A stretch of 64,000 nt of DNA from a virus, in the IMG/VR virus record IMGVR_UViG_3300021963_000029, positions 116,815 to 180,814 of that record; one strand, written 5' to 3'. Positions within the stretch are counted from its first letter, which is position 1, and each line of letters begins with the position of its first letter. Shown here one piece after another: positions 1 to 64,000 of this stretch. Both the position numbers and the translations under genes were made by a program. A model generated the notes under the pieces. The model was not told where the DNA came from and made no database searches. It was given only the letters and a program-made list of their open reading frames with translations.

Positions 1-480
1 GGTAGCACAGGAGTTCCATTTTTTATAGGAGTTAATACAACCACTGTATATGCAGATACTTTAACTTATAGGGGTTATTCATATACTTCACCAAATCCAT
101 TTTCTGCCATTAATGGAACTCTCTCCTCTGGAAATGTTGGAGTTGGTACTGAAGATTTAACAGGTCAATCTTCACTTGGTGTCTATTATGGTGATGTTGG
201 TGTTGCTAGAACAACTCTGCCAGTAGCATCTTGTCCAACAGTTACAAGTTGTTCTGGATATGCAACATCAATCACAAATCTTACAACTCAGGTAACTTCT
301 CTCCAAACTCAAAGAAATGACTTAATTGTTAAAGTCAATTATTTGAAGAAAGAAAGGTCTAGATTCCAAATTAGAAAATATGGGTTTGATAGGCAAAAAG
401 AGGAATTGAATGCAGAGATTGCAACAAGCAATGCTATTCTAAGTTTCTTCCAAGACCCAGCAAATGAAGAATGGTTATAA
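1..480 (+). CDS. Partial (5'-truncated) virion structural protein with C-terminal coiled coil
   Basis: Frame +1 open from base 1 to TAA at 478-480 (GSTGVPFFIGVNTTT...FFQDPANEEWL); Gly/Thr/Ser-rich then heptad-like; not in ORF track because no start. Confidence 0.7.
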   Translation, partial: GSTGVPFFIGVNTTTVYADTLTYRGYSYTSPNPFSAINGTLSSGNVGVGTEDLTGQSSLGVYYGDVGVARTTLPVASCPTVTSCSGYATSITNLTTQVTSLQTQRNDLIVKVNYLKKERSRFQIRKYGFDRQKEELNAEIATSNAILSFFQDPANEEWL

Positions 481-490
481 AAACCCTACA

Positions 491-550
491 GGCAATTTTT
501 TGCCAGAATTTTTTTCGCCCCTTTTTTGGAATTAAAGGTCAATTTTGAAA
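491..550. terminator. Convergent intergenic hairpin and T-tracts
   Basis: GGCAA-TTTT-TTGCC hairpin (491-504) followed by T-rich tracts between convergent genes. Confidence 0.4.
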
Positions 551-634
551 TAGGAGTGGGGAGACTTGAACTCCCACGACCTTAAGGTCAACAGATTTTA
601 AGTCTGGTGTGTCTACCGATTCCACCACACTCCC
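551..634 (-). tRNA. trnL: tRNA-Leu(UAA)
   Basis: GGGAGTG..CACTCCT-A acceptor, D arm GGTGGAATCGGTAGAC, CCAGA-CT-TAA-AA-TCTGT anticodon arm, long variable arm, GTTCAAGT T loop; no encoded CCA. Confidence 0.95.
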
Positions 635-706
635 AAGTGAGGACTTACCCAGCCTCAGGTTTCCCTTCACAGGCACGGTGCCTCTGCACTTCCTTCACAC
701 CTCAAC

Positions 707-735
707 AGTATAGAACAAACACTCTATCCTGTCAA
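707..735 (-). promoter_or_regulatory. Sigma70-type early promoter for leader RNA + tRNA-Leu
   Basis: TTGACA-17nt-TATACT. Confidence 0.8.
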
Positions 736-902
736 CCCTCATAAGCAAGTTCACCCTTTAGTTCAGCAACCTTAGCAGTTGCAAAACACTCAACACAAGT
801 CCAGAAAGTTTCTCCACTTACCATATTTTCCTCACAAAAATGGGAAGCAACATCTTCAAGGATGCCATTGAGTTCATTGAGTTGGGTGCGATCAATCTGC
901 AT
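732..902 (-). CDS. Small acidic hypothetical protein (56 aa)
   Basis: MQIDRTQLNELNGILEDVASHFCEENMVSGETFWTCVECFATAKVAELKGELAYEG; downstream of promoter at 931-959. Confidence 0.7.
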   Translation of the reverse strand: MQIDRTQLNELNGILEDVASHFCEENMVSGETFWTCVECFATAKVAELKGELAYEG

Positions 903-930
903 GATAGGTAGGGGTCTTGCTTACCTATCC

Positions 931-959
931 ATCATAGCACTAGGAACAGCACTCTGCAA
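931..959 (-). promoter_or_regulatory. Sigma70-type promoter inside the 3' end of the S74 gene
   Basis: TTGCAG-17nt-TATGAT with TG extended -10. Confidence 0.55.
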
Positions 960-1638
960 GTTTGGTGGACAGTTCAGCAACTGTCTGCTTTAGATCTTCT
1001 ATTTGCTTTTGTTGTTCTTTGACTGCTTCTACTAAAGCTGCTGTTATATGGGGATAATTTAAAACTTTAGTTCCTTCTGAATTTACCTTTACTAAATCAG
1101 AAAAAACTTCTTCAACTTCTTGGGCAATAAATCCAATTTCATGCCATCCATAATCAACTCTATCATATTCTACTCCTTTTAATTTTAAAACTTTTTCCAA
1201 TGATTTTTCAAGTGGTTTAATATTTGTCTTTAGTTTAATGTCTGATGGACTCAATTGTACTGGAGTTCCATTTTGAGTCAATCCCCCAATAATATCCAAC
1301 TGTCCAAAGAACTTTCCTTGAGGAGATGCTGCATTCCAAGTGGGAGTTCCTTCAAACTTTTTGATGATAGCATCTGCTTTGACACCAAGGTCTCCCTTCA
1401 ATCCAAAAGATGTACTAGCACCAAACTTTAAGTGAGATCCAAAAGCATTGGAAAGACCAAATGCATTATGAGCACCAATTTGATTAGTCAATCCATTTAA
1501 ATTGTTGACTCCAAAAGATTGTAGAGCAAATGGTTTTGTTGGGTCTAAAGATTGCCATGCTTCAATGGTTGCTGTAGCAGGAGCAGCAGCAAGACCTGCT
1601 TGTATACCTTCTGTTTCTATTGAATTAATGTATGCCAT
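940..1638 (-). CDS. Tail/fibre protein with C-terminal intramolecular chaperone (peptidase S74) domain
   Basis: SDIKLKTNIKPL..LKGVEY..HEIGFIAQEVEEVF..YPHITAALVEAVKEQQKQIE motif. Confidence 0.85.
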   Translation of the reverse strand: MAYINSIETEGIQAGLAAAPATATIEAWQSLDPTKPFALQSFGVNNLNGLTNQIGAHNAFGLSNAFGSHLKFGASTSFGLKGDLGVKADAIIKKFEGTPTWNAASPQGKFFGQLDIIGGLTQNGTPVQLSPSDIKLKTNIKPLEKSLEKVLKLKGVEYDRVDYGWHEIGFIAQEVEEVFSDLVKVNSEGTKVLNYPHITAALVEAVKEQQKQIEDLKQTVAELSTKLAECCS

Positions 1639-2345
1639 TATAGACCTCCAAATACTACTGTTTCTATTAACTTATCTACAAACTCACCTAAACTAGTTGG
1701 GATTAGTGCAGACTTGGGTTCAATAATTGTAACTCCACCAGTTCCTTTCATATAGATTGGTCCTTTTGATGCTAAGATTAATTTATTTCTAGCACCAATA
1801 GCAACATTAGCTGCATTAATTCTTACACTATCCCCAGCTTCAATAATTATATTCTGAGCAGATCTGAATACAAATGCTTCATCTGCAGCAGTAGATTCAA
1901 ATCTAATTTCTCTTGCTGCTAAAGTTAAGATGCCATTACCAGCATCTATTCTTAAATTTTTCCCAGTACTCTTGATGTTTAATCCATCTTTTGCATTACT
2001 ATCAATGTTATCAGCAATGTCACATGGGTTGCTATGTAATTCAAACCCACCATCCTTGAATAGTTTTAGATGAGCACCAGATGTTGAGTGAAGTTCACAC
2101 TGTCTTAGTCTTCCTTTTTCTGTTGACTCACCAATGAAAAGAGTTCCATTTTGAGGATCACATAAAACATATCCTGATTTTTCTTCCTCTTCTGGTTTCT
2201 TAGGAGTTTCTGACTTGGGTTGCTTTGAAGTATCAGTAGTTCCTACTGCCTTATCTAAAGCAGTGGGTTTTGTATCATACCTGGGATCATAATTAGCTCT
2301 TGCATTTATATCCCTATCTCTAGGACTAATCTGTCTGGTTGCCAT
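1638..2345 (-). CDS. Baseplate/gp5 C-terminal-like beta-helix virion protein
   Basis: ELHSTSGAHLKL and repeated IxIxA beta repeats; directly downstream of gp5. Confidence 0.5.
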   Translation of the reverse strand: MATRQISPRDRDINARANYDPRYDTKPTALDKAVGTTDTSKQPKSETPKKPEEEEKSGYVLCDPQNGTLFIGESTEKGRLRQCELHSTSGAHLKLFKDGGFELHSNPCDIADNIDSNAKDGLNIKSTGKNLRIDAGNGILTLAAREIRFESTAADEAFVFRSAQNIIIEAGDSVRINAANVAIGARNKLILASKGPIYMKGTGGVTIIEPKSALIPTSLGEFVDKLIETVVFGGL

Positions 2346-4351
2346 TATCTATCAGCACAAAGAATTACTTTTTGAATTGGTCTTCTGTCTTCTGGAAGTT
2401 GACCAATCTCTACAAATTTAAGAACTGGTAACAGTATAGCACCTGATCCTGAATCTGTATTTATTACCAGTTTAGGAACAGTTCTGATGATACCTCCATT
2501 GACTATTTTAGTATCAATTATTCTACCATCAGGATCAACAACAGGGTAAATTTCTACACCAGTATCACAATAGAGATTGTAAATTAGATCTTCCTCTCTA
2601 TATCCAACTCCAGTGTTGATAATGATTACATCAGAAATATATGCAGTGTATTCTGTTCCATCATCTCCAACTGGATTTGTAGTGCAAGCATCACCTTCAG
2701 GAGAAACATATCCCATACCATTGCTATCCATGTAGACACTATCAATCTTCCCATCTTTAAGAATGACATTACCTCTAGCACCACCTCCAGTATTACATGC
2801 ATCTTCAAAGGTAACATAAGGAGCAGTAGTATAATTTGCACCAGGATCCTTGATGTTTACTCCCATGATTTGACCAAGAACATCCACAACAACTGCACCT
2901 GATCCACCACCTCCACCAAAACCACCAAAGAAAGTTACCTTTGGCAATCCACAGTTAAGAGTTGTGCCATCACAAGTTGCATAAGCAGCAAACTGTTCTT
3001 TAGTTAATCCTAGTTCAGCAAGAACATTATCACTTGGGGCACCTCCACTGTTTTGACCCAACCAACTTGCAAATTGTTTCTTGCCATCAGAGAATAGATT
3101 TCTTACTCCTTGAGCTGGTGAATAACTTAGTACCTTTTGGAAATTAACTGATCCTTTTGGAACATATCCCTTATTCATTTCATAATCAAATTCTTCCTTA
3201 CACTTTGCATCTTCACATGAGAAGAAAGAAAGAATTGTTTTTGCATAATTAATTGCCTTAGAAATGATCCCACTAACTTGTCCAATTCCCTGCCCTAAGA
3301 CTGAAGTTAGTTCTTGAATTGCAGGACCAATTGCTTTGCTGATTTCATTTCCAATGGTCTGCATCATGCTTCCAATGAATGACTCAACTGCACAAAGAGG
3401 AATTGCTACAACCTTTCCTACCATTTGTGCAAGGAAATCAAAGACAAAAGAAGAAATTTTCTTAAGGATATTTTGGAAAGTACACCAAATACCATCTACA
3501 ATTTTATCAGTTGCTAATTTCTTTGCAAGAATAGCATCCTTTGGTAATAGTTTTTCTATTATATTTTTTAGACCTTGATAGATCTGTTCTATAATAAAGT
3601 CTCTGGTCAGTTTAGTAAAATCTGCAAGTCCATCAGCAATAGCAGTGGTAGTTTCCTGAATTAATTCAGGAATATTTTGTATGAAATTTAGTGTTGGATT
3701 TACATAGATGTTAATATAGTTTTGAGCAGTATTCAAATAGTAGATAAACTTTCTAAGTGCTTGTGCAATCTTAGAAACTTTATCAGTTCCAGTTTTACAT
3801 GCAGAAACAGTTTGTACTACTGGTGCTGTTCCTGGTGCTGCTGCTGCTTGTTTTTGAGACTCCTTATTATCTGCAGTTCTTCCAGTTGATAGTGGAATAC
3901 CAGAGTCTTTTGGTTTAGTGCCATCAGCAGGTTTACTGGATGGATTAACTATCTGCTCTCCAGGTTTAAATGGTTTAAACCCATTTGTACCTAGGTCAAA
4001 AGTGTTTGGATGTTCAATGGATGCACCAGAGAATAATGCACCAATGATGACAGGTTGTTGCCCATCATCACCATCCATAAAGAATCCAACCACTGCTTCA
4101 GATCCTCTTGGGTTGAAGCTAGCACCAGATCCTCCTTCACCTGAACCAAAGTTCAAAGGAACTAGAACATGTGCCCAAGGTAGATCCTCATCCTTAACTA
4201 CACTTGAAGAATCAGGATGATGACCTATGATTCTAACCTTTGCCCTATATCCATTCTCAGTATTCTTGTACTTGGTAACTATACCAACAAACCATCTAAA
4301 GGAATCTCTTCCAATGAAATTAGGATTAATTAGGGATTGTTCTATTAGCAT
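2345..4351 (-). CDS. gp5: Baseplate hub/spike protein gp5-like (OB-fold N-terminus; no recognisable T4 lysozyme domain)
   Basis: FRWFVGIV..RAKVRIIGHH..DEDLPWAHV..VVGFFMDGDDGQQPVIIG. Confidence 0.85.
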   Translation of the reverse strand: MLIEQSLINPNFIGRDSFRWFVGIVTKYKNTENGYRAKVRIIGHHPDSSSVVKDEDLPWAHVLVPLNFGSGEGGSGASFNPRGSEAVVGFFMDGDDGQQPVIIGALFSGASIEHPNTFDLGTNGFKPFKPGEQIVNPSSKPADGTKPKDSGIPLSTGRTADNKESQKQAAAAPGTAPVVQTVSACKTGTDKVSKIAQALRKFIYYLNTAQNYINIYVNPTLNFIQNIPELIQETTTAIADGLADFTKLTRDFIIEQIYQGLKNIIEKLLPKDAILAKKLATDKIVDGIWCTFQNILKKISSFVFDFLAQMVGKVVAIPLCAVESFIGSMMQTIGNEISKAIGPAIQELTSVLGQGIGQVSGIISKAINYAKTILSFFSCEDAKCKEEFDYEMNKGYVPKGSVNFQKVLSYSPAQGVRNLFSDGKKQFASWLGQNSGGAPSDNVLAELGLTKEQFAAYATCDGTTLNCGLPKVTFFGGFGGGGGSGAVVVDVLGQIMGVNIKDPGANYTTAPYVTFEDACNTGGGARGNVILKDGKIDSVYMDSNGMGYVSPEGDACTTNPVGDDGTEYTAYISDVIIINTGVGYREEDLIYNLYCDTGVEIYPVVDPDGRIIDTKIVNGGIIRTVPKLVINTDSGSGAILLPVLKFVEIGQLPEDRRPIQKVILCADR

Positions 4352-4569
4352 CAGTCGTCGTACATCCTACACTCTAGTGCATTTGGATTTTCATCGCAGA
4401 ATAATTCAAGAGGAGATGGATCATGCTCATCATCTGGATGATTTGATGCATAAGATTCTAAAGATTCCAATTCATTTTCAATGTGTCTTCTTCTTTGGGA
4501 AGAAATCATTGGGTCAGAAAGTTCTGACTTATCTTTTTCTATGTGATCTTTGATGTTTTTAAATGTCAT
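4351..4569 (-). CDS. cp12: CP12 Calvin-cycle inhibitor (phage type, C-terminal Cys pair only)
   Basis: IKDHIEKD..RHIENELESL..HDPSPLELFCDENPNALECRMYDD. Confidence 0.9.
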   Translation of the reverse strand: MTFKNIKDHIEKDKSELSDPMISSQRRRHIENELESLESYASNHPDDEHDPSPLELFCDENPNALECRMYDD

Positions 4570-5840
4570 TTTGCTACTCCATAAGAGTCTCTTACTAGTT
4601 CTAATCCAGTGAGACCTTTATCAGTGAAAGAATGCTTTAGTTTACTTATAATATATTTACCAGATTTGCTTTCGTCTTTTAAACCTTGTTCATCAGTATT
4701 CTTTGTAATTTTTCCAAAGTCAAGATTGATAACATCTCCCACTGTTAACCCCAAGTTTAGGGGTATAGTTATATTTAACGACTGACTAAACAATAAATTG
4801 TATCTTGACACACCTTGTGCCTGATATTCCATTCTTTTATCTGGTGCTTCTAACTTACCAGTTTTATCCATCTGTCCATTGTCAAGCATTCTAACCATTA
4901 ATCTTGAAGGACTATCTTGTAATCCTTTTGGTATTTCTGGAGAATTATCTTTATCAGAAGAATGATTCATGATCTCATAACTGTCTGATAACTTATAAAC
5001 ATTAGAATAAAATTTTCTAGTGTTAGTATCAAAGAAATAGTTTACACTAGAGTACATCCCTATTCTTAAATTGTCTAAAATGTTTACATTCTTATTAAAA
5101 ACAGGTGGAGAAGTAATCTTGAAATTTAATTTAGGATCAGCAGGTGCTGCTGTTATTTCTTTGTAAAAATATGTTTCCTTTGCTGGTCTATTAGAATCAA
5201 ACAAAGAATCTACACTCTTAAAGTTGTATCCATCTTTGTTCTCAAAAAATAAAAATCCTGCAGTACCTTGTGTATTTCCTGACTTTCCTCTTTCTACTTG
5301 TGGTATTCCTTTAGGACATAACCATCCCAACACAGTGAATGGTTTCCTTGCATTGGACATGAAAGAATATTTGTTTATGGTCTTTTCTATATTGCTGCTA
5401 TTATATCTTGTTGTCTTTAACTCATCTTTTAAAATTTTAGATACTGTATTATCTAATGTATTATCATATCTCTTAAACAATCTAGATGTTTCATTGACAA
5501 ACACTTCACTTGGAACTAAATCTAAGGTGAATAATTCTTTTGTAGATTCTGTCGTAGAGTTTCCAATATTATAAACATAATAGATGTTATCTGATTCATC
5601 AAAAGTCAATCTTAATTTAGTTGCATCTTGCTCAATAACTAATCTTACTATCTCTCCCCCTCTCAGTTTTAATTTGGAAAGGATGCCACCAGTGTTAATT
5701 ACTGCCAAAGAAAAATATGTAACTGGAGATGTAATACTCTCAGTATATTCCATAGAAGAAATTGATTGAGATATATCAATAAATCCTTCCCCAGTTCCTA
5801 TGGAACATTCTATAATTTTGTAATTAAAATATGATGCCAT
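4566..5840 (-). CDS. Baseplate hub protein (gp27/late-control D-like)
   Basis: Size, position before gp5, FLFFENKDGYNFKSVD and LTVGDVINL..SGKYIISKLKHSF motifs. Confidence 0.65.
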   Translation of the reverse strand: MASYFNYKIIECSIGTGEGFIDISQSISSMEYTESITSPVTYFSLAVINTGGILSKLKLRGGEIVRLVIEQDATKLRLTFDESDNIYYVYNIGNSTTESTKELFTLDLVPSEVFVNETSRLFKRYDNTLDNTVSKILKDELKTTRYNSSNIEKTINKYSFMSNARKPFTVLGWLCPKGIPQVERGKSGNTQGTAGFLFFENKDGYNFKSVDSLFDSNRPAKETYFYKEITAAPADPKLNFKITSPPVFNKNVNILDNLRIGMYSSVNYFFDTNTRKFYSNVYKLSDSYEIMNHSSDKDNSPEIPKGLQDSPSRLMVRMLDNGQMDKTGKLEAPDKRMEYQAQGVSRYNLLFSQSLNITIPLNLGLTVGDVINLDFGKITKNTDEQGLKDESKSGKYIISKLKHSFTDKGLTGLELVRDSYGVAK

Positions 5841-7792
5841 TAACCTAAAGAGTTATAGTAGAGTTTTTTCAATAACATTTTATCTGCATCACTTTGAATA
5901 TTTAGAGATGGTGACCCACCTGAAGAAACATATTGAATCTGTGGTGGCATGACAGGAATTGGAACTTGAACAGTTTGTGGTGGTAATTCTGACATAGCCA
6001 TTGTATAACTTTTTGATTTTACCAAGATTGATTGTAAAAGAGGAACATCAACATTCTTTAGGGGATCTCCTCCACTTGCAGTAAAATTATTATCTAAGGG
6101 GATAACAGCTTCTGTGCCATGCAAAAATTCAAAGTAACCAGACTTTGGACCTACTGATATGCCACCTTCATTCTTTCCTTCTTTCGCTCTTTCAATAGAA
6201 AGAGGAGATGAAATTCTATTTTTAACACCTCTAACTACTGGAAGAGGATCAGTTGGAGTTTTTCCATCAGGATAAACCTCAAAGTGTAGGTGTGTATTGC
6301 CACCATCTGGATACAAAGTAGCTATTTGTTGTCCACCATAAACTACTTGCCCAACTGAAACACTAGGAACAACATGAACATATCTTGTTACTAGTCCACC
6401 ACCATGATCTATTTCAACAACTCCTCTATATCCATTATTAGCTGCCTTAATTACTTTTCCTGTTTTATATGCAGCAACTGCAGCTTCTAGTGGTCCACTC
6501 CAATGAGTCATATCTAATCCAGCATGAGATCTACTTCCTCCATCTCTTGATGCTCCAAAACCTTGACTTGCACTGACCCTTCCTTGAGTTCCAACATCGC
6601 CTCCAGGTAAAGGCATAAAAGTATCACCAGAAATTGGACCATCATATGCTCCTCCTGGGGGAATATTAGGTGCTGCCATTGGAGCACCTTCATTATATGG
6701 GTCAGAAGTGCTAACTGCTCCAGTAAAATTTAAAGCAAATCTTTCAAATTTAACCAATGCTTTTTCATAACTTACAAGAGTTTTTCCAAAAGTTAAATTA
6801 CCACTTCCTTCTACTAATGCCTTCTGTTTTTCTGTTTGTGTTTTTAGTTTATCTTTGTTTTTATTTTTATTTTTTTCTTCTTCTGCAGCACTAACCCCAA
6901 GTAAATCTCTAGTAAGGTTAGTTAAATCTAATGCAAATGATGCAATGGATGCCAGTCCTGCAAGTGGAAGACCTATGCCTGTTGCTGCAGATCCAGCAGC
7001 AAAAGCATCTAAAGCAGCACCAGTCCCTGCTATTGCAGCACCAGTCTGATCTCCTGCCTGTGCTCTAAATGCAGCATCAGCAGCACCAACAACTGCACCA
7101 ACACCAGGAATAATTGAAGCACCAAATTTTCCAAATGCTTTTGCTGTTCTTCCTCCTTGAGTTGCAGTTTGAACTGCATTTCCTCCTTGTCTTGATCTTT
7201 TAAGAGCATCATTACCAAATCTTTTTTTAAAAGAATCATCACCATATCTAGATCTATATCTTTCCTGTGCGCCAGTAGATACTCTTCTTCCAGTAGCATC
7301 AAATCCTCTTCTAACTTTTGGTCCTTTATTGAAAAAAGCATCTCCTGCCATTCCTAACAACCCAGGACCTAATAATGCTGCAGCAGCAACCATTCCTGGT
7401 GACAATGCACCAAGGAAGTCTCCCTGCATTAATTTGTCTACTGAATTAAATGCTGCCAGTGCACCAAGTGATTTTAAAAAATCATCTGATGCTCCTGCAG
7501 TAAAAAAAGTCCCTTTAAACTTAGGTAAAGTTATTCCTTTTGGTTTTTGTTTTTGCTTTTTCCTATACTTATTGTCATTTTCTTTTTGGATAGAATCTAA
7601 TCTTTTTTTGTATCTGTTTAAAACAGACAGTTGAGTTTTTCTTTGATATATTCCATTCTCAAAAGTTTTTCTTAGAGCAATAGAAGTCTTTTTAGTTTTG
7701 GTAGAAACTTTAACTAAAGGACTAATTGTAGTTACTTTAGCAACTACTGTTGGGGTTTCTTTTGGTTTTGCTAGTAAAGTTTGTGCGTCCAT
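5840..7792 (-). CDS. Large tail-associated protein with M23 metallopeptidase domain
   Basis: HAGLD..VTRYVH..THLHFEV zinc motifs; Ala/Gly-rich helical middle. Confidence 0.8.
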   Translation of the reverse strand: MDAQTLLAKPKETPTVVAKVTTISPLVKVSTKTKKTSIALRKTFENGIYQRKTQLSVLNRYKKRLDSIQKENDNKYRKKQKQKPKGITLPKFKGTFFTAGASDDFLKSLGALAAFNSVDKLMQGDFLGALSPGMVAAAALLGPGLLGMAGDAFFNKGPKVRRGFDATGRRVSTGAQERYRSRYGDDSFKKRFGNDALKRSRQGGNAVQTATQGGRTAKAFGKFGASIIPGVGAVVGAADAAFRAQAGDQTGAAIAGTGAALDAFAAGSAATGIGLPLAGLASIASFALDLTNLTRDLLGVSAAEEEKNKNKNKDKLKTQTEKQKALVEGSGNLTFGKTLVSYEKALVKFERFALNFTGAVSTSDPYNEGAPMAAPNIPPGGAYDGPISGDTFMPLPGGDVGTQGRVSASQGFGASRDGGSRSHAGLDMTHWSGPLEAAVAAYKTGKVIKAANNGYRGVVEIDHGGGLVTRYVHVVPSVSVGQVVYGGQQIATLYPDGGNTHLHFEVYPDGKTPTDPLPVVRGVKNRISSPLSIERAKEGKNEGGISVGPKSGYFEFLHGTEAVIPLDNNFTASGGDPLKNVDVPLLQSILVKSKSYTMAMSELPPQTVQVPIPVMPPQIQYVSSGGSPSLNIQSDADKMLLKKLYYNSLG

Positions 7793-7795
7793 TTA

Positions 7796-9811
7796 TTATC
7801 CAATAGCTCCAAGTATTCCCATCTGAGTTTCATAACTATACATATCAGATCTGTTGCTTGCACTAACACTTGCCAAAGCAGAACTCCCTGCTGGGTTAGC
7901 AGAACCAAGACCATCTGCTCCTGCCATTTGAGGAACTGGGATCACAGCAACTCTAGGTCCTGACCCTGCACTAGAAGATAATTGTCTTCCTTGTGGTCTT
8001 GCTGGTTGTGCTGGAGGGGCAGGTTGAGCAGGAGGAGGTGGAGCAGATCTTGCACCTAAACTTCTTCTACCTTCTTGTAAATCTCCTTGAGTGACTTTAG
8101 AATTAGTAGTCCAAGCAGACCATCCTGAACCTCTCAATACTTTTAAAGCTGCCTGAGCATTAGTCACTGGATCCTTTAGTTGCTCATAATTTGTAATTCC
8201 AAATTCTTGCATTCTTGCTGGTCCAAGTCTTCCTATCATATTAATTTGCCACAGACCATATGAATTGTCAGATCCTCCTCTGAGATAACTATCATTGTGA
8301 GCACCAGCTCTACCACCAGATTCATACTTTGCAATAGCAGCTAATCTTACTGCTTCCTCATCAGTAGCTCCAACTTTTTTAGCAAGATCTACAAGTTGTG
8401 CATTATTAAATTGAGGACCAGTGACAGTACCTCTCATTGATGGATCCATGTTAACTTCACCTGTTCCAATAGGAGGATTAGGTGTTTGTTGTGCACCTGC
8501 TCCTCCTCCACCGCCTCCACCACCCCCACGATCTTTCTTAGTTAGAAGTAGTTCTACTGCCTTTTCAAATTTTTCATTTAAAGTTTGAAACTTTTTAAGA
8601 TCAGTTTGTGTTATAGTTCCTATTGCATCTGAAGTTAATGCTTTTTGCTCTGCAGTAACCTCTTCAAGTCTTGTTTGTGAGGCATCAACTTCTCCTTCTT
8701 CTCCTTGTGATGCTGCAAAAGCACCACCCAAAGCAAGAGCACCAGTGCCAAGTGCTGCCATCTTACCAAACTTACCTATACCAATACCAGGACCTCTTGA
8801 CATTCCTCCAGGGACTCTTGGTGTTCTAGCACCAAACATATTTTTACCAAATCCTTTGAGCAGACTTTTTAATACTGCTCCAGCAACCATTGCTCCTATC
8901 TGAGGTAGGAAAGTAATTCCTATACCCATAAAGGATTTAAAAACTTGTCCCCAGTCTCCTCTAACTAAAGCATCTAATAAATTAAATGCTGCTAATGATC
9001 TAATGGCACCACCAACTCCAGAAAAGAAATTACCAACAAATGGTTTTATAATATCTTTTAATTCTTTTTTATTATCTCCAAGATCTTTTCTTGGAAGTTT
9101 TCTTCCTCTATTTGCTACTCTCTTTCTATAGTCTTCTATTTCTTTTTTATTAGTTTCTTTAGTTTGCTTATAGTCTTCTTCTATTATTTCTTTAATTCTA
9201 TCTAAGTTGTCTCCAATTTGAACAAGATCTAAAGTTAATCTTCCTAATGAAGATGAAATTGCTTTTGGAGCTACTGGTCCTTGAGATTCTTCTGAAGTAG
9301 CTGCCTGAGAAACCCCTGCAGGAACAGCTCTTTTGGGAACTATCCCTGTCATTCTGGTAGTTTTTAATGCTACTTTTCTTCCAGGTCTAAAGGTAGATTC
9401 AGGTCTAGAAATAAATGATTGTGCTTTCTGTTTTTTTTGTTCTTGTATTTCTTTTAATCTAGATTCTATTGCAGCATCTTCAATCTTTTGATTGGTTTGT
9501 TGCTGGAATGGTTTCTCAAGAAACTCTTCTACCAACCATTTCTGATATGCTTCATTGTTATATGCTCCACCATACTTATCATTTTGATTTAGTTGTGGAT
9601 ACTTACCATACTTCTTGATATTTGCAATCAATCTATCTGCATCAGCATTACTAAGTTTTGTATAAGATGTAAAGTTCTCTCTTAACCCTTCAACTTGTCT
9701 ACCAGTTAATCTACCTTTTAATCTTGCCCAAGTTATTTCACCAACCTTATTAGCAGGCCAATAAGGTTGCTGTGGATCTAATATTCCTTCTGGTGGTGAT
9801 GTAATATTCAT
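7796..9811 (-). CDS. Large tail-associated (tape-measure-like) protein with lytic transglycosylase domain
   Basis: AIAKYESGG..DNSYGLWQINM..DPVTNAQAA..GWSAWT SLT-like motif; coiled-coil N-half. Confidence 0.8.
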   Translation of the reverse strand: MNITSPPEGILDPQQPYWPANKVGEITWARLKGRLTGRQVEGLRENFTSYTKLSNADADRLIANIKKYGKYPQLNQNDKYGGAYNNEAYQKWLVEEFLEKPFQQQTNQKIEDAAIESRLKEIQEQKKQKAQSFISRPESTFRPGRKVALKTTRMTGIVPKRAVPAGVSQAATSEESQGPVAPKAISSSLGRLTLDLVQIGDNLDRIKEIIEEDYKQTKETNKKEIEDYRKRVANRGRKLPRKDLGDNKKELKDIIKPFVGNFFSGVGGAIRSLAAFNLLDALVRGDWGQVFKSFMGIGITFLPQIGAMVAGAVLKSLLKGFGKNMFGARTPRVPGGMSRGPGIGIGKFGKMAALGTGALALGGAFAASQGEEGEVDASQTRLEEVTAEQKALTSDAIGTITQTDLKKFQTLNEKFEKAVELLLTKKDRGGGGGGGGGAGAQQTPNPPIGTGEVNMDPSMRGTVTGPQFNNAQLVDLAKKVGATDEEAVRLAAIAKYESGGRAGAHNDSYLRGGSDNSYGLWQINMIGRLGPARMQEFGITNYEQLKDPVTNAQAALKVLRGSGWSAWTTNSKVTQGDLQEGRRSLGARSAPPPPAQPAPPAQPARPQGRQLSSSAGSGPRVAVIPVPQMAGADGLGSANPAGSSALASVSASNRSDMYSYETQMGILGAIG

Positions 9812-9999
9812 CTATTTGCTTTAGCAGCTTTTTCTTCCTCTTCTCTTATATAATTTTCTAACAGGGAAAGATAAATCTCTCTTTCCCATGGAATCATATT
9901 TTCAATCTCTGTCAAAGAGTATTTATGATGCTGCATCAAGGCAAAATTAGTTCTATAGTATGCCTCTAGATCTTCATGACCAAGGACTAACCGAAAAAA
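9808..9999 (-). CDS. gp51: gp51-like baseplate hub assembly chaperone frame (first ATG at 9936; probably reached by -1 frameshift from gp26)
   Basis: (FFR)LVLGHEDLEAYYRTNFALMQHHKYSLTEIENMIPWEREIYLSLLENYIREEEEKAAKANR; TGA overlaps next ATG; missed by ORF track. Confidence 0.8.
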   Translation of the reverse strand, partial: FFRLVLGHEDLEAYYRTNFALMQHHKYSLTEIENMIPWEREIYLSLLENYIREEEEKAAKANR

Positions 10000-10715
10000 C
10001 TGGACAATCCCTCCAGAACAATCTCATTGTCTTTTCCAGTAACTGGATTCTTGACTGTCATAGTGTGAGTTAGTTTTGGCATAGTATCAAAGAAAGTTTC
10101 AATTTGTTTAAATTGATTTGAATCAAAAGTTTCCAACCACTCTACCAATTCTTTTTTGGTTACGTCACTACCAGACCAAGTTTCATCTGCAGTGTATACC
10201 ATATCAATACATGATGCAACAATTTCAAAAGACTTATTGATAGTTTCTTTGCTACTGTTAGCATTAAAATTAAAGTTATTATCAATAAACTCTTGGAGAG
10301 ATGGGTACTTCATCTTCACCATAATTTTATCATCTACTTTGATTTCAGATGTATGTTCCTCTGGGAACTTAACTTCAATGTCTGTAATGTCAACAGAACA
10401 TTCTACTTGGGTTTCTCCATCATCAGGACAAGTGATTACAAGTTCTACTGCTTCCCCAACAGACTTTGCTCTGATGTTCAGGAACAGATACTCAATATCA
10501 AAACTTGGAAGAGTATCAATTCTAATTCCTTTTGTTAAGACACATTCCTTCAAAACATTTTTAACTGCTCTGGTGATCTCTTCAGAACTATTGCTCTCCA
10601 TAGCAAGGATAAGAATCTTTTCCTCTTTGACTAGGAAAGGTCTATATGAAATTTTCTTTTTGTTTGAAGGTAAAATCAACTCATAAGTTGGAGTTGCAAT
10701 CTTTGGTAAAGGCAT
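9987..10715 (-). CDS. gp26: Baseplate hub subunit/assembly chaperone gp26
   Basis: MPLPKIATPTYEL..YRPFLVKEEKILILA..FDIEYLFLNIRAKSVGE..LEGLSSFFG. Confidence 0.92.
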   Translation of the reverse strand: MPLPKIATPTYELILPSNKKKISYRPFLVKEEKILILAMESNSSEEITRAVKNVLKECVLTKGIRIDTLPSFDIEYLFLNIRAKSVGEAVELVITCPDDGETQVECSVDITDIEVKFPEEHTSEIKVDDKIMVKMKYPSLQEFIDNNFNFNANSSKETINKSFEIVASCIDMVYTADETWSGSDVTKKELVEWLETFDSNQFKQIETFFDTMPKLTHTMTVKNPVTGKDNEIVLEGLSSFFG

Positions 10716-10740
10716 AATGTCCTATAGATTTCAGTAATGT

Positions 10741-10747
10741 TATTTAG
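10741..10747 (-). promoter_or_regulatory. T4-type late promoter
   Basis: CTAAATA about 25 nt upstream of gp26 ATG. Confidence 0.6.
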
Positions 10748-11604
10748 TTGGTTGGTGCTGGTGGTCCTTGTAGTGCAGGAGTTACAGGGGATCCACTTCT
10801 ATTCTGAGATCTCAATCTCATCTCTCTAAGTTCATCTATTTGTTGCTGTAAACTTGGAAGTTGTGGATATCCATCAGGGAACTCTGCCTCTGAAGCACCA
10901 GCAGTTCCTGTAGGAGCAGCTGGTGCATTACCTCCAGGTCCAATTACAGTTCCAGATGGTGATCCATTTTCTTCTACTCCAGGATCAGTGCCAAGTGCAA
11001 ATCTATTTGATTGGTAGTTATAAACATCATAGTTAAATGTAACTGTCGTCTTTAGTATACTTGCTCCATCATATGAAACTGGAATAGAAATTAAATTAGA
11101 TGGAAAAGCATTTCTTAAAGTATAAGTAACACTCTTTGCTGGAGGACCATAGACTCCTTCCTTTACAAGTCTTTGATCTTTCTGTCTAAACTGCCTTTCA
11201 AATTTAGTGATAATAACTTCACGTTCATATGAAGATGCATAGTTATGTCTTACATAGGAATTACTTACTGATCCTACATTTACAGAAACACTATTCATCC
11301 ATGCTTCAAAATAGTTGATAACATCATAATTTTGATCAACATAGAAACTTACATCTACTGGAGGATAAACTCTCTTAGTTGGATATTGCTCAGTCCTACC
11401 CATTCTATCACCATAAACTTGTCCCAGTTCATATGAAGTTCCTGGCAACACAGCATCATAAGCTAAAAAATTAATTGTACTATTGCTTACACCACCAAAT
11501 TCTCCTGCAACAAACACATCAAATGTATTTGTTAGTGCAGGTTTAAATTTTTTTACCAGTTCATCAGTTTTAAAATATAGATTTGTGTATGGGTTAACTG
11601 CCAT
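10744..11604 (-). CDS. Tail tube initiator/tail-tube-like protein (gp54/gp19 family) with Pro/Gly-rich C-tail
   Basis: AVLPG..YPPVDVSFYVD..YFEAWMN..YTLRNAFP..IPVSY..TVTFNY. Confidence 0.75.
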   Translation of the reverse strand: MAVNPYTNLYFKTDELVKKFKPALTNTFDVFVAGEFGGVSNSTINFLAYDAVLPGTSYELGQVYGDRMGRTEQYPTKRVYPPVDVSFYVDQNYDVINYFEAWMNSVSVNVGSVSNSYVRHNYASSYEREVIITKFERQFRQKDQRLVKEGVYGPPAKSVTYTLRNAFPSNLISIPVSYDGASILKTTVTFNYDVYNYQSNRFALGTDPGVEENGSPSGTVIGPGGNAPAAPTGTAGASEAEFPDGYPQLPSLQQQIDELREMRLRSQNRSGSPVTPALQGPPAPTN

Positions 11605-11611
11605 CTAAATA
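11605..11611 (+). promoter_or_regulatory. T4-type late promoter
   Basis: CTAAATA upstream of gp4. Confidence 0.55.
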
Positions 11612-11635
11612 GTGAGAGTGTCCTATATTATATGT

Positions 11636-12070
11636 ATGAGCTATAAAGGAAGATTTAAACCTTCCTTCCCACAAAAATATATTGGAGATCAACAAAATAT
11701 AATCTACAGGTCTTTGTGGGAATTGAAGTTTATGAACTACTGTGATAAGAATGAAAATATTTTAAAGTGGTCAAGTGAAGAGATTTGGATTCCATACTTA
11801 TCTCCATTAGATAATAGAATACACAAATACTTTCCTGACTTTTATATCAAATACATTGACAAAAATAAAGTTACTAAAGAAAGTTTAATAGAAGTTAAAC
11901 CAAAGAGACAAGTTAATGGTCCCTCTGTTGGAAAGAGAGTCACAAAAAAACAACTTGTTGAGATGAAAGAGTTCTCAAAGAACCAAGCAAAATGGAAAGC
12001 TGCCAAAGAATTCTGTGCTGATAGAAGATGGGAATTTCAAATTTTAACGGAGGATAATCTTGGCATATAA
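11636..12070 (+). CDS. gp4: Head completion nuclease gp4
   Basis: MSYKGRFKP..IIYRSLWELKFMNYCD..WSSEEI..YFPDF..IEVKP..NQAKWKAA. Confidence 0.92.
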   Translation: MSYKGRFKPSFPQKYIGDQQNIIYRSLWELKFMNYCDKNENILKWSSEEIWIPYLSPLDNRIHKYFPDFYIKYIDKNKVTKESLIEVKPKRQVNGPSVGKRVTKKQLVEMKEFSKNQAKWKAAKEFCADRRWEFQILTEDNLGI

Positions 12071-12617
12071 GACTATCTTTGAACAAGTCAAAGAAAAAGC
12101 ACAAGGCAATCCTACAAGAGAGTGGTATAGAACAGAAGTCTTTGCCGCTAAAACTATCCAGTATGAAAATGATCCTGGTAAATTAGTAACAGAAGAAAGA
12201 GTTGATGAACAAGGTGATGTTCTTAAAAGAGACAAAAATGTAATGAGGGTTTACCCCAGACTATTCAGTCTGATGTTGTATAGTTACAAAGCAAAATATA
12301 GAGAAGACCTTCCTTACTATGACAAATATCCGTTGGCATTTGTCCTTGATGTAAACCCAAGGTCGTTCTTTGCTGTCAATCTACATTACTATACACCATC
12401 ACAAAGAATAGGAATAGTTCAAAGTTTAGCAGAAAATAAGATTCCAAGATTTGAAAAAGGAGCACATAAATATTTACTATCAGAGGTAAAAACTCCATAC
12501 TTACATCTTGCAGAACAAGAATGGGAAACAATATGTGCCTTACCACTAGAAGAATTTGTTATGGACTTGGGTGGAGTAGAGATACCAATTCCATCAAATA
12601 AGGTGTGGGGTAGATAA
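12060..12617 (+). CDS. gp2: DNA end protector protein gp2-like
   Basis: YSYKAKY..LPYYDKYPLAF..AVNLHY..HKYLLSEV. Confidence 0.85.
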   Translation: MAYKTIFEQVKEKAQGNPTREWYRTEVFAAKTIQYENDPGKLVTEERVDEQGDVLKRDKNVMRVYPRLFSLMLYSYKAKYREDLPYYDKYPLAFVLDVNPRSFFAVNLHYYTPSQRIGIVQSLAENKIPRFEKGAHKYLLSEVKTPYLHLAEQEWETICALPLEEFVMDLGGVEIPIPSNKVWGR

Positions 12618-14339
12618 ATGGCAACAACATTACCAGCAGGATGGAGTAAAAATACAGCAGATGGAGCTATATCCCAAGGAATTCCAAATGAATATCAGGC
12701 AGGATTTCCTGGATTATTTGGGCAAAAATGGGTAGTTAATGTTAATACTCAAACAGGACAAAGACAAATATATTCTGACAATGGATTGTTTGGAAGAAGT
12801 CTTGTTGCCACAGTCAATGCTAATGGAACTGTAACAAAAAACCAACCAAATTACAACAATATAGCAGAATTACCAAGTGGACAATCAAGATTAAAATTAG
12901 CTATTGATACCAGTAGAGACTTTGCAAATAAAATTGTAGGGTCTGTTGGAACTGAACAACAAAAAACAGGTCTTGCAAATCAAAAAGAATATGGAAAATT
13001 AAAATCTGGACTTCAAGGGAATCAAGGACCTGCATCTCCAGGTGGAGGATCTCAAGACACAGGAGGTCCAAATGCTGGTGCTCAGGGAGCACAAGGTGCT
13101 CAAGGTGTTCCTACAGAACAAGCATTAGGAACATTTAGAGATGTCTCTAACTTCCAGTCTACTACCAGTGCGGATAGCTATGGAACTGCATGGAGATATC
13201 CTGAAAATATGAATGGTAACCAAGATTTCATGATGATATCTGCATACAAATATCAAGTTGCTGATGTCTTTGCAGGGTCTGATGGAACATCAAATATTAA
13301 TTCAGGACAAATATTTGGAGGTGCAAACATATCATCAAGAGCAAATCAAACTAAAGAAAGACTTGGACAAGTTATACTTCCAATGCCTGCAAATATTTCA
13401 GAAGCAAATCAAACTGGATGGGGAGAAGATACTTTAAGTGGATTAACTGCAGGAATGATGGGAGCTGCTACAGGAGCAGTAAAATCTATTGCTCAAGGTG
13501 ATTTATTTGGGGCAGGATCAGTTACAATTGATACTGCAAAAGCTGTTTTAAATGATAAAAACCCAGCAAAAGGAACAATACAGCAGTTGTTAACTCTAAA
13601 TGCTGCTGCAGCTGCTATTAAAAAACTTGGGTTGCAAGTAAACACAGAGGCATATAGATCAAGGGTTACAGGAACAGTTATAAATCCCAACCTTGAGATG
13701 CTTTTCAATGGTCCTAAACTAAGAGCATTTCAATTTACATATAAACTTGCTCCAAGAAGTCCAAGTGAAGCAAAACAAATTAGAGGTATTATTAAATTCT
13801 TCAAGAAAGCAATGGCTCCAAGAAGAGCAACAGTAGGAGAGGATGCATTTTTCCTTGGTGCTCCTGATGTGTTCCAGATTAAATTTATGAATGGTAAAAG
13901 AGAACACCCAGGACTCCCAAGTTTAAAGACATGTGCTTTAGTTAACTTCAGCGTTAACTATACTGCAGATGGTTTTTACTCTGCTTATCTAGATGGTCAA
14001 CCTATATCAGTTGAAATTAGTATGAGCTTTGCTGAACTTACTCCAATATATAATGATAACTATGGAATTGTCAATGGTGATGATGTTGGATTTGGTGATG
14101 TTGATGTTGATCAATTAGAAAATCCAAGATTTCCAGTGAATGATATAAATCAACAACAAAATGCAGCAAATAATTCTCAACCTAGAAGACAAGATCCATC
14201 TCAACCAGGAGCAGGAACTGCAGCAGGATCTCCAGTACCTCCTCTTGTAACTGGAGTTGATGATACTGTAGGATCTCCAAACAATAGACCACCTTTAGCA
14301 GGATCTCCAGGATCATCATTAGCACTACCAGCAAACTAA
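12618..14339 (+). CDS. gp48: Baseplate tail-tube cap gp48 with low-complexity N- and C-terminal extensions
   Basis: LPMPANISE..W..NPNLEMLFNGPKLRAFQFTYKLAPRS..EAKQIRGIIKFFK. Confidence 0.85.
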   Translation: MATTLPAGWSKNTADGAISQGIPNEYQAGFPGLFGQKWVVNVNTQTGQRQIYSDNGLFGRSLVATVNANGTVTKNQPNYNNIAELPSGQSRLKLAIDTSRDFANKIVGSVGTEQQKTGLANQKEYGKLKSGLQGNQGPASPGGGSQDTGGPNAGAQGAQGAQGVPTEQALGTFRDVSNFQSTTSADSYGTAWRYPENMNGNQDFMMISAYKYQVADVFAGSDGTSNINSGQIFGGANISSRANQTKERLGQVILPMPANISEANQTGWGEDTLSGLTAGMMGAATGAVKSIAQGDLFGAGSVTIDTAKAVLNDKNPAKGTIQQLLTLNAAAAAIKKLGLQVNTEAYRSRVTGTVINPNLEMLFNGPKLRAFQFTYKLAPRSPSEAKQIRGIIKFFKKAMAPRRATVGEDAFFLGAPDVFQIKFMNGKREHPGLPSLKTCALVNFSVNYTADGFYSAYLDGQPISVEISMSFAELTPIYNDNYGIVNGDDVGFGDVDVDQLENPRFPVNDINQQQNAANNSQPRRQDPSQPGAGTAAGSPVPPLVTGVDDTVGSPNNRPPLAGSPGSSLALPAN

Positions 14340-14340
14340 T

Positions 14341-15111
14341 ATGACATACTTCAGAAACTTCTCAGAACTTCTATACCAATCACCACTATCAAATAGAACA
14401 TCTTCTTATGACTATGTAAGAGCAAAAAATATATTTCGTAGAGCAAAGATCAGAGAAGATATATTCCAAGCAGCAGTTGCATTTGATAAGTATAAAATTG
14501 TTGGAGAAGAAAGACCAGATCAAGTATCTAAAAAAGTCTATGGTAGTTCTGAATATGATTGGGTAATTTTATTATCCAATAACATCATTAACATCAGAGA
14601 AGAATGGCCTTTATCTGACTCTGAGTTTAATACTTACATAGCAACAAAGTATACTGCAGCAGAACTAGGAGCAGTTCATCACTATGAGACTGTTGCATAC
14701 TTTGATACAAGAGGAAAATTAATTGTCCCAGCTGGCAAAACAGTAGACTCTAATTTTAGTGTAACCTACTTTGACTATGATGTACAAGATCAAGAGATTG
14801 TTGGAGAACCATATACCTTTGATTCATCCACAACTAAATTTGATTCTAATCTAGTTAGATTTGATATGGATGAACAGATTGTAATAAGACAAGGAAAACC
14901 ATACACAATTAACCCAGTAAAATCAGTTAGTGTTTATGAGTATGAGATTGCTAAAAATGAAGAGAAGAGAACAATCTTTGTACTCAAACCAAGGTATCTA
15001 CAGACAATTATAGATGATCTAAATGAGATCATGAACTATGGATTCTCATCTCAGTATGTAGATAAGAAAACTAAAAAGGGAGATGAACTAAGAGTCATCT
15101 CCCCAAGATAA
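14341..15111 (+). CDS. gp53: Baseplate wedge subunit gp53
   Basis: MTYFRNF..ERPDQVSKKVYGSSEYDWVILLSNNIIN..EWPL..VHHYET. Confidence 0.9.
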   Translation: MTYFRNFSELLYQSPLSNRTSSYDYVRAKNIFRRAKIREDIFQAAVAFDKYKIVGEERPDQVSKKVYGSSEYDWVILLSNNIINIREEWPLSDSEFNTYIATKYTAAELGAVHHYETVAYFDTRGKLIVPAGKTVDSNFSVTYFDYDVQDQEIVGEPYTFDSSTTKFDSNLVRFDMDEQIVIRQGKPYTINPVKSVSVYEYEIAKNEEKRTIFVLKPRYLQTIIDDLNEIMNYGFSSQYVDKKTKKGDELRVISPR

Positions 15112-16032
15112 TCATTCTTCAGCCAGTCTCTGGAAGTAACTCAGAGCATCATCATCTTCATCATCAGAAGAGGATGAAGGACTTTGTTTTTGAGTCCCAC
15201 CATACTTTCCCTGCAGGACCTCTTCATTTGTAGGGACAGGACCACGATCCTCATCCTCATCATCAAATGATTCATCTTGCTTAGGAGCAACCTTCTTACC
15301 AAGAACTGCTTTCAGACGAGCATCAAGTTGCTCATAGGACTTAAAGGTTTCTGGTTTGACAAACTCTTGCAGAGAATAAGACTTCTTCCAGATTGCTTCA
15401 AGCACATCATCATCAAAGTCACCAAGCACAGAGGTTGATTCAAACTCAGACTTGTCATAGTTCCAGTAACCATCTTTCTTGGTGATCTTCACTTTGAAGT
15501 TAGCACCATTCCAGAAGTCAAAAGGATCAATGGGAGTCTCATCATCAAACTCAGGTTGCATTGCAGCAGAGATCTTATCAAAGATCTTCTTGCCATACTT
15601 GAACAGGAACACCTTACCTTCATTCTCAGGGTGTGCCTTGTCACTCACAACATAGATGTTGCTGTAGTAAGAAAGTTTACGCTTCCTTTGACGAACAATT
15701 TCTTGGTTTGCTTTGCTGCCAGTGTTCCACAGTTCACGATTTGCTTCACACACTGGGCACTGCTGACCAATGGTGGTGAGACAGTTATCAATGAACCAAC
15801 CACCAGTCCCTTGGAAGGCATGGTTGTACACCTTTGCCCAAGGAAGTTCTTCACCCTCAGGGGCAGGAAGGAATCGAATAACTGCAAATCCATTACCTGC
15901 TTTGTCCACTTCAGGTTTCCACAGACGATCATCAGTGGAACCACTTGAAGTATTCATCTTCTCTACTTCTTGTACCAGTTTAGAAGTCAGAGAACCAAGC
16001 TTGGATTGTTTTTTAAGATCGGCAAATGCCAT
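15112..16032 (-). CDS. gp32: Single-stranded DNA-binding protein gp32
   Basis: DDRLWK..GNGFAVIRFLP..CLTTIGQQCPVCE..FDFWNGANFKVK..NYDKSEF; acidic tail. Confidence 0.97.
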   Translation of the reverse strand: MAFADLKKQSKLGSLTSKLVQEVEKMNTSSGSTDDRLWKPEVDKAGNGFAVIRFLPAPEGEELPWAKVYNHAFQGTGGWFIDNCLTTIGQQCPVCEANRELWNTGSKANQEIVRQRKRKLSYYSNIYVVSDKAHPENEGKVFLFKYGKKIFDKISAAMQPEFDDETPIDPFDFWNGANFKVKITKKDGYWNYDKSEFESTSVLGDFDDDVLEAIWKKSYSLQEFVKPETFKSYEQLDARLKAVLGKKVAPKQDESFDDEDEDRGPVPTNEEVLQGKYGGTQKQSPSSSSDDEDDDALSYFQRLAEE

Positions 16033-16081
16033 TTGGATTACCTCGGATTAATTGGATTGATCTGATTAGGATCAGAGGACT

Positions 16082-16110
16082 ATCCTACCATGGGCAGGAT
16101 CCTCTGTCAA
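16082..16110 (-). promoter_or_regulatory. Sigma70-type promoter of gp32 (late motif ATAAATA also at 16114-16120)
   Basis: TTGACA-17nt-TAGGAT. Confidence 0.7.
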
Positions 16111-16116
16111 TGCTAT

Positions 16117-16452
16117 TTATCTGCCTCTCTGAGCAGTCTTTCTGAGTCCATCAATGGTTTGCCTCATAGAGGAGAATACCATGGAGATATCAGGGTTAGG
16201 ACCAAACCCTAAGATCTTTGCAGACTCTACCATCTGCTCCTTCATTTTAACTGCATCAGGATCATCAGAAAGAGACAGTCTAGTATACAGAATTTGTTGC
16301 TTCTCCAGCAGATCATCAAGAAGATTAATGTGTGCTAACTTCTCATCTACATCCATATCAAAGAAAGAAGGGATCTCCTTGACAATCTTTCTTTGAATTT
16401 CTGCAATCTCGTCCATTTCTTTTTGGACCATTTCTGAATTGAAAAATGACAT
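16117..16452 (-). CDS. DUF1825-like cyanobacterial/cyanophage protein
   Basis: MSFFNSEMVQKE..LLEKQQILYTRLSLSDD pattern recalled for this family. Confidence 0.65.
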   Translation of the reverse strand: MSFFNSEMVQKEMDEIAEIQRKIVKEIPSFFDMDVDEKLAHINLLDDLLEKQQILYTRLSLSDDPDAVKMKEQMVESAKILGFGPNPDISMVFSSMRQTIDGLRKTAQRGR

Positions 16453-16453
16453 C

Positions 16454-17047
16454 TCAATCTCCTATAATTGTGCCCTTTAAAATCTTCTTATATCTGAACA
16501 CATCGATATTTAGAAATGGTGTGTACTTCCTAATCTTTAAGGACACAGATTCCCAAATAGGATCTAAAAGTTTCTTGTCAAAATTATTCCTGATCAGGAA
16601 TATTCTATCATAGATCACTAGTGTTTCAGGTGAAATGTTCCCGCTCAGGAACTTTTTTAATACAGGTGGATGACCCTTAGAACAATCAAATGCTTGGTCT
16701 AAAGTATACTCAGAGAACAAAGTCTCAGACTCTTGGGTAAAAATATACTGCAGACTCTGCTGCCTCTTGACCCACTCCTTGTAGTAACCTTCCCCTGCTC
16801 TGATGACATTACCAATCCAAAGACTGTTGGGATCATCTGCTTCTACAAAATTAGCGATGTAGAAGTTTTTAATCTCCTCATCGCTCTTTTGTCTGCTAAG
16901 TTTTTCAAACCAATACTTGTCTTTTCTTTTATTGAATGTCTCTACTGATGCTCTAGACTTACCTGCATATTTGTGATAATCATATTTCTCTTTACTAAAA
17001 TGATTTTTCAATGCAAGGTATTGCTTGTAAGCATCAAAAGGTGTCAT
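16454..17047 (-). CDS. gp59: Helicase loader gp59
   Basis: AYKQYLALKNHF..YDYHKY..FNKRKDKYWFEKL..ISPETLVI. Confidence 0.92.
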   Translation of the reverse strand: MTPFDAYKQYLALKNHFSKEKYDYHKYAGKSRASVETFNKRKDKYWFEKLSRQKSDEEIKNFYIANFVEADDPNSLWIGNVIRAGEGYYKEWVKRQQSLQYIFTQESETLFSEYTLDQAFDCSKGHPPVLKKFLSGNISPETLVIYDRIFLIRNNFDKKLLDPIWESVSLKIRKYTPFLNIDVFRYKKILKGTIIGD

Positions 17048-17301
17048 AGTAAAAGCTTTGCCCTAGAGGTTCTTTTTAAAAAATTTAAATTGATAGCATC
17101 ACACTTAAGTTTTTCTTTGAGTGGTTTGCTGACTAACTTGCCAACAGATTCTACTTCAATGTTGTTCTGATCGCAATAATGAATGATTGCATCAATGTAA
17201 TTCATGTCCTTGTTGACCTTGACTAGTTCCTCAATAATCTGAGAGAACTTTGCTTGGCACAAAAACTTTGATTCTAATGCTGACTTTAATTTACTTTCCA
17301 T
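17044..17301 (-). CDS. gp33: Late transcription co-activator gp33
   Basis: FSQIIEELV..YIDAIIHYCDQNNIEVESVGKLVSKPLKEKLKCDA..NFL. Confidence 0.92.
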   Translation of the reverse strand: MESKLKSALESKFLCQAKFSQIIEELVKVNKDMNYIDAIIHYCDQNNIEVESVGKLVSKPLKEKLKCDAINLNFLKRTSRAKLLL

Positions 17302-17971
17302 ATTCCTTTAGTTTAAACTCTATGAAATCTTTAACATATTGTGAGAGAAGTTTAATGTATTTCATTTTATCATACTCTTCATAAACAACACAATCACCAT
17401 CTTCACATGCCATAAGAATGACAAGTTTTTTAACAGGAATATCAGTCAGTTCATAGAACATGCAAGCATAAGCTGCTGCCTGAACAAAATAATGTTCAAT
17501 CCATTCCCTAGGTTTTGCTTTTTTTGAGGTTTTAAAATCTATGATTGCCAGTTCACCATTATATTCAGCAATGCAGTCAACTGTTCCTGCTATACCTAAC
17601 TGCTTACTGTATAATGAAGTTTCAAGTGCATAGATATTATTTATCTTATCTAATTCCTTCCCCATGATTTGAAATAACATTTCAGACATGGGATTAACAT
17701 CACTATTACAATCTAGATTTTTGAGGTACTGTTCACACAGGGTGTGCATTTCAGTACCACGTCTAGTTGCTTGTTTGTTAACTCTATTTGCTTCCTCTTC
17801 TCCTACCCTTTTTCTCCACTGCTCAAAGATATGTTTGTTGTGGTGACTGGTAACAGAGGTGATGGAGACTAACTTTAGAAGTTCATCCCCATCAGGAATT
17901 TTGTAGTACCTTACACCATCAATGGTCTCCCTCTCTAATTGAGGGAGACTAATATCAACATGATTGAACAT
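17291..17971 (-). CDS. PD-(D/E)XK exonuclease (RecB/Cas4-like family)
   Basis: SITSV..RGTEMH..AGTVDCIAEY..IIDFKTS..YFVQAAAYA. Confidence 0.88.
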   Translation of the reverse strand: MFNHVDISLPQLERETIDGVRYYKIPDGDELLKLVSITSVTSHHNKHIFEQWRKRVGEEEANRVNKQATRRGTEMHTLCEQYLKNLDCNSDVNPMSEMLFQIMGKELDKINNIYALETSLYSKQLGIAGTVDCIAEYNGELAIIDFKTSKKAKPREWIEHYFVQAAAYACMFYELTDIPVKKLVILMACEDGDCVVYEEYDKMKYIKLLSQYVKDFIEFKLKEYGK

Positions 17972-18729
17972 TAAAAACCTGCTGCCAATTTATTAACAAT
18001 GTAAGATTTAACTAGACCAGATCTAACAATATCATCAACACCAAATTCAATAGTCTCAAATTCTGGCATTCTATTAATGATCTTCATGAAATCCATGATT
18101 CCATTTCTTTCATTAGTCTTTGTAAGATCTGATTGAGTGGCATCACCACAGAACATAATTCTGGAGTTATCACCAACTCTTGTAATTATACTATCAAGTT
18201 CATGGAAGTTCAAGTTTTGACACTCATCTACAATGATGATTGAGTTATCAAGAGTTGTTCCTCTAATAAAAGAAGTGCTCCAGAAAGTAATAGTTTCCTG
18301 TGACTTCAGGTTACCATAGAGCATTTCAAAGTCTGCATCAGATGGCATCTCAAACATGTACTTAACCATGTTCTTATATGGAATCTGATAGAGAGCAGAC
18401 TTGTCATCATGATCCCCAGGAAGGAAACCAATCTCTCTTGTTGCTACTAGAGATCTAACAATAACAATCTTTTGATATGGAGTGATCTCACTCATCACAT
18501 CTTTCAGTGCCAAATACAGAGCACAGAAAGTTTTACCAGTACCAGCACAACCATACACAAACAGATGTTTATCTGAATTGTATGCTTCAAACAGTTTTTC
18601 TTGATTGCTTGTAACTGGAGTAATGTCTAAAAGAAGATCAGTATTGATTGGTTTTCTTCTTTTCATTTGCTTTGCAGTCATGCCAATGCCAATTGGCTGC
18701 AAATCATTGCCTCTTCTTTTTCTTGCCAT
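17971..18729 (-). CDS. phoH: PhoH-like ATPase
   Basis: GCAGTGKT Walker A, RSLV..IGFLPG, FIRGTTL, IIVDECQN, CGDATQSDL. Confidence 0.97.
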   Translation of the reverse strand: MARKRRGNDLQPIGIGMTAKQMKRRKPINTDLLLDITPVTSNQEKLFEAYNSDKHLFVYGCAGTGKTFCALYLALKDVMSEITPYQKIVIVRSLVATREIGFLPGDHDDKSALYQIPYKNMVKYMFEMPSDADFEMLYGNLKSQETITFWSTSFIRGTTLDNSIIIVDECQNLNFHELDSIITRVGDNSRIMFCGDATQSDLTKTNERNGIMDFMKIINRMPEFETIEFGVDDIVRSGLVKSYIVNKLAAGF

Positions 18730-18971
18730 TAGATTTTCTTTACACGAGAACCAGGGGATTTTGATGCTTTTGCTAGGACGTCATTCCATCCAGGATTCTT
18801 GGAGATTAATTTGTTTCTCCAATCTCCAACTTCTCCTGGACTTGCACATCCTTCTGACCAATCACGCTTCCACTCAGGATTGTCTTTATACCACTGAGTA
18901 ATATCATGAACACTCATCTCTACTTCTTTCTTTTCCCCAGTCTCTACATGGATAACAGGATAAATTGCCAT
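18729..18971 (-). CDS. Conserved cyanophage hypothetical protein
   Basis: 80-aa ORF, late motif ATAAATA at 18994-19000, coupled to phoH. Confidence 0.75.
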   Translation of the reverse strand: MAIYPVIHVETGEKKEVEMSVHDITQWYKDNPEWKRDWSEGCASPGEVGDWRNKLISKNPGWNDVLAKASKSPGSRVKKI

Positions 18972-18996
18972 AGGTTATTAATAATGTATAAAATAT

Positions 18997-19686
18997 TTAT
19001 TCTATGAGAAGGGATGGAGCATCTGAACACTCACTACATTTATCTCTTGTCCAACCAAGTGCTTCAGAAACAGTGGGGAACTGGCAAGTGAAAATGCACT
19101 TTGCTAATTCTGCAATTTCCATATGTTCTTTCTGGGTTCCATTGGCAGAACGCAGATTGATATAATGAATCCATGACCTGCATGATCCAGTCATGTAAAT
19201 TCTTGTTGGGGTTGCAAGGGGAAGAACAAAACGAGCACACTCCTTTGCCACACCATGATCAAGAAGAGTTTTATACAGACCATTCGCTGCTGCAAAGTGC
19301 TCAGCAATACGACTTTGAAGAGTAAGTTTTTCATACTCACCAATATCATCAATAGAATTTTGACGATTCTTTGTGTCTTGTCTTCTAAGATCTGGAACAG
19401 GAATGTGTTCAGTCAGAAGACTTGTATCAGCATACCTTTGTGAAAATTCTTGAAATGTAAATGACCTATGACGTAAGATTTGAGCTGCTATGCCACGATT
19501 AGTTTCAATCTCAAGGGTCATAGTAGATTGCTCAAACACAGACCAATGATTGTGCTTAATACAATAACGTAGCAAACCTGCATAGTTTTCATTATCTTGA
19601 TTTGCTGGATTAGAAACCCTAGCAATATATGCCATTGTTTGTTCTGCATCTGGAGTAACTGAAATGAGTTTAACTTTCTGAGTCAT
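18997..19686 (-). CDS. thyX: Flavin-dependent thymidylate synthase ThyX
   Basis: HWSVFE..QILRHRSFTFQEFSQRY..ECARFVLP..HYINLR..QKEH. Confidence 0.97.
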   Translation of the reverse strand: MTQKVKLISVTPDAEQTMAYIARVSNPANQDNENYAGLLRYCIKHNHWSVFEQSTMTLEIETNRGIAAQILRHRSFTFQEFSQRYADTSLLTEHIPVPDLRRQDTKNRQNSIDDIGEYEKLTLQSRIAEHFAAANGLYKTLLDHGVAKECARFVLPLATPTRIYMTGSCRSWIHYINLRSANGTQKEHMEIAELAKCIFTCQFPTVSEALGWTRDKCSECSDAPSLLIE

Positions 19687-19831
19687 CCTTTTCCCCTTTC
19701 ATATGTTTAAACTTGAGCGCTTTTTGAGCAATCTTTTTTGCCTTTCTCATGTACTTGAGCTCTTGCTCATCATACAACCAAGGTTGCTTCAAAGCAACCT
19801 TAGAGAGCTTTATGGTGTCTTGAAACCTCAT
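19670..19831 (-). CDS. Small basic hypothetical protein (53 aa)
   Basis: MRFQDTIKLSKVALKQPWLYDEQELKYMRKAKKIAQKALKFKHMKGEKDDSES; fills gap between neighbours. Confidence 0.6.
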   Translation of the reverse strand: MRFQDTIKLSKVALKQPWLYDEQELKYMRKAKKIAQKALKFKHMKGEKDDSES

Positions 19832-19983
19832 CAGTATACCTCATCATAGTCTTCAGTAAAAGGAGTTACCATAGCATTTTCTTCTGTTGTAATTTGCATA
19901 GGAGGTCCTTCTATTTCATACTTTAAAGATTGCACTAGAAGTTCCATGTTTCTAACAATCATTCTAACCTTTTCTCTATCCAT
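19831..19983 (-). CDS. Small hypothetical protein (50 aa)
   Basis: MDREKVRMIVRNMELLVQSLKYEIEG..DYDEVY; TGA/ATG coupled to next ORF. Confidence 0.6.
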   Translation of the reverse strand: MDREKVRMIVRNMELLVQSLKYEIEGPPMQITTEENAMVTPFTEDYDEVY

Positions 19984-20004
19984 AAAAATGTATAGTCTCA
20001 ATCA

Positions 20005-20044
20005 ATTTTACATAAAAAAAGGGGGAAAGTCAATCCCCCCTTTT
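20005..20044 (-). terminator. Intrinsic terminator with embedded sigma70 promoter
   Basis: GGGGGGA-TTGAC-TTTCCCCC-T7 hairpin; TTGACT-17nt-TAAAAT. Confidence 0.7.
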
Positions 20045-20048
20045 AATC

Positions 20049-20150
20049 TTAGGCAACTTGTGGTTGCTTTGCCATGTTAATTTGTGCAGCATGAAGGAGT
20101 TTTTCCTTCTTATCTTTTCTCTTAAGATATCTTACAAAATAGGTATTCAT
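20049..20150 (-). CDS. Basic 33-aa peptide coupled to DUF4278 ORF
   Basis: MNTYFVRYLKRKDKKEKLLHAAQINMAKQPQVA; ATGA overlap. Confidence 0.55.
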   Translation of the reverse strand: MNTYFVRYLKRKDKKEKLLHAAQINMAKQPQVA

Positions 20151-20311
20151 TTTGCTTCCTCCCAATTCCAGTTATTGCATGGACGATAGGCAACACCACG
20201 ATACTTATTATGTGGATGTGCTGGTGCATGGGTCTCAGAATACCAATGTAGATATTCTTCTTTGGGTGCATCAGTATTATACTTGCACCCACGATATGTG
20301 GCTTGTGACAT
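20147..20311 (-). CDS. DUF4278-like peptide with two YRG motifs (54 aa)
   Basis: MSQATYRGCKY..NKYRGVAYRP; SD AAGGAG; below glutamine riboswitch. Confidence 0.8.
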   Translation of the reverse strand: MSQATYRGCKYNTDAPKEEYLHWYSETHAPAHPHNKYRGVAYRPCNNWNWEEAK

Positions 20312-20337
20312 GGATTTGCTCCTTTACTAATGTAAAA

Positions 20338-20396
20338 GTGCGTTCCTTCGGTATCCCTACTTCCGTTTGCTATTTGCAAATAGCAAATGAACGTGC
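20338..20396 (-). ncRNA. Glutamine riboswitch (glnA-motif type)
   Basis: CGTTCA-[TTTGCTATTTG/CAAATAGCAAA stem]-CGGAAGTAGG-GATA-CCGAAGGAACGC matches recalled glnA consensus. Confidence 0.8.
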
Positions 20397-20435
20397 TTTA
20401 TCTATAAGGATAATTTTGTAATTTTTGATACAGTT

Positions 20436-20762
20436 TTAATCTCTCTGTCTCCAATCATCTGGTTTGTCTCTGCCATCAGTGAAGAAATCTACAATCTCAT
20501 CTACACTATTGAATCTATTGACACCAAATCTTTCATTTCCTGTGCCACCAATGTCAAGTTGATTCAAAAAATCATCCATATCTCCTTCCTTCATGTCAGG
20601 ATTTTCTGCTGTTCTTCTTGCTTGTCTAAGTATTGTTCCAGCAGTTCTATTTACCTTTGCTAATTTCTCTGCCCATATCATGTCTTCTAAACTTACTTCC
20701 TCATGCTTAACTATTCTTTCACAGATTGCTTCTAGACGAAGACGATATTGGGTAGAAAGCAT
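20436..20762 (-). CDS. Conserved cyanophage hypothetical protein
   Basis: 108-aa ORF in co-oriented run. Confidence 0.75.
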   Translation of the reverse strand: MLSTQYRLRLEAICERIVKHEEVSLEDMIWAEKLAKVNRTAGTILRQARRTAENPDMKEGDMDDFLNQLDIGGTGNERFGVNRFNSVDEIVDFFTDGRDKPDDWRQRD

Positions 20763-20792
20763 ACAACTCTCCTGATATACTGGTATTTAGTG

Positions 20793-21119
20793 TTATCTCT
20801 CTATGTAACTGAGGGTATGACTTTGAGCAAAAAGTTGATGAATGATCATATCGCATCCAATCTTTGGGTTACAATCTCCACATGTGTAAACATCTACTGC
20901 TGCCTTACCTTCTTCTGGCCATGTATGGATACTAATATGACTTTCAGAAAGCAAACAAATCACAGTGACTCCTTGTGGATCAAACTTTTTTGAGATAGTC
21001 TGAACCACAGTTGCACCGCTTGCTATTGCTGCACACTCTAATAGATCTATAAGACATTGTTCATTATCTAAAAGAACAAATGAGCAACCATATAAGTTTA
21101 ACAGATAATGTTTGCCCAT
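20793..21119 (-). CDS. speD: S-adenosylmethionine decarboxylase proenzyme (prokaryotic SpeD/SpeH)
   Basis: GKHYLLNLYGC..FDPQGVTVICLLSESHISIHTWPE..VDVYTCG. Confidence 0.93.
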   Translation of the reverse strand: MGKHYLLNLYGCSFVLLDNEQCLIDLLECAAIASGATVVQTISKKFDPQGVTVICLLSESHISIHTWPEEGKAAVDVYTCGDCNPKIGCDMIIHQLFAQSHTLSYIER

Positions 21120-21120
21120 T

Positions 21121-21375
21121 TCACTTCTTCTTTTTGCTAGTTGTTGACCCCCAAAGTTTAGGGTTTACTCTTCCTTCTGTTTGTTTAAAACTAATTAAAT
21201 CTTCTCTATATTTGTCCCAGTAATAATCAAAGATATCTACTTTTTTATTTGCAATTACAATGTCATAAGTATTTTGATCATTATCATAATACTCAACTAT
21301 GTACGCAGTATATGGTAATGACCTATCATTAGCAAGTTCTGGGTCACAATTTTTGTGAATAATTCTTACTGTCAA
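21121..21375 (-). CDS. Conserved cyanophage hypothetical protein
   Basis: 84-aa ORF in operon. Confidence 0.7.
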   Translation of the reverse strand: MTVRIIHKNCDPELANDRSLPYTAYIVEYYDNDQNTYDIVIANKKVDIFDYYWDKYREDLISFKQTEGRVNPKLWGSTTSKKKK

Positions 21376-21392
21376 TTCCTGTGCCTCCCACC

Positions 21393-21830
21393 TTATGATG
21401 AGAATGCTATCTCAGGAAATGCATCTTGCACTACTGCCTTAGTAATTTTAAACCTTTTATGGATCTGCTTATCCTTCATAAGACAAACAAGTTCTGCTTC
21501 AGAAGAATGAAGTGCTTCTAGAAGCTGAATAAACATAATTTCTTTTTTCATCTTTGTGGTGTTAGTAACACCTTTAACAAAGTGATTAAACTTTCTCCAT
21601 TCATGAGAAAGTTTACTATGTTCTGTTCCCTCAGGGGCATCATTTGGAGTGTAAGGCACATCCCCATCAGGAAGATCTGACTGGACCTTATCCTCAAAAT
21701 TCCAAATAAGAACTGCTCTTAGAGCAGGTGTATCATAGTGTCTTAAAATTTGTATTTTTTCGTCTCTAGTTTTAGCATTAGAAACTCTTTGAATAACTTC
21801 AGACACCAATTGATTTGGTGGCAATTTCAT
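21393..21830 (-). CDS. Conserved T4-like hypothetical protein
   Basis: SDLPDGDVPYTPN..FIQLLEALHSSEAEL. Confidence 0.75.
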   Translation of the reverse strand: MKLPPNQLVSEVIQRVSNAKTRDEKIQILRHYDTPALRAVLIWNFEDKVQSDLPDGDVPYTPNDAPEGTEHSKLSHEWRKFNHFVKGVTNTTKMKKEIMFIQLLEALHSSEAELVCLMKDKQIHKRFKITKAVVQDAFPEIAFSS

Positions 21831-21846
21831 AAATTCATCTCCTTAA

Positions 21847-22062
21847 TTAATCTTCAGGTTCGTCCTCCTCTAGATCTCCTTCAAATCTAAAGGCAATAAT
21901 TTCATCAGGAATAACATTTCCATCTTCATCATACATCTCAGGATGTAACTTAGCAATCTGTTGAGACCAAGTATGTTCTCTATAAACCCATCCAACTAAT
22001 CCCCCAACCACCATTGACATTACAAAAAACATTACAGAAAAAACTAGGGTAACTGCTATCAT
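21847..22062 (-). CDS. Small membrane protein
   Basis: N-terminal hydrophobic helix, acidic C-terminus (HPEMYDEDGN). Confidence 0.7.
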   Translation of the reverse strand: MIAVTLVFSVMFFVMSMVVGGLVGWVYREHTWSQQIAKLHPEMYDEDGNVIPDEIIAFRFEGDLEEDEPED

Positions 22063-22073
22063 TGTCCTACTCC

Positions 22074-22256
22074 TTATTGACTGGGTTTCCTTATGTTTAA
22101 GGAAAAATTAAAGGAGATGGTTACTTCCCTTTTAAAGAAGGAAACCATCTTTTCAAAATTAAATGAAAATGTTTTTGGATTTGGTCTCCTCCTTCTTAAA
22201 ATTAGTTCAACACCCCTGTTAATATCAGGAGTACTTGCATTATTTATAGGGGTCAT
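22074..22256 (-). CDS. Hypothetical protein (about 60 aa)
   Basis: TGATG coupling with glutaredoxin stop. Confidence 0.55.
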   Translation of the reverse strand: MTPINNASTPDINRGVELILRRRRPNPKTFSFNFEKMVSFFKREVTISFNFSLNIRKPSQ

Positions 22257-22504
22257 CAAAGGAGATTTTGTTCCATAAGATACTTTACTGTATCTGAACA
22301 CCCACCAAGATGGGTTTCTCCCATGACAACTTGAGGGAAAGTAGATCCCTCCCCAAACTCTGCATAGAATTCTTCTCTGGTAAAATCAGTTCCTAACTCA
22401 TAACAAATTACAGGAGAACCTTTTCTAACACTAAGGTCAGATAGGACTGCCTTAACTTTATCACAATAAGGACAACCCTTTTTGCTGTAAACTGTGAAAT
22501 TCAT
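22256..22504 (-). CDS. nrdC: Glutaredoxin
   Basis: YSKKGCPYC..TFPQV..HLGGC. Confidence 0.93.
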   Translation of the reverse strand: MNFTVYSKKGCPYCDKVKAVLSDLSVRKGSPVICYELGTDFTREEFYAEFGEGSTFPQVVMGETHLGGCSDTVKYLMEQNLL

Positions 22505-22508
22505 AACT

Positions 22509-23774
22509 TTAAATTCTTACTGGATGTGGTCTACGTTTGTCTGATTTAACAGCACATAACCATGCTGTTGTTACTGCTATATTATCTTCCCACCAATTAG
22601 TTTCAAGTCTAAACTCTTGGAATCTAATTGTGGTGTTTCTAATAAATTGTGCTTTGTCTGCTCTGGTGTAATACCAGAAACTATTTTGATTCCAAAAACT
22701 CACATGGGTTGGATCTTGCCATGCTCCTCTACCATCAGTAGAAGGAACTTCAATGAATGCCCAACCACCATCACAAAGAACCCTGTGGATCTCACTCATT
22801 GATTTGACTGGATCCTTTAGGTGCTCAAGTACATGACTTGCATTGATAACACCAACACTATTATCTGGCAGAGGAATACCATCATTAAGATCACAAATAA
22901 TGTCAGCACCACACTGATCAATTGTCACATATCCTGGTCTTGGGAAAAGACCACCACCAATATCAACTTTCATCAGACCTTTTAGATCTGCATCTCTTTC
23001 TGCAAGAGCTTGTCCATATTGATGGAACAGTTCAAATGTTTTAATTTGAATGTCATCAATTCTTTCAGTTTGTGTGTTGTTGTTATCAGGAAGCCATCTA
23101 TAATAATATAGGATCTTATCAATGAAGTGAAACTTAGTATTCAAATAAGATCTAATTACTAATTCATGATCATCACAAATATTCAGATCAGGATTATGTC
23201 CACCAATCTGATGATAGAAACTGGTTCTCCATGCTCTTACATGATCAGGAGCATACCAAATAATACCAATACTATGACTAGTAGCAGGAAAACTGTCAAT
23301 CTTCATGAACTGTTCTCCTCTGAATTCCACCCACTTATGGGTCCACCCATTAGCAGCATTCCAAGGGATTTTATATTCATCCCCTCTCATATCATAAAGA
23401 AGATCTTCACTGTATGCAAATCCAACCTCAGGATCTTGGAAAGCATTATTAAGTTCTTCAAGACAATCTAAAGTCAACAGATCATCATGATCTACTTCAA
23501 CAAGAACATCTCCCCTTCCTAAAAAGAAAGCTTTGTTTTTAATAAACCCAACATTTGGATTAGTAATACCAGTGTGAATTCTAACCTTAGGGTGATCTCT
23601 AATTTCTTGAGGAATATGATGGAGTTTACAATCTCCATTTAAATACAAAACCCATTCCCAATTTTCATAGGTTTGGTCACGAATAGTTTCATACAATTCC
23701 AATAAGAAAGGCATGTTCTTAGAGCTATGCTCTGGTGTGATGATGCTAAATTTGTGATTAATCATATCAATCAA
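22509..23774 (-). CDS. GT2 glycosyltransferase fused to class I SAM methyltransferase
   Basis: SIITP..EVDHDD..DDHEL N-domain; DIGGG..INASHVLEHL..EIHRVLCDGG C-domain. Confidence 0.85.
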   Translation of the reverse strand: MIDMINHKFSIITPEHSSKNMPFLLELYETIRDQTYENWEWVLYLNGDCKLHHIPQEIRDHPKVRIHTGITNPNVGFIKNKAFFLGRGDVLVEVDHDDLLTLDCLEELNNAFQDPEVGFAYSEDLLYDMRGDEYKIPWNAANGWTHKWVEFRGEQFMKIDSFPATSHSIGIIWYAPDHVRAWRTSFYHQIGGHNPDLNICDDHELVIRSYLNTKFHFIDKILYYYRWLPDNNNTQTERIDDIQIKTFELFHQYGQALAERDADLKGLMKVDIGGGLFPRPGYVTIDQCGADIICDLNDGIPLPDNSVGVINASHVLEHLKDPVKSMSEIHRVLCDGGWAFIEVPSTDGRGAWQDPTHVSFWNQNSFWYYTRADKAQFIRNTTIRFQEFRLETNWWEDNIAVTTAWLCAVKSDKRRPHPVRI

Positions 23775-24348
23775 AAAAGAAAATGTGAAATAGTCTAGAG
23801 TCTTCTATCTGTGTCCCAAAGTATTCTGATGCAGCATGAATACATTTAGCATCAAATATAACCAACCTATTAAAAATATTCCCAACTACATCTACTAATC
23901 TAAATTTAGTTTTATCATAAAACCCACCAGTAAATGCTTGATCAGAGTTAGGATCTGATTCCTGTCTAGCCCCATTTTCATGAGCATAAAAAGATGTTCC
24001 ACACTGATATGGAGCATTAGGTGTTAAGTATACCATGCCAGCCCAGGTTTGTAAATCCCAGTGGTAAACTAAAGAATCTTGGGGAGTGCAGTATTGGAAC
24101 TTTCCACACATGCCATACTCTTCCCAAACTTTAAGTTTGGTTCCCATAATTGCTTCTATTGCTCTTTTTGTTCCTGGAACAAAATGTTGATCTATAGTTC
24201 TTCTACCTTTATACCATTCAGATTGATCTTCATATTGTTGCTGCAAAGCGTATTCTCTTACAGCATAAGGATCAGAATAAAAGTTATCAACTATCCAAAT
24301 CTTTTTATTGTATGATGGATTGACTGTACTATTTGTTAAGAACTTCAT
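23767..24348 (-). CDS. 2OG-Fe(II) oxygenase (DUF6445-like)
   Basis: IVDNFY..YHWD..WAGMVYLTP..FNRLVIF..HAAS..RLFHIFFFD. Confidence 0.8.
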   Translation of the reverse strand: MKFLTNSTVNPSYNKKIWIVDNFYSDPYAVREYALQQQYEDQSEWYKGRRTIDQHFVPGTKRAIEAIMGTKLKVWEEYGMCGKFQYCTPQDSLVYHWDLQTWAGMVYLTPNAPYQCGTSFYAHENGARQESDPNSDQAFTGGFYDKTKFRLVDVVGNIFNRLVIFDAKCIHAASEYFGTQIEDSRLFHIFFFD

Positions 24349-25483
24349 TATTATACCTCTCTATTTTTTCCATTGCTACATTCTTTAAATGCTCTAGGTA
24401 ATTTCCTGTATCATAATAACAGTTATTGTCAATCAAAAACATAAATTCAGGGAAAGGATTTTTTCTTTCTTCTGTTGTGATGTAGTTTAACATTCCTATG
24501 GCAGTTGTTGGATCATCCTGTTCCAAACAAATTTCAATTAATCTAACTAAATGTTCATTCCTTCTGGGACAAAACTTTCCAGCTCTATTAAAAAACTCAA
24601 TGGAAGTTTCTAAGTCTCCAAGTTCTTTAGAAACATGGGCACAAAGATACATGGCAAAATAACCAAATTCATCTATCCTAGTTGGAACAGAAGTTTCTCT
24701 ATATCCTTCATGGTTATGACAAACATATTCATAAAAATAATAGACTGCTCTTCTAGCATACTCTTCTTGTTGACTTTTTCCTAAAGGAAAATTGTTATAA
24801 AAATGGGCATCAAAATAACTCTTACCAACATACCAAAAATGATAGTTGTCTGTTAGTAATGTATTTTCTCTTATTAACTGCTCTTCTAATTTAAGAGCAT
24901 CACTTACATACTTTGTTGGACTAGAATAACTTTCACCATCATTAGTCCCTATGTGCCTGAAAGATTTAGGAAGATTAACTCTTTGGAAGTTCTCTCCAAT
25001 ACCATCAATCTCTAGAGAAATTGTTTCATGAATTAAATCATGATTAAATTTCCAAGGCATTCTGGAATTCCAAATCCATGCTCTGTAGTAGGTAATACCT
25101 GGAGCAATAGATGGGACATGAAAACTTTGAATGGAAGTATCATTAAAAATTGTCCAATCAAAATCATTATCAACTTCCATATATTCATCACAGTCCATTT
25201 TCATGATCCAATCACAACCATGGTCTGTCTTTAAGCATGTCTGTAATAGATGATCTCTATTCCATCCAAAGCTTACCCACCCCTCATCAACTTGATAGAT
25301 GAATCCTGGAACTGGGTGCTCTTCAAAAAAATCCCTAACAACTTCTGGGGTTCCATCTGTTGATCCATTGTCCTGAAATACCCAGTAATCAATATACTTA
25401 TAAGAAGATTCCAACATCCTGCGAATGGTTTTTGCCTCATTCTTGAACATTGTAATCATTACAATTTTAGTTGTCTTGTTCAT
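24329..25483 (-). CDS. GT2 glycosyltransferase with C-terminal TPR-like region
   Basis: MFKNEA..DNGSTDGT..FGWNR..MDCDE..IHE; helical C-terminus. Confidence 0.8.
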   Translation of the reverse strand: MNKTTKIVMITMFKNEAKTIRRMLESSYKYIDYWVFQDNGSTDGTPEVVRDFFEEHPVPGFIYQVDEGWVSFGWNRDHLLQTCLKTDHGCDWIMKMDCDEYMEVDNDFDWTIFNDTSIQSFHVPSIAPGITYYRAWIWNSRMPWKFNHDLIHETISLEIDGIGENFQRVNLPKSFRHIGTNDGESYSSPTKYVSDALKLEEQLIRENTLLTDNYHFWYVGKSYFDAHFYNNFPLGKSQQEEYARRAVYYFYEYVCHNHEGYRETSVPTRIDEFGYFAMYLCAHVSKELGDLETSIEFFNRAGKFCPRRNEHLVRLIEICLEQDDPTTAIGMLNYITTEERKNPFPEFMFLIDNNCYYDTGNYLEHLKNVAMEKIERYNNEVLNK

Positions 25484-26181
25484 GCAGATCTTCTCTCAAT
25501 TAATTCTAAGATTTCAGGATTGTATCTTTGATCACCATATGGAGAATACAATGCTCTCTTTCTTTCCTCTACATCAGGAGGTGGATCAGTCAAATAATAA
25601 AAAGCAATACTCTTTCTATACGCTCCTTCAGGACATGTTAATGGTTCTGGGAATCCATGCCATGATTTTTGAGTAGTATCAAAAAGAACTGCTCTATTAA
25701 ATACATTTTCTATGACAACTCTTTTGTCTTTTGGTCTATTAATTCTAGTATCATGTGTCCAAAGTTCTAGTCCACCTCCCCATTCAGGATTCCAATCTTC
25801 TGTTAAGTATAAAATTAAATTTAATTTTCTTTGAAGATTTAATTTTGGATGAAGAGAGTAGTCTAGATGCACATTTAGTTTACCACCTGTCCCATGAATA
25901 TGCCACCCAGCTCCATGTAATCCTATATCAGGGTAAAGACTTTTGATTCCAGTTAGGTCTTTAATCTTTTGTACAAATTCTGATGAAGCAAGATACATGA
26001 AGAACTGATATGTCTTAGGAGGAAACTCCCACCAGTCATTGCATGTTTTTTTATTCTCTAATGCATTGTCATAGCAATACCATTTAGGATAATTGTAATC
26101 CATGAACTCACTAGAAAGTTGTCTAGCAATTTCTACAGAAGTAAAATTATCAATTACCCAATAATCAAAAGGTTCTTTCAT
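25480..26181 (-). CDS. 2OG-Fe(II) oxygenase (prolyl 4-hydroxylase-like)
   Basis: LNVHLD..NLILYL..WGGGLELW..FNRAVLF..SWHG..RKSIAFYY. Confidence 0.85.
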   Translation of the reverse strand: MKEPFDYWVIDNFTSVEIARQLSSEFMDYNYPKWYCYDNALENKKTCNDWWEFPPKTYQFFMYLASSEFVQKIKDLTGIKSLYPDIGLHGAGWHIHGTGGKLNVHLDYSLHPKLNLQRKLNLILYLTEDWNPEWGGGLELWTHDTRINRPKDKRVVIENVFNRAVLFDTTQKSWHGFPEPLTCPEGAYRKSIAFYYLTDPPPDVEERKRALYSPYGDQRYNPEILELIERRSA

Positions 26182-26747
26182 CAGTATACTGTATTAAAGA
26201 AAAATGTTTGGAACAATCTACCACTGCTCATATCAGATCCAAAGTAATCTATAGAAGCATGATACAAACTTCCTGGATATAAGATCAATCTATTATATAC
26301 ATTCCCTATTCTATCAACTATTTCCCATTTAGTCATGTCATATGCATCTTCACCATGATCTTGATGCCCTACAGATCTCCTTTCACCAGATGCTTTATGT
26401 TTGTATAGTGCAGTACCACCACTTAGGGGAGCATCTGGAGTTAGATAACAAACCCCAGCCCACATATTATTATAATCAGAGTGGATCCAAGTCCTATCCA
26501 TTGATGTGCATAACTGAAATGCTCCAGTGTATCCATCTCCCTGTTCATTGAGTAACCAATCAGTTACTCCTCCTGCTGCATGAGATACTAAAGCATTAAT
26601 AACTTCCTTAAGACTATCATTAAGAAATGATTTTGTCCTAAGTCCAGGATAATTTCCTCTAACAGAAAACTCTTGGGATAAAGCAAATGCCCTTACATCA
26701 TCTGGATTATTATAAAAATCATCAGCAATAATAAGATTAACCTTCAT
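26181..26747 (-). CDS. 2OG-Fe(II) oxygenase (DUF6445-like), paralog of 23767-24348
   Basis: WIHSD..WAGVCYLTP..GT..YNRLILY..HAS..RLFQTFFF. Confidence 0.8.
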   Translation of the reverse strand: MKVNLIIADDFYNNPDDVRAFALSQEFSVRGNYPGLRTKSFLNDSLKEVINALVSHAAGGVTDWLLNEQGDGYTGAFQLCTSMDRTWIHSDYNNMWAGVCYLTPDAPLSGGTALYKHKASGERRSVGHQDHGEDAYDMTKWEIVDRIGNVYNRLILYPGSLYHASIDYFGSDMSSGRLFQTFFFNTVY

Positions 26748-27495
26748 TCCAATATGCTCCTGTTCTAGAACAATATTTTACATTAGGATCTATAGTTTTA
26801 AATCCTTCCCATCCAGGTTCTCCTTCTGCAACTCTCTTGCCATGAAAGTAATCACCAATATGATTGACCATCATGCCTCCTTCACTGGTCTTCAAAAGAC
26901 CAGCACCTAAACCATACTTTCCTGCAAGATACTGAGCAATAACAGACTCTGAAGGATTGTATCCTGTCTCTTCTAAGATAGGTTCTTTAGCAATCCATGC
27001 TGGATACAATGACATCAACATCCAAAAATATGGAGTTGCTTTTTCATATCTATAATTCTTAAAGATTACATCATCTTCTTTTGCACCAATATCTTCTGTC
27101 TCAAAAGTATACCAATTGTTTCTCTTCAATTGTATTTGAGAAAGAGTATTATCCTGTTGGAGAAGTTCAATCATATCCATTATTTTTAATGGATACATTA
27201 CTTCAACATCATCTTCATGATGAAAGATATAATCATAGTCTCTTTGTTTAACCAAATCAAAAAGTTCTTGCCAGGTTTTTGTAATACCTTGATTTTGTTC
27301 ATGGAAAATAACTTCATTGTATCCATGAGATATTACAAATTCTGCCAGAGATTCATTGTCTCTACCAATAGGATAATCATCAATAAAAAGATGATGTACA
27401 TCCAATCCACTAAAGTCTAACTTTTTGTTTGCATCAAATGTTTTCTTAAGGAACTCTACCCTATTGGTAGAGAAAACTACATGAAGTAATTTCAT
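26737..27495 (-). CDS. GT-A fold glycosyltransferase
   Basis: IDD..YDYIFHHEDD. Confidence 0.65.
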   Translation of the reverse strand: MKLLHVVFSTNRVEFLKKTFDANKKLDFSGLDVHHLFIDDYPIGRDNESLAEFVISHGYNEVIFHEQNQGITKTWQELFDLVKQRDYDYIFHHEDDVEVMYPLKIMDMIELLQQDNTLSQIQLKRNNWYTFETEDIGAKEDDVIFKNYRYEKATPYFWMLMSLYPAWIAKEPILEETGYNPSESVIAQYLAGKYGLGAGLLKTSEGGMMVNHIGDYFHGKRVAEGEPGWEGFKTIDPNVKYCSRTGAYWNEG

Positions 27496-27665
27496 TGGGA
27501 TTCCATACTATCTGTATTATGTATCTTGATATTATTGTGCTTCCTCGCACAAATACCACGTGCATATGCACGTGTCATGCTGTTCAAATTAGAGCATGGT
27601 TGTTGAGATTCTCCACAGTAAGGACAAACTGATTCCTTTGGATCATCATACTTAAACTTGGTCAT
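27492..27665 (-). CDS. Small Cys-containing hypothetical protein (57 aa)
   Basis: MTKFKYDDPKESVCPYCGESQQPC..GICARKH; ATGA-coupled at both ends. Confidence 0.6.
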   Translation of the reverse strand: MTKFKYDDPKESVCPYCGESQQPCSNLNSMTRAYARGICARKHNNIKIHNTDSMESQ

Positions 27666-27991
27666 ACTACAACAGGTTGTCCTTCACCTTCTGGAAGACT
27701 AATTTGTGGAAGTTTATTTCCTCTACCCCTTAAATTCCAAGGATCAACACCCTCTGGAATTGGATCATCCCACTTACCACCCAAATCAACAATCTCATTT
27801 GTTGGTAATGCTTTAGGAACTTCAACATCAATCACTGGACTCATGAGTGTTTTGTTTTTTACAACTTCACGATTTGGCGTGTCCAGTCTCATCACCATTT
27901 TTGCATCTTCAAAACTACCACAATCACAAATTTTTTTATGAGTTCTTCTTTCTCTTACTGTGAAATAATCTTCACTGTTGTACTTGTTCAT
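27662..27991 (-). CDS. Hypothetical protein
   Basis: 109-aa ORF after promoter at 28011-28039. Confidence 0.7.
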   Translation of the reverse strand: MNKYNSEDYFTVRERRTHKKICDCGSFEDAKMVMRLDTPNREVVKNKTLMSPVIDVEVPKALPTNEIVDLGGKWDDPIPEGVDPWNLRGRGNKLPQISLPEGEGQPVVV

Positions 27992-28100
27992 CTTCCTGTT
28001 CTTTTTCTTTATTATAGAGTGGTTGTGGTTTCCTGTAAAGGTTAGGCCAGGTATCCCTGATAATTTCTGCTAGTTTGTAAGGTGTTTCTGAAGTAATCAT
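27972..28100 (-). CDS. Small hypothetical ORF downstream of psbD (42 aa)
   Basis: MITSETPYKLAEIIRDTWPNLYRKP..; contains the next promoter. Confidence 0.45.
   Translation of the reverse strand: MITSETPYKLAEIIRDTWPNLYRKPQPLYNKEKEQEDEQVQQ
28011..28039 (-). promoter_or_regulatory. Sigma70-type promoter
   Basis: TTTACA-17nt-TATAAT. Confidence 0.7.
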
Positions 28101-28107
28101 ATCGACT

Positions 28108-28130
28108 AAAAAGGGGGTGAACCCACCCCC
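28108..28130 (-). terminator. Intrinsic terminator after psbD
   Basis: GGGGGTG-GGTT-CACCCCC-TTTT. Confidence 0.8.
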
Positions 28131-28142
28131 ATCTTGAGTAGT

Positions 28143-29204
28143 TTACAGAGCATTGCCTCTTGGCAACACTTCCTCTGGGAACACAAAGTTCTCATGAGGT
28201 TGATCTACAGGTGCCATCCAAGCACGTAGACCTTCATTAAGCAAAATGTTCTTAGTATAGAAGGTTTCAAACTCTGGATCCTCTGCTGCTCTAATCTCCT
28301 GACTCACAAAATCATAAGCACGAAGATTAAGGGCAAGACCAATGATACCAATACTGGAAGTCCAAAGACCCATGACAGGTACAAAGAGCATAAAGAAATG
28401 AAGCCAACGCTTGTTACTAAAAGCAATCCCAAAGATCTGCGACCAGAATCTGTTTGCAGTGACCATAGAATAAGTTTCTTCTTCCTGCGTAGGCTCAAAA
28501 GCCTTAAAAGTGTTTGCTTGTTCACTATCTTCAAATAGAGTGTTTTCTACAGTAGCTCCATGAATTGCACAGAGCAGTGCTCCACCCAGTATACCAGCAA
28601 CTCCCATCATATGGAAGGGGTTGAGGGTCCAGTTGTGGAAACCCTGAAGGAACAGAAGGAACCTGAAGATCGCAGCAACACCAAAAGAAGGTGCAAAGAA
28701 CCAACTAGACTGTCCCAGTGGATACATCAGAAATACTGAGACAAACACTGCAATAGGACCAGAGAAAGCAATAGCATTATAAGGTCTAATACCTACAAGT
28801 CTTGCAATTTCAAATTGCCTAAGCATGAATCCAATCAAACTAAAGGCCCCATGGAGTGCCACAAAAGGCCAGAGTCCCCCAAGTTGGAACCACCTGACGA
28901 TATCCCCTTGAGCCTCAGGACCCCAGAGCAGAAGAAGAGAATGACCCATAGAATCTGCTGGAGTAGAAACTGCTGCAGTAAGAAAGTTTGCACCCTCAAG
29001 ATAGCTGGACGCAAGACCATGAGTGTACCAACTCGTAACGAAAGTTGTCCCAGTAAGCCAACCACCAAGAGCAAGGTAAGCAGTGGGAAAAAGAAGAAGT
29101 CCAGACCAGCCAACAAAAACGAAACGATCTCTTTTAAGCCAGTCATCAAGTACATCAAACCATCCTCTCTGTGAAATTGGTTGTGAAAGTGTAGATGAAA
29201 CCAT
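28143..29204 (-). CDS. psbD: Photosystem II D2 protein
   Basis: [35 protein letters not shown], uninterrupted 353 aa. Confidence 0.99.
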
Positions 29205-29220
29205 TAATACCTCCGAAATA

Positions 29221-29240
29221 AAAAGGGGTCCTAAGACCCC
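29221..29240 (-). terminator. Intrinsic terminator after psbA
   Basis: GGGGTC-TTAG-GACCCC-TTTT. Confidence 0.8.
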
Positions 29241-29263
29241 AATTTGTAGTTTTGTTTATTGTA

Positions 29264-30343
29264 TCAACCAATTGCAGGTGCAGTGAGAGCAACAGGAGTT
29301 GCTTCAGAAGCAGCAAGGTCAAGAGGGAAGTTGTGAGCATTTCTTTCATGCATTACTTCCATACCCAGACCAGCACGATTGAGGACATCTGCCCAAGTGT
29401 TAATCACTTTACCTTGAGAATCAACAATAGACTGGTTGAAGTTGAAACCATTGAGGTTGAATGCCATGGTGCTAACACCAAGAGCAGTGAACCAAATGCC
29501 AACTACAGGCCATGCAGCAAGGAAGAAGTGAAGTGAACGAGAGTTGTTGAATGATGCATACTGGAAGATCAGACGACCAAAGTATCCATGAGCAGCAACA
29601 ATGTTATAGGTCTCTTCTTCTTGACCAAACTTGTAACCATAGTTCTGTGACTCATTCTCAGTGGTTTCACGAACCAGTGAAGAGGTTACCAGAGAACCAT
29701 GCATAGCAGAGAACAGAGAACCACCAAACACACCAGCAACTCCAAGCATATGGAAGGGGTGCATCAGGATGTTATGTTCTGCCTGGAACACAAGCATGTA
29801 GTTGAAAGTACCAGAAATACCCAGAGGCATTGCATCAGAGAAAGAACCCTGACCAAAAGGATACACCAGGAACACTGCAGAAGCAGCAGCAACAGGTGCA
29901 GAGTAAGCAACACAGATCCAAGGACGCATACCAAGTCTGTAAGAAAGTTCCCACTCACGACCCATGTAAGCATAGATACCAATCAGGAAGTGGAACACAA
30001 CCAGTTGGAAAGGTCCACCATTGTAGAGCCACTCATCAAGAGAAGCAGCTTCCCAAATGGGGTAAAAGTGCAGTCCAATAGCATTGGAGGAAGGAATTAC
30101 AGCACCAGAAATAATGTTGTTTCCATACATGAGAGAACCAGCAACTGGTTCACGAATACCATCAATGTCTACAGGAGGTGCAGCAATAAAAGCAACAATA
30201 AAGCAAATTGTTGCAGCAAGCAGACAGGGGATCATCAGAACCCCAAACCAACCTACATATAGGCGATTGTCTGTTGAAGTAACCCAGTTACAGAATTGAT
30301 CCCAGGTGTTAGTAGATTGTCTTTGAGCAATTGTAGCAGTCAT
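29264..30343 (-). CDS. psbA: Photosystem II D1 protein (Gln130 form)
   Basis: [31 protein letters not shown], uninterrupted 359 aa. Confidence 0.99.
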
Positions 30344-30345
30344 TT

Positions 30346-30462
30346 TTATTAAAAGAAAGTAAAACCATCAGGGAAATGGTGGAGTTACTATTCCCCAGTC
30401 ACCCTCAGACTGGGTATGAGAGACTGTGTTTTACCTCCCCATAGGTCTCGGTTAGGAAGAGG
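30346..30462 (-). ncRNA. PhotoRC-II-like structured psbA leader RNA
   Basis: CCGAGAC..GTCTCTCATA, CCCAGTC-TGAGGGT-GACTGGG and CCACCATTTCCCTGATGG elements; position 5' of psbA. Confidence 0.7.
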
Positions 30463-30503
30463 GCAACTGTTAAGAACTTGTTACATTCCTTAACTTGTTG
30501 ATA

Positions 30504-30537
30504 TATTTATCATACCAGACCTCTTCAAACATGTCAA
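30504..30537 (-). promoter_or_regulatory. Composite psbA promoter (sigma70 + late)
   Basis: TTGACA-17nt-TATGAT with overlapping ATAAATA. Confidence 0.75.
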
Positions 30538-30540
30538 GGC

Positions 30541-30548
30541 AATAAATA
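30541..30548 (+). promoter_or_regulatory. T4-type late promoter (divergent from psbA)
   Basis: AATAAATA. Confidence 0.6.
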
Positions 30549-30571
30549 CAGGAGTAGCATAAGGATGTCTG

Positions 30572-30688
30572 ATGGCTAAGTCAGCTAACAAAGGTAAGAA
30601 GGGTAGTGCAGGTTCTGCAAACAATAAGAAGCAGAACTCAGGGAATGCTACTGCTAAGAAAGCAAAGAATGGCGGCAAGAAAAAATGA
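30572..30688 (+). CDS. Lys/Ala/Gly/Asn-rich basic peptide (38 aa)
   Basis: MAKSANKGKKGSAGSANNKKQNSGNATAKKAKNGGKKK; after late promoter, SD AAGGA. Confidence 0.7.
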   Translation: MAKSANKGKKGSAGSANNKKQNSGNATAKKAKNGGKKK

Positions 30689-30864
30689 TTGAATTGGTTG
30701 CCTTCATGATTGTTGGTTATGTTGAGACTAGTCCTGGGCAATGTCAAATTGATTATTGGAGATATAATGACATTCATTCACTTACTGTCCCATGCCACGA
30801 GAATGGAACACTCCAAAGAGGGAGTGTTGGAATGCTCCCATCCATCAAATACTTAAAGCCATAG
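30685..30864 (+). CDS. Small hypothetical protein (59 aa)
   Basis: MIELVAFMIVGYVETSPGQCQIDY..PC..; ATGA-coupled; overlaps next ORF by 73 nt. Confidence 0.5.
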   Translation: MIELVAFMIVGYVETSPGQCQIDYWRYNDIHSLTVPCHENGTLQRGSVGMLPSIKYLKP

Positions 30865-30983
30865 ACAACCACACAAGATTGTGGATGGAGACTGGTGATT
30901 ACTGGCATGAAGAACAAGCACAGATATTAAGAAAATATGTAAAAGATCTAAAAGTTTGGATCCATAGGCAAGAAGGAAAATAA
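30792..30983 (+). CDS. Conserved cyanophage hypothetical protein
   Basis: MPREWNTP..WNAPIHQILKAIDNH.. Confidence 0.65.
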   Translation: MPREWNTPKRECWNAPIHQILKAIDNHTRLWMETGDYWHEEQAQILRKYVKDLKVWIHRQEGK

Positions 30984-31016
30984 GATAAATAGTTGGCAAG
31001 AACTATACATAAGAAA

Positions 31017-31463
31017 ATGAAAAGACTTCTACTAGCCTTTTCGTTATTCTTTATCACCCCTGTAAGTGCTGCTGAAATTACATCAAGAATAACTGACTCT
31101 GTACAACTTAAGGTTGATGCTGCTGCTTCACAAGCATTAAGAGTAGGTGGACAATACTCAGTTTCTGGCACTAATATTCAATCCTCTACATTTGGTGGTG
31201 TAGGTGGTGCTGGCACATATTCAGTTAACACTGCTGGTCAAGCATTTACTTTCTCTGAAAGTTTAATTGAAGCAGATACTACACCTGCATCAGTGTCTAC
31301 TGGAGCAATTGCCCCCTATGGAAATATTACCTCTACTGCTGCTGGTTCTGCTGGAAGCCTTGCTGGTACTCTGTCTGGGACAGGGGTTCCTACAGTAACT
31401 GCTGGTGGTGCTGGTACAACAGCAACAGGTCAAAGATCTATTGAATTAAGCGTATTTAAATGA
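31017..31463 (+). CDS. Exported beta-rich protein with signal peptide
   Basis: MKRLLLAFSLFFITPVSA-AEIT signal; late motif ATAAATA at 30985. Confidence 0.75.
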   Translation: MKRLLLAFSLFFITPVSAAEITSRITDSVQLKVDAAASQALRVGGQYSVSGTNIQSSTFGGVGGAGTYSVNTAGQAFTFSESLIEADTTPASVSTGAIAPYGNITSTAAGSAGSLAGTLSGTGVPTVTAGGAGTTATGQRSIELSVFK

Positions 31464-31825
31464 GACTTATAACTCCTGCTCTGCTTACAGCAGCAGGAGT
31501 CATTTGTACTCCTGTTTATGCTGAGAGTGTTGTACCAAACTTCACCAGAGGAACCATCACTGCAACCACAGAAACAACAACAAAAGTTATAGAATCCATT
31601 CGTCAAGTTGAATATACAACTGGCACATCATACACTGTAACTGGCACCAACATTAACATTCCTAGTAATCCACAACCAGGAGCGAACTACACCATCATGA
31701 ACCAAGGTGCTCCATTCCAGTTCAGTGAAACCTATCTAGGACCTGGAGTGGCAAAAGAAACATGGATAGATCGCACCACAGAAAGTCAATCAGTTACAAA
31801 CTCTGTATCTGTCTTTACTCAATGA
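31460..31825 (+). CDS. Exported beta-rich protein with signal peptide (paralog of previous)
   Basis: MRLITPALLTAAGVICTPVYA-ES; shared Y[ST]V[ST]GTNI and F[TQ]FSE motifs. Confidence 0.75.
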   Translation: MRLITPALLTAAGVICTPVYAESVVPNFTRGTITATTETTTKVIESIRQVEYTTGTSYTVTGTNINIPSNPQPGANYTIMNQGAPFQFSETYLGPGVAKETWIDRTTESQSVTNSVSVFTQ

Positions 31826-32307
31826 TGCTTCCTGCTTTTGCACAGCAAGCACCATCCAATACAAACATAGCAGGACCCTCTGCATCTGCCACTGGTAATG
31901 TAACCAACCAGGCAGTTCAAGTGCTACAGGGTCCTTTTGCTTTGAATACTTATGGTGGTGGTGTTAGTTGCCAAGGTCCTACCATGAGCTTTGCTCCATT
32001 TATATTAGGAACTGGTAATGGAAATGATGATCCAGCAACTTACAAATCCTACAGTGGCAACGCTGGGTTAAGTTTTGGTTTCAACTTTCCTCTTGATGGA
32101 TCACTACAAGAAATATGTAAGACAAGGGCAAAAGTTGAAATTGCCAGACAACAAGCTGAAGCAGATAAAGCAAGACTTGATTTTGAATTAGTTAGATTAT
32201 TGAAGTGTGGTGAGGCAATGAAGAATGGAATATCATTTCATCCTCAATCACCTTATCATAAAATCTGTGCGGATGTAGTTGTCAAATACCCACAAGCATC
32301 TAAATAA
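31762..32307 (+). CDS. Putative exported protein with conserved Cys and coiled coil
   Basis: ..MLPAFA-QQ signal-like; NQAVQVLQGP..GVSCQGP..RLDFELVRLLKC. Confidence 0.7.
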   Translation: MDRSHHRKSISYKLCICLYSMMLPAFAQQAPSNTNIAGPSASATGNVTNQAVQVLQGPFALNTYGGGVSCQGPTMSFAPFILGTGNGNDDPATYKSYSGNAGLSFGFNFPLDGSLQEICKTRAKVEIARQQAEADKARLDFELVRLLKCGEAMKNGISFHPQSPYHKICADVVVKYPQASK

Positions 32308-32315
32308 AATTAAAA

Positions 32316-32486
32316 ATGTTTATAGCAAAAAGAATTGCTTTCATGAATGAAGTTTTGTACTTTGAAGAAGATACAAAATGGACTCCAGATAGATCAAAAG
32401 CAAAACAATTTAATACTAAAAAAGAAGCAATTAAAGAATCTGATAGAGCAGGTCTTTATGAAATTGTATTAGAGGAAGTAAAATGA
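32316..32486 (+). CDS. Small hypothetical protein (56 aa)
   Basis: MFIAKRIAFMNEVLYFEEDTKWTPDRSKAKQF..; CTAAATA at 32300; ATGA-coupled. Confidence 0.55.
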   Translation: MFIAKRIAFMNEVLYFEEDTKWTPDRSKAKQFNTKKEAIKESDRAGLYEIVLEEVK

Positions 32487-32725
32487 AACAAGTAGCATTA
32501 GCATTATCAATTGTTAGTTTAAGTATCAGTGGGGCACTTTGTTATGGTGCTTATGTAACCTACCAGAAAGCACAAAAAATTCTTGACAATCCAGAGGAAT
32601 TTGTTGGTGCTGTAGTGGAGAAACAAGTCAACAAAGCATTTCAAAATCTACCTATTCCAGGATTAAAAGGGGGAACTTTAGAACTAGGATCTCTAAATAA
32701 AGAGAAGTTTAAATTACCATTCTAA
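32483..32725 (+). CDS. Membrane-anchored hypothetical protein
   Basis: N-terminal TM helix. Confidence 0.7.
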   Translation: MKQVALALSIVSLSISGALCYGAYVTYQKAQKILDNPEEFVGAVVEKQVNKAFQNLPIPGLKGGTLELGSLNKEKFKLPF

Positions 32726-33153
32726 TGGCTGACAAAGATCCTTACATCTATAGAATAAGATCAGTCCACAAAGTAGTAGATGGAGACACTATTGACGCTG
32801 ATATTGATCTTGGTTTTGATATCTCCCTTACTAAGCGAATTCGTCTTGCTGGTATCGATACCCCAGAGAGCAGAACAACTGATGCAAATGAAAAGAAACT
32901 TGGTCTTGAAGTTAAGGAATGGCTCAAAGAAAGATTAAACTTTGCCAAAGATATTATTATCAAGACAGAGTTACCTGATAGTACAGAAAAGTATGGGCGT
33001 ATCATTGGACATCTGTATATTAATGGAGAAGAAGTATCAATCAATAATCAAATGATTGCTGAGGGATATGCTTGGGAATATGATGGAGGCACAAAGAAAA
33101 AAGATTTTAATTTACTCTTAGAAAAAAGAAAGGCTTACAAACAATCTCTCTAA
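32725..33153 (+). CDS. Thermonuclease (SNase-like)
   Basis: VVDGDTID..RIRLAGIDTPE..KYGRIIG..N..MIAEGYA. Confidence 0.92.
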   Translation: MADKDPYIYRIRSVHKVVDGDTIDADIDLGFDISLTKRIRLAGIDTPESRTTDANEKKLGLEVKEWLKERLNFAKDIIIKTELPDSTEKYGRIIGHLYINGEEVSINNQMIAEGYAWEYDGGTKKKDFNLLLEKRKAYKQSL

Positions 33154-33180
33154 ATAATATTATTAAAGACTACAATATTA

Positions 33181-33519
33181 ATGACTGCTCCAGTAAAAAT
33201 AAATTTAGTTGTTAATCAAAAGTCTAGTTTTGTTGCAGGGTTCATTGTAACTGATCAAGATGATAATAAAATTGATTTAGCAGGATATAGTATTGAAGCA
33301 AAACTAAAAAAAGATTTTACTTCTCCATCCACTGTTAGCTTTGCAACAACTGCAATAGCACCAACAACAAATGGAAAGTTAGAAATTTCTTTAACACCCA
33401 ATCAAACTGCTCCTTTGAGTGGTACTTTCGTGTATGATGTAACTATTACTAATACATCAACCAATTTTAAAACTAGAATTGCTGAAGGAAATATCAGAGT
33501 AGATCCAGGTGTAACCTAA
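33181..33519 (+). CDS. Ig/BppU-like virion protein
   Basis: IDLAGYSIEAKLKK..GKLEISLT..T..YDV..RIAEGNIRV; late motif CTAAATA at 33150. Confidence 0.65.
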   Translation: MTAPVKINLVVNQKSSFVAGFIVTDQDDNKIDLAGYSIEAKLKKDFTSPSTVSFATTAIAPTTNGKLEISLTPNQTAPLSGTFVYDVTITNTSTNFKTRIAEGNIRVDPGVT

Positions 33520-34778
33520 TGCCAGACCCACAATATTTCAAAGTATCATTAATCCCAAATAAAAATTATGCTTCTGAAATAAGAGGTCAGGAGTATACAG
33601 CATCAATCACTCAAGGAGTTAGAGGACCTCAAGGGTTTCAAGGAGTTCAGGGCGCTCAAGGTCCTCCCTATGTAATTGGACCTCAAGGTTTTCAAGGAGA
33701 TTCTGGTCCTCAAGGTGTACAAGGACCACAAGGATTCCAAGGTCTTCAGGGATTCCAAGGAGAAGTTGGTAACATAGGACCACAAGGAATACAAGGTCCT
33801 CAAGGTCTTGGACCACAAGGGTTTACTGGACCACAAGGAGTTCAAGGACCACAAGGAGTTCAAGGACCTCAAGGATTTGGTCCTCAAGGTTCTCAAGGTA
33901 ACGCAGGACCTCAAGGTTCACAAGGATTTCAAGGAAATCAAGGATATGGTCCACAAGGACCACAAGGTTCAATTGGAAATATTGGACCTCAAGGTATACA
34001 AGGACCTCAAGGTGTTGGTCCCCAAGGACCTCTTGGTCCCCAAGGAGAAAGTGGACCTCAAGGAGTACAAGGTCCTCAAGGATATGGACCTCAAGGATCT
34101 ACTGGACCACAAGGTATCCAAGGTCCTCAGGGGGTACAAGGTCCTCAGGGATATGGACCTCAAGGTGAAAGAGGACCTCAAGGAATTATTGGACCTCAAG
34201 GCGCACAAGGAATAGGACCACAAGGATCTCAAGGATTCCAAGGGTTTATTGGTCTACAAGGAGCTCAAGGTTCTCCAGGAAATCCAGGATCTCAAGGAAT
34301 TCAAGGTCCTGTAGGAGAAAGAGGACCTCAAGGAGTACAAGGTCCACAAGGAGTACAAGGTCCACAAGGATTTGGACCTCAAGGTGCTCAAGGAGTACAA
34401 GGAGATCAGGGACTACTAGGACCTCAAGGTCCAGCTAATGGACCAATAGGTCCACAAGGTTCTCAAGGAATTCAAGGTGCCCCTGGAAGTCAAGGGTTAC
34501 CAGGGTTTCAAGGAAACTCAGGATTAGCAGGATCTCAAGGACCACAAGGACCAGTGGGACCTCAAGGGTTTAGTTATTTTATTCCCACAGCAACAGGAAT
34601 ACATACACTTTCTAATGTTGGCATTGGAACCACAAACGCAACATCAACATTAGTTGTAATTGGAGATGCTAAAGTTGGAATTAACACCTCACAAGGAGTA
34701 ATATTAACATCCCCAAATGGAACTCAATATAGATTGATAGTAGATAATTCTGGAAACTTATCTACTACATTAGTCTAA
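33519..34778 (+). CDS. Collagen-like fibre protein
   Basis: About 100 Gly-X-Y triplets (GPQ/GxQ) then VGIGTTNATSTLVVIGD fibre motif. Confidence 0.9.
   Translation: MPDPQYFKVSLIPNKNYASEIRGQEYTASITQGVRGPQGFQGVQGAQGPPYVIGPQGFQGDSGPQGVQGPQGFQGLQGFQGEVGNIGPQGIQGPQGLGPQGFTGPQGVQGPQGVQGPQGFGPQGSQGNAGPQGSQGFQGNQGYGPQGPQGSIGNIGPQGIQGPQGVGPQGPLGPQGESGPQGVQGPQGYGPQGSTGPQGIQGPQGVQGPQGYGPQGERGPQGIIGPQGAQGIGPQGSQGFQGFIGLQGAQGSPGNPGSQGIQGPVGERGPQGVQGPQGVQGPQGFGPQGAQGVQGDQGLLGPQGPANGPIGPQGSQGIQGAPGSQGLPGFQGNSGLAGSQGPQGPVGPQGFSYFIPTATGIHTLSNVGIGTTNATSTLVVIGDAKVGINTSQGVILTSPNGTQYRLIVDNSGNLSTTLV
33615..34568 (+). repeat. Degenerate 9-nt coding repeat (GGA CCT CAA-type)
   Basis: Gly-Pro-Gln / Gly-X-Gln codon repeats. 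Confidence 0.9.
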
Positions 34779-35530
34779 GAGTGAAACTCTTTGTACTGCC
34801 TTTGTTTATCCTTTTTCTGTTCTTTCTTAAGTAACTTATTGACTTTCTTCAAGGACTGACTTTTCTCAAAAGCAAAGTATATCTGTAGTTCATATGGGGT
34901 AAGATCTCTACTCAGGAGTTTCTTACCCCTTACAAATATCTGTTGAACTACAGGTTTCATTTTGTTTACCATCCATTCCACCAAAGATTTGCCAATAAGA
35001 GCCGCAGCAACAGAGGCAGTAGCAGTAGTCCCAGCAAGAATAACCTGCTCTTTAGGTGGGATGGGGACTTGTCCAATAATTGGAACTTCAATTACAGGAA
35101 CTCCTAAGTTATTAGATGGTGGCAATCCATCAGAAGACTCTTGAGAGGGTGGGGGTTGAACAACCTGAGGCAGTTGAGGTACAGGGGTAGCATCAGGAAG
35201 TCCCCTATTTTTTTCTTGTTGTTCCTCTTCTTTCTTCTTTTGTTCTGCTTTTACAGCAGCATCAAACTCTTCCTGTGTTGGCACATCAATCACAGGATAA
35301 TTTATTGAAGGGTCTGGTGCCCTAAAAATAGGCAGTGTCAGACCCTGTGTTACAGGAAACTCAAACTTCTGGGCGGGTAGACGCTCTACTGTAGTCTGGG
35401 GAATCCCCTGGATCACAGTTGGGGCAACCTGCTGTTGAGGTATCTGCTGCTGCGATATCTGCTGGAGGTTCTGGTTCTGGAGTGGGTTCAACTCCTGTGA
35501 TATTGGGCTCCCTACGAGTTTGATCTCCAT
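34775..35530 (-). CDS. Pro/Gln-rich protein with C-terminal hydrophobic segment
   Basis: SD AAGGAG 9 nt upstream of MEIK; overlaps upstream ORF by 170 nt. Confidence 0.65.
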   Translation of the reverse strand: MEIKLVGSPISQELNPLQNQNLQQISQQQIPQQQVAPTVIQGIPQTTVERLPAQKFEFPVTQGLTLPIFRAPDPSINYPVIDVPTQEEFDAAVKAEQKKKEEEQQEKNRGLPDATPVPQLPQVVQPPPSQESSDGLPPSNNLGVPVIEVPIIGQVPIPPKEQVILAGTTATASVAAALIGKSLVEWMVNKMKPVVQQIFVRGKKLLSRDLTPYELQIYFAFEKSQSLKKVNKLLKKEQKKDKQRQYKEFHS

Positions 35531-35732
35531 CTTTATCATCTCCTTTCTTCAGAGTGTCAACTCCAAAGGTTGCAGCTGCAGCAGTAAATACTGTAGCAAT
35601 AAATGTTGGGTCCATCTTAGCAAGAAGACCAGCATAAGATGCAGTGAGTAATGCTGCACTCCAGCTCAATACAGTAATTCTAACAATAGTGCTCATACAT
35701 CTTTCCTTTTTCTGTGGCGTATCGCTCATCAT
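35361..35732 (-). CDS. Two-TM membrane protein (holin-like candidate)
   Basis: Two hydrophobic segments then acidic tail; late motif CTAAATA at 35755. Confidence 0.6.
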   Translation of the reverse strand: MMSDTPQKKERCMSTIVRITVLSWSAALLTASYAGLLAKMDPTFIATVFTAAAATFGVDTLKKGDDKDGDQTRREPNITGVEPTPEPEPPADIAAADTSTAGCPNCDPGDSPDYSRASTRPEV

Positions 35733-35763
35733 TCTATGAATGAAGTTTCCTCTATATTTAGGA

Positions 35764-37395
35764 TTAGAATCTAAATTTAACTTTAACTGCTGCTGAGTTG
35801 TTTGTTAATCCATCAGCAACAGAATGAGTTCCCTCCACATATAGTACTTCTTTAACATCTATTGATGCAGTTGCACTATATGAATTGTCTGTAGCATAGG
35901 ATCCTTCTACACTCACTCCAATTACATCTTTCTTCTTGCCCCCAAATCTGGTTTCAAGTTTAAGACCTGCTTCACCAACATGAGTAGTTTCATTAACTGC
36001 TTCTACAGTTCTTGCTGATTCAGGAGAACCAGTTTCTGTATAAGCATCTCTTTTGATATTAGAAACAGTATAACCTAAGAATGGTTTAAACCATCCAGAG
36101 TTATTCACATACAATCTATTGTTAACCCACCATTGCTGACCATCAACCTTAGACCAATTACCAAACAGATACTCAACAGTTCTAGCAACATCATACTTAT
36201 CTTGAGAAGCACCAGCATTTGTAACAAGTGCTACATCTCTACCATGGAAACTATTAAAGATTCCCACATGCTGTCTCTTAAGGTGTGAGATGCTATCTAC
36301 ACCTTTGAGTTCAGAATAGATATCATTATATTGTGCGCCAACAGTCCATCCTTTTGTAAGTGCTAACTCTACACCACCACCAAATACTGTTGATTGTGCT
36401 TCATAACCATCAGCATTATAGGAATGCATGAATCTATTAGTTTCAAATATCCTAAACTTTTTCTTGTGGTTGACCAGTGGTTCATGATTAAGTGTGTTAT
36501 TGACAGCACCACTGATACCATCAAGAACTTCTAATTGATCAATACGACCAGAATATTCAGCATACTGATGAGAAACTGCAGACTGACTTGAACTACTTGT
36601 GGTAACTACTGGTGTTCCATTTGTGACTACAGTTGAGTTATCACTGTAAGTATCAGTAGTGACTGGTGTTGTTGTGGTAGTTGTTACTGTTGTAGCAGTG
36701 ACTGTGGTAGCAGCATCAAAGTTAAGTTTTTGTTTTCCACCACTCTCTGAAGTTGCATGAGTGATAACAGTGTTTGATGTAAATGTAGGAGCACCAACAT
36801 TTAAAACAACATTGTTAGTAACAACAGAACTTACAAGTGTTGGTGGTGGAGGTGTACCTCCAGTTTCATAAATGTCAAGGACTCCATTATTGTTAGCATC
36901 ACCAGAAAGAAGACCAGCAGATAAAGTTACAGTTCCTGTGCGAATAACTTGTGATGATGGATCCCAATCCATCGTTGGTTGAGCAATAGGATTATAAGTG
37001 AATTGATAGTCTCCTGCTGTTAAACCATTAAAGGTTACACCCTGCCAGGTGTAACTCTGAGTTATTCCATAAGCTGCTGATGGATCTCCATAAGGGATTA
37101 AGTTAGTTCCATCAGACATAAAATAGTTTGTACCAGGAATTAATCCTGTTGGTTCAGTATTTGAAAGTAAAGTCCAGTTAACTGTTGTTGGTGAAAATGC
37201 AGTTCCATTGACACCTTGAAGAGTCATAGAACCTTCTGTAAAATTAGTTCCAGCGTGCCAGGAACCATACCAGAAAGTTACTGTTCCATTGCCCCCACCA
37301 ACATATCCTAAAGAGTTGGTGTGTGCTAATGCTGCTGTTGGCACTCCAAATAAGAGCACAGAGGTCGCAGCAAGCGCCTTTTGTGTGATAGACAT
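35764..37395 (-). CDS. Autotransporter-like outer-membrane protein
   Basis: Signal peptide (..PTAALA-H), Thr/Gly-rich passenger, alternating beta C-domain ending VKVKFRF. Confidence 0.7.
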   Translation of the reverse strand: MSITQKALAATSVLLFGVPTAALAHTNSLGYVGGGNGTVTFWYGSWHAGTNFTEGSMTLQGVNGTAFSPTTVNWTLLSNTEPTGLIPGTNYFMSDGTNLIPYGDPSAAYGITQSYTWQGVTFNGLTAGDYQFTYNPIAQPTMDWDPSSQVIRTGTVTLSAGLLSGDANNNGVLDIYETGGTPPPPTLVSSVVTNNVVLNVGAPTFTSNTVITHATSESGGKQKLNFDAATTVTATTVTTTTTTPVTTDTYSDNSTVVTNGTPVVTTSSSSQSAVSHQYAEYSGRIDQLEVLDGISGAVNNTLNHEPLVNHKKKFRIFETNRFMHSYNADGYEAQSTVFGGGVELALTKGWTVGAQYNDIYSELKGVDSISHLKRQHVGIFNSFHGRDVALVTNAGASQDKYDVARTVEYLFGNWSKVDGQQWWVNNRLYVNNSGWFKPFLGYTVSNIKRDAYTETGSPESARTVEAVNETTHVGEAGLKLETRFGGKKKDVIGVSVEGSYATDNSYSATASIDVKEVLYVEGTHSVADGLTNNSAAVKVKFRF

Positions 37396-37482
37396 AAAAA
37401 TACAGTGGTGTTGGTTATTGTGATTCTCTAGAATCTACAAAGACCAACCCACTGTGGAGTGGTTCAACTCAATGGTTGAAAC

Positions 37483-37489
37483 TATTTAG
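37483..37489 (-). promoter_or_regulatory. T4-type late promoter
   Basis: CTAAATA immediately after the lysozyme stop. Confidence 0.55.
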
Positions 37490-38161
37490 TTATCCCTTCT
37501 TCCAAGCTTCCCCTTCTGCTTTTCTTCTTCTAGCAAGACCTGCCTCTACATTTGAACCAGGATTTCTGTAAAGATATAAAGCATCAGGAACTTGATCCCA
37601 TTCCTTATTCTTCAGGCGTTTAGTAATAGTATTAAAGTTATCACCACCGTAAAAACCGGCACCAAGATTATAAGCAAAGCTGAGCAGAGCGCCTCTTTTT
37701 CCATCTGACATTTCACTCCAATGTGGGATTTTTCTAAGGGATGGGAGAAACTGATTCTTGCACTGACTAATCAACAACTCATCTGCTTCCTGTTGAGTGA
37801 TTGTGTCACCCATTTGGAATGGAGATCCATCCTTTTTACGAGTTGATCCCCAGCCAATTGTGATTGGAAGTCCACCTGTAAGAGGATCAGGGTATGCCTT
37901 GAGATGGCATCCCTCAAATTCCTTGATGAGTTTAATGCCTGTCATAGGCATATCATCACCACCTGCAACAGGAGCAGAAGCTGCAGCAGCAGGAGCTGGT
38001 GCAGCATTACCCTTTTTTCCTCTGTAGATCTCCGCCCAGTCAACATTGTCCTCAAGGAACTTAACCGGTAGGTTATCCTCTAACCACTGTACTGCTTTAA
38101 CATGATTAGGGTTCTTCTCATCATAGAATTTGAAGAAGTTGTGTAAATCTATTCTTGCCAT
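37490..38161 (-). CDS. Endolysin, GH24 phage lysozyme with N-terminal accessory domain
   Basis: LIKEFEGCHLKAYPD..TIGWG..ALLSFAYNLG..GLARRRKAE. Confidence 0.92.
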   Translation of the reverse strand: MARIDLHNFFKFYDEKNPNHVKAVQWLEDNLPVKFLEDNVDWAEIYRGKKGNAAPAPAAAASAPVAGGDDMPMTGIKLIKEFEGCHLKAYPDPLTGGLPITIGWGSTRKKDGSPFQMGDTITQQEADELLISQCKNQFLPSLRKIPHWSEMSDGKRGALLSFAYNLGAGFYGGDNFNTITKRLKNKEWDQVPDALYLYRNPGSNVEAGLARRRKAEGEAWKKG

Positions 38162-38175
38162 TGTTTGTTCTCCTA

Positions 38176-38847
38176 TCAGTCGAAAATTCTTCCCCAACCA
38201 TCGTTGCCACCTGGACACCAACGATGCTTAAGAACTGCTTTTGTGTAAATGGTCTTCTTACCATTTGTCACTGGACCAGTATAGTTATCATTCAGAGAAC
38301 CATATGGATCATTGACATAATATCCTTTGCCATCTGGAGTCTTTCCAATTACAACACACATGTGCCCACCAGTAGGTGCAGAAAGAGAACCCCTATGGAG
38401 TATGCCAATAACAACGGGCTTTCCAGAGTCCAAACTTTTATCAATATCAGCAAAAGATAGATTGTAACTAAAGTGTGACTTAACACCATAACCTGCCAAA
38501 ACCTTCGTCTGTACGGCATGGTCAGTTGTATCGCCAATTGCAAATACTTTCTTAACATATTCGTCATCGCCTTTGATTGAACCAGGCTTTAGAAAAGCAA
38601 GACACATAGCACAAGAAGAACTGTTACAAGTTCTGTGTGCATCTCTGTAGTTGTCTACTTGGTTAAAGTATGGAACTGCAAGAACCTCTGGAGTTGGTGG
38701 TTTGGTTCTGAAAATTCCAATCCAATCTGTCTCTGAATCATCCATGAATTCAGCAGGGAGGTTATCCTCTAACCACTGTACTGCTGCTACATGATTCGCA
38801 TTACCATCATCATAATACTTGAAAAAGTTATGAAGATCTAAAGTCAT
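38176..38847 (-). CDS. C39-like cysteine peptidase with the same N-terminal domain
   Basis: LAVPYFNQ..TCNSSSCAM..GGHMCVVIG..YVNDPYG; CTAAATA at 38870. Confidence 0.85.
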   Translation of the reverse strand: MTLDLHNFFKYYDDGNANHVAAVQWLEDNLPAEFMDDSETDWIGIFRTKPPTPEVLAVPYFNQVDNYRDAHRTCNSSSCAMCLAFLKPGSIKGDDEYVKKVFAIGDTTDHAVQTKVLAGYGVKSHFSYNLSFADIDKSLDSGKPVVIGILHRGSLSAPTGGHMCVVIGKTPDGKGYYVNDPYGSLNDNYTGPVTNGKKTIYTKAVLKHRWCPGGNDGWGRIFD

Positions 38848-38887
38848 TATCCTCGTAATAGCACTGAGCTATTTAGCTTTAGGCATT

Positions 38888-38910
38888 AAAAAACCCCCTA
38901 TAGGGGGTTC
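38888..38910 (-). terminator. Intrinsic terminator (perfect 18-bp palindrome)
   Basis: AACCCCCTATAGGGGGTT followed by T-tract after peroxiredoxin. Confidence 0.75.
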
Positions 38911-38914
38911 ACTA

Positions 38915-39442
38915 TTATACAGGAGAAAGTTCTCTTGTTTTAGATTTCACATATTCAAATACTTTCTCTGGAGTAGTCTCCTCATAAGGGTCTGATGTGG
39001 CATTATCTCTTTGACCACCTTCCAAGAATAGTTTCTCGATGACTCCATTATCCACAACCATAGCATAACGCCAAGAGCGATCACCGAAACCAAGGTTAGA
39101 CTTACTGACAAGCATTCCCATAGAACGTGTGAAGTATGCATTGCCATCTGGGATGAGTTTTACATTCTTGATATTCTGATCTTGTGCCCAGGCATTCATT
39201 ACGAAACCATCATTAACAGAAACACAATAGATGCCATCAATCCCAAGAGCCACAAAATCATCGTACTTCTCTTCAAATCCAGGGAGTTGATAAGCAGAGC
39301 AAGTAGGAGTAAATGCACCAGGGAGAGAGAATACAATAACACGCTTACCATCAAATAGATCAGCAGATGTTCTATTTACAAACTCACCATTTTCTCTGAA
39401 TACAAATTCTACTTGAGGAATTTGGTAACTTTCTTTACGCAT
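38915..39442 (-). CDS. Peroxiredoxin (Prx5/type II)
   Basis: FSLPGAFTPTCS..CVSVNDGFVMNAW..PDGNAYF..RSWRYAMVV; SD GGAGG. Confidence 0.93.
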   Translation of the reverse strand: MRKESYQIPQVEFVFRENGEFVNRTSADLFDGKRVIVFSLPGAFTPTCSAYQLPGFEEKYDDFVALGIDGIYCVSVNDGFVMNAWAQDQNIKNVKLIPDGNAYFTRSMGMLVSKSNLGFGDRSWRYAMVVDNGVIEKLFLEGGQRDNATSDPYEETTPEKVFEYVKSKTRELSPV

Positions 39443-39453
39443 ACTTACCTCCA

Positions 39454-39573
39454 TCAAAAAACTCCAGGAATAATCTGTCCAGTGACAAGATAAGAAACTA
39501 CTCCAGCAACAAATCCAAGCATTGCCAGACGAGCATTGAGGATCTCTGCCTCAGGGGTAAAACCGAATTTCAT
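39454..39573 (-). CDS. hli: High-light-inducible protein (39 aa)
   Basis: [33 protein letters not shown]; missed by ORF track. Confidence 0.92.
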   Translation of the reverse strand: MKFGFTPEAEILNARLAMLGFVAGVVSYLVTGQIIPGVF

Positions 39574-39767
39574 TTTTGTTCTCCTTGATAGGGGTGTTGT
39601 TGTTTAAGGTTTGGATCTGGTTTAGAATCCACTTTTTCTTTTACAGGTTTGATGACAATGAACTTGTCATTCTTTAAAGTGCCTGCCACTTTTACTTCAA
39701 GTTCTAGATTATTCCAATCTAAACTTTGGAGGGCAACACCAAGTTGCCCAAGCATTCCAGCACTCAC
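39570..39767 (-). CDS. Conserved cyanophage hypothetical protein
   Basis: 65-aa ORF coupled to petF and hli. Confidence 0.7.
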
Positions 39768-40057
39768 AGGTTCTCTTCCTGCTCAGTGAGGATCACACAA
39801 TCAGACTTGGGATATGCTACACAAAGGAGAGCAAATCCTTCTGCCATCTGATCATCATCAAGGAAAGATTGTTCTTCATTATCAATCTCACCAGAAACAA
39901 CTTTGCCAGCACATGAAGAACATGCACCTGCTTTACAAGAATAAGGAAGATCAATATCTGCTTCTTCAGCAGCTTCAAGAATATATTGATCTTCAGCACA
40001 CTGAATAGTGGTTTCAGTGCCGTCAGGAGATTGAAGAGTAATATTGTAAGTAGTCAT
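39764..40057 (-). CDS. petF: Plant-type [2Fe-2S] ferredoxin
   Basis: [25 protein letters not shown]. Confidence 0.97.
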
Positions 40058-40143
40058 TAGTAAGTTTCGGAAAGTTTTTCTACAGATACTGCCAACAAAA
40101 CAAAGAAGGCAATACTAATAATTGTAAAGATGAATGAAGTCAT
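40057..40143 (-). CDS. 28-aa single-TM peptide
   Basis: [28 protein letters not shown]; TAATG coupling to petF. Confidence 0.55.
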
Positions 40144-40156
40144 TGTCAATCAATTG

Positions 40157-40351
40157 TCAGAAGATTCCGAAGAAGAGGTTGCCAGTGAGTACATAAGAAA
40201 GAGCACCAGCAACAATGCCGACCATAGCCCAGCGTCCATTATACTTCTCCTTTACTTGGTTGGGGGTATCCATACCATAGTTTTGATAGTACATGGTAGG
40301 TTCTTTGGCAAACATATTCTGTTGACCAAGTTCATTAGTTGTTACAGTCAT
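40157..40351 (-). CDS. hli: High-light-inducible protein (long N-terminus type)
   Basis: NMFAKEPTMY..KEKYNGRWAMVGIVA..LTG. Confidence 0.88.
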   Translation of the reverse strand: MTVTTNELGQQNMFAKEPTMYYQNYGMDTPNQVKEKYNGRWAMVGIVAGALSYVLTGNLFFGIF

Positions 40352-40378
40352 TTAACTTTTGTTTCAGATTGTTACAAC

Positions 40379-40414
40379 AGTATATAGTAAAAATTAAGGG
40401 GAGTCAAGCTCCCC
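40379..40414 (-). promoter_or_regulatory. Sigma70 promoter with -35 inside a terminator-like hairpin
   Basis: TTGACT-17nt-TATACT; GGGGAG-CTTGA-CTCCCC. Confidence 0.7.
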
Positions 40415-40458
40415 CAGTAGTCATTTATACCTAATATTGTTAGGAGACTCTAACAATA

Positions 40459-40827
40459 TTAGAAGGTATAGCGAACTTTTAGTTCACCACCCATGTCAAA
40501 TACATCCGTCACACCACCAAGTTCACCAGTAACTTTGGCTTTCAGAGCAAGTTTCTCAGCAAGAGGTGCAGTCACACCAACTTCACCAACAGTAACATAT
40601 TCATTACGAACAGAGGTTACAGTATTCCACTCATAACCAGGACCAATTTCAGCATAAACATTTACGCCTCCACCAACAGGTGCTTCATAACCAATACGAA
40701 GTTCAGTTTGGGCACCTTTGTAGTCACCACCAGATAGGGCAGTGGTGGTTTTAGACTCCACATAAGGAGCTGCCATAGCAGGAGCAGAAAGGAGAAGTGC
40801 TGTTGAACTTAAAATAATAGACTTCAT
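40459..40827 (-). CDS. Small outer-membrane beta-barrel-like protein
   Basis: Signal peptide ..APAMA-AP; amphipathic strands; ends KVRYTF. Confidence 0.7.
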   Translation of the reverse strand: MKSIILSSTALLLSAPAMAAPYVESKTTTALSGGDYKGAQTELRIGYEAPVGGGVNVYAEIGPGYEWNTVTSVRNEYVTVGEVGVTAPLAEKLALKAKVTGELGGVTDVFDMGGELKVRYTF

Positions 40828-40850
40828 AAATTGTATTTTTTTCTAAACTA

Positions 40851-40912
40851 TAAAGACAGTCTAAGGTTTCTTAGACTGTCTTTAGAATATAACATTTTCT
40901 TCAGATTGTCAA
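40851..40912 (-). promoter_or_regulatory. Sigma70 promoter followed by perfect 15-bp hairpin
   Basis: TTGACA-17nt-TATTCT; TAAAGACAGTCTAAG-4nt-CTTAGACTGTCTTTA (40851-40884). Confidence 0.65.
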
Positions 40913-41691
40913 CCTATCAGTGGTTCCCAGAATCCATAGAATTCATAATCTAACAATTCTTGTGTTCCAAGTTCTGGTGGTCTATTCTTCCAGAAGTTCA
41001 TAACACCTTCTACATTTTGTTTATGAAATACTTCAATATGATCCTGGTGAATACCAGAATCAAAGTCATACCTATAAGTAAACATAGGCATAGAATAAGT
41101 TACACCAGAGTTGTAGATAATTTCCTCTGATGTTGCTCTAGGTTTGATTTTCTGGTCAAGTCTATACTTGTCTCCTCTAATATGATGCTTGATTAATTTT
41201 TCAGCATGATGTCTAGTAATGACATAAAATGCTGCACAGAAATCATTAATCAATCTTGGGTGTAAGTTAGCCCTAAGATTCTTTGTACTCGTGATTGCAC
41301 ATTGTAATACATCCCAATCATATGGAACAGCAGAAAGATATCCGCCCCAAGTAAAAGGCCAATAAGGGACTGTATCAAATACAATGTCGTCTTCACAAAT
41401 AATAATGTAATCTAAATCTGTATTGTCATAGAAGTGCTTGATAGCCTTCAGATGTGACATTGTACACCCCAGTTCCCCTGGAGTCAATAGGTCTGGGAAT
41501 CTGCCCACAAGAAATTCAGAAACATCATTCTCTCCTCTAGCATCAATAGCAGAAATTCTGGTGTTTTCAATTCCATAAAAGTCAAACAGTTCATTCATAT
41601 GATCCTGTCTGTCAGTCTCTGTATCTAGATTGATCCACAATACAGGACCCATCCCTTTAAGTTTCTTTTTTATTGTAGAAGTATCTGTCAT
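40909..41691 (-). CDS. GT25-family glycosyltransferase
   Basis: WINLD..DRQ..ISAID..GELGCTMSHL..IICEDD. Confidence 0.85.
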   Translation of the reverse strand: MTDTSTIKKKLKGMGPVLWINLDTETDRQDHMNELFDFYGIENTRISAIDARGENDVSEFLVGRFPDLLTPGELGCTMSHLKAIKHFYDNTDLDYIIICEDDIVFDTVPYWPFTWGGYLSAVPYDWDVLQCAITSTKNLRANLHPRLINDFCAAFYVITRHHAEKLIKHHIRGDKYRLDQKIKPRATSEEIIYNSGVTYSMPMFTYRYDFDSGIHQDHIEVFHKQNVEGVMNFWKNRPPELGTQELLDYEFYGFWEPLIG

Positions 41692-42335
41692 GGTTTCCCC
41701 CACTGTGGATATCTATGGTGTTTTAAAAATGTATAATCTACATTTACTTTTTCAATATCTGAATAACTATTCCTTTGCCAAGTTAAGTGGGGAATAATTA
41801 CATATGCATTAATTTCTCTATGTGATTCTGCATAATGCACATCACATGGTTTAGTAATATCAATTAATTTATCAATAAACCTATCAAAAACTTTGCTGCT
41901 AAAAGCAACTGAGTGTGCTGCTAAGGTGTACTCACATTTATAAACATGATCAGAAACCTGCTTGAGGTTCATTCCATGGAAATGCTGTCCACCAAGATAT
42001 AACATATCCCAATCAGATGGAACTTCTGTAATGTATTGAGTGAACAATTCATTGACATTCTCATCAAACTGAATGTCATCTTCTAATAGAAGAAAACTAT
42101 TAAGACCTAATTGCTTGGCATACTTGATGCAAAAGAACTGAGATAGTGCACATCCAACTGCTCCTTCTTTAATCTCTGGAGGGAAATCCAGATTCATTTT
42201 AGCACCTTCAATGCCAGGAACTCTTTCAACATTAAAAGAATGTTTTGCAAATTCTTTCTGTGCTTCTTCCCATCTATCTGGTCTTGAATCTAGATTGATA
42301 CAAAAAGTTCTATCAAAGTAATCAGTTAGAATCAT
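41688..42335 (-). CDS. GT25-family glycosyltransferase
   Basis: FCINLDSRPDRW..GAVGCALS..LLLEDD..WDMLYLGG. Confidence 0.88.
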   Translation of the reverse strand: MILTDYFDRTFCINLDSRPDRWEEAQKEFAKHSFNVERVPGIEGAKMNLDFPPEIKEGAVGCALSQFFCIKYAKQLGLNSFLLLEDDIQFDENVNELFTQYITEVPSDWDMLYLGGQHFHGMNLKQVSDHVYKCEYTLAAHSVAFSSKVFDRFIDKLIDITKPCDVHYAESHREINAYVIIPHLTWQRNSYSDIEKVNVDYTFLKHHRYPQWGKP

Positions 42336-43132
42336 AATGTCTCCCATCCTTCACAATAAAGATCTGATGTATCATGATCCATTAGAGAAGGTCCAAACCA
42401 AATCTTAGGAGCAATAACCTTTTCGCTCTTTGCCAACCATGCTCCCCACCAACTAAAGGAACTGTTAGCAATGATATGATACTTACACATAGACATAAAG
42501 CACATGTCATGCTTAGCAGAATTAGATTGTGATACAAAGAACCTATCTGGATCAAATACACTTTGCATCATACACCAATCAATGTCATCTGAGAATATCA
42601 ACACAGGAACATCTGGAAGTTTTTTCAATGCCTCTATGTAATACTCAATTGGGGGCACTGGATGAAAAGACTGAAGATGGAGATAATCACTTCTTCTAAT
42701 GTGCAAAGAAATCAATTCACTAGTTCCAATTTCATTGGTAATAATATCTTTGCAAGAATTTATAACATCTTCATCAAAGGTAAAGTCTTGTCTAATTTGA
42801 TCTTCAATGTGCTTGAAGTATTTCTCTGATTGAAAATAACCATAAAGATCTACATTATCTTCACAGTTATTAAATAGATACTCATCAAAATGAAATCCAG
42901 ATTCCTTTACCATCTTATTTGGTTCAAGGAATTTATCCACTTTACTAAGATCAAAAGCATTATGGATGTTAGTATCTGAATTCTTTACATTTGGATCACT
43001 AACCCCAAAAGAATATTCAGGAGGAATACAAAACCCAAGTCCTCTGTTAGCAGCAATACCTCTCAAAGAAGCATACTGAAACATTTGATTGCCTAACCTA
43101 CCAAGGTTTCCTAATTGGTTAAAAGAGATCAT
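42332..43132 (-). CDS. Alpha-1,2-fucosyltransferase (GT11)
   Basis: GRLGNQMFQYA..GYFQSEKYF..SLHIRRSDY..IFSDD..IIANSSFSWWGAWL. Confidence 0.92.
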   Translation of the reverse strand: MISFNQLGNLGRLGNQMFQYASLRGIAANRGLGFCIPPEYSFGVSDPNVKNSDTNIHNAFDLSKVDKFLEPNKMVKESGFHFDEYLFNNCEDNVDLYGYFQSEKYFKHIEDQIRQDFTFDEDVINSCKDIITNEIGTSELISLHIRRSDYLHLQSFHPVPPIEYYIEALKKLPDVPVLIFSDDIDWCMMQSVFDPDRFFVSQSNSAKHDMCFMSMCKYHIIANSSFSWWGAWLAKSEKVIAPKIWFGPSLMDHDTSDLYCEGWETL

Positions 43133-43932
43133 TGTAGATAATTAATGTAAATAAAGTCTTCAAGAACTTCAATCTGTTTTACTCTTTCCAGATTGTCTTT
43201 GATAGCATCTAATTTGCTTTGATAGATCTCTTCAGATACTTCAAACTCTTCACTCAATTGAATGATGCCATCTTTGTTGAAATGATCTGCAATGTCAGGA
43301 GATCCCATATAAACAGGGATAGTACCAGTAGCAAAACAATCAAGAATCTTCTCTGTGTAGTATGATTCATAAACTCCATTCTCAATCACAACAGAGAACA
43401 TATAATCACAAAGACCTTGTTCTTTATCTGCAATCTCATTGAAACCTCTACCATAAAGATCTACTTGATCACCAATCCTTTCCACCCATTCAAGTCTAGT
43501 TTTCTGACCTTCAGTAAAAGACTTGTTAGATGAAATCATAGAAATCATTTTAGTCTTTTCATAGATCTTAGGTTCTTTAATCCAGAACCCTTGAGCAGGA
43601 CACCATTTAAATCTTGGATCCAAATCAAGAAGTTCTTTATCATGAGTAAAAATGTACTTGAATACTTTAAAGTATTCTTCTAAGTTAGATTTGATTTCAT
43701 CAGAAATACCTGGAACTACAAATCTAGATTCAAGCAACCATCCATACTTAATACCTTCAACCTTATCAGTGAATGCTTGGTTGATATTTTGATCTACATA
43801 AACAGTCTCATCTGCAGACAGATCAAAGACCCATTCTACATACTTAGATTCTTTACCATGAACTGAGTATCCTTTGTTTCCACCAGTAAGATGTGTAAAG
43901 GAGTTGCCTACTAAATTAATCTTGTGTTTCAT
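43129..43932 (-). CDS. GT10-like (alpha-1,3-fucosyltransferase-type) glycosyltransferase
   Basis: YMFSVVIEN..YYTEKILDCF..TIPVYMG. Confidence 0.75.
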   Translation of the reverse strand: MKHKINLVGNSFTHLTGGNKGYSVHGKESKYVEWVFDLSADETVYVDQNINQAFTDKVEGIKYGWLLESRFVVPGISDEIKSNLEEYFKVFKYIFTHDKELLDLDPRFKWCPAQGFWIKEPKIYEKTKMISMISSNKSFTEGQKTRLEWVERIGDQVDLYGRGFNEIADKEQGLCDYMFSVVIENGVYESYYTEKILDCFATGTIPVYMGSPDIADHFNKDGIIQLSEEFEVSEEIYQSKLDAIKDNLERVKQIEVLEDFIYINYLQ

Positions 43933-44764
43933 AGTTGATATAATTTTTATTTTTTAAATCAGGAATCTTACTTTCAAAGAAAGGATACATCATCCACTGT
44001 GGAGATTTTAGCACATAGTCAGGAGTAATTTCAAGTGCAGTATTATATCCAATGTCAACTTTAATTTGTCCTTCCCAATGGACACCAGGAATTCCATATC
44101 CCCACTTCTTAATAAAAACATTCATAGAAGTATTATGATGCTCTAAAGATTTCATATGATGAGGATCTGATCTATTGAAACCAGAGAATCTTTCAAAATC
44201 TACAAAATCAAAATGAATTCTATTATGGACTCTATGATGGAGAGGATCATTGACAGAACTATGCTCTTTGTTGTAAATCAATTGCCTCAAAAAATAATCA
44301 CAGTCTTGCCATCCAATGTTGCAAAATCTCTCATCCCAAAGTCCTACAGATCTAATTGCATCAATAGTATAACTGTGGAATGCATCACCACAACCATAAG
44401 AAATAAAACTATACTTCTGGTGATATTCAATTAAAGTATCAATAACATCTTCATTATACTCAACATCATTCTGAGACAAGATTACAATATCTGAATCAGG
44501 TTCATCTACACTTTTAAATCCTTCTATAAGACACTCATTCCAATTTCTTGCAAGGTGTCCTGTAGAAAAACTTGGTCTTGTTTGATTGGTAACTACTTTG
44601 ATTGGAAGATTAATATCATCTAAAATAACAGGAGCATCTTTAAAATTATTGATTACTGTTATTTCGCAGTCATACTTTTTGATACCACTTTTTTCAAAAC
44701 TCTTTAATGTCTTGTTTAATTCAAGATCATTATCATAAGTTACAAAGTATGCTTTAATTTTCAT
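43916..44764 (-). CDS. GT2-like glycosyltransferase
   Basis: LARNWN..SQNDV..VGLWDERF..GWQDCDY. Confidence 0.7.
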   Translation of the reverse strand: MKIKAYFVTYDNDLELNKTLKSFEKSGIKKYDCEITVINNFKDAPVILDDINLPIKVVTNQTRPSFSTGHLARNWNECLIEGFKSVDEPDSDIVILSQNDVEYNEDVIDTLIEYHQKYSFISYGCGDAFHSYTIDAIRSVGLWDERFCNIGWQDCDYFLRQLIYNKEHSSVNDPLHHRVHNRIHFDFVDFERFSGFNRSDPHHMKSLEHHNTSMNVFIKKWGYGIPGVHWEGQIKVDIGYNTALEITPDYVLKSPQWMMYPFFESKIPDLKNKNYINYETQD

Positions 44765-45498
44765 AGGATACAGATAGCAGTGTCTTGAACCATATTGTCA
44801 TGGTAATACTCATCATTCCATTCTTCAAAGTCCCACTTGATCAATTCAAGTTCATCATAAAATTGTCGTACATCCTTAAGTCTAATGTCCCATACATTAT
44901 CAATAACAATAAGAGTATCTTTGTCTGCAACTGATTGAGCAACTTCAAAATCTCTCTTGACTCCTTCATAAGAATGATCCCCATCTACAAAGATAAGATC
45001 ATATCTTCCACCAAAATCTTTAGATGCTTCTTTCAGAATAGCAATATTCTTTTCGGAAATCTCTTCATTAGTGTAGTTAACAAAATCACCAAAAGGAAGA
45101 TCTACTTTATATTTCCAATCATCATAATCAGAATGATGAGGATACCAATATCTGGCATTGATTCTATCTGAGTGTGGAAGGTATGCAATCTGTCCATCAT
45201 AACCACCTTTCCTAATGTCAAAAGAATCAATCACACCATATCCATCATCACCATAAAGTTCATCCATAGCATATGCCATAGCATTAGAACTTTCATAATG
45301 CCAAGATCCAATCTCAAGAACAGTCTTTGCCTCAACCATCTTAACTAGAGTAGCAAGACAATTCCTACAATGAGTTGATGCACCTTCATACTTAAATCCT
45401 TGAAGGATTCCATTCTCAGGTCCTTTGTCTACATAATAATTTTTGAACTCATTCTTAATGAACTCAACTTTATTTGCATAACCTTTGTAACTCATCAA
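44761..45498 (-). CDS. Class I SAM methyltransferase (Methyltransf_24-like)
   Basis: VLEIG..YDLIFVDGDHSYEGVKRDF..IVIDN. Confidence 0.85.
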   Translation of the reverse strand: MMSYKGYANKVEFIKNEFKNYYVDKGPENGILQGFKYEGASTHCRNCLATLVKMVEAKTVLEIGSWHYESSNAMAYAMDELYGDDGYGVIDSFDIRKGGYDGQIAYLPHSDRINARYWYPHHSDYDDWKYKVDLPFGDFVNYTNEEISEKNIAILKEASKDFGGRYDLIFVDGDHSYEGVKRDFEVAQSVADKDTLIVIDNVWDIRLKDVRQFYDELELIKWDFEEWNDEYYHDNMVQDTAICIL

Positions 45499-46139
45499 AG
45501 TAATCCTCTTTTATTAAAAGCGTTTAGAATGGTTGGCATTGCCCTTTGTGACAAATGCATGTGAGATCCTTCCCAGTCATCTAGAAAATCTGGAATGGTT
45601 TTCATATCATCAGTAACCATATCATAGAAAATAGACACAAACTTAAATCCTTCCCTTAAACAAGCAAGTTGCAAAGCTATATTAAAAGCAAATGTAACCC
45701 AGTTTCTTTCTTGGTTTGTACCAAAAGAAGGTCCACCTGTATATTCTTTTTCTTCAGACCAAGAAGCAATAGGACCCCAAATAATAATTTGGACCCCATA
45801 CTTTTTGTAATATGTAAGAGCATTGATATACCTATCAACGCATTCTACCACAAGATCATTGACAGGTCTATCTTGCATCTTTGCCTGCTTAATCAAATGT
45901 GCCCTAATATCAACTTCACCAAAACAAAACATCAATTGATCATCAGAACCAAGATCCAATGAACCAATTAAGGAATCTAAGATAGGTTGCTTGTTTGCTA
46001 TTTGATATGCTGTGGCAGGACCAATTCTATAACTTGTAAAGTAAGGAAGTTTGTTTGCTGCTGGTTCTGGCCAACAGGGTTGCATTGCTTCCTCACCACT
46101 GAATACTGCTGAGTGACTATCACCAATACAATGAATCAT
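45495..46139 (-). CDS. SGNH/GDSL hydrolase-like protein
   Basis: CIGDSH..FGEVDIR..N..R..HL. Confidence 0.7.
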   Translation of the reverse strand: MIHCIGDSHSAVFSGEEAMQPCWPEPAANKLPYFTSYRIGPATAYQIANKQPILDSLIGSLDLGSDDQLMFCFGEVDIRAHLIKQAKMQDRPVNDLVVECVDRYINALTYYKKYGVQIIIWGPIASWSEEKEYTGGPSFGTNQERNWVTFAFNIALQLACLREGFKFVSIFYDMVTDDMKTIPDFLDDWEGSHMHLSQRAMPTILNAFNKRGLL

Positions 46140-47098
46140 TTTAATTTACCAAGAATGCTGTCTACAAAATCTACTTCATAAGTGTAACCATCTTCCATCC
46201 CTATGTTCCAAACATTTTTGTTACCATAGATGGTGTTGTAAATGGTATGAATGCCAAATCCATTTTCAACATAAAGAAATTTTTTGTTATATCTTTCTCT
46301 ATAGATGTTTAATTGAATCTCATCAAATGAGTCATAAGAACCAACCTCTAGTAATTTTCTCCAATCCTCAGTTTTAATTATAAAAGTGCTGGTTGTATAA
46401 TAAGGTTCTTTAAATTCTTTAATAGTGTAGTCATGCTTTGATACAAGTCTATCAAAGTTTTCTACAATATAATTGTTTAATAATAACTGAGCATTAGCAC
46501 AAATTCTAATGGGGTGAATTCCCTTTAAGTATGTATTCAGGTTTGAAACTCCCTCAAAAAATGCCTCTGAATCCCAGGTGTGGGCATTGATTGTATATGC
46601 ATTGAGAGGAGTATAGTTTGCTCCCCACAATCCATTTGGCATCTCTTGATGTAGATAACAACTGTGGATTGCTTCTCTAACTTTTGGATCTTTGATGAAT
46701 GACTTTACAAACCTGTCTGTATGAGGAATGCCATTTGACAGCATTGGAGTAAGAACAAAATTATCTTCATCATCTAAAACATCTATGTTCTCAATAATGT
46801 AATCCCAAACATGATTACTAATAAAACAATCCTCATCAAGTTTGACAGAATACTTATTAGTTTCAGATAAAATTGCATCAATCTTTTGCATGTAGTTGAG
46901 TTCTACATCTGGAAAAATCAATACTTGATAATCAAATCCTTCAAGATAAGACTCCCAATCAAGAGGTCTTGTAGCAAGAATATTAATTTTTACTTTCTCT
47001 TTATTCTCTGGTTTAATTTTATTGAGAAAATGTGATGTTATCTCCCAATACTTATGGAAGTCTCTTCTATGATGAGACAAATAATTGATGGTAATCAT
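46136..47098 (-). CDS. Putative glycosyltransferase-like protein
   Basis: VKLDED DxD-like motif; cluster context. Confidence 0.5.
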   Translation of the reverse strand: MITINYLSHHRRDFHKYWEITSHFLNKIKPENKEKVKINILATRPLDWESYLEGFDYQVLIFPDVELNYMQKIDAILSETNKYSVKLDEDCFISNHVWDYIIENIDVLDDEDNFVLTPMLSNGIPHTDRFVKSFIKDPKVREAIHSCYLHQEMPNGLWGANYTPLNAYTINAHTWDSEAFFEGVSNLNTYLKGIHPIRICANAQLLLNNYIVENFDRLVSKHDYTIKEFKEPYYTTSTFIIKTEDWRKLLEVGSYDSFDEIQLNIYRERYNKKFLYVENGFGIHTIYNTIYGNKNVWNIGMEDGYTYEVDFVDSILGKLK

Positions 47099-47775
47099 GG
47101 AACCTTAGACAGATTTACAATGTTCAATTCATCTTGCTTGAATGATAAGATCTTTTTAAATCCACAATAAGCAAAAAGTTCTTCTACTAATTCTATAGTA
47201 AAAGTGTGATGATGTACAACTCTGGTTAAATGATTAATTTCACATAGTTCATAAAACTGATGATGTCCACCATAACTCCAATCATGGAGTTCTTTCTGTT
47301 CTTCTATATGGGTCTTATCATCCTCTCCCACATCTTCAATATAATCTGCAATCAAATGATCTATGGTTGTTAGTGGTCTATTCCTATCAAAACAATATTG
47401 ATAGTCTGGTATAATGGTTAGAATATAACTACCTGAATTTAAAATATATTTCTCCCACATCTTTAAAGTATGAATTGGATTTGCAAAGTGCTCTATTGCA
47501 TGAGAGGTAACCACAAAATCATACTTCTTTAACTTCTTTAGTTGATCCTCATTTGTACAATCAACATCATATTGCCTACCAAGTTTTCCTCCATACAAAA
47601 AATTAGATCCTAGATTAGTTTGGAAATAATTATTCTTAATGATGTTGCCACCATCTAGATGCACATGTGGATACAAGTGCATACCATACTGAGGACTTGA
47701 AAACAGTTCAGTAGGACCACCAAACTCAATTCCAGACTTATCTCTTAATGAGTTTATAACTAATTCAAAGGACAT
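47095..47775 (-). CDS. Class I SAM methyltransferase
   Basis: GIEFGG..YDFVVTSHAIEH..P. Confidence 0.8.
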   Translation of the reverse strand: MSFELVINSLRDKSGIEFGGPTELFSSPQYGMHLYPHVHLDGGNIIKNNYFQTNLGSNFLYGGKLGRQYDVDCTNEDQLKKLKKYDFVVTSHAIEHFANPIHTLKMWEKYILNSGSYILTIIPDYQYCFDRNRPLTTIDHLIADYIEDVGEDDKTHIEEQKELHDWSYGGHHQFYELCEINHLTRVVHHHTFTIELVEELFAYCGFKKILSFKQDELNIVNLSKVP

Positions 47776-48629
47776 AATACATTTATATTGTAGGGCAATT
47801 CTTTAACTAGGAAATATTTTTTTGCTATGCTTAATGAAGGATAGTAAATTAAATTATGGAATGGTTCTATATCTATAAACACATTCTGTTCCCCAATGTG
47901 GGGATAGGGGGAAAGTATAACTTCTTCTAAAATTCTTTCTTTAGGCAATCTAGTCAACAAGTAATAAAAAGTATCTGGGGTATCACAGTGATATTTACCA
48001 AAGGGATGTTTTTCTGGATAGAACTGTTGCTCTAGCAACTGAGTAATGTGGTAGGGTTCTGTAGCATCATATCCAAGATCAATTTTATTACCAACCTGAA
48101 CTCCAACATAACCAGCAGCAGTGCATTGATCCCCTATTTTCATCTCACCATCATGATCATCAGTAAACTCCCACTCAATCTGCTTTAGAACTTCTGCCTT
48201 TGCAAACCAAAGAGGAGCTCTAATATGACTTTCATGTGGGTATCTCTTGTGACCATTAAAGATTTGACTGGCACCAAATCCAATCTTGTCATGTAGATCA
48301 AGAGTCTTTACAATTTCCCTCAACCAATATTCTCTTTTTAAAATAACATCATCAGATATGAATACAAAATATTCATAGTCATCTTGATACTTATAGAAGT
48401 AATGCCTGTAAGCACCAAATGCTCTATGAGGTATATCCCTACCATTCACTATCTTGTTATGGATGATCATCCTACCATTAGGATTTTTTAAATTAGTAGG
48501 AACACCCAAATAATCTCTATGAACAATAATCAAATCATGAGGGTAACCTGCATCACAATTAAAATAAGATGGCCAAAACAAGTCTCCTTGCTTTGCACCA
48601 CCTAACATTATGACAGCAACTTTTTTCAT
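47760..48629 (-). CDS. Putative glycosyltransferase-like protein
   Basis: FVFISDDV; cluster context. Confidence 0.5.
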   Translation of the reverse strand: MKKVAVIMLGGAKQGDLFWPSYFNCDAGYPHDLIIVHRDYLGVPTNLKNPNGRMIIHNKIVNGRDIPHRAFGAYRHYFYKYQDDYEYFVFISDDVILKREYWLREIVKTLDLHDKIGFGASQIFNGHKRYPHESHIRAPLWFAKAEVLKQIEWEFTDDHDGEMKIGDQCTAAGYVGVQVGNKIDLGYDATEPYHITQLLEQQFYPEKHPFGKYHCDTPDTFYYLLTRLPKERILEEVILSPYPHIGEQNVFIDIEPFHNLIYYPSLSIAKKYFLVKELPYNINVLCPLN

Positions 48630-49312
48630 TGTACCATCCTAAGTTTTTGAATTGTTTCCTCACCAGCAACATTAAAAGCAGGATCTTTAAATTTCAAAGA
48701 TCTTACTGTTGAGTATGGGTTCATAGAGAATCCATATCTAATTCTAGCTTTCTTAGACCACTCTACATCTTCACCTTGACCCCAACAAAGATCATCATTT
48801 AAAGGGCACTCTGCCATAACCTGTTTCTTAGCAACCCAATAAGTTCCAGAAATATACTGATACTTTGAAAGGTGAGTCATGTCATATGGAATCAGACACT
48901 CTCTGTTTGGGAGAACTATGCTATCCATAAAGTTATCATTGTGAGGCCAAATAACCCAATCTCTAAATCTTGAATAGTCTGGGTTCACAAACTTATTCAT
49001 ACAGATCTTAAAGTCTTCTCCATACTGAAGAAACCCTTGATACCAATCATCTTCAAATACAACATAGTCATGAGAATAAACTATGTTGTCATACCTGGCA
49101 TTAATAGTAATTAAATTCTTCTTTCTAGTAATCCATGCTTGTCTAACACTCTCATCAAATGGAATAATAAAAGTATTAGTTCTGGAAACATTACTATTAC
49201 CAACTACAAGAATCTGATATTCTGGTATGTTTTGTTTCTCAATGCTATCAATGACAGCATTAAGAGAGTCATCTGAATTACCAGCAGTAATAATTCCAAA
49301 AGTAAATTTCAT
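48626..49312 (-). CDS. GT2-like glycosyltransferase
   Basis: KKN..YDNIVYSHDY..WGQGEDVEWS. Confidence 0.75.
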   Translation of the reverse strand: MKFTFGIITAGNSDDSLNAVIDSIEKQNIPEYQILVVGNSNVSRTNTFIIPFDESVRQAWITRKKNLITINARYDNIVYSHDYVVFEDDWYQGFLQYGEDFKICMNKFVNPDYSRFRDWVIWPHNDNFMDSIVLPNRECLIPYDMTHLSKYQYISGTYWVAKKQVMAECPLNDDLCWGQGEDVEWSKKARIRYGFSMNPYSTVRSLKFKDPAFNVAGEETIQKLRMVQ

Positions 49313-49773
49313 GCTAGATACCCAATATAATCACTACAAATTCCATAACAATCATATGCTCTGAGATCTACAAACTCATCAATATTTTTGTTCCACTCTG
49401 GCATGACTATAACTGATCTAGGAGTATATGGGAATCCAGGATAAGTCCAAATTTTATTGGTGCTGGTTAAAGTATACTCATCACTCTGGTGCCAGAAATA
49501 ATTAAATCCACTAGTTCCATGAGAGAACTCATAAAGTGCCTCAAGATTCTTACAATGAATCCAAAGATATTCTTTATACTTACCCAACCAAAACCAATCA
49601 ACTTGATATTCAGGAGTATCATGACCAAGATACAGTTTATTATCAAGTCTACTGTATCTAACATCAATCTCTACATTGAATCCCTGTGCAATTGCTTGCT
49701 CAATATACTCAGGGTGATTTTCTTTTGATAGGTCAGGTCCAGTAATGTTCCCCCTATGTGCAATCAGTTTCAT
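49309..49773 (-). CDS. Glycerophosphodiester phosphodiesterase-like protein
   Basis: LIAHRGN..EN..VEIDV..LGHD..ICSDY. Confidence 0.8.
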   Translation of the reverse strand: MKLIAHRGNITGPDLSKENHPEYIEQAIAQGFNVEIDVRYSRLDNKLYLGHDTPEYQVDWFWLGKYKEYLWIHCKNLEALYEFSHGTSGFNYFWHQSDEYTLTSTNKIWTYPGFPYTPRSVIVMPEWNKNIDEFVDLRAYDCYGICSDYIGYLA

Positions 49774-51137
49774 TCTTTGTAGTGCTCCAAGAAATAATTC
49801 AAGTCTTCAGGTGTACCAATGCCCCACATACCATCTTTTTCAATTTCCTTGATGCGAATTTTCTTCCCATCAGAAATTGCTTCATTGAATACTGGGCAGA
49901 CATAGAATTCATTATTGACTCTAATGTCTTTGTTGATCATCTGTTCTGCATACTTTACATAGTCAGAACCTTTCTTCCAATAGTAGATACCAACAGTTGC
50001 ATGTTCAGAAATAGGTTTCTTCTCAGCAACTTCTTCTACATATCCATCTTCACCCAACTTAGCATAAGACCATTTAGGGTGAGTTGCAGGGAATGTTAGG
50101 ATACCACCATCACATTCTCCATTCTGGAATGCATAAAGTGTTTCATTAGAATCCCAAACAACAAACTGATCTGAGTTTGCCATGACAAGAGGTTCATCAT
50201 TATTGATAAACTCTTTGGCAAGAAGAGTTGTACAAGCAGCACCTTCAGTAATGCCATCAACCTGAACAATGTTACAACCAGGAGCAATCAGTGGAAGCAG
50301 ATAGTTCAAGTTATATTTTTCATAGTGTTCCTTCTGAACAATAAAGGTATAGTTTGCTTTGATGTTGAGGTTCTCAACCACAACCTGAATCATAGGTTTG
50401 CCTCTGACTTCAATCAAAGGTTTAGGGAAGGTGTATCCCTGACTAGCAAATCTACTACCAGCACCTGCCATAGGAATCAATACATTCATGGTTTTACTCT
50501 CCCATGCAACTTTTTGTTTTGTTCCATTCAAAATCTTTTTGATTCTATTGATCTTTTCTTGATTGAGATCTTTTCTATTTTCTACAGGTACAAGATGTGC
50601 TTTGCTATCAAGAGCACCCTGCCTACCAATATGACTGTCTTCAATAATCACAGTGTCAGCAGGAAGAGCACCAAGAGCAGTCATACACTTCCAGTACATT
50701 GCTGGGAATGGTTTGTTCCTGACTACATCTTCATTGGACACATACATGTCCACAAACTCTAATACTCCTAATCTCAATAAAATGATTTTAACAGTATTCC
50801 TAATAGAATTAGATGCCACTGCAATCTTGTAACCAGAATCCACAAGTTGCTGGAAGTATCCCATCAACTCATAGTCTTTTGCCACACAGTCATTAAAGAT
50901 CTTAAGAGTTGCCTCTTGCTTATCTTGCCAGATCTGATCATAGAGTTCTACAGGCAATCCCTTGTTCTTAGTAAGAAGTTCCAGTTTTGCTCTGGTAGGG
51001 AGACCATCATAGATGCTCACATGTTCTTCTCTACTGATGGCATACTTGTCCCCAAGTGCCTGGTTCAGTGCTTCATAATGATAGTCCTTACTATCAATAA
51101 GAACACCATCTAAATCAAAGATTACTAGTTTGCTCAT
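49770..51137 (-). CDS. HAD phosphatase fused to sugar-nucleotidyltransferase-like domain
   Basis: [16 protein letters not shown]; IPMAGAGSRF..PKPLI..EKKPIS..GIYY..EFYV..GTPEDL. Confidence 0.88.
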   Translation of the reverse strand: MSKLVIFDLDGVLIDSKDYHYEALNQALGDKYAISREEHVSIYDGLPTRAKLELLTKNKGLPVELYDQIWQDKQEATLKIFNDCVAKDYELMGYFQQLVDSGYKIAVASNSIRNTVKIILLRLGVLEFVDMYVSNEDVVRNKPFPAMYWKCMTALGALPADTVIIEDSHIGRQGALDSKAHLVPVENRKDLNQEKINRIKKILNGTKQKVAWESKTMNVLIPMAGAGSRFASQGYTFPKPLIEVRGKPMIQVVVENLNIKANYTFIVQKEHYEKYNLNYLLPLIAPGCNIVQVDGITEGAACTTLLAKEFINNDEPLVMANSDQFVVWDSNETLYAFQNGECDGGILTFPATHPKWSYAKLGEDGYVEEVAEKKPISEHATVGIYYWKKGSDYVKYAEQMINKDIRVNNEFYVCPVFNEAISDGKKIRIKEIEKDGMWGIGTPEDLNYFLEHYKE

Positions 51138-52053
51138 TCTTGTACCACTCATATGTTTCATAGATTCCTTGTCTAAGTCCAATCTTAGGACTCCAACCAA
51201 GTGATTTAATTTTATCTACATTTAATACTTTTCTAGGTGTTCCATTAGGTTTGGAATCATCCCACATTGTTACCCCACCATACCCAACAATAATAGAGAT
51301 AAGTCTTGTTAGTTCTTTGATGGATATATCTTCTCCAGTTCCAACATTAATAATTTCAGAATCATTATATGAAATCATACATCTAAAACAAGCTTCTGCC
51401 AAGTCATCAACATGCAGAAACTCTCTCATTGGAGATCCATCTCCCCAACATTCAACAAAGGATGTATTTGATTCCTTTGCCTCATGAAACTTTCTAATCA
51501 GTGCAGGAAGCACATGAGAACTATTCAGATCAAAATTATCATTGGGACCATAGAGATTAGTAGGCATCAATGAGATAGCATTGAATCCATACTGTTCTCT
51601 GTATGCCTGACAGAGTTTAATGCCAGCAATCTTGGCAATAGCATAAGCATCATTTGTTGGTTCTAAAGGACCACCAAGAAGATCATCTTCAATGATTGGC
51701 ATGTGCTCTGGCCATCTTGGATAGATGCAAGAAGACCCAAGAAAAACAAGTTTCTTTACATCATTCACCATAGAGTAATGGATGATGTTGTTCTGAATCA
51801 TTAGATTCTGATACAGAAAATCGCCCTTGTATGTTTTGTTTGCCATGATGCCACCAACTTTAGCAGCAGCAACAAACACATACTCAGGTTTGTTTTTTTC
51901 AAAGTATTCTTTAGTTTCTTCTTGATCAGTAAAGTCAACTTGATTACGAGTTGCCTCAGTAACATAGTAACCTTTACTCTTCAAGTTTCTCACAATTGCT
52001 GATCCAACCATTCCTTTGGCACCAGCAACCATAATCTTAGAATCACTGTCCAT
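51115..52053 (-). CDS. wcaG: GDP-L-fucose synthase
   Basis: [55 protein letters not shown]. Confidence 0.96.
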
Positions 52054-53044
52054 AAATGCACATGTCCTCAATCAATTGATCAAATGTAATTTTAGGTTCC
52101 CAACCTAATTCAACTTTTGCCTTAGTGGCATCACCTAATAAAGTCTCTACTTCAGCAGGTCTAAAATATTTAGGATCTACTCTGACCACCTCTTTTCCAG
52201 TGTTAGTATCAATCCCAACCTCATCCAAATATTCACCTTTCCACTCAATATTAAATCCAAAGTAAGGTGCTGCTTTTTCTACAAACTCTCTAACTGAATA
52301 CTGGTGTCCAGTTGCAATAACATAATCATCTGGATAGTTTTGTTGCAACATTAACCACATTGCTTCTGCATAATCTTTAGCATGACCCCAATCCCTTTGA
52401 GCATTAAGGTTACCCAAATACAGAGTATCCTGTAATCCAGAAGTCATTCTAGAAAATGCCCTAACAATCTTTCTGGTTACAAAGGTCTCACCTCTTCTAG
52501 GTGACTCATGGTTAAACAGAATGCCAGTACAAGCATACATGTCATATGCCTCTCTGTAGTTCTTTGTAATCCAGTAAGCATATAACTTAGCAACACCATA
52601 AGGAGATCTAGGATAAAAAGGTGTTGTCTCTTTCTGTGGAATCTCTTGGACAAGTCCATAGAGTTCAGATGTAGATGCTTGATAGATTCTAGTCTTCTCT
52701 TCCATACCAAGCAGTCTAACTGCTTCTAGAACTCTTAAAGTACCAACTCCATCAACATCAGCAGTGTACTCAGGCATCTCAAAAGACACCTTTACATGAC
52801 TCTGTGCAGCAAGATTGTAGATCTCATCTGGTTGTACTTGCTGAATAACTCTTACAAGATTGGTAGAATCAGTAAGGTCACCGTAATGGAGAGTAATAGA
52901 ATCATAGATATGGTCAATACGATGAGTATTAATAAGGGATGCTCGTCTGACAATGCCATGAACTTTATAACCTTTTTCAAGTAGTAATTCAGCAAGATAA
53001 GATCCGTCCTGTCCAGTAATACCAGTAATAAGTGCAGTCTTCAT
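52043..53044 (-). CDS. gmd: GDP-mannose 4,6-dehydratase
   Basis: [50 protein letters not shown]. Confidence 0.98.
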
Positions 53045-53063
53045 ATAACAAGTACTTTTTTCT

Positions 53064-53100
53064 ATTATACAAAAAAAGGTGGGTTTATGCAACCCACCTT
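53064..53100 (-). terminator. Intrinsic terminator with embedded gmd promoter
   Basis: AAGGTGGGTT-GCATA-AACCCACCTT-T5; TTGCAT-17nt-TATAAT. Confidence 0.8.
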
Positions 53101-53104
53101 ATGT

Positions 53105-53202
53105 AACTCAGGCTCGCCACCAATTCTTTGACTGGAAATTGGAAACCAGGCGGGAGTAAGATCCCATCCGCACCACTTGCTTTTTGTGGAAGCAAGAAAC
53201 CT
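53105..53202 (-). ncRNA. wcaG-motif-like structured RNA (two tandem units)
   Basis: Two GGTTTC-stem-TTCCA..AA-stem-TGG(T/C)G units containing UGGUG and UGGCG; upstream of gmd/wcaG. Confidence 0.7.
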
Positions 53203-53298
53203 AAAGGAGGTCATTAGACTCCACCAGGGTTGTTTAAGTCTCTCCATGACTAGGGGGTTCATCCCGACCAGGGTGCTTTTAAAGTCATCCCAAGACTA
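53203..53298 (-). ncRNA. Tandem structured RNA units adjacent to tRNA (manA-motif-like candidate)
   Basis: Two AGTC-nTGGnAnn-GACT..A(A/C)CCCTGGT units each followed by a GG..CC hairpin. Confidence 0.5.
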
Positions 53299-53370
53299 TG
53301 GGAATACTGGGAGTTGAACCCAGACTAAGCCCTTATAAGGAGCCCGCTCTAACCATTAAGCTATACTCCC
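53299..53370 (-). tRNA. trnI: tRNA-Ile(UAU)
   Basis: GGGAGTA/TATTCCC-A acceptor, GGCTC-CT-TAT-AA-GGGCT anticodon arm, CTGGG-TTCAACT-CCCAG T arm. Confidence 0.9.
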
Positions 53371-53382
53371 AAGAAATGAGGA

Positions 53383-53559
53383 TTAGCAACCCTCTTCATG
53401 ATCAAAATAACTATCATAGTAGTCATTGTAATCATCATATGGAATGAGAACACAGTCAGTATTATCTGGTGTGCGTATCAAAAAGTGTTCTCCATCTGCA
53501 ACTTTATCCATTACTTGATCAAAGTTTTCTTCTAGTTCTTCCAAAGTAATCTCTGTCAT
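53383..53559 (-). CDS. Phd/YefM-like orphan antitoxin (58 aa)
   Basis: MTEITLEELEENFDQVMDKVADGEHFLIRTPDNTDCVLIPY + acidic tail; SD AGGAG. Confidence 0.65.
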   Translation of the reverse strand: MTEITLEELEENFDQVMDKVADGEHFLIRTPDNTDCVLIPYDDYNDYYDSYFDHEEGC

Positions 53560-53669
53560 TTCTCCTGTTTATGTACTAGCATTATACCCATGATGGGTAG
53601 GATTGTCAATCCTGCACCACACAGTCCCAACCATATTGGACTGGATGCAAGTGCTTCAATTATATGCAT
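53556..53669 (-). CDS. 37-aa membrane peptide
   Basis: MHIIEALASSPIWLGLCGAGLTILPIMGIMLVHKQEK. Confidence 0.5.
   Translation of the reverse strand: MHIIEALASSPIWLGLCGAGLTILPIMGIMLVHKQEK
53581..53609 (-). promoter_or_regulatory. Consensus sigma70 promoter with overlapping palindrome
   Basis: TTGACA-17nt-TATAAT; TACCCAT-N-ATGGGTA at 53585-53599. Confidence 0.85.
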
Positions 53670-53742
53670 TATGTAGTCCCCAATAAACAAAAAGTCCAAT
53701 AGATGAAAATACTAAACCTGCCTTAATGAGAAGGTGGTTCAT
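53656..53742 (-). CDS. 28-aa membrane peptide
   Basis: MNHLLIKAGLVFSSIGLFVYWGLHNAYN. Confidence 0.5.
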   Translation of the reverse strand: MNHLLIKAGLVFSSIGLFVYWGLHNAYN

Positions 53743-53848
53743 CCTTCATTTCCTCTGCTGCTAATTTAAGTATACTGTAAATGATGTAAGCTGTTCCAGT
53801 TAGACCAGTGCCAAGAATTATAAGTACTCCCCAGGGAAACTCATTCAT
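53723..53848 (-). CDS. 41-aa membrane peptide
   Basis: MNEFPWGVLIILGTGLTGTAYIIYSILKLAAEEMKDEPPSH. Confidence 0.55.
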   Translation of the reverse strand: MNEFPWGVLIILGTGLTGTAYIIYSILKLAAEEMKDEPPSH

Positions 53849-53954
53849 CTTCTTCATCTTCATATGTGGATGGTTCTTCAAAAAGTTCATCCATTTTTTG
53901 ATTTAATATTCTTTTTTGTAGGTTTTGTATATCTTCTTCTGTAAGAGATATCAT
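53841..53954 (-). CDS. 37-aa acidic peptide
   Basis: MISLTEEDIQNLQKRILNQKMDELFEEPSTYEDEEDE. Confidence 0.5.
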   Translation of the reverse strand: MISLTEEDIQNLQKRILNQKMDELFEEPSTYEDEEDE

Positions 53955-54130
53955 TTGTCCTTAAGTAGTTCTTCTAATCTTTGACGCATATTTATGCTTT
54001 CCTGTTTCATATAGTCTCTAAGGGAATATCCTTTTTGACCTTTCATAATACAGGTGCCTTGATAAAACATCGTGGCAGCAAATACTAAAAGGAAAACAAT
54101 ACCAATTATTTCAGGGTAATGTTGAGCCAT
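53951..54130 (-). CDS. Small membrane protein
   Basis: ..EIIGIVFLLVFAATMFYQG.. Confidence 0.55.
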   Translation of the reverse strand: MAQHYPEIIGIVFLLVFAATMFYQGTCIMKGQKGYSLRDYMKQESINMRQRLEELLKDK

Positions 54131-54312
54131 GGTAGTACAGGGGGAATAACCCCAATGAGTCTTAAAAGTCCTTCTGCAAATAATGCTAGAACAACCCAAC
54201 CCACACACATACTAATTATACTAGCATTTCTATTGTGTTTTCTTATAGCAGCATCAATCATTTCTTGACACTCTCTATATGTAACCAGATGTTCTGGATT
54301 TAATTGTGTCAT
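54106..54312 (-). CDS. Small membrane protein
   Basis: ..IDAAIRKHNRNASIISMCVGWVVLALFAEGLLRL.. Confidence 0.6.
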   Translation of the reverse strand: MTQLNPEHLVTYRECQEMIDAAIRKHNRNASIISMCVGWVVLALFAEGLLRLIGVIPPVLPWLNITLK

Positions 54313-54470
54313 CCTATGTGCCATTTTAAGTCTCCCCAAAATTTATCCATAGGATCAACTCCAGTTTTTACAACTTCACAAGCTCTTTTATAAAACATAT
54401 TGTCTGTATTACCAGACTCTTCAAAGGTTTTTTTAATTTTCACCCAATTTTCATAGGTGTGCTTGTCCAT
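54309..54470 (-). CDS. Small hypothetical protein (53 aa)
   Basis: MDKHTYENWVKIKKTFEESGNTDNMFYKRAC..GVDP. Confidence 0.6.
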   Translation of the reverse strand: MDKHTYENWVKIKKTFEESGNTDNMFYKRACEVVKTGVDPMDKFWGDLKWHIG

Positions 54471-54536
54471 TTGATTTAGACATAGTACTACTATATACTA
54501 GTCAGGAATTTTCAGTTGTCAGGTTATGTGTGTATT

Positions 54537-54692
54537 TCAAAACTTTTTAAGATGATCCTCTAGTCTATGCAACAGTTTTTCCATCTTGGGCATATCAGGC
54601 ACTTCAAGATTTGAGACATAGAGATACTCATCTAATGCAATGGTGAGCAGTTCAATATCTCCTTTGGAAAGAGTTGGGGATTCCCAGGTCAT
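54537..54692 (-). CDS. Small hypothetical protein (51 aa)
   Basis: MTWESPTLSKGDIELLTIALDEYL..; ATGA-coupled. Confidence 0.5.
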   Translation of the reverse strand: MTWESPTLSKGDIELLTIALDEYLYVSNLEVPDMPKMEKLLHRLEDHLKKF

Positions 54693-54940
54693 CTAATTTC
54701 AAACTCCAGTTTTCTAACTTTACGATTTTTTCTTGATTCTTGGAAAGCAAGATCTTCTCTACTTAATACAGAGTTACTTTCCTTCTTTAGTATATTACTG
54801 ACTATCTCCACCTTTGTCAAGTCAATAGCAGTAATAGTTTCACCTTTAATAGACGTTAAATTATCACACCCACAACATCTAGTTTGTGATGGGTGTGATT
54901 CTAATATTGAATTGCAATTTTTGCATCTTATTTTTAACAT
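54689..54940 (-). CDS. Zn-ribbon-like hypothetical protein
   Basis: CKNC..CCGC motif. Confidence 0.75.
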   Translation of the reverse strand: MLKIRCKNCNSILESHPSQTRCCGCDNLTSIKGETITAIDLTKVEIVSNILKKESNSVLSREDLAFQESRKNRKVRKLEFEIR

Positions 54941-54958
54941 GGTCTTACATAAGTAGCA

Positions 54959-55029
54959 AGCGGGTAAGGGGATTCGAACCCCTGACTACAACTTGGAAGG
55001 ATGGTATGTTACCACTACACCATACCCGC
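54959..55029 (-). tRNA. trnG: tRNA-Gly(UCC)
   Basis: GCGGGTA/TACCCGC-T acceptor, CT-TCC-AA loop, AGGGG-TTCGAAT-CCCCT T arm; anticodon stem has two mismatches. Confidence 0.85.
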
Positions 55030-55067
55030 ATATTTAAGGAGGTAGGGGAGTTATCTCCCCCAAGGAC

Positions 55068-55730
55068 TCAAACCTCCACTGTAACTAGACGATTAGCATA
55101 TTCATAGGCATAGTTTGTTCTAGCACCATGAATACCCCAACCAATCCAGCTATAAGCATAATCCATATATCTGTCAATGGATTTTCCAGGGACTTTCATC
55201 CTATCTTCTATTCTCTTCCATTGGACTTCATTTGTCAAGTATTTAAGTTGGGTTTGCATTTCAGATGGATTGCCACCATATCTTTTAGCAAAATCACCCA
55301 ATCCATAATACCTATTGGCAGATGTCCATTGAATCAGACCATAACCACGCCAGCAGTTATGATAACTGGTTCTGCTACCACCTTCACAAACATTAGGCAC
55401 AAACATAGATTCCTGCTTAATGTTGCCCATGATAGTAGCAAGGGCATTTCTGTCTTTGATTCCTTGGTCCTGAAAAAATTGCAGGGCAAGGTTTTCATGT
55501 TCTGAACACCCTTTACAAATTAGCCTTTTCTCTTTTGGCTTTGGTAGTGCAACCTCTCGGATTGCTGTCTTCTTTTCATCTACAAGATCAAACTCTTTAA
55601 TAATAGAATAAGGTTTTGTTTCCACTGGAGGTGGAGGACCTTGCATCTTGTAGTTTAGGAATGGCAGTGATGCCGTACTGGTTGTAACCGTTGCCAAGAG
55701 AGGCAGGGCTACTGTAAAGATTGATTGCAT
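55068..55730 (-). CDS. Phage tail lysozyme-type cell-wall hydrolase with N-terminal signal/anchor
   Basis: ALATIMGNIKQES..GYGLIQWT..QLKYL. Confidence 0.82.
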   Translation of the reverse strand: MQSIFTVALPLLATVTTSTASLPFLNYKMQGPPPPVETKPYSIIKEFDLVDEKKTAIREVALPKPKEKRLICKGCSEHENLALQFFQDQGIKDRNALATIMGNIKQESMFVPNVCEGGSRTSYHNCWRGYGLIQWTSANRYYGLGDFAKRYGGNPSEMQTQLKYLTNEVQWKRIEDRMKVPGKSIDRYMDYAYSWIGWGIHGARTNYAYEYANRLVTVEV

Positions 55731-55732
55731 TT

Positions 55733-55855
55733 AAATTGATTGAACTCTACATCCTAATAGAGAAAGCGCACTTCCCCTTTCTCAAGGGGCAATCTCCTAG
55801 GCTCTAATATCATTGTCAATGACTAATGACAAAACCATAATATCAGTCTATTTAG
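55733..55855 (-). ncRNA. Structured leader RNA behind late promoter CTAAATA (55849-55855)
   Basis: TTGTCA/TGACAA stem; CCCCTT-GAGA-AAGGGG GNRA hairpin; AGAG/CTCT and CCTA/TAGG flanking stems. Confidence 0.5.
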
Positions 55856-55861
55856 GACTTG

Positions 55862-56047
55862 TCAATATTGGTCCAAATAATCCAAAGACAATACTTCAAT
55901 GTCTTCTTTCTGAATGACCCAATCTCTAATTTCATCATAGAGTGCTTGAGCATCCTTTGATCTACCTTCTGCACAAAGATCATGCATTCTATCAATGATA
56001 TCATCAACACCCTTTTGACAAAGATCCTTCATTTGAGTTGGGGTCAT
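55862..56047 (-). CDS. Small acidic hypothetical protein
   Basis: MTPTQMKDLCQ..; downstream of promoter 56085-56113. Confidence 0.6.
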   Translation of the reverse strand: MTPTQMKDLCQKGVDDIIDRMHDLCAEGRSKDAQALYDEIRDWVIQKEDIEVLSLDYLDQY

Positions 56048-56462
56048 AATAATCTTTCCTAAAGTACCTGGATAGAATGTTGCTATTATAGTACTTGGGG
56101 ATACCAATGTCAAGGGATTCAGTCAGTACATTATTCAAGAACAGTTGTCTTGTCTCTTCGTAATTGCACTTTCCTTTTGTTTTATGGAGGCTAAGTATGC
56201 TTCTGTTGCAGGATGACTTGCCCCATTTGTCAACATCCTCTTTGAGTTCTGGACAGGATCCATAATACTTTTTCCAGTCAGACTCTGACTTAACCTTTCT
56301 AGATTTTCCTCTTGGTGTGCGGTATGACCAGAAATACTTTCTACCAATATAGTCACGATTAGTTGGATTGCAGTGTATAAGATAAACAAAACCAAAATAA
56401 TCTTGAATATGATCTGTATCAAATACTTCCCCATTGTACATCCAAGGGTTATCGTAGCTCAT
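56004..56462 (-). CDS. GIY-YIG-like endonuclease (conserved T4-like)
   Basis: YFGFVYLI..RDYIGRKYFW..WKKYYGS..NYEE. Confidence 0.8.
   Translation of the reverse strand: MSYDNPWMYNGEVFDTDHIQDYFGFVYLIHCNPTNRDYIGRKYFWSYRTPRGKSRKVKSESDWKKYYGSCPELKEDVDKWGKSSCNRSILSLHKTKGKCNYEETRQLFLNNVLTESLDIGIPKYYNSNILSRYFRKDYYDPNSNEGSLSKGC
56085..56113 (-). promoter_or_regulatory. Consensus sigma70 promoter inside the endonuclease 3' end
   Basis: TTGACA-17nt-TATAAT. Confidence 0.75.
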
Positions 56463-56512
56463 ATATCTCATAGTATAATGAGCTATTATTTATCTTGAAC
56501 CCTTACAGAGTT

Positions 56513-56541
56513 ATTCTATTTACTTTCTGAGTTCTTGTCAA
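56513..56541 (-). promoter_or_regulatory. Sigma70 promoter (late ATAAATA also at 56487-56493)
   Basis: TTGACA-17nt-TAGAAT. Confidence 0.7.
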
Positions 56542-56659
56542 CTCCAGATTTCTTCTCTCTGATCTTGGCAATCAGGGCATTGAGCTTCTCCCTCTTGGCA
56601 ACCTGAGAGGGTTTCCTGCCCTTCCTAGGACCCTCTGGAGGGGTTAACTCCTCATTCAT
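56516..56659 (-). CDS. Small basic protein (47 aa)
   Basis: MNEELTPPEGPRKGRKPSQVAKREKLNALIAKIREKKSGVDKNSESK; ATGA-coupled. Confidence 0.5.
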   Translation of the reverse strand: MNEELTPPEGPRKGRKPSQVAKREKLNALIAKIREKKSGVDKNSESK

Positions 56660-57606
56660 CTCTCTACCCCATATCTTCTGTCAGACTTAGAGGTATCCAT
56701 TCTCTCCTTTGCTTGCTTAGTAGCAGTAGCATACATTACTTCTTTTGCTCTCTTGCCATATCTTTCTTTGAACCCAGCAGCAGACTTCTTCATTCCCTTC
56801 ACAAGTCTTTCCTTCTCTGCTTTTTCTGTAGGATCAAGTGCTCTTTCATCTAGGTGATCTGCAGCCCTATATCCTTTGTGACCTGCTTTATAATTTTGAT
56901 ATGCTTTTGTATTTGCTTTTTTATCAGCATTTGTTACTACCATTCTGTCATCTTTTGGTTCCTTCTTCTCTCCACCATAAACTGCTTCACCAACACAGTT
57001 AGGAACTTCCTTTCCACCCTTCATTTTAGTAGGAGGATTGCCAAGTTTCTTGCCAGTCCAGCACTTACTTGCACCAACATTCTTTCTTGCTTGTCTGATA
57101 CCTTCAATGATTTGATCTAGTTCCTCTACATTAAGAGTCTTAGGATATCCCTTTTCTCCTGGTCTAGCAGGTCTTTCTCCACGCTTTCTCTTATCATGAA
57201 TGTTATCCCAAAGACCTCTCTTCTCTTCTAAGTCTTCAGAAGATTCTCTGATCTTCTTTTTATTTTTTACTTCCTTTGCTTTGGCAAGAGTTCTTTCTCT
57301 TGCTGCTTCTCTTTCTTTTTGGGGAATTTCAAATCCTTTAATATCCATAGTTCCTTCATCAACTAGATCACCATCTAGTTCAACAGAGTCTGCCATCCCA
57401 TGAATATGCTTACCTCTTGACTTCTTATCTTCTCTTTCAGCAGATCTTGCCTCAGATCCTGCATACTTAGATGCAACCTTAGGATCCATTCTGCTTGCTT
57501 TTTTATCAGCAACCTCTGCTCTTCTCAATGCTCTTTCTTCTGGATCCATTCTTTCATCCAGTTGATTCTCATAAATTGCTAGATAAGCTTCTCTTAGATC
57601 TTTCAT
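56656..57606 (-). CDS. Highly charged late protein, putative internal head/core protein
   Basis: K/R/E-rich modules; TATAAATA at 57628-57635; recurrent [ILV]-X-E sites. Confidence 0.6.
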   Translation of the reverse strand: MKDLREAYLAIYENQLDERMDPEERALRRAEVADKKASRMDPKVASKYAGSEARSAEREDKKSRGKHIHGMADSVELDGDLVDEGTMDIKGFEIPQKEREAARERTLAKAKEVKNKKKIRESSEDLEEKRGLWDNIHDKRKRGERPARPGEKGYPKTLNVEELDQIIEGIRQARKNVGASKCWTGKKLGNPPTKMKGGKEVPNCVGEAVYGGEKKEPKDDRMVVTNADKKANTKAYQNYKAGHKGYRAADHLDERALDPTEKAEKERLVKGMKKSAAGFKERYGKRAKEVMYATATKQAKERMDTSKSDRRYGVER

Positions 57607-57627
57607 GACGCACAAAGACTTTTCAAC

Positions 57628-57658
57628 TATTTATAAAAAAAGAGGGGCATAACCCCTC
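57628..57658 (-). terminator. nrdB terminator with overlapping late promoter
   Basis: GAGGGG-TTATG-CCCCTC-T7 running into TATAAATA. Confidence 0.8.
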
Positions 57659-58835
57659 AGAGTTGGAAACCAGCAAAGGTATCCTTCTTTACATCTTGTT
57701 TGATTCCACCAACAACATAGGATTCAACTTCTGTTTCTTGTGGTGCAACCTGTAGTCCCTTAGAAGAAATCCAGTGTTCAGTCCAAGGAAGAGGGTTATT
57801 CTTTGCAGGAATATCATAAATTGGTTTAAGTCCAATAGCACGCATTCTTCTATTAGCAATCCACTCAACATAACTGTTAAGCAGTTTGTCATTCAGACCA
57901 ATCATAGATCCATCCTTGAACAGATACTGTGCCCAGGACTTCTCTTGATCTACACAATTTTTAAATGCACTGGTTACCCAATCTTGCTCTTCTTTAGCAA
58001 TTTGCTGCATCTCTGGATCATCCCCTTCATTCCACTTATTGAGGATGTTTTGAGTAATGACAAGGTGCTGATTTTCATCTCTGGCGATGAGAGAGATAAT
58101 TTTAGCGGATCCTTCCATAAGTTTGAGTTCACCAAATGCAAAGCTGCAAGCGAACGAGACATAAAACCTGATACCTTCGAGAATGTTGACATTGGCAATT
58201 GCTCTGTAAAGTTTCCTCTTTAATTCAATTCTTTCTTCCCTTGCAAAACCTGCACCTTCTTGTGCATACAACCAAGCATTAGATGTTCCATACTGCTGTG
58301 CAGAGTTGATGAAATCATCATATGCACCAGTGACAGAAGATGCTCTTTCAAGAATCCTTTCGTTATTTAAGATAGTATCAAATACTTCTGTAGGATCAGA
58401 GTAAACATTCTTAATGATATAAGTATAGGATCTGGAGTGAATCATCTCCATGAACTCCCATACAGTCATACATGCTTCCAGTTCAGGAAGAGAACAGTAT
58501 GGAATGAATGCCATACCAGGACCTCTTCCTTGAACTGAATCAAGAAGGATTTGGTACTTTAGATTGGATGTAAAGATGTGCTTTTGTTCAGGTCTTAGAG
58601 TCTGATAATCAGCACGATCTTTCTGGAGAGAAACCTCTTCAGGTCTCCAAAAATAACCCAGTTGCTGTTGAGTCAGTTTATCAAAGACAGGATACTTATA
58701 TTGATCATACCTTTGAACACCAAGAGGGTTTCCAAAAAACATAGGTTGCTTTTTGAAATCCACAGGGGATGTATTGAATACTGTCATACCTTGGATGTTC
58801 TCTTCTGAATTGACTCTAAATTTTGCAACTGTCAC
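57657..58835 (-). CDS. nrdB: Class Ia ribonucleotide reductase beta subunit
   Basis: FWRPEEV..LLDSVQ..EMIHSRSY..LEGIRFY..ARDENQH..APQETE. Confidence 0.97.
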   Translation of the reverse strand: MTVAKFRVNSEENIQGMTVFNTSPVDFKKQPMFFGNPLGVQRYDQYKYPVFDKLTQQQLGYFWRPEEVSLQKDRADYQTLRPEQKHIFTSNLKYQILLDSVQGRGPGMAFIPYCSLPELEACMTVWEFMEMIHSRSYTYIIKNVYSDPTEVFDTILNNERILERASSVTGAYDDFINSAQQYGTSNAWLYAQEGAGFAREERIELKRKLYRAIANVNILEGIRFYVSFACSFAFGELKLMEGSAKIISLIARDENQHLVITQNILNKWNEGDDPEMQQIAKEEQDWVTSAFKNCVDQEKSWAQYLFKDGSMIGLNDKLLNSYVEWIANRRMRAIGLKPIYDIPAKNNPLPWTEHWISSKGLQVAPQETEVESYVVGGIKQDVKKDTFAGFQL

Positions 58836-61116
58836 AGTCTTCCTCTCCTTTTGAACTTAAGATTTCTTCAATTAAATCATTGATATTTTGTGATGGTTCC
58901 TTAATTTCATCTGTCTTATTATCATAAGTGTTTTGATAATAAGAAGTTTTCCATCCATACTTATATGTATTGAGAAGATCTTGTGCCATTACTGACACAG
59001 GAACTTCATTATTTTCGTAATTCTCTGGATTATAGGACCAGTTTCCAGAAATCGCTTGATCAAAGAACTTTTGCATAACTGCAACAATATTAATATACCC
59101 AGTATTGCTAGGCATATCCCAAAGGAGCGTGTAATTGTTCTTAAGTGCTTGGTACTGTGGAACAATTTGCTTAAGGGGTCCTTTCTTGCTCTTTTTAATA
59201 GACAAGAATCCTCTAGGTGGTTCGATTCCATTGGTTGCATTTGACACAACGGAACTGCTCTCTGAAGGCATCTGTGCCGACAATGTGCTATGTCTAAGTC
59301 CATGTGCCTGAATCTCGGCACGTAAAGTCTCCCAATCATGCTGGTATGGAATTGAAGTTAGTTCATCTACATCCTTTTTGTATGTATCAATAGGCAAAAT
59401 ACCATCAGCATACTTAGTCCTTGAGAAATATTCACAAGCACCTTTTTCTTTAGCAACCTGATTAGATGCCTTAAGCAGATAATATTGGAATGACTCAGAC
59501 AGTCCATGAACTGCATCCCATGCCTCTTGAGAATCATATCTGAATCCAAGTTTGGCAAGATAGTGTGCAAGTCCAATATAACCAATACCTAGGGATCTAC
59601 GTGCCTTTGTAGATTTCTCTGCAGCAATGACAGGATAGTCCTGATAATCAATCAGTTCTTCCAAACCTCTTACAGACAGTTCACAAAGTTCTTCAAACTC
59701 TTCATCATCCTTGACCTTACCTACATTAACTGCAGACAGAATACAAAGGGCAATCTCACCATCAGGATCATCAATATGATTCAATGGTTTTGTTGGAAGA
59801 GTAATTTCTTGACACAGATTGCTCATCTCAATCTTATCCTTAAAGGAAGAGTGAGAGTTGCAATGGTCAATATTCATGATGTAGATTCTACCAGTTTCTG
59901 CTCTCTCTTTCAAGAGTGCCAGAAATAGTTCTTGACCCCCAATAGTTTTTCTTGGAATAGACTCATTTCGTTCTGCATCCAGATAAAGGTCGTCAAATCC
60001 ATCAAGCCCAAAATTAGCACTAAGCTCAGGAACATCATGTGGGCTGAAGAGTGAAATGTCTTGGTTCTTAATGAATCTTTCATAGAAGAGTTTGCTGATT
60101 TGAATTGAGTAATCTAGTTTTCTAACTCTATTGTCTTCTGTTCCTTTGTTGTTCTTAAGTACAATAATATCTTCTATCTCTTTGTGCCAGATTGGAAAGT
60201 GGACAGTAGCACTTCCACCACGAATCCCATTCTGTGTACAGCATCTAACAGTTGCTTCAAACTTTTTGAGGAATGGGACAACCCCTGTATGAGCAACTTC
60301 TCCCCCTCTGATCTTAGAGTTGATTGCACGGATTTTGCCTGCATTGATACCAATTCCTGCTCTTTGAGCAACATACCTACCAATTGCCATATCAGAACTG
60401 AAGATGCTGTCAAGGGAGTCATCAACATCAACAAGAACACAACTTGCAAATTGACGAAGTGGGGTTCTAACACCTGCCATGATTGGTGTAGGAATGTTGA
60501 TTTTGTGCTTTGAGATTGCATCATAGTATCTCTTTACATAGGAGAGTCTAGTTTCTTTTGGATACTTAGCAAAAATAGTTGCAGCAATCAACATGTACAT
60601 AAACTGTGGAGTCTCATAGACCTTTCCACTGCTTCTATCTTGTACAAGATATTTGTCTACTACTTGTCTGAGTCCAGCATAAGTGAATAGATAATCACGA
60701 TTATGGTTGATATGATGACCCAGTTTATTGAGTTCATCCTCACTATAGTTAGTCAAAATATCAGGATCATAAACACCTAGATTGACACAATTATTAACAT
60801 GGTCAAACAGTGATGGATGATCTTGAACTCTACCATAAAGAGACTTCCTTACAGCAAACAAAAGAAGTCTTGCTGCTACAAATTGATAGTTAGGATTATC
60901 AAGATCAATTAGATCTGATGCAGACCTAATCAAAATCTCTTGGATCTCTGCAGTGGTAATACCATCATAAAACTGAATACCAGAATGCATCTCAATCTGA
61001 GATGCAGATACACCAGCAATATCTTTACATGCTTCTTCTACCATCAGATGAAGCTTATTCAGATCCAGTGCCTCAATAGATCCATTTCTCTTAACTACTT
61101 TTGTTCCGTTGCTCAT
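58816..61116 (-). CDS. nrdA: Class Ia ribonucleotide reductase alpha subunit with ATP cone
   Basis: VVKRNG ATP cone, TPIMAG..QFASC, SNLCQEI, ALCILS, AQMPSESSS, WKTSYY; no intein. Confidence 0.98.
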   Translation of the reverse strand: MSNGTKVVKRNGSIEALDLNKLHLMVEEACKDIAGVSASQIEMHSGIQFYDGITTAEIQEILIRSASDLIDLDNPNYQFVAARLLLFAVRKSLYGRVQDHPSLFDHVNNCVNLGVYDPDILTNYSEDELNKLGHHINHNRDYLFTYAGLRQVVDKYLVQDRSSGKVYETPQFMYMLIAATIFAKYPKETRLSYVKRYYDAISKHKINIPTPIMAGVRTPLRQFASCVLVDVDDSLDSIFSSDMAIGRYVAQRAGIGINAGKIRAINSKIRGGEVAHTGVVPFLKKFEATVRCCTQNGIRGGSATVHFPIWHKEIEDIIVLKNNKGTEDNRVRKLDYSIQISKLFYERFIKNQDISLFSPHDVPELSANFGLDGFDDLYLDAERNESIPRKTIGGQELFLALLKERAETGRIYIMNIDHCNSHSSFKDKIEMSNLCQEITLPTKPLNHIDDPDGEIALCILSAVNVGKVKDDEEFEELCELSVRGLEELIDYQDYPVIAAEKSTKARRSLGIGYIGLAHYLAKLGFRYDSQEAWDAVHGLSESFQYYLLKASNQVAKEKGACEYFSRTKYADGILPIDTYKKDVDELTSIPYQHDWETLRAEIQAHGLRHSTLSAQMPSESSSVVSNATNGIEPPRGFLSIKKSKKGPLKQIVPQYQALKNNYTLLWDMPSNTGYINIVAVMQKFFDQAISGNWSYNPENYENNEVPVSVMAQDLLNTYKYGWKTSYYQNTYDNKTDEIKEPSQNINDLIEEILSSKGEEDCDSCKI

Positions 61117-62141
61117 ACTCGTTTCCAACTAATAAGTTTTGTTTTTGCTTCTAGACCAGAATAGGTATTAGATTCTAGCAGATGATTTACATCATGTCCA
61201 GACAACACCATGTCATTAATATCTTTTTCTTTTATATCTTGTGGCCAAATAACTACAGGAAATTTCAAATCAATTGCCTTTTGGATCCTATCTACAATCT
61301 GTTTATTTCTCTTTTCATTATCATAGACCATCACAAAATCAACTTCAAAATTTGAGATAAAAAACATCCTATCAATATCAGCACCTACCATGGCAATGGC
61401 ATTGTCTAGGAACATACTATCAAATGGACCCTCTGTAATGTATACAGTCTTGTCCCAATCAACCCTATCTAATCCATATATTTTTGGATGGTGCTCATCT
61501 AGGATAATTGTAATGTATTTAATTTTTGATTTTGCATTTAAACTACGACCTTGAAACCCAAATAGTTTCCCATGGTTGATGAGTGGGATGATGATCCTTG
61601 GTTCATCTTGGTCTGTAGAATCAAATGTATGCTTTTGCTGGTTAGTCCAGTCTTTAAACTTTTCACAATAATATAGTTGATCATAAAACTTTTTTGGAAT
61701 TTGCCTCTGATCTACATACTGTCTTGCTGGATGTGTAATATTTAGATCTGCCAGGGTAGGTAAGTCTACAATTTTCAGAGTTTCAGAATTTTCAGATTTC
61801 TTGAAAAACTTTGGTTCCTGAAAATTCCAGTCTGGGTCTGCAGTGTTGGATCCTTTACCAGTCAATCCATTCTTATATCTTTCCATCACATACTGATCGT
61901 ACAGTGTGGTATCAAGATCCTTTAAAAAATGGGTAAATGACTTTGACACTCCACAGTTATGACACTTGAAGTTATGATCATTTTTAAATTTATAGATGTA
62001 CCCTCTTGCCTTATTCTTATGCCTCTGAGAATCTCCACAATAAGGACATCTAAAATTATATAAACCTGTCTTCTTCTGTGAGAACTTTTGCAATCTAGAA
62101 GAAACTAATCCAATATATTTGGAATCAACAATACTCATCAC
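61113..62141 (-). CDS. gp61: DNA primase gp61
   Basis: RCPYCGDS..CHNC Zn finger; YITEGPFDS TOPRIM; YDNE; KDIND. Confidence 0.96.
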   Translation of the reverse strand: MMSIVDSKYIGLVSSRLQKFSQKKTGLYNFRCPYCGDSQRHKNKARGYIYKFKNDHNFKCHNCGVSKSFTHFLKDLDTTLYDQYVMERYKNGLTGKGSNTADPDWNFQEPKFFKKSENSETLKIVDLPTLADLNITHPARQYVDQRQIPKKFYDQLYYCEKFKDWTNQQKHTFDSTDQDEPRIIIPLINHGKLFGFQGRSLNAKSKIKYITIILDEHHPKIYGLDRVDWDKTVYITEGPFDSMFLDNAIAMVGADIDRMFFISNFEVDFVMVYDNEKRNKQIVDRIQKAIDLKFPVVIWPQDIKEKDINDMVLSGHDVNHLLESNTYSGLEAKTKLISWKRV

Positions 62142-62153
62142 AAAAGAAAGGTA

Positions 62154-62510
62154 CTACTTTGTCCTTTCCATCATAGGAGTTTGGGTGGGTCCTGTCAATA
62201 GTCTTGGACCAAATGCATTGATAACACCTACTAATGCAAGGATTACTGCTGCTACTCCACCTGCTTTCCATCTAAACTTATACAGGTCATCTATCTTAAC
62301 TTCTATATCATTTACTTTTGCACAAATATCATCATCTGCTTTAGATTGGACAGTAATTCTCTCATCATGCACTGCCAACATCTTACAGATATTTTGATTT
62401 GTTTCGCTCAAAGTTTGGATTGCAGTATCAACCTTGTCAATAATCTGCTCATGGGCTTTGAATCTTTCTTGCAGTACCGCAAGTTCTATTTTATTATCCT
62501 GTCCGAACAT
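62154..62510 (-). CDS. Coiled-coil protein with C-terminal TM helix
   Basis: Heptads then WKAGGVAAVILALVGVI. Confidence 0.7.
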   Translation of the reverse strand: MFGQDNKIELAVLQERFKAHEQIIDKVDTAIQTLSETNQNICKMLAVHDERITVQSKADDDICAKVNDIEVKIDDLYKFRWKAGGVAAVILALVGVINAFGPRLLTGPTQTPMMERTK

Positions 62511-62680
62511 TACTTTTTCTTCCTTAGTAACTCTCTAAAGAAGTAAGGAATTTTCTTATACTTTTTTAATCTCAAATCAACTGGAGGTTCATCAGGTGGT
62601 AATCCTGCTAACCCACCACCAGTGGCGGTCATATCTTCTCTGATAATATTTATTATCTTGTCTAATTTAGAAGGTTCCAT
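62510..62680 (-). CDS. Small hypothetical protein (56 aa)
   Basis: MEPSKLDKIINIIREDMTATGGGLAGLPPDEPPV..; TAATG-coupled. Confidence 0.6.
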   Translation of the reverse strand: MEPSKLDKIINIIREDMTATGGGLAGLPPDEPPVDLRLKKYKKIPYFFRELLRKKK

Positions 62681-62683
62681 GTT

Positions 62684-63055
62684 TTAAATTGCTTGCAATA
62701 TTTTTAAACATTCCTCATTAATAGGAATCTCATCAACAAAAGTTTTTGGATACTCTGGAACTCTGTTTAAAAATACCAAAAATGTTTTCATGGAAGGCCA
62801 AAGTTCTTTTTCTATTTTAAAGAACAATAAAGGAAGAGCAGCTTCATTAAAAATGTTAAACACGATAATAAAATGGTTAATCAGGAGACTTGTCTTTAAG
62901 TCTCCTGTCTTAACATATTTCCTTAATAGTTTTTTTATATATTTGAATCTGCTTAGGTCTTCAAAAAAATCCTCTTGCGTTACTGCTTGAGGATTGTCAT
63001 AATATTTTATGGCAAATAAAATATAATTATCTTCATTCAACTCATCAAACTTCAT
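62684..63055 (-). CDS. Conserved T4-like hypothetical protein
   Basis: FAIKYYDNP..EDLSRFKYIKKLLRKY..INHFIIVFNIF. Confidence 0.8.
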   Translation of the reverse strand: MKFDELNEDNYILFAIKYYDNPQAVTQEDFFEDLSRFKYIKKLLRKYVKTGDLKTSLLINHFIIVFNIFNEAALPLLFFKIEKELWPSMKTFLVFLNRVPEYPKTFVDEIPINEECLKILQAI

Positions 63056-63061
63056 AGATTA

Positions 63062-63949
63062 TCATGAATATGTTACTGTTACAGCAGCAGACTCAGCACT
63101 TACACCATCACCAGTGACAACAGCTCTGAAGCTGTATCCATTAGGTCTGGAAGATGTAATGTCTGTTGATGCGATCCCAAGAACAGGACCAGTAACATTG
63201 CTGAAGATAGAGTTGTTGGATAATGCAGTGTATCCAGCAGATACTGGGTATGCATACTGCCATTGAGTTGACAGACCAACATAAGGAGTTGCAAGAGCAA
63301 ATGCTGTTAGAGTTGTAGAAGCGGTGGTTGCAATTCCAACAACAGCAGTTGGTTGAGTTGTGAAATCAACAGTTCTATCTCCATAGTTGGTATCATCATT
63401 TGCATCACCAGTTGTACCATAAGTAGTACCTTGAACTGGAGGAAGATTAGTTGTAATACCAGACAATGCAACAAGAGTCTCAGACTTAACTCTTAAGTTA
63501 CCATGCATGTCAGTATAAGTATGAACTCCAACCCAACCAGCATGTGCTACTGCATACTTATATCCAGGGTCTCCATTTGAATAATCAGTATCTCTAACAG
63601 CAGCAGTCTCATAAATGTCAACACCAACAATTGTATTGCTTACACTGGTTGCCTGAAGATCATAGTTGCTATCTTGCATCAGGTACTTAGGTTGCTGTGA
63701 GCAAGTATATGCAACACCAGCAACAGCAACACCACTGAGGAATTGAGTTGAAGCAATTGAAACAGTGGTTGCATCAGTTACACTAGTAATAACTGCTTCA
63801 CCAATAGTATTACCAGCACCAACATAGATTACAGAGCCAACATATGCTGAAGAAAATGAAGTCCCAGAACCAGTTATTGTTTTAGTGGCATAAACGAGTG
63901 AGATAGTGCCAGGTGAATTAATACTATCTGCTGTTCCCCAAAGAGCCAT
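63062..63949 (-). CDS. Virion structural protein (Thr/Ser/Gly-rich)
   Basis: MALWG start, HAGWVG..RVKSETLVA; late promoter upstream. Confidence 0.75.
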   Translation of the reverse strand: MALWGTADSINSPGTISLVYATKTITGSGTSFSSAYVGSVIYVGAGNTIGEAVITSVTDATTVSIASTQFLSGVAVAGVAYTCSQQPKYLMQDSNYDLQATSVSNTIVGVDIYETAAVRDTDYSNGDPGYKYAVAHAGWVGVHTYTDMHGNLRVKSETLVALSGITTNLPPVQGTTYGTTGDANDDTNYGDRTVDFTTQPTAVVGIATTASTTLTAFALATPYVGLSTQWQYAYPVSAGYTALSNNSIFSNVTGPVLGIASTDITSSRPNGYSFRAVVTGDGVSAESAAVTVTYS

Positions 63950-63984
63950 GTGCCTTACCTTGAATAAAATTTCTTTTCTTATGT

Positions 63985-63992
63985 TATTTATA
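63985..63992 (-). promoter_or_regulatory. Perfect T4 late promoter
   Basis: TATAAATA. Confidence 0.8.
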
Positions 63993-64000
63993 AAAATGGG

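Follow-up and report, generated by a model that had tools for sequence, protein, structure and literature searches.

The N4CMT enzyme of the rotifer Adineta vaga (8S9M, 8S9N and 8S9O) has been shown experimentally to make N4-methylcytosine and to be CpG-specific (PMC10406627). It marks transposons in chromatin, and the available portions of the papers describing it report no CpG loss with it (PMC8885841, PMC10406627). In published work a methyltransferase of the cultured Prochlorococcus phage P-TIM68 clusters with N4CMT in both the tree and the alignment, and it is described there as a phage enzyme whose specificity is not known (PMC8885841). CpG loss itself is known from genomes that encode their own CG-specific C5 methyltransferase; according to 2013 work cited in PMC11282364, these show strong CG depletion with an excess of TG and CA, and the accepted cause is deamination of 5-methylcytosine. 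Phages are also known to avoid palindromes, short words being removed by synonymous recoding. The phage described here resembles the C5 genomes in its CG depletion, its TG/CA excess and a methyltransferase of its own that is predicted to be CG-specific, but it is a lytic phage with an N4-type (SPPY) enzyme, and its conserved arginine codons have been recoded by transversions.

The source is an uncultured T4-like cyanomyovirus (IMG/VR record IMGVR_UViG_3300021963_000029, complete at 180,814 bp) in which ~90% of CG dinucleotides are gone. The window, meaning the whole stretch of 64,000 nt that was analysed, covers positions 116,815-180,814 of this record. T4-type core genes (gp5, gp32, ThyX, a collagen-like gene, gp44, gp62, nrdA/B and gp41) occur together with psbA and psbD, as in Kyanoviridae, and nrdA/B and gp41 are syntenic with phages DSL-LC03 and P-TIM68. 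The features needed below are as follows, in window positions except for the last:

550..635, minus strand, tRNA-Leu(TAA), 2 CG
891..4355, CG-free run flagged by the first-pass annotation, spanning three tail/baseplate ORFs including gp5
2345..4351, minus strand, gp5 baseplate hub and tail lysozyme, 668 aa, 0 CG against 67 expected
22509..27495, minus strand, GT2-methyltransferase fusion, DUF6445, GT2, P4H-like 2OG oxygenase, DUF6445, GT2
28143..29204, minus strand, psbD, 12 CG, o/e 0.23 (DSL-LC03 has 38 CG)
29264..30343, minus strand, psbA, 8 CG, 93-95% amino acid identity to Cyanobium/Synechococcus psbA
33519-34778, collagen-like gene, 4 CG against 64 expected
45840..49855, longest CG-free run, within a block of overlapping minus-strand ORFs of 210-320 aa
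53298..53371, minus strand, tRNA-Ile(TAT), 1 CG
54959..55029, minus strand, tRNA-Gly(TCC), 3 CG
58816..61128, minus strand, nrdA, 16 CG, o/e 0.20
Genome positions 2675-3445, minus strand, outside the window, beta-class SPPY DNA methyltransferase, 256 aa

What shows locally as a CG-free stretch belongs to a purge of CG that runs through the whole genome and the whole lineage in a group of T4-like cyanomyoviruses (Kyanoviridae). When CG counts are compared with those expected from base composition (CpG o/e), the window holds 252 CG against 2165 expected (o/e 0.116) and the whole genome 673 (o/e 0.115). Exact recounting bears out what had been seen by eye: the first CG of the window lies at position 516, so that 1-515 is free of CG, and positions 891-4355, flanked by CGs at 889 and 4356, contain none against 114.6 expected, while GC (117), CA (280) and TG (247) are common there. 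That base composition alone is insufficient to explain this was likewise correct. The longest run was missed, namely 4016 bp at 45840-49855 with 112 CG expected. Even at the depleted rate, these two gaps exceed uniform scatter (3e-4 and 3e-5, multiplied by 252 gaps), which indicates that structural and glycosyltransferase genes are purged hardest. With gp5 as a marker, 17 related IMG/VR contigs were recovered, all at CpG o/e 0.03-0.10. The collagen-like gene was said to hold about three CGs, close to the exact count. CGs were also said to return mainly in tRNAs, psbA/psbD, gp32 and thyX. This is only partly right. The 12 phage tRNAs, all of which read A-ending codons, carry 21 CG in 919 bases, ~6x the genome density. 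The genes have 8-12 CG each, but their o/e of 0.15-0.31 is far below that of relatives in every case, and only 3 of 225 ORFs are significantly above the genome mean.

The purge was achieved via synonymous recoding, and every synonymous route has been used. CpG across codon junctions was counted 258 times, compared with 1914 +/- 29 in synonymous shuffles, and C-ending codons make up 2.6% ahead of a G-starting codon versus 24-34% otherwise. The three codon contexts of CG have o/e of 0.165, 0.086 and 0.12, and non-coding DNA 0.20. At conserved arginine columns CGN is used in 15 of 80, versus 58% in relatives, and where CGN is the majority codon this phage has AGR at 38 of 51. In psbA, which has 58-92 CG in hosts and 47 in DSL-LC03, 24 of 25 conserved NNC-G junctions are now NNT-G, while 8 of 12 conserved CGN arginine codons have been retained. 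The unit of depletion is the bare CG dinucleotide and not particular longer words: all 16 NCGN contexts are depleted (o/e 0.04-0.16, or 6- to 25-fold), and each of the 26 tetramers most changed relative to pooled relatives contains CG. Typical cyanomyoviruses have a median CpG o/e of 0.59 (80 ordinary contigs sampled via nrdA), and the phage is ~5x lower than these, so that the refutation set out in the first-pass annotation, an o/e no lower than theirs, fails. With relatives at ~0.59 and candidate hosts at 0.80-0.90 (picocyanobacterial loci with the closest, 93-95% identical psbA), neither composition nor codon usage nor mimicry of the host accounts for the loss.

The gene that accompanies the loss is the methyltransferase at genome positions 2675-3445. 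It matches PF01555 (N6_N4_Mtase) with ~110 bits (110.8, cut-off 26.7, profile positions 1-221), and its best match in the PDB is rotifer N4CMT, 8S9M (E 2.2e-45, 158 bits, residues 8-227), the next being CcrM at 9.5e-15. Its motif IV, TSPPYNK, aligns to the TSPPYNK of 8S9M and is thus SPPY, the N4-cytosine type, and not DPPY, the N6-adenine type (PMC8885841). HPAPFP and DPxxGSGTT are also shared with N4CMT; the phage protein differs in being a bare catalytic domain without the chromodomain. From these similarities the enzyme is predicted to methylate CpG on phage DNA, with N4-methylcytosine as the likely product. Phages of normal CpG, S-CAM22 (o/e 0.67) and LR756501 (0.89), have paralogues of ~40% identity, implying that specificity changes within this family. 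The first-pass annotation had instead linked the purge to the methyltransferase, 2OG-oxygenase and glycosyltransferase genes at 22509..27495. These belong to sugar- or protein-type families (Methyltransf_11/23-GT2, DUF6445, P4H-like 2OG oxygenases), and homologues are found in phages of normal CpG such as S-CRM01 and S-SSM7; the cassette was rejected as a DNA-modification kit tied to the purge.

In every case examined, the methyltransferase accompanies CpG loss. An orthologue (75-99% identity) was found in 80 IMG/VR contigs, and each of these has a CpG o/e in the range 0.12-0.37. Of 98 loci that cover one syntenic slot, the 63 that carry the methyltransferase lie at 0.118-0.360 and the 35 that do not at 0.457-0.724, with no overlap; neither a purge without the methyltransferase nor the methyltransferase without a purge was found among them. 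Contigs L189-191 and L225-239, of intermediate CpG (0.24-0.35), were too fragmentary and were left unscored for the gene. The cultured phage P-TIM68 (NC_028955.1, genus Haifavirus) carries a 79% identical orthologue, gp157, in the same slot between MazG and a cytidylyltransferase, and its CpG o/e is 0.111 over 197,361 bp, compared with 0.115 here; no paper noting this loss was found in the literature. P-TIM68 differs in its structural lineage (gp5 25% identical), its marine high-light Prochlorococcus host and its photosystem I genes. The purged state changes three times on a gp41 tree and seven times on an nrdA tree, at least six of the latter being forced by supported branches, although the mosaic nature of these genomes makes such counts of independent purge events uncertain. 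Together with the 25% identity of gp5, the changes on both trees show that the association is not simple shared ancestry. It does not by itself have a direction: CpG-poor genomes may be the only ones that tolerate the methyltransferase, or the two traits may both be responses to a third factor.

The reading that we consider probable is that the synonymous CG purge in this Kyanoviridae group is tied to an N4CMT-like methyltransferase that N4-methylates CpG and thereby makes CpG costly. The phage enzyme would methylate CpG on phage DNA, each CpG would become a costly site, and selection would strip CpG wherever a synonymous alternative exists. CpG would persist in tRNAs, in arginine codons of the form CGT and in genes that have recently been shared with phages of normal CpG. 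As to the nature of the cost, our tentative best guess is harm to the phage from N4-methylated CpG itself, which could be a target for modification-dependent nucleases of the McrA, Mrr or McrBC kind or could give persistent photoproducts that block replication when a pyrimidine precedes the methylated C. The methyltransferase is better conserved than any other gene around it (median identity 92.5%, against 51-85% for its neighbours), which favours the main reading; harm by itself, however, supplies no benefit that would keep the gene so conserved. The reverse is possible and nearly as likely, namely that methylation protects from a CG-reading nuclease and that sites which cannot be completely methylated are purged. 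Flanking bases bear on this choice. The ratio of CpG in phages with and without the methyltransferase is 0.43-0.52 for RCGY, versus 0.12-0.18 for YCGR and any CCG, a gradation of the kind that a site-reading protein with preferences for certain flanks would produce. The least purged contexts are ACGT, GCGC and ACGC, which the rotifer enzyme methylates on both strands, and so the protective version fits better than the harmful one. The exception is harm that depends on a 5' pyrimidine.

Avoidance could also be driven by hosts alone, acting on CG-containing restriction or defence targets, with the methyltransferase as an independent anti-restriction device in the same lineages, but we regard this as unlikely. 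Classical site avoidance is indeed present: GCATGC occurs 0 times against 14 expected and GGTACC once against 11, and relatives without the methyltransferase are already low in CG palindromes (CCGG 0.24, GCGC 0.30, CGCG 0.25). Depletion confined to the word itself, beyond that of its sub-words, is found only for GCATGC, GGTACC, GGCC and RGCY, which fit the classical pattern, and not for CG, which is lost in all its flanking contexts rather than at specific sites, its loss going with a gene of the phage and not with any host enzyme so far identified. The purge and the methyltransferase are never apart in the slot-covering loci, and phages on similar hosts that do not have the gene stay at CpG 0.44-0.6, for example P-HM1 on high-light Prochlorococcus, and DSL-LC03, S-CRM01 and S-SRM01 on freshwater Synechococcus. 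Among CG palindromes, only CGCG (0.70) is markedly avoided in the picocyanobacterial loci that were sampled. Relative to non-palindromic CG words, CG palindromes are avoided equally with and without the methyltransferase; no relaxation of restriction avoidance is therefore visible. Of the earlier proposal of selection against host targets, selection holds as the mode of loss, given the change from CGN to AGR, the use of all synonymous routes, the undepleted hosts and the lack of a C5 methyltransferase; a specific host restriction target is hypothetical.

It is also improbable, and somewhat more so, that the methyltransferase serves a phage weapon, in which a phage nuclease would cut unmethylated CG-rich host or competitor DNA, the methyltransferase would protect, and CpG loss would lower the risk of self-cutting. 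Such a weapon would account for the dependence of the purge on a phage gene and not on the host, for the retention of the contexts best methylated by the N4CMT type, and for the strong conservation of the methyltransferase; per base, moreover, CpG is ~25x more frequent in candidate hosts than in the phage. No nuclease partner was found, however. The 425-aa neighbour of the methyltransferase matches no Pfam family, is absent from ~10 of the 63 methyltransferase-bearing loci, and has full-length homologues of 23-24% identity in CpG-normal phages.

Mutational loss, with CpG methylated by a phage or host enzyme becoming hypermutable and decaying to TpG/CpA as in vertebrates and Mollicutes, is about as improbable as the weapon. 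TpG (1.27) and CpA (1.31) are in excess genome-wide, and the surplus of TG/CA over relatives (1.286 versus 1.155) roughly offsets the extra CpG deficit. Most residual CpGs are confined to a single genome: of 189 columns that bear CG, 173 have it in <30% of sequences, which indicates fast turnover. The TG excess is predicted by selection as well, however, since at NNC-G no synonymous change other than C to T is available. Decay would also leave CGN at conserved arginine codons, which here went to AGR through transversions, and depletion is weaker in non-coding DNA (0.20) than at synonymous sites (0.09-0.12). PF00145, the C5 methyltransferase family, was unmatched in the complete phage record and matched in control genomes, candidate hosts are not CpG-depleted, and the linked methyltransferase has the SPPY motif of N4-cytosine enzymes. 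We know of no route by which N4-methylcytosine is deaminated to thymine. Without a C5 enzyme, and with the recoding of conserved arginines, selection is likelier than 5-methylcytosine deamination. The first-pass annotation had suggested long-term CG methylation and deamination; methylation is probably right, as a CpG-type DNA methyltransferase tracks the loss perfectly, and it is the deamination part that is improbable, for want of a C5 enzyme and of an established route to thymine.

Mimicry of host dinucleotide make-up or codon adaptation can be dismissed for the sampled hosts, for although a published survey states that the CpG content of phages tends to be like that of their hosts (PMC11282364), none of 80 cyanobacterial loci falls below 0.65 (range 0.65-1.26) and so none has a matching deficit, host-type psbA was itself recoded, and the same purge is seen in a freshwater-type phage and a Prochlorococcus phage.

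If widespread marine and freshwater cyanomyoviruses N4-methylate CpG and have become nearly CpG-free in consequence, this would be CpG depletion without 5-methylcytosine. In the strongest version the methyltransferase would be half of a phage weapon, or part of a self/non-self marking, by which CG-rich host or competitor DNA is attacked or disabled, while the phage escapes with almost no CG. Taken as a whole, this far-reaching reading is a long shot. CpG is the predicted target for a family of cyanophage methyltransferases that was listed in a 2022 paper as of unknown specificity, and no known proteins are closer to the one animal N4-cytosine methyltransferase that has been characterised. A CpG o/e <0.4 can serve as a genomic marker that flags carriage of the methyltransferase in metagenomic cyanophage contigs, and since P-TIM68 is a cultured member growing on Prochlorococcus MIT9515, the question is directly testable. 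A CpG loss of ~90% is usually taken for a mark left by 5-methylcytosine deamination, but it can accompany an N4-type enzyme and a recoding that is impossible by deamination, and the loss of a dinucleotide from a virus is thus not automatically restriction avoidance or 5-methylcytosine decay.

Two stretches of the window, 1-515 and 891-4355, had been reported in the first-pass annotation to lack CG altogether while GC, CA and TG were common, and both statements proved exact. The first CG lies at 516 and the next stretch is bounded by CGs at 889 and 4356, with none in 891-4355 where 114.6 are expected. A still longer CG-free run is found at 45840-49855 (4016 bp). The window as a whole (64,000 bp, 37.0% G+C) contains 252 CG against 2165 predicted from base composition, an observed/expected ratio (o/e) of 0.116; GC (0.89), CA (1.32) and TG (1.25) occur at ordinary levels or are over-represented. 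The window is the terminal 64 kb of a 180,814-bp IMG/VR record rated 100% complete, in which there are 673 CG (o/e 0.115), with each 5-kb window between 0.04 and 0.21. The absence is confirmed, and it reaches the whole genome and a large group of cyanomyoviruses; we call it a purge. The peak of CpG density in the window is a short stretch at 20179-20421 (7 CG, o/e 0.74). It can be read as a plus-strand ORF of 80 aa with 76% conservation in a related contig; a structured RNA or a recent acquisition is possible.

The earlier statement that base composition cannot explain the absence holds under codon control. Junction CpGs number 258, compared with 1914 +/- 29 under within-gene synonymous shuffling, and C-ending codons are chosen in 2.6% of cases when G follows and 24-34% elsewhere. 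The crude ORF calls, 225 in all, span 93% of the genome; within codons their CpG o/e is 0.165 for positions 1-2 and 0.086 for positions 2-3, with 0.12 at junctions, and non-coding DNA has 0.20. Arginine is encoded by AGR in 90% of cases, and the share of NCG codons within their families is 0.5-1.4%, compared with about 10% for GTG, GGG and CTG. All 16 NCGN words are depleted (o/e 0.04-0.16), and CG is contained in every one of the 26 tetramers most changed relative to pooled relatives. The loss is due neither to composition nor to codon usage. Twelve tRNA genes are present (window 550-635, 53298-53371 and 54959-55029, and genome 72963-86685, in coordinates of the whole record). Their anticodons TGT, TGC, TGG, TGA, TAC, TAG, TAA, TAT and TCC all read A-ending codons and tRNA-Arg(TCT) occurs twice, a set that fits AGA and NCA codons standing in for CGN and NCG.

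Other words are also rare in this genome. RGCY, GGCC and AGCT have o/e 0.12-0.33 here and about 0.3 (0.29-0.30) in ordinary cyanomyoviruses (sampled loci L002-L080), and in the whole genome and these loci GpC is retained almost solely as TGC/GCA; this deficit is a family trait, not special to the phage and unrelated to the CpG purge. Under a maximal-order Markov model of the whole genome, GCATGC (0 vs 14 expected) and GGTACC (1 vs 11) are avoided, which is classical palindrome avoidance, and AGGCCT and GGGCCC are likewise absent.

CpG o/e of the relatives compared
80 IMG/VR contigs recovered with NrdA: median 0.59, range 0.25-0.76
DSL-LC03: 0.48
S-CRM01: 0.53
S-SRM01: 0.59
S-PM2: 0.57
P-HM1: 0.44

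The purge is unusual within the family. A CpG level no lower than in typical cyanomyoviruses would have taken away its novelty; the o/e of the genome is 0.115, against the median of 0.59 for the NrdA contigs. Nor is the purge copied from the host. The phage psbA shares 93-95% identity with Cyanobium/Synechococcus genes whose loci have 55-71% G+C and CpG o/e of 0.80-0.90; the 80 cyanobacterial loci sampled all lie at 0.65 or above. Host copies of the gene contain 58-92 CG and the DSL-LC03 copy 47; the phage copy contains 8. Synonymous sites are saturated relative to the relatives, and the route of CpG replacement reads cleanly from psbA only, where NNC before G has become NNT at 24 of 25 conserved junctions. 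A search for host palindrome avoidance found nothing specific in 355 kb of picocyanobacterial loci. One locus labelled as a Gammaproteobacteria MAG (NYUL01000008.1, L128), with a psbA 94% identical to that of the phage, 39% G+C and CpG o/e 0.60, looks like a cyanophage contig binned in a bacterial MAG.

CpG o/e is 0.03-0.10 in each of the 17 contigs whose gp5 is 54-85% identical; among isolates in the phage collection, gp5 identity nowhere exceeds 35%. Two long syntenic contigs of 65 and 85 kb (0.142 and 0.112) share the regional pattern. Residual CpGs are mostly private within the group: at 173 of 189 CG-bearing alignment columns fewer than 30% of the sequences carry the CG, and at 2 columns it is fixed. 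CpG retention rises with gene similarity to CpG-normal phages (Spearman 0.50, p 5e-4, n=44), which fits gradual purging of incoming DNA, or tighter codon constraint. Two adjacent endolysin-like genes (window 38176-38847 and 37490-38161) encode proteins 89-98% identical to those of CpG-normal phages; their DNA is 89% and 84% identical to loci L012 and L051. These two genes retain more CpG, with o/e values of 0.37 and 0.23, which fits recent exchange. T4-like contigs of intermediate o/e (0.24-0.35; L189-L191, L198, L225-L239) are incomplete records.

Simple mutational decay is argued against by the arginine codons. In 80 columns where arginine is conserved in relatives, the relatives use CGN in 58% of cells and the phage in 15 of 80; at columns with a CGN majority, the phage has AGR at 38 of 51. 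This exchange requires a C-to-A transversion, which is no deamination product, and no C5 cytosine methyltransferase was found in the complete phage record. The arginine test counts against simple decay and not every mutational model, since a hypermutable codon at an essential site is a mutational load, which could be selected against in very large populations. The TG and CA excess does not discriminate, because C to T is the sole synonymous exit from NNC before G, and on polarisation of gains and losses within the clade the losses were too few for a spectrum.

Genes considered in connection with the purge
Window 22509-27495: GT2 fused to Methyltransf_11/23, two DUF6445, two GT2, P4H-like 2OG oxygenase
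Genome 2675-3445, minus strand: DNA methyltransferase (MTase), 256 aa, PF01555
Genome 3477-4754 (L241:2201-3478), minus strand: 425-aa ORF upstream of the MTase, phrog_1462, unknown function

A possible link to the methyltransferase, 2OG-oxygenase and GT genes of the window had been proposed, and this cassette was rejected as the cause since homologues occur in CpG-normal phages: S-CRM01 encodes a homologue of the fusion at 55% identity, and DUF6445 homologues are common among CpG-normal marine phages. Tet_JBP (PF12851) had no match in the phage or the control genomes. The Dam family PF05869 gave no match in the phage. Gene g_66568_67320 (phrog_1574), shared with the cultured Prochlorococcus phage P-TIM68, was dropped as widespread in CpG-normal phages. 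A Pfam search of a further ten ORFs conserved in the clade returned CobS-like AAA_5, a PNKP-type phosphatase and no DNA-modifying family, in a gene-content comparison whose CpG-normal sample spans only the neighbourhoods of nrdA and gp5. The clamp-loader genes gp44 and gp62 are separated by an insertion at genome 13951-15505 (L242:702-2256) that encodes an HNH_3 endonuclease and a D12 Dam methyltransferase, the latter at 14678-15505; GATC is over-represented (o/e 1.35), not avoided, and P-TIM68 likewise has a methyltransferase between gp44 and gp62.

The gene that accompanies the purge is the MTase; with the record ends joined, it lies some 5.6 kb from nrdA. IMG/VR contigs with an orthologue (75-99% identical) number 80, and all of them have CpG o/e of 0.12-0.37 (median 0.21). 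When loci are restricted to those spanning the cytidylyltransferase-like gene to the MazG-like gene, 63 with the MTase have o/e of 0.118-0.360 and 35 without it 0.457-0.724. Purged or intermediate contigs L196, L209, L189, L190 and L227 are records 6-25% complete, from which the gene cannot be scored. The sole isolate with an orthologue (79%) is P-TIM68, with 630 CG in 197,361 bp (o/e 0.111). MTase presence requires 3 changes on the gp41 tree (at least 2 forced) and the purged state 7 on the nrdA tree of 106 rows (at least 6 forced), and the gp5 of the phage is only 25% identical to that of P-TIM68; the trait therefore tracks the MTase rather than the descent of nearby core genes, with the count of independent events blurred by mosaicism. 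The median identity of the MTase (92.5%) is above that of its neighbours. A promoter scan 5' of it gave a single sigma-70-like candidate, of the extended -10 type, and overall no better than shuffles. Paralogues at about 40% identity occur in CpG-normal genomes. In one of these, S-CAM22, CCGG is missing from the 20 kb at 24000-44000 (L345), a hint that this word is acted on by the paralogue or by the hosts of the phage.

The MTase motif TSPPYNK is of N4 type, and by far its best solved relative is the rotifer N4CMT (8S9M; E 2.2e-45 over residues 8-227), followed by CcrM (9.5e-15). N4CMT methylates CpG on both strands, preferring ACG: ACGT, GCGC and ACGC are methylated symmetrically, and ACGG and a 5' T are disfavoured (PMC10406627). 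The paper describing N4CMT grouped it with methyltransferases of phages whose target specificity was unknown, in an alignment that includes P-TIM68 (YP_009213669.1), S-CAM22 and S-RIM12 (PMC8885841).

CpG ratio with/without the MTase gene, by context (1.30 Mb with vs 1.21 Mb without)
ACGT, GCGC, ACGC/GCGT: 0.43-0.52
ACGA/TCGT, GCGA/TCGC: 0.37-0.39
ACGG/CCGT, CCGC/GCGG: 0.18
TCGA, CCGG, CCGA/TCGG: 0.12-0.17

The purge deepens with the number of strands having a pyrimidine 5' of the CpG cytosine. This fits protective methylation, the retained sites being those fully methylated by an N4CMT-like enzyme. It also fits a methylated C that can form harmful cyclobutane dimers 3' of a pyrimidine; in an N4-methylated model compound such dimers were long-lived and synthesis was blocked (PMC3919605). 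Modification-dependent nucleases that prefer pyrimidine-mCG-purine and act on methylated CpG would fit as well. EcoKMcrA has this preference. Restriction of CG-modified DNA in E. coli is among the works cited in PMC12707154.

The 425-aa neighbour may be a partner nuclease of the MTase, but it is absent at about 10 of the 63 MTase-carrying loci, and CpG-normal phages encode distant homologues that match its full length. It matched no Pfam or NCBIfam family; its invariant residues are D116, W118, D122, S176-L-K178, E250 and E262. The AlphaFold model, a confident one (pLDDT 86.6), gave no Foldseek match in the PDB at E <= 0.001, and the best VIA-align hit (Z 6.5) covers the N-terminal helices only, with residues 172-425 barely covered.

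We found no report in the literature of CpG loss in cyanophages or in P-TIM68. The most likely reading is selection against CpG, with the CpG-type N4-cytosine methyltransferase of the phage itself as its cause or as a co-adapted partner.
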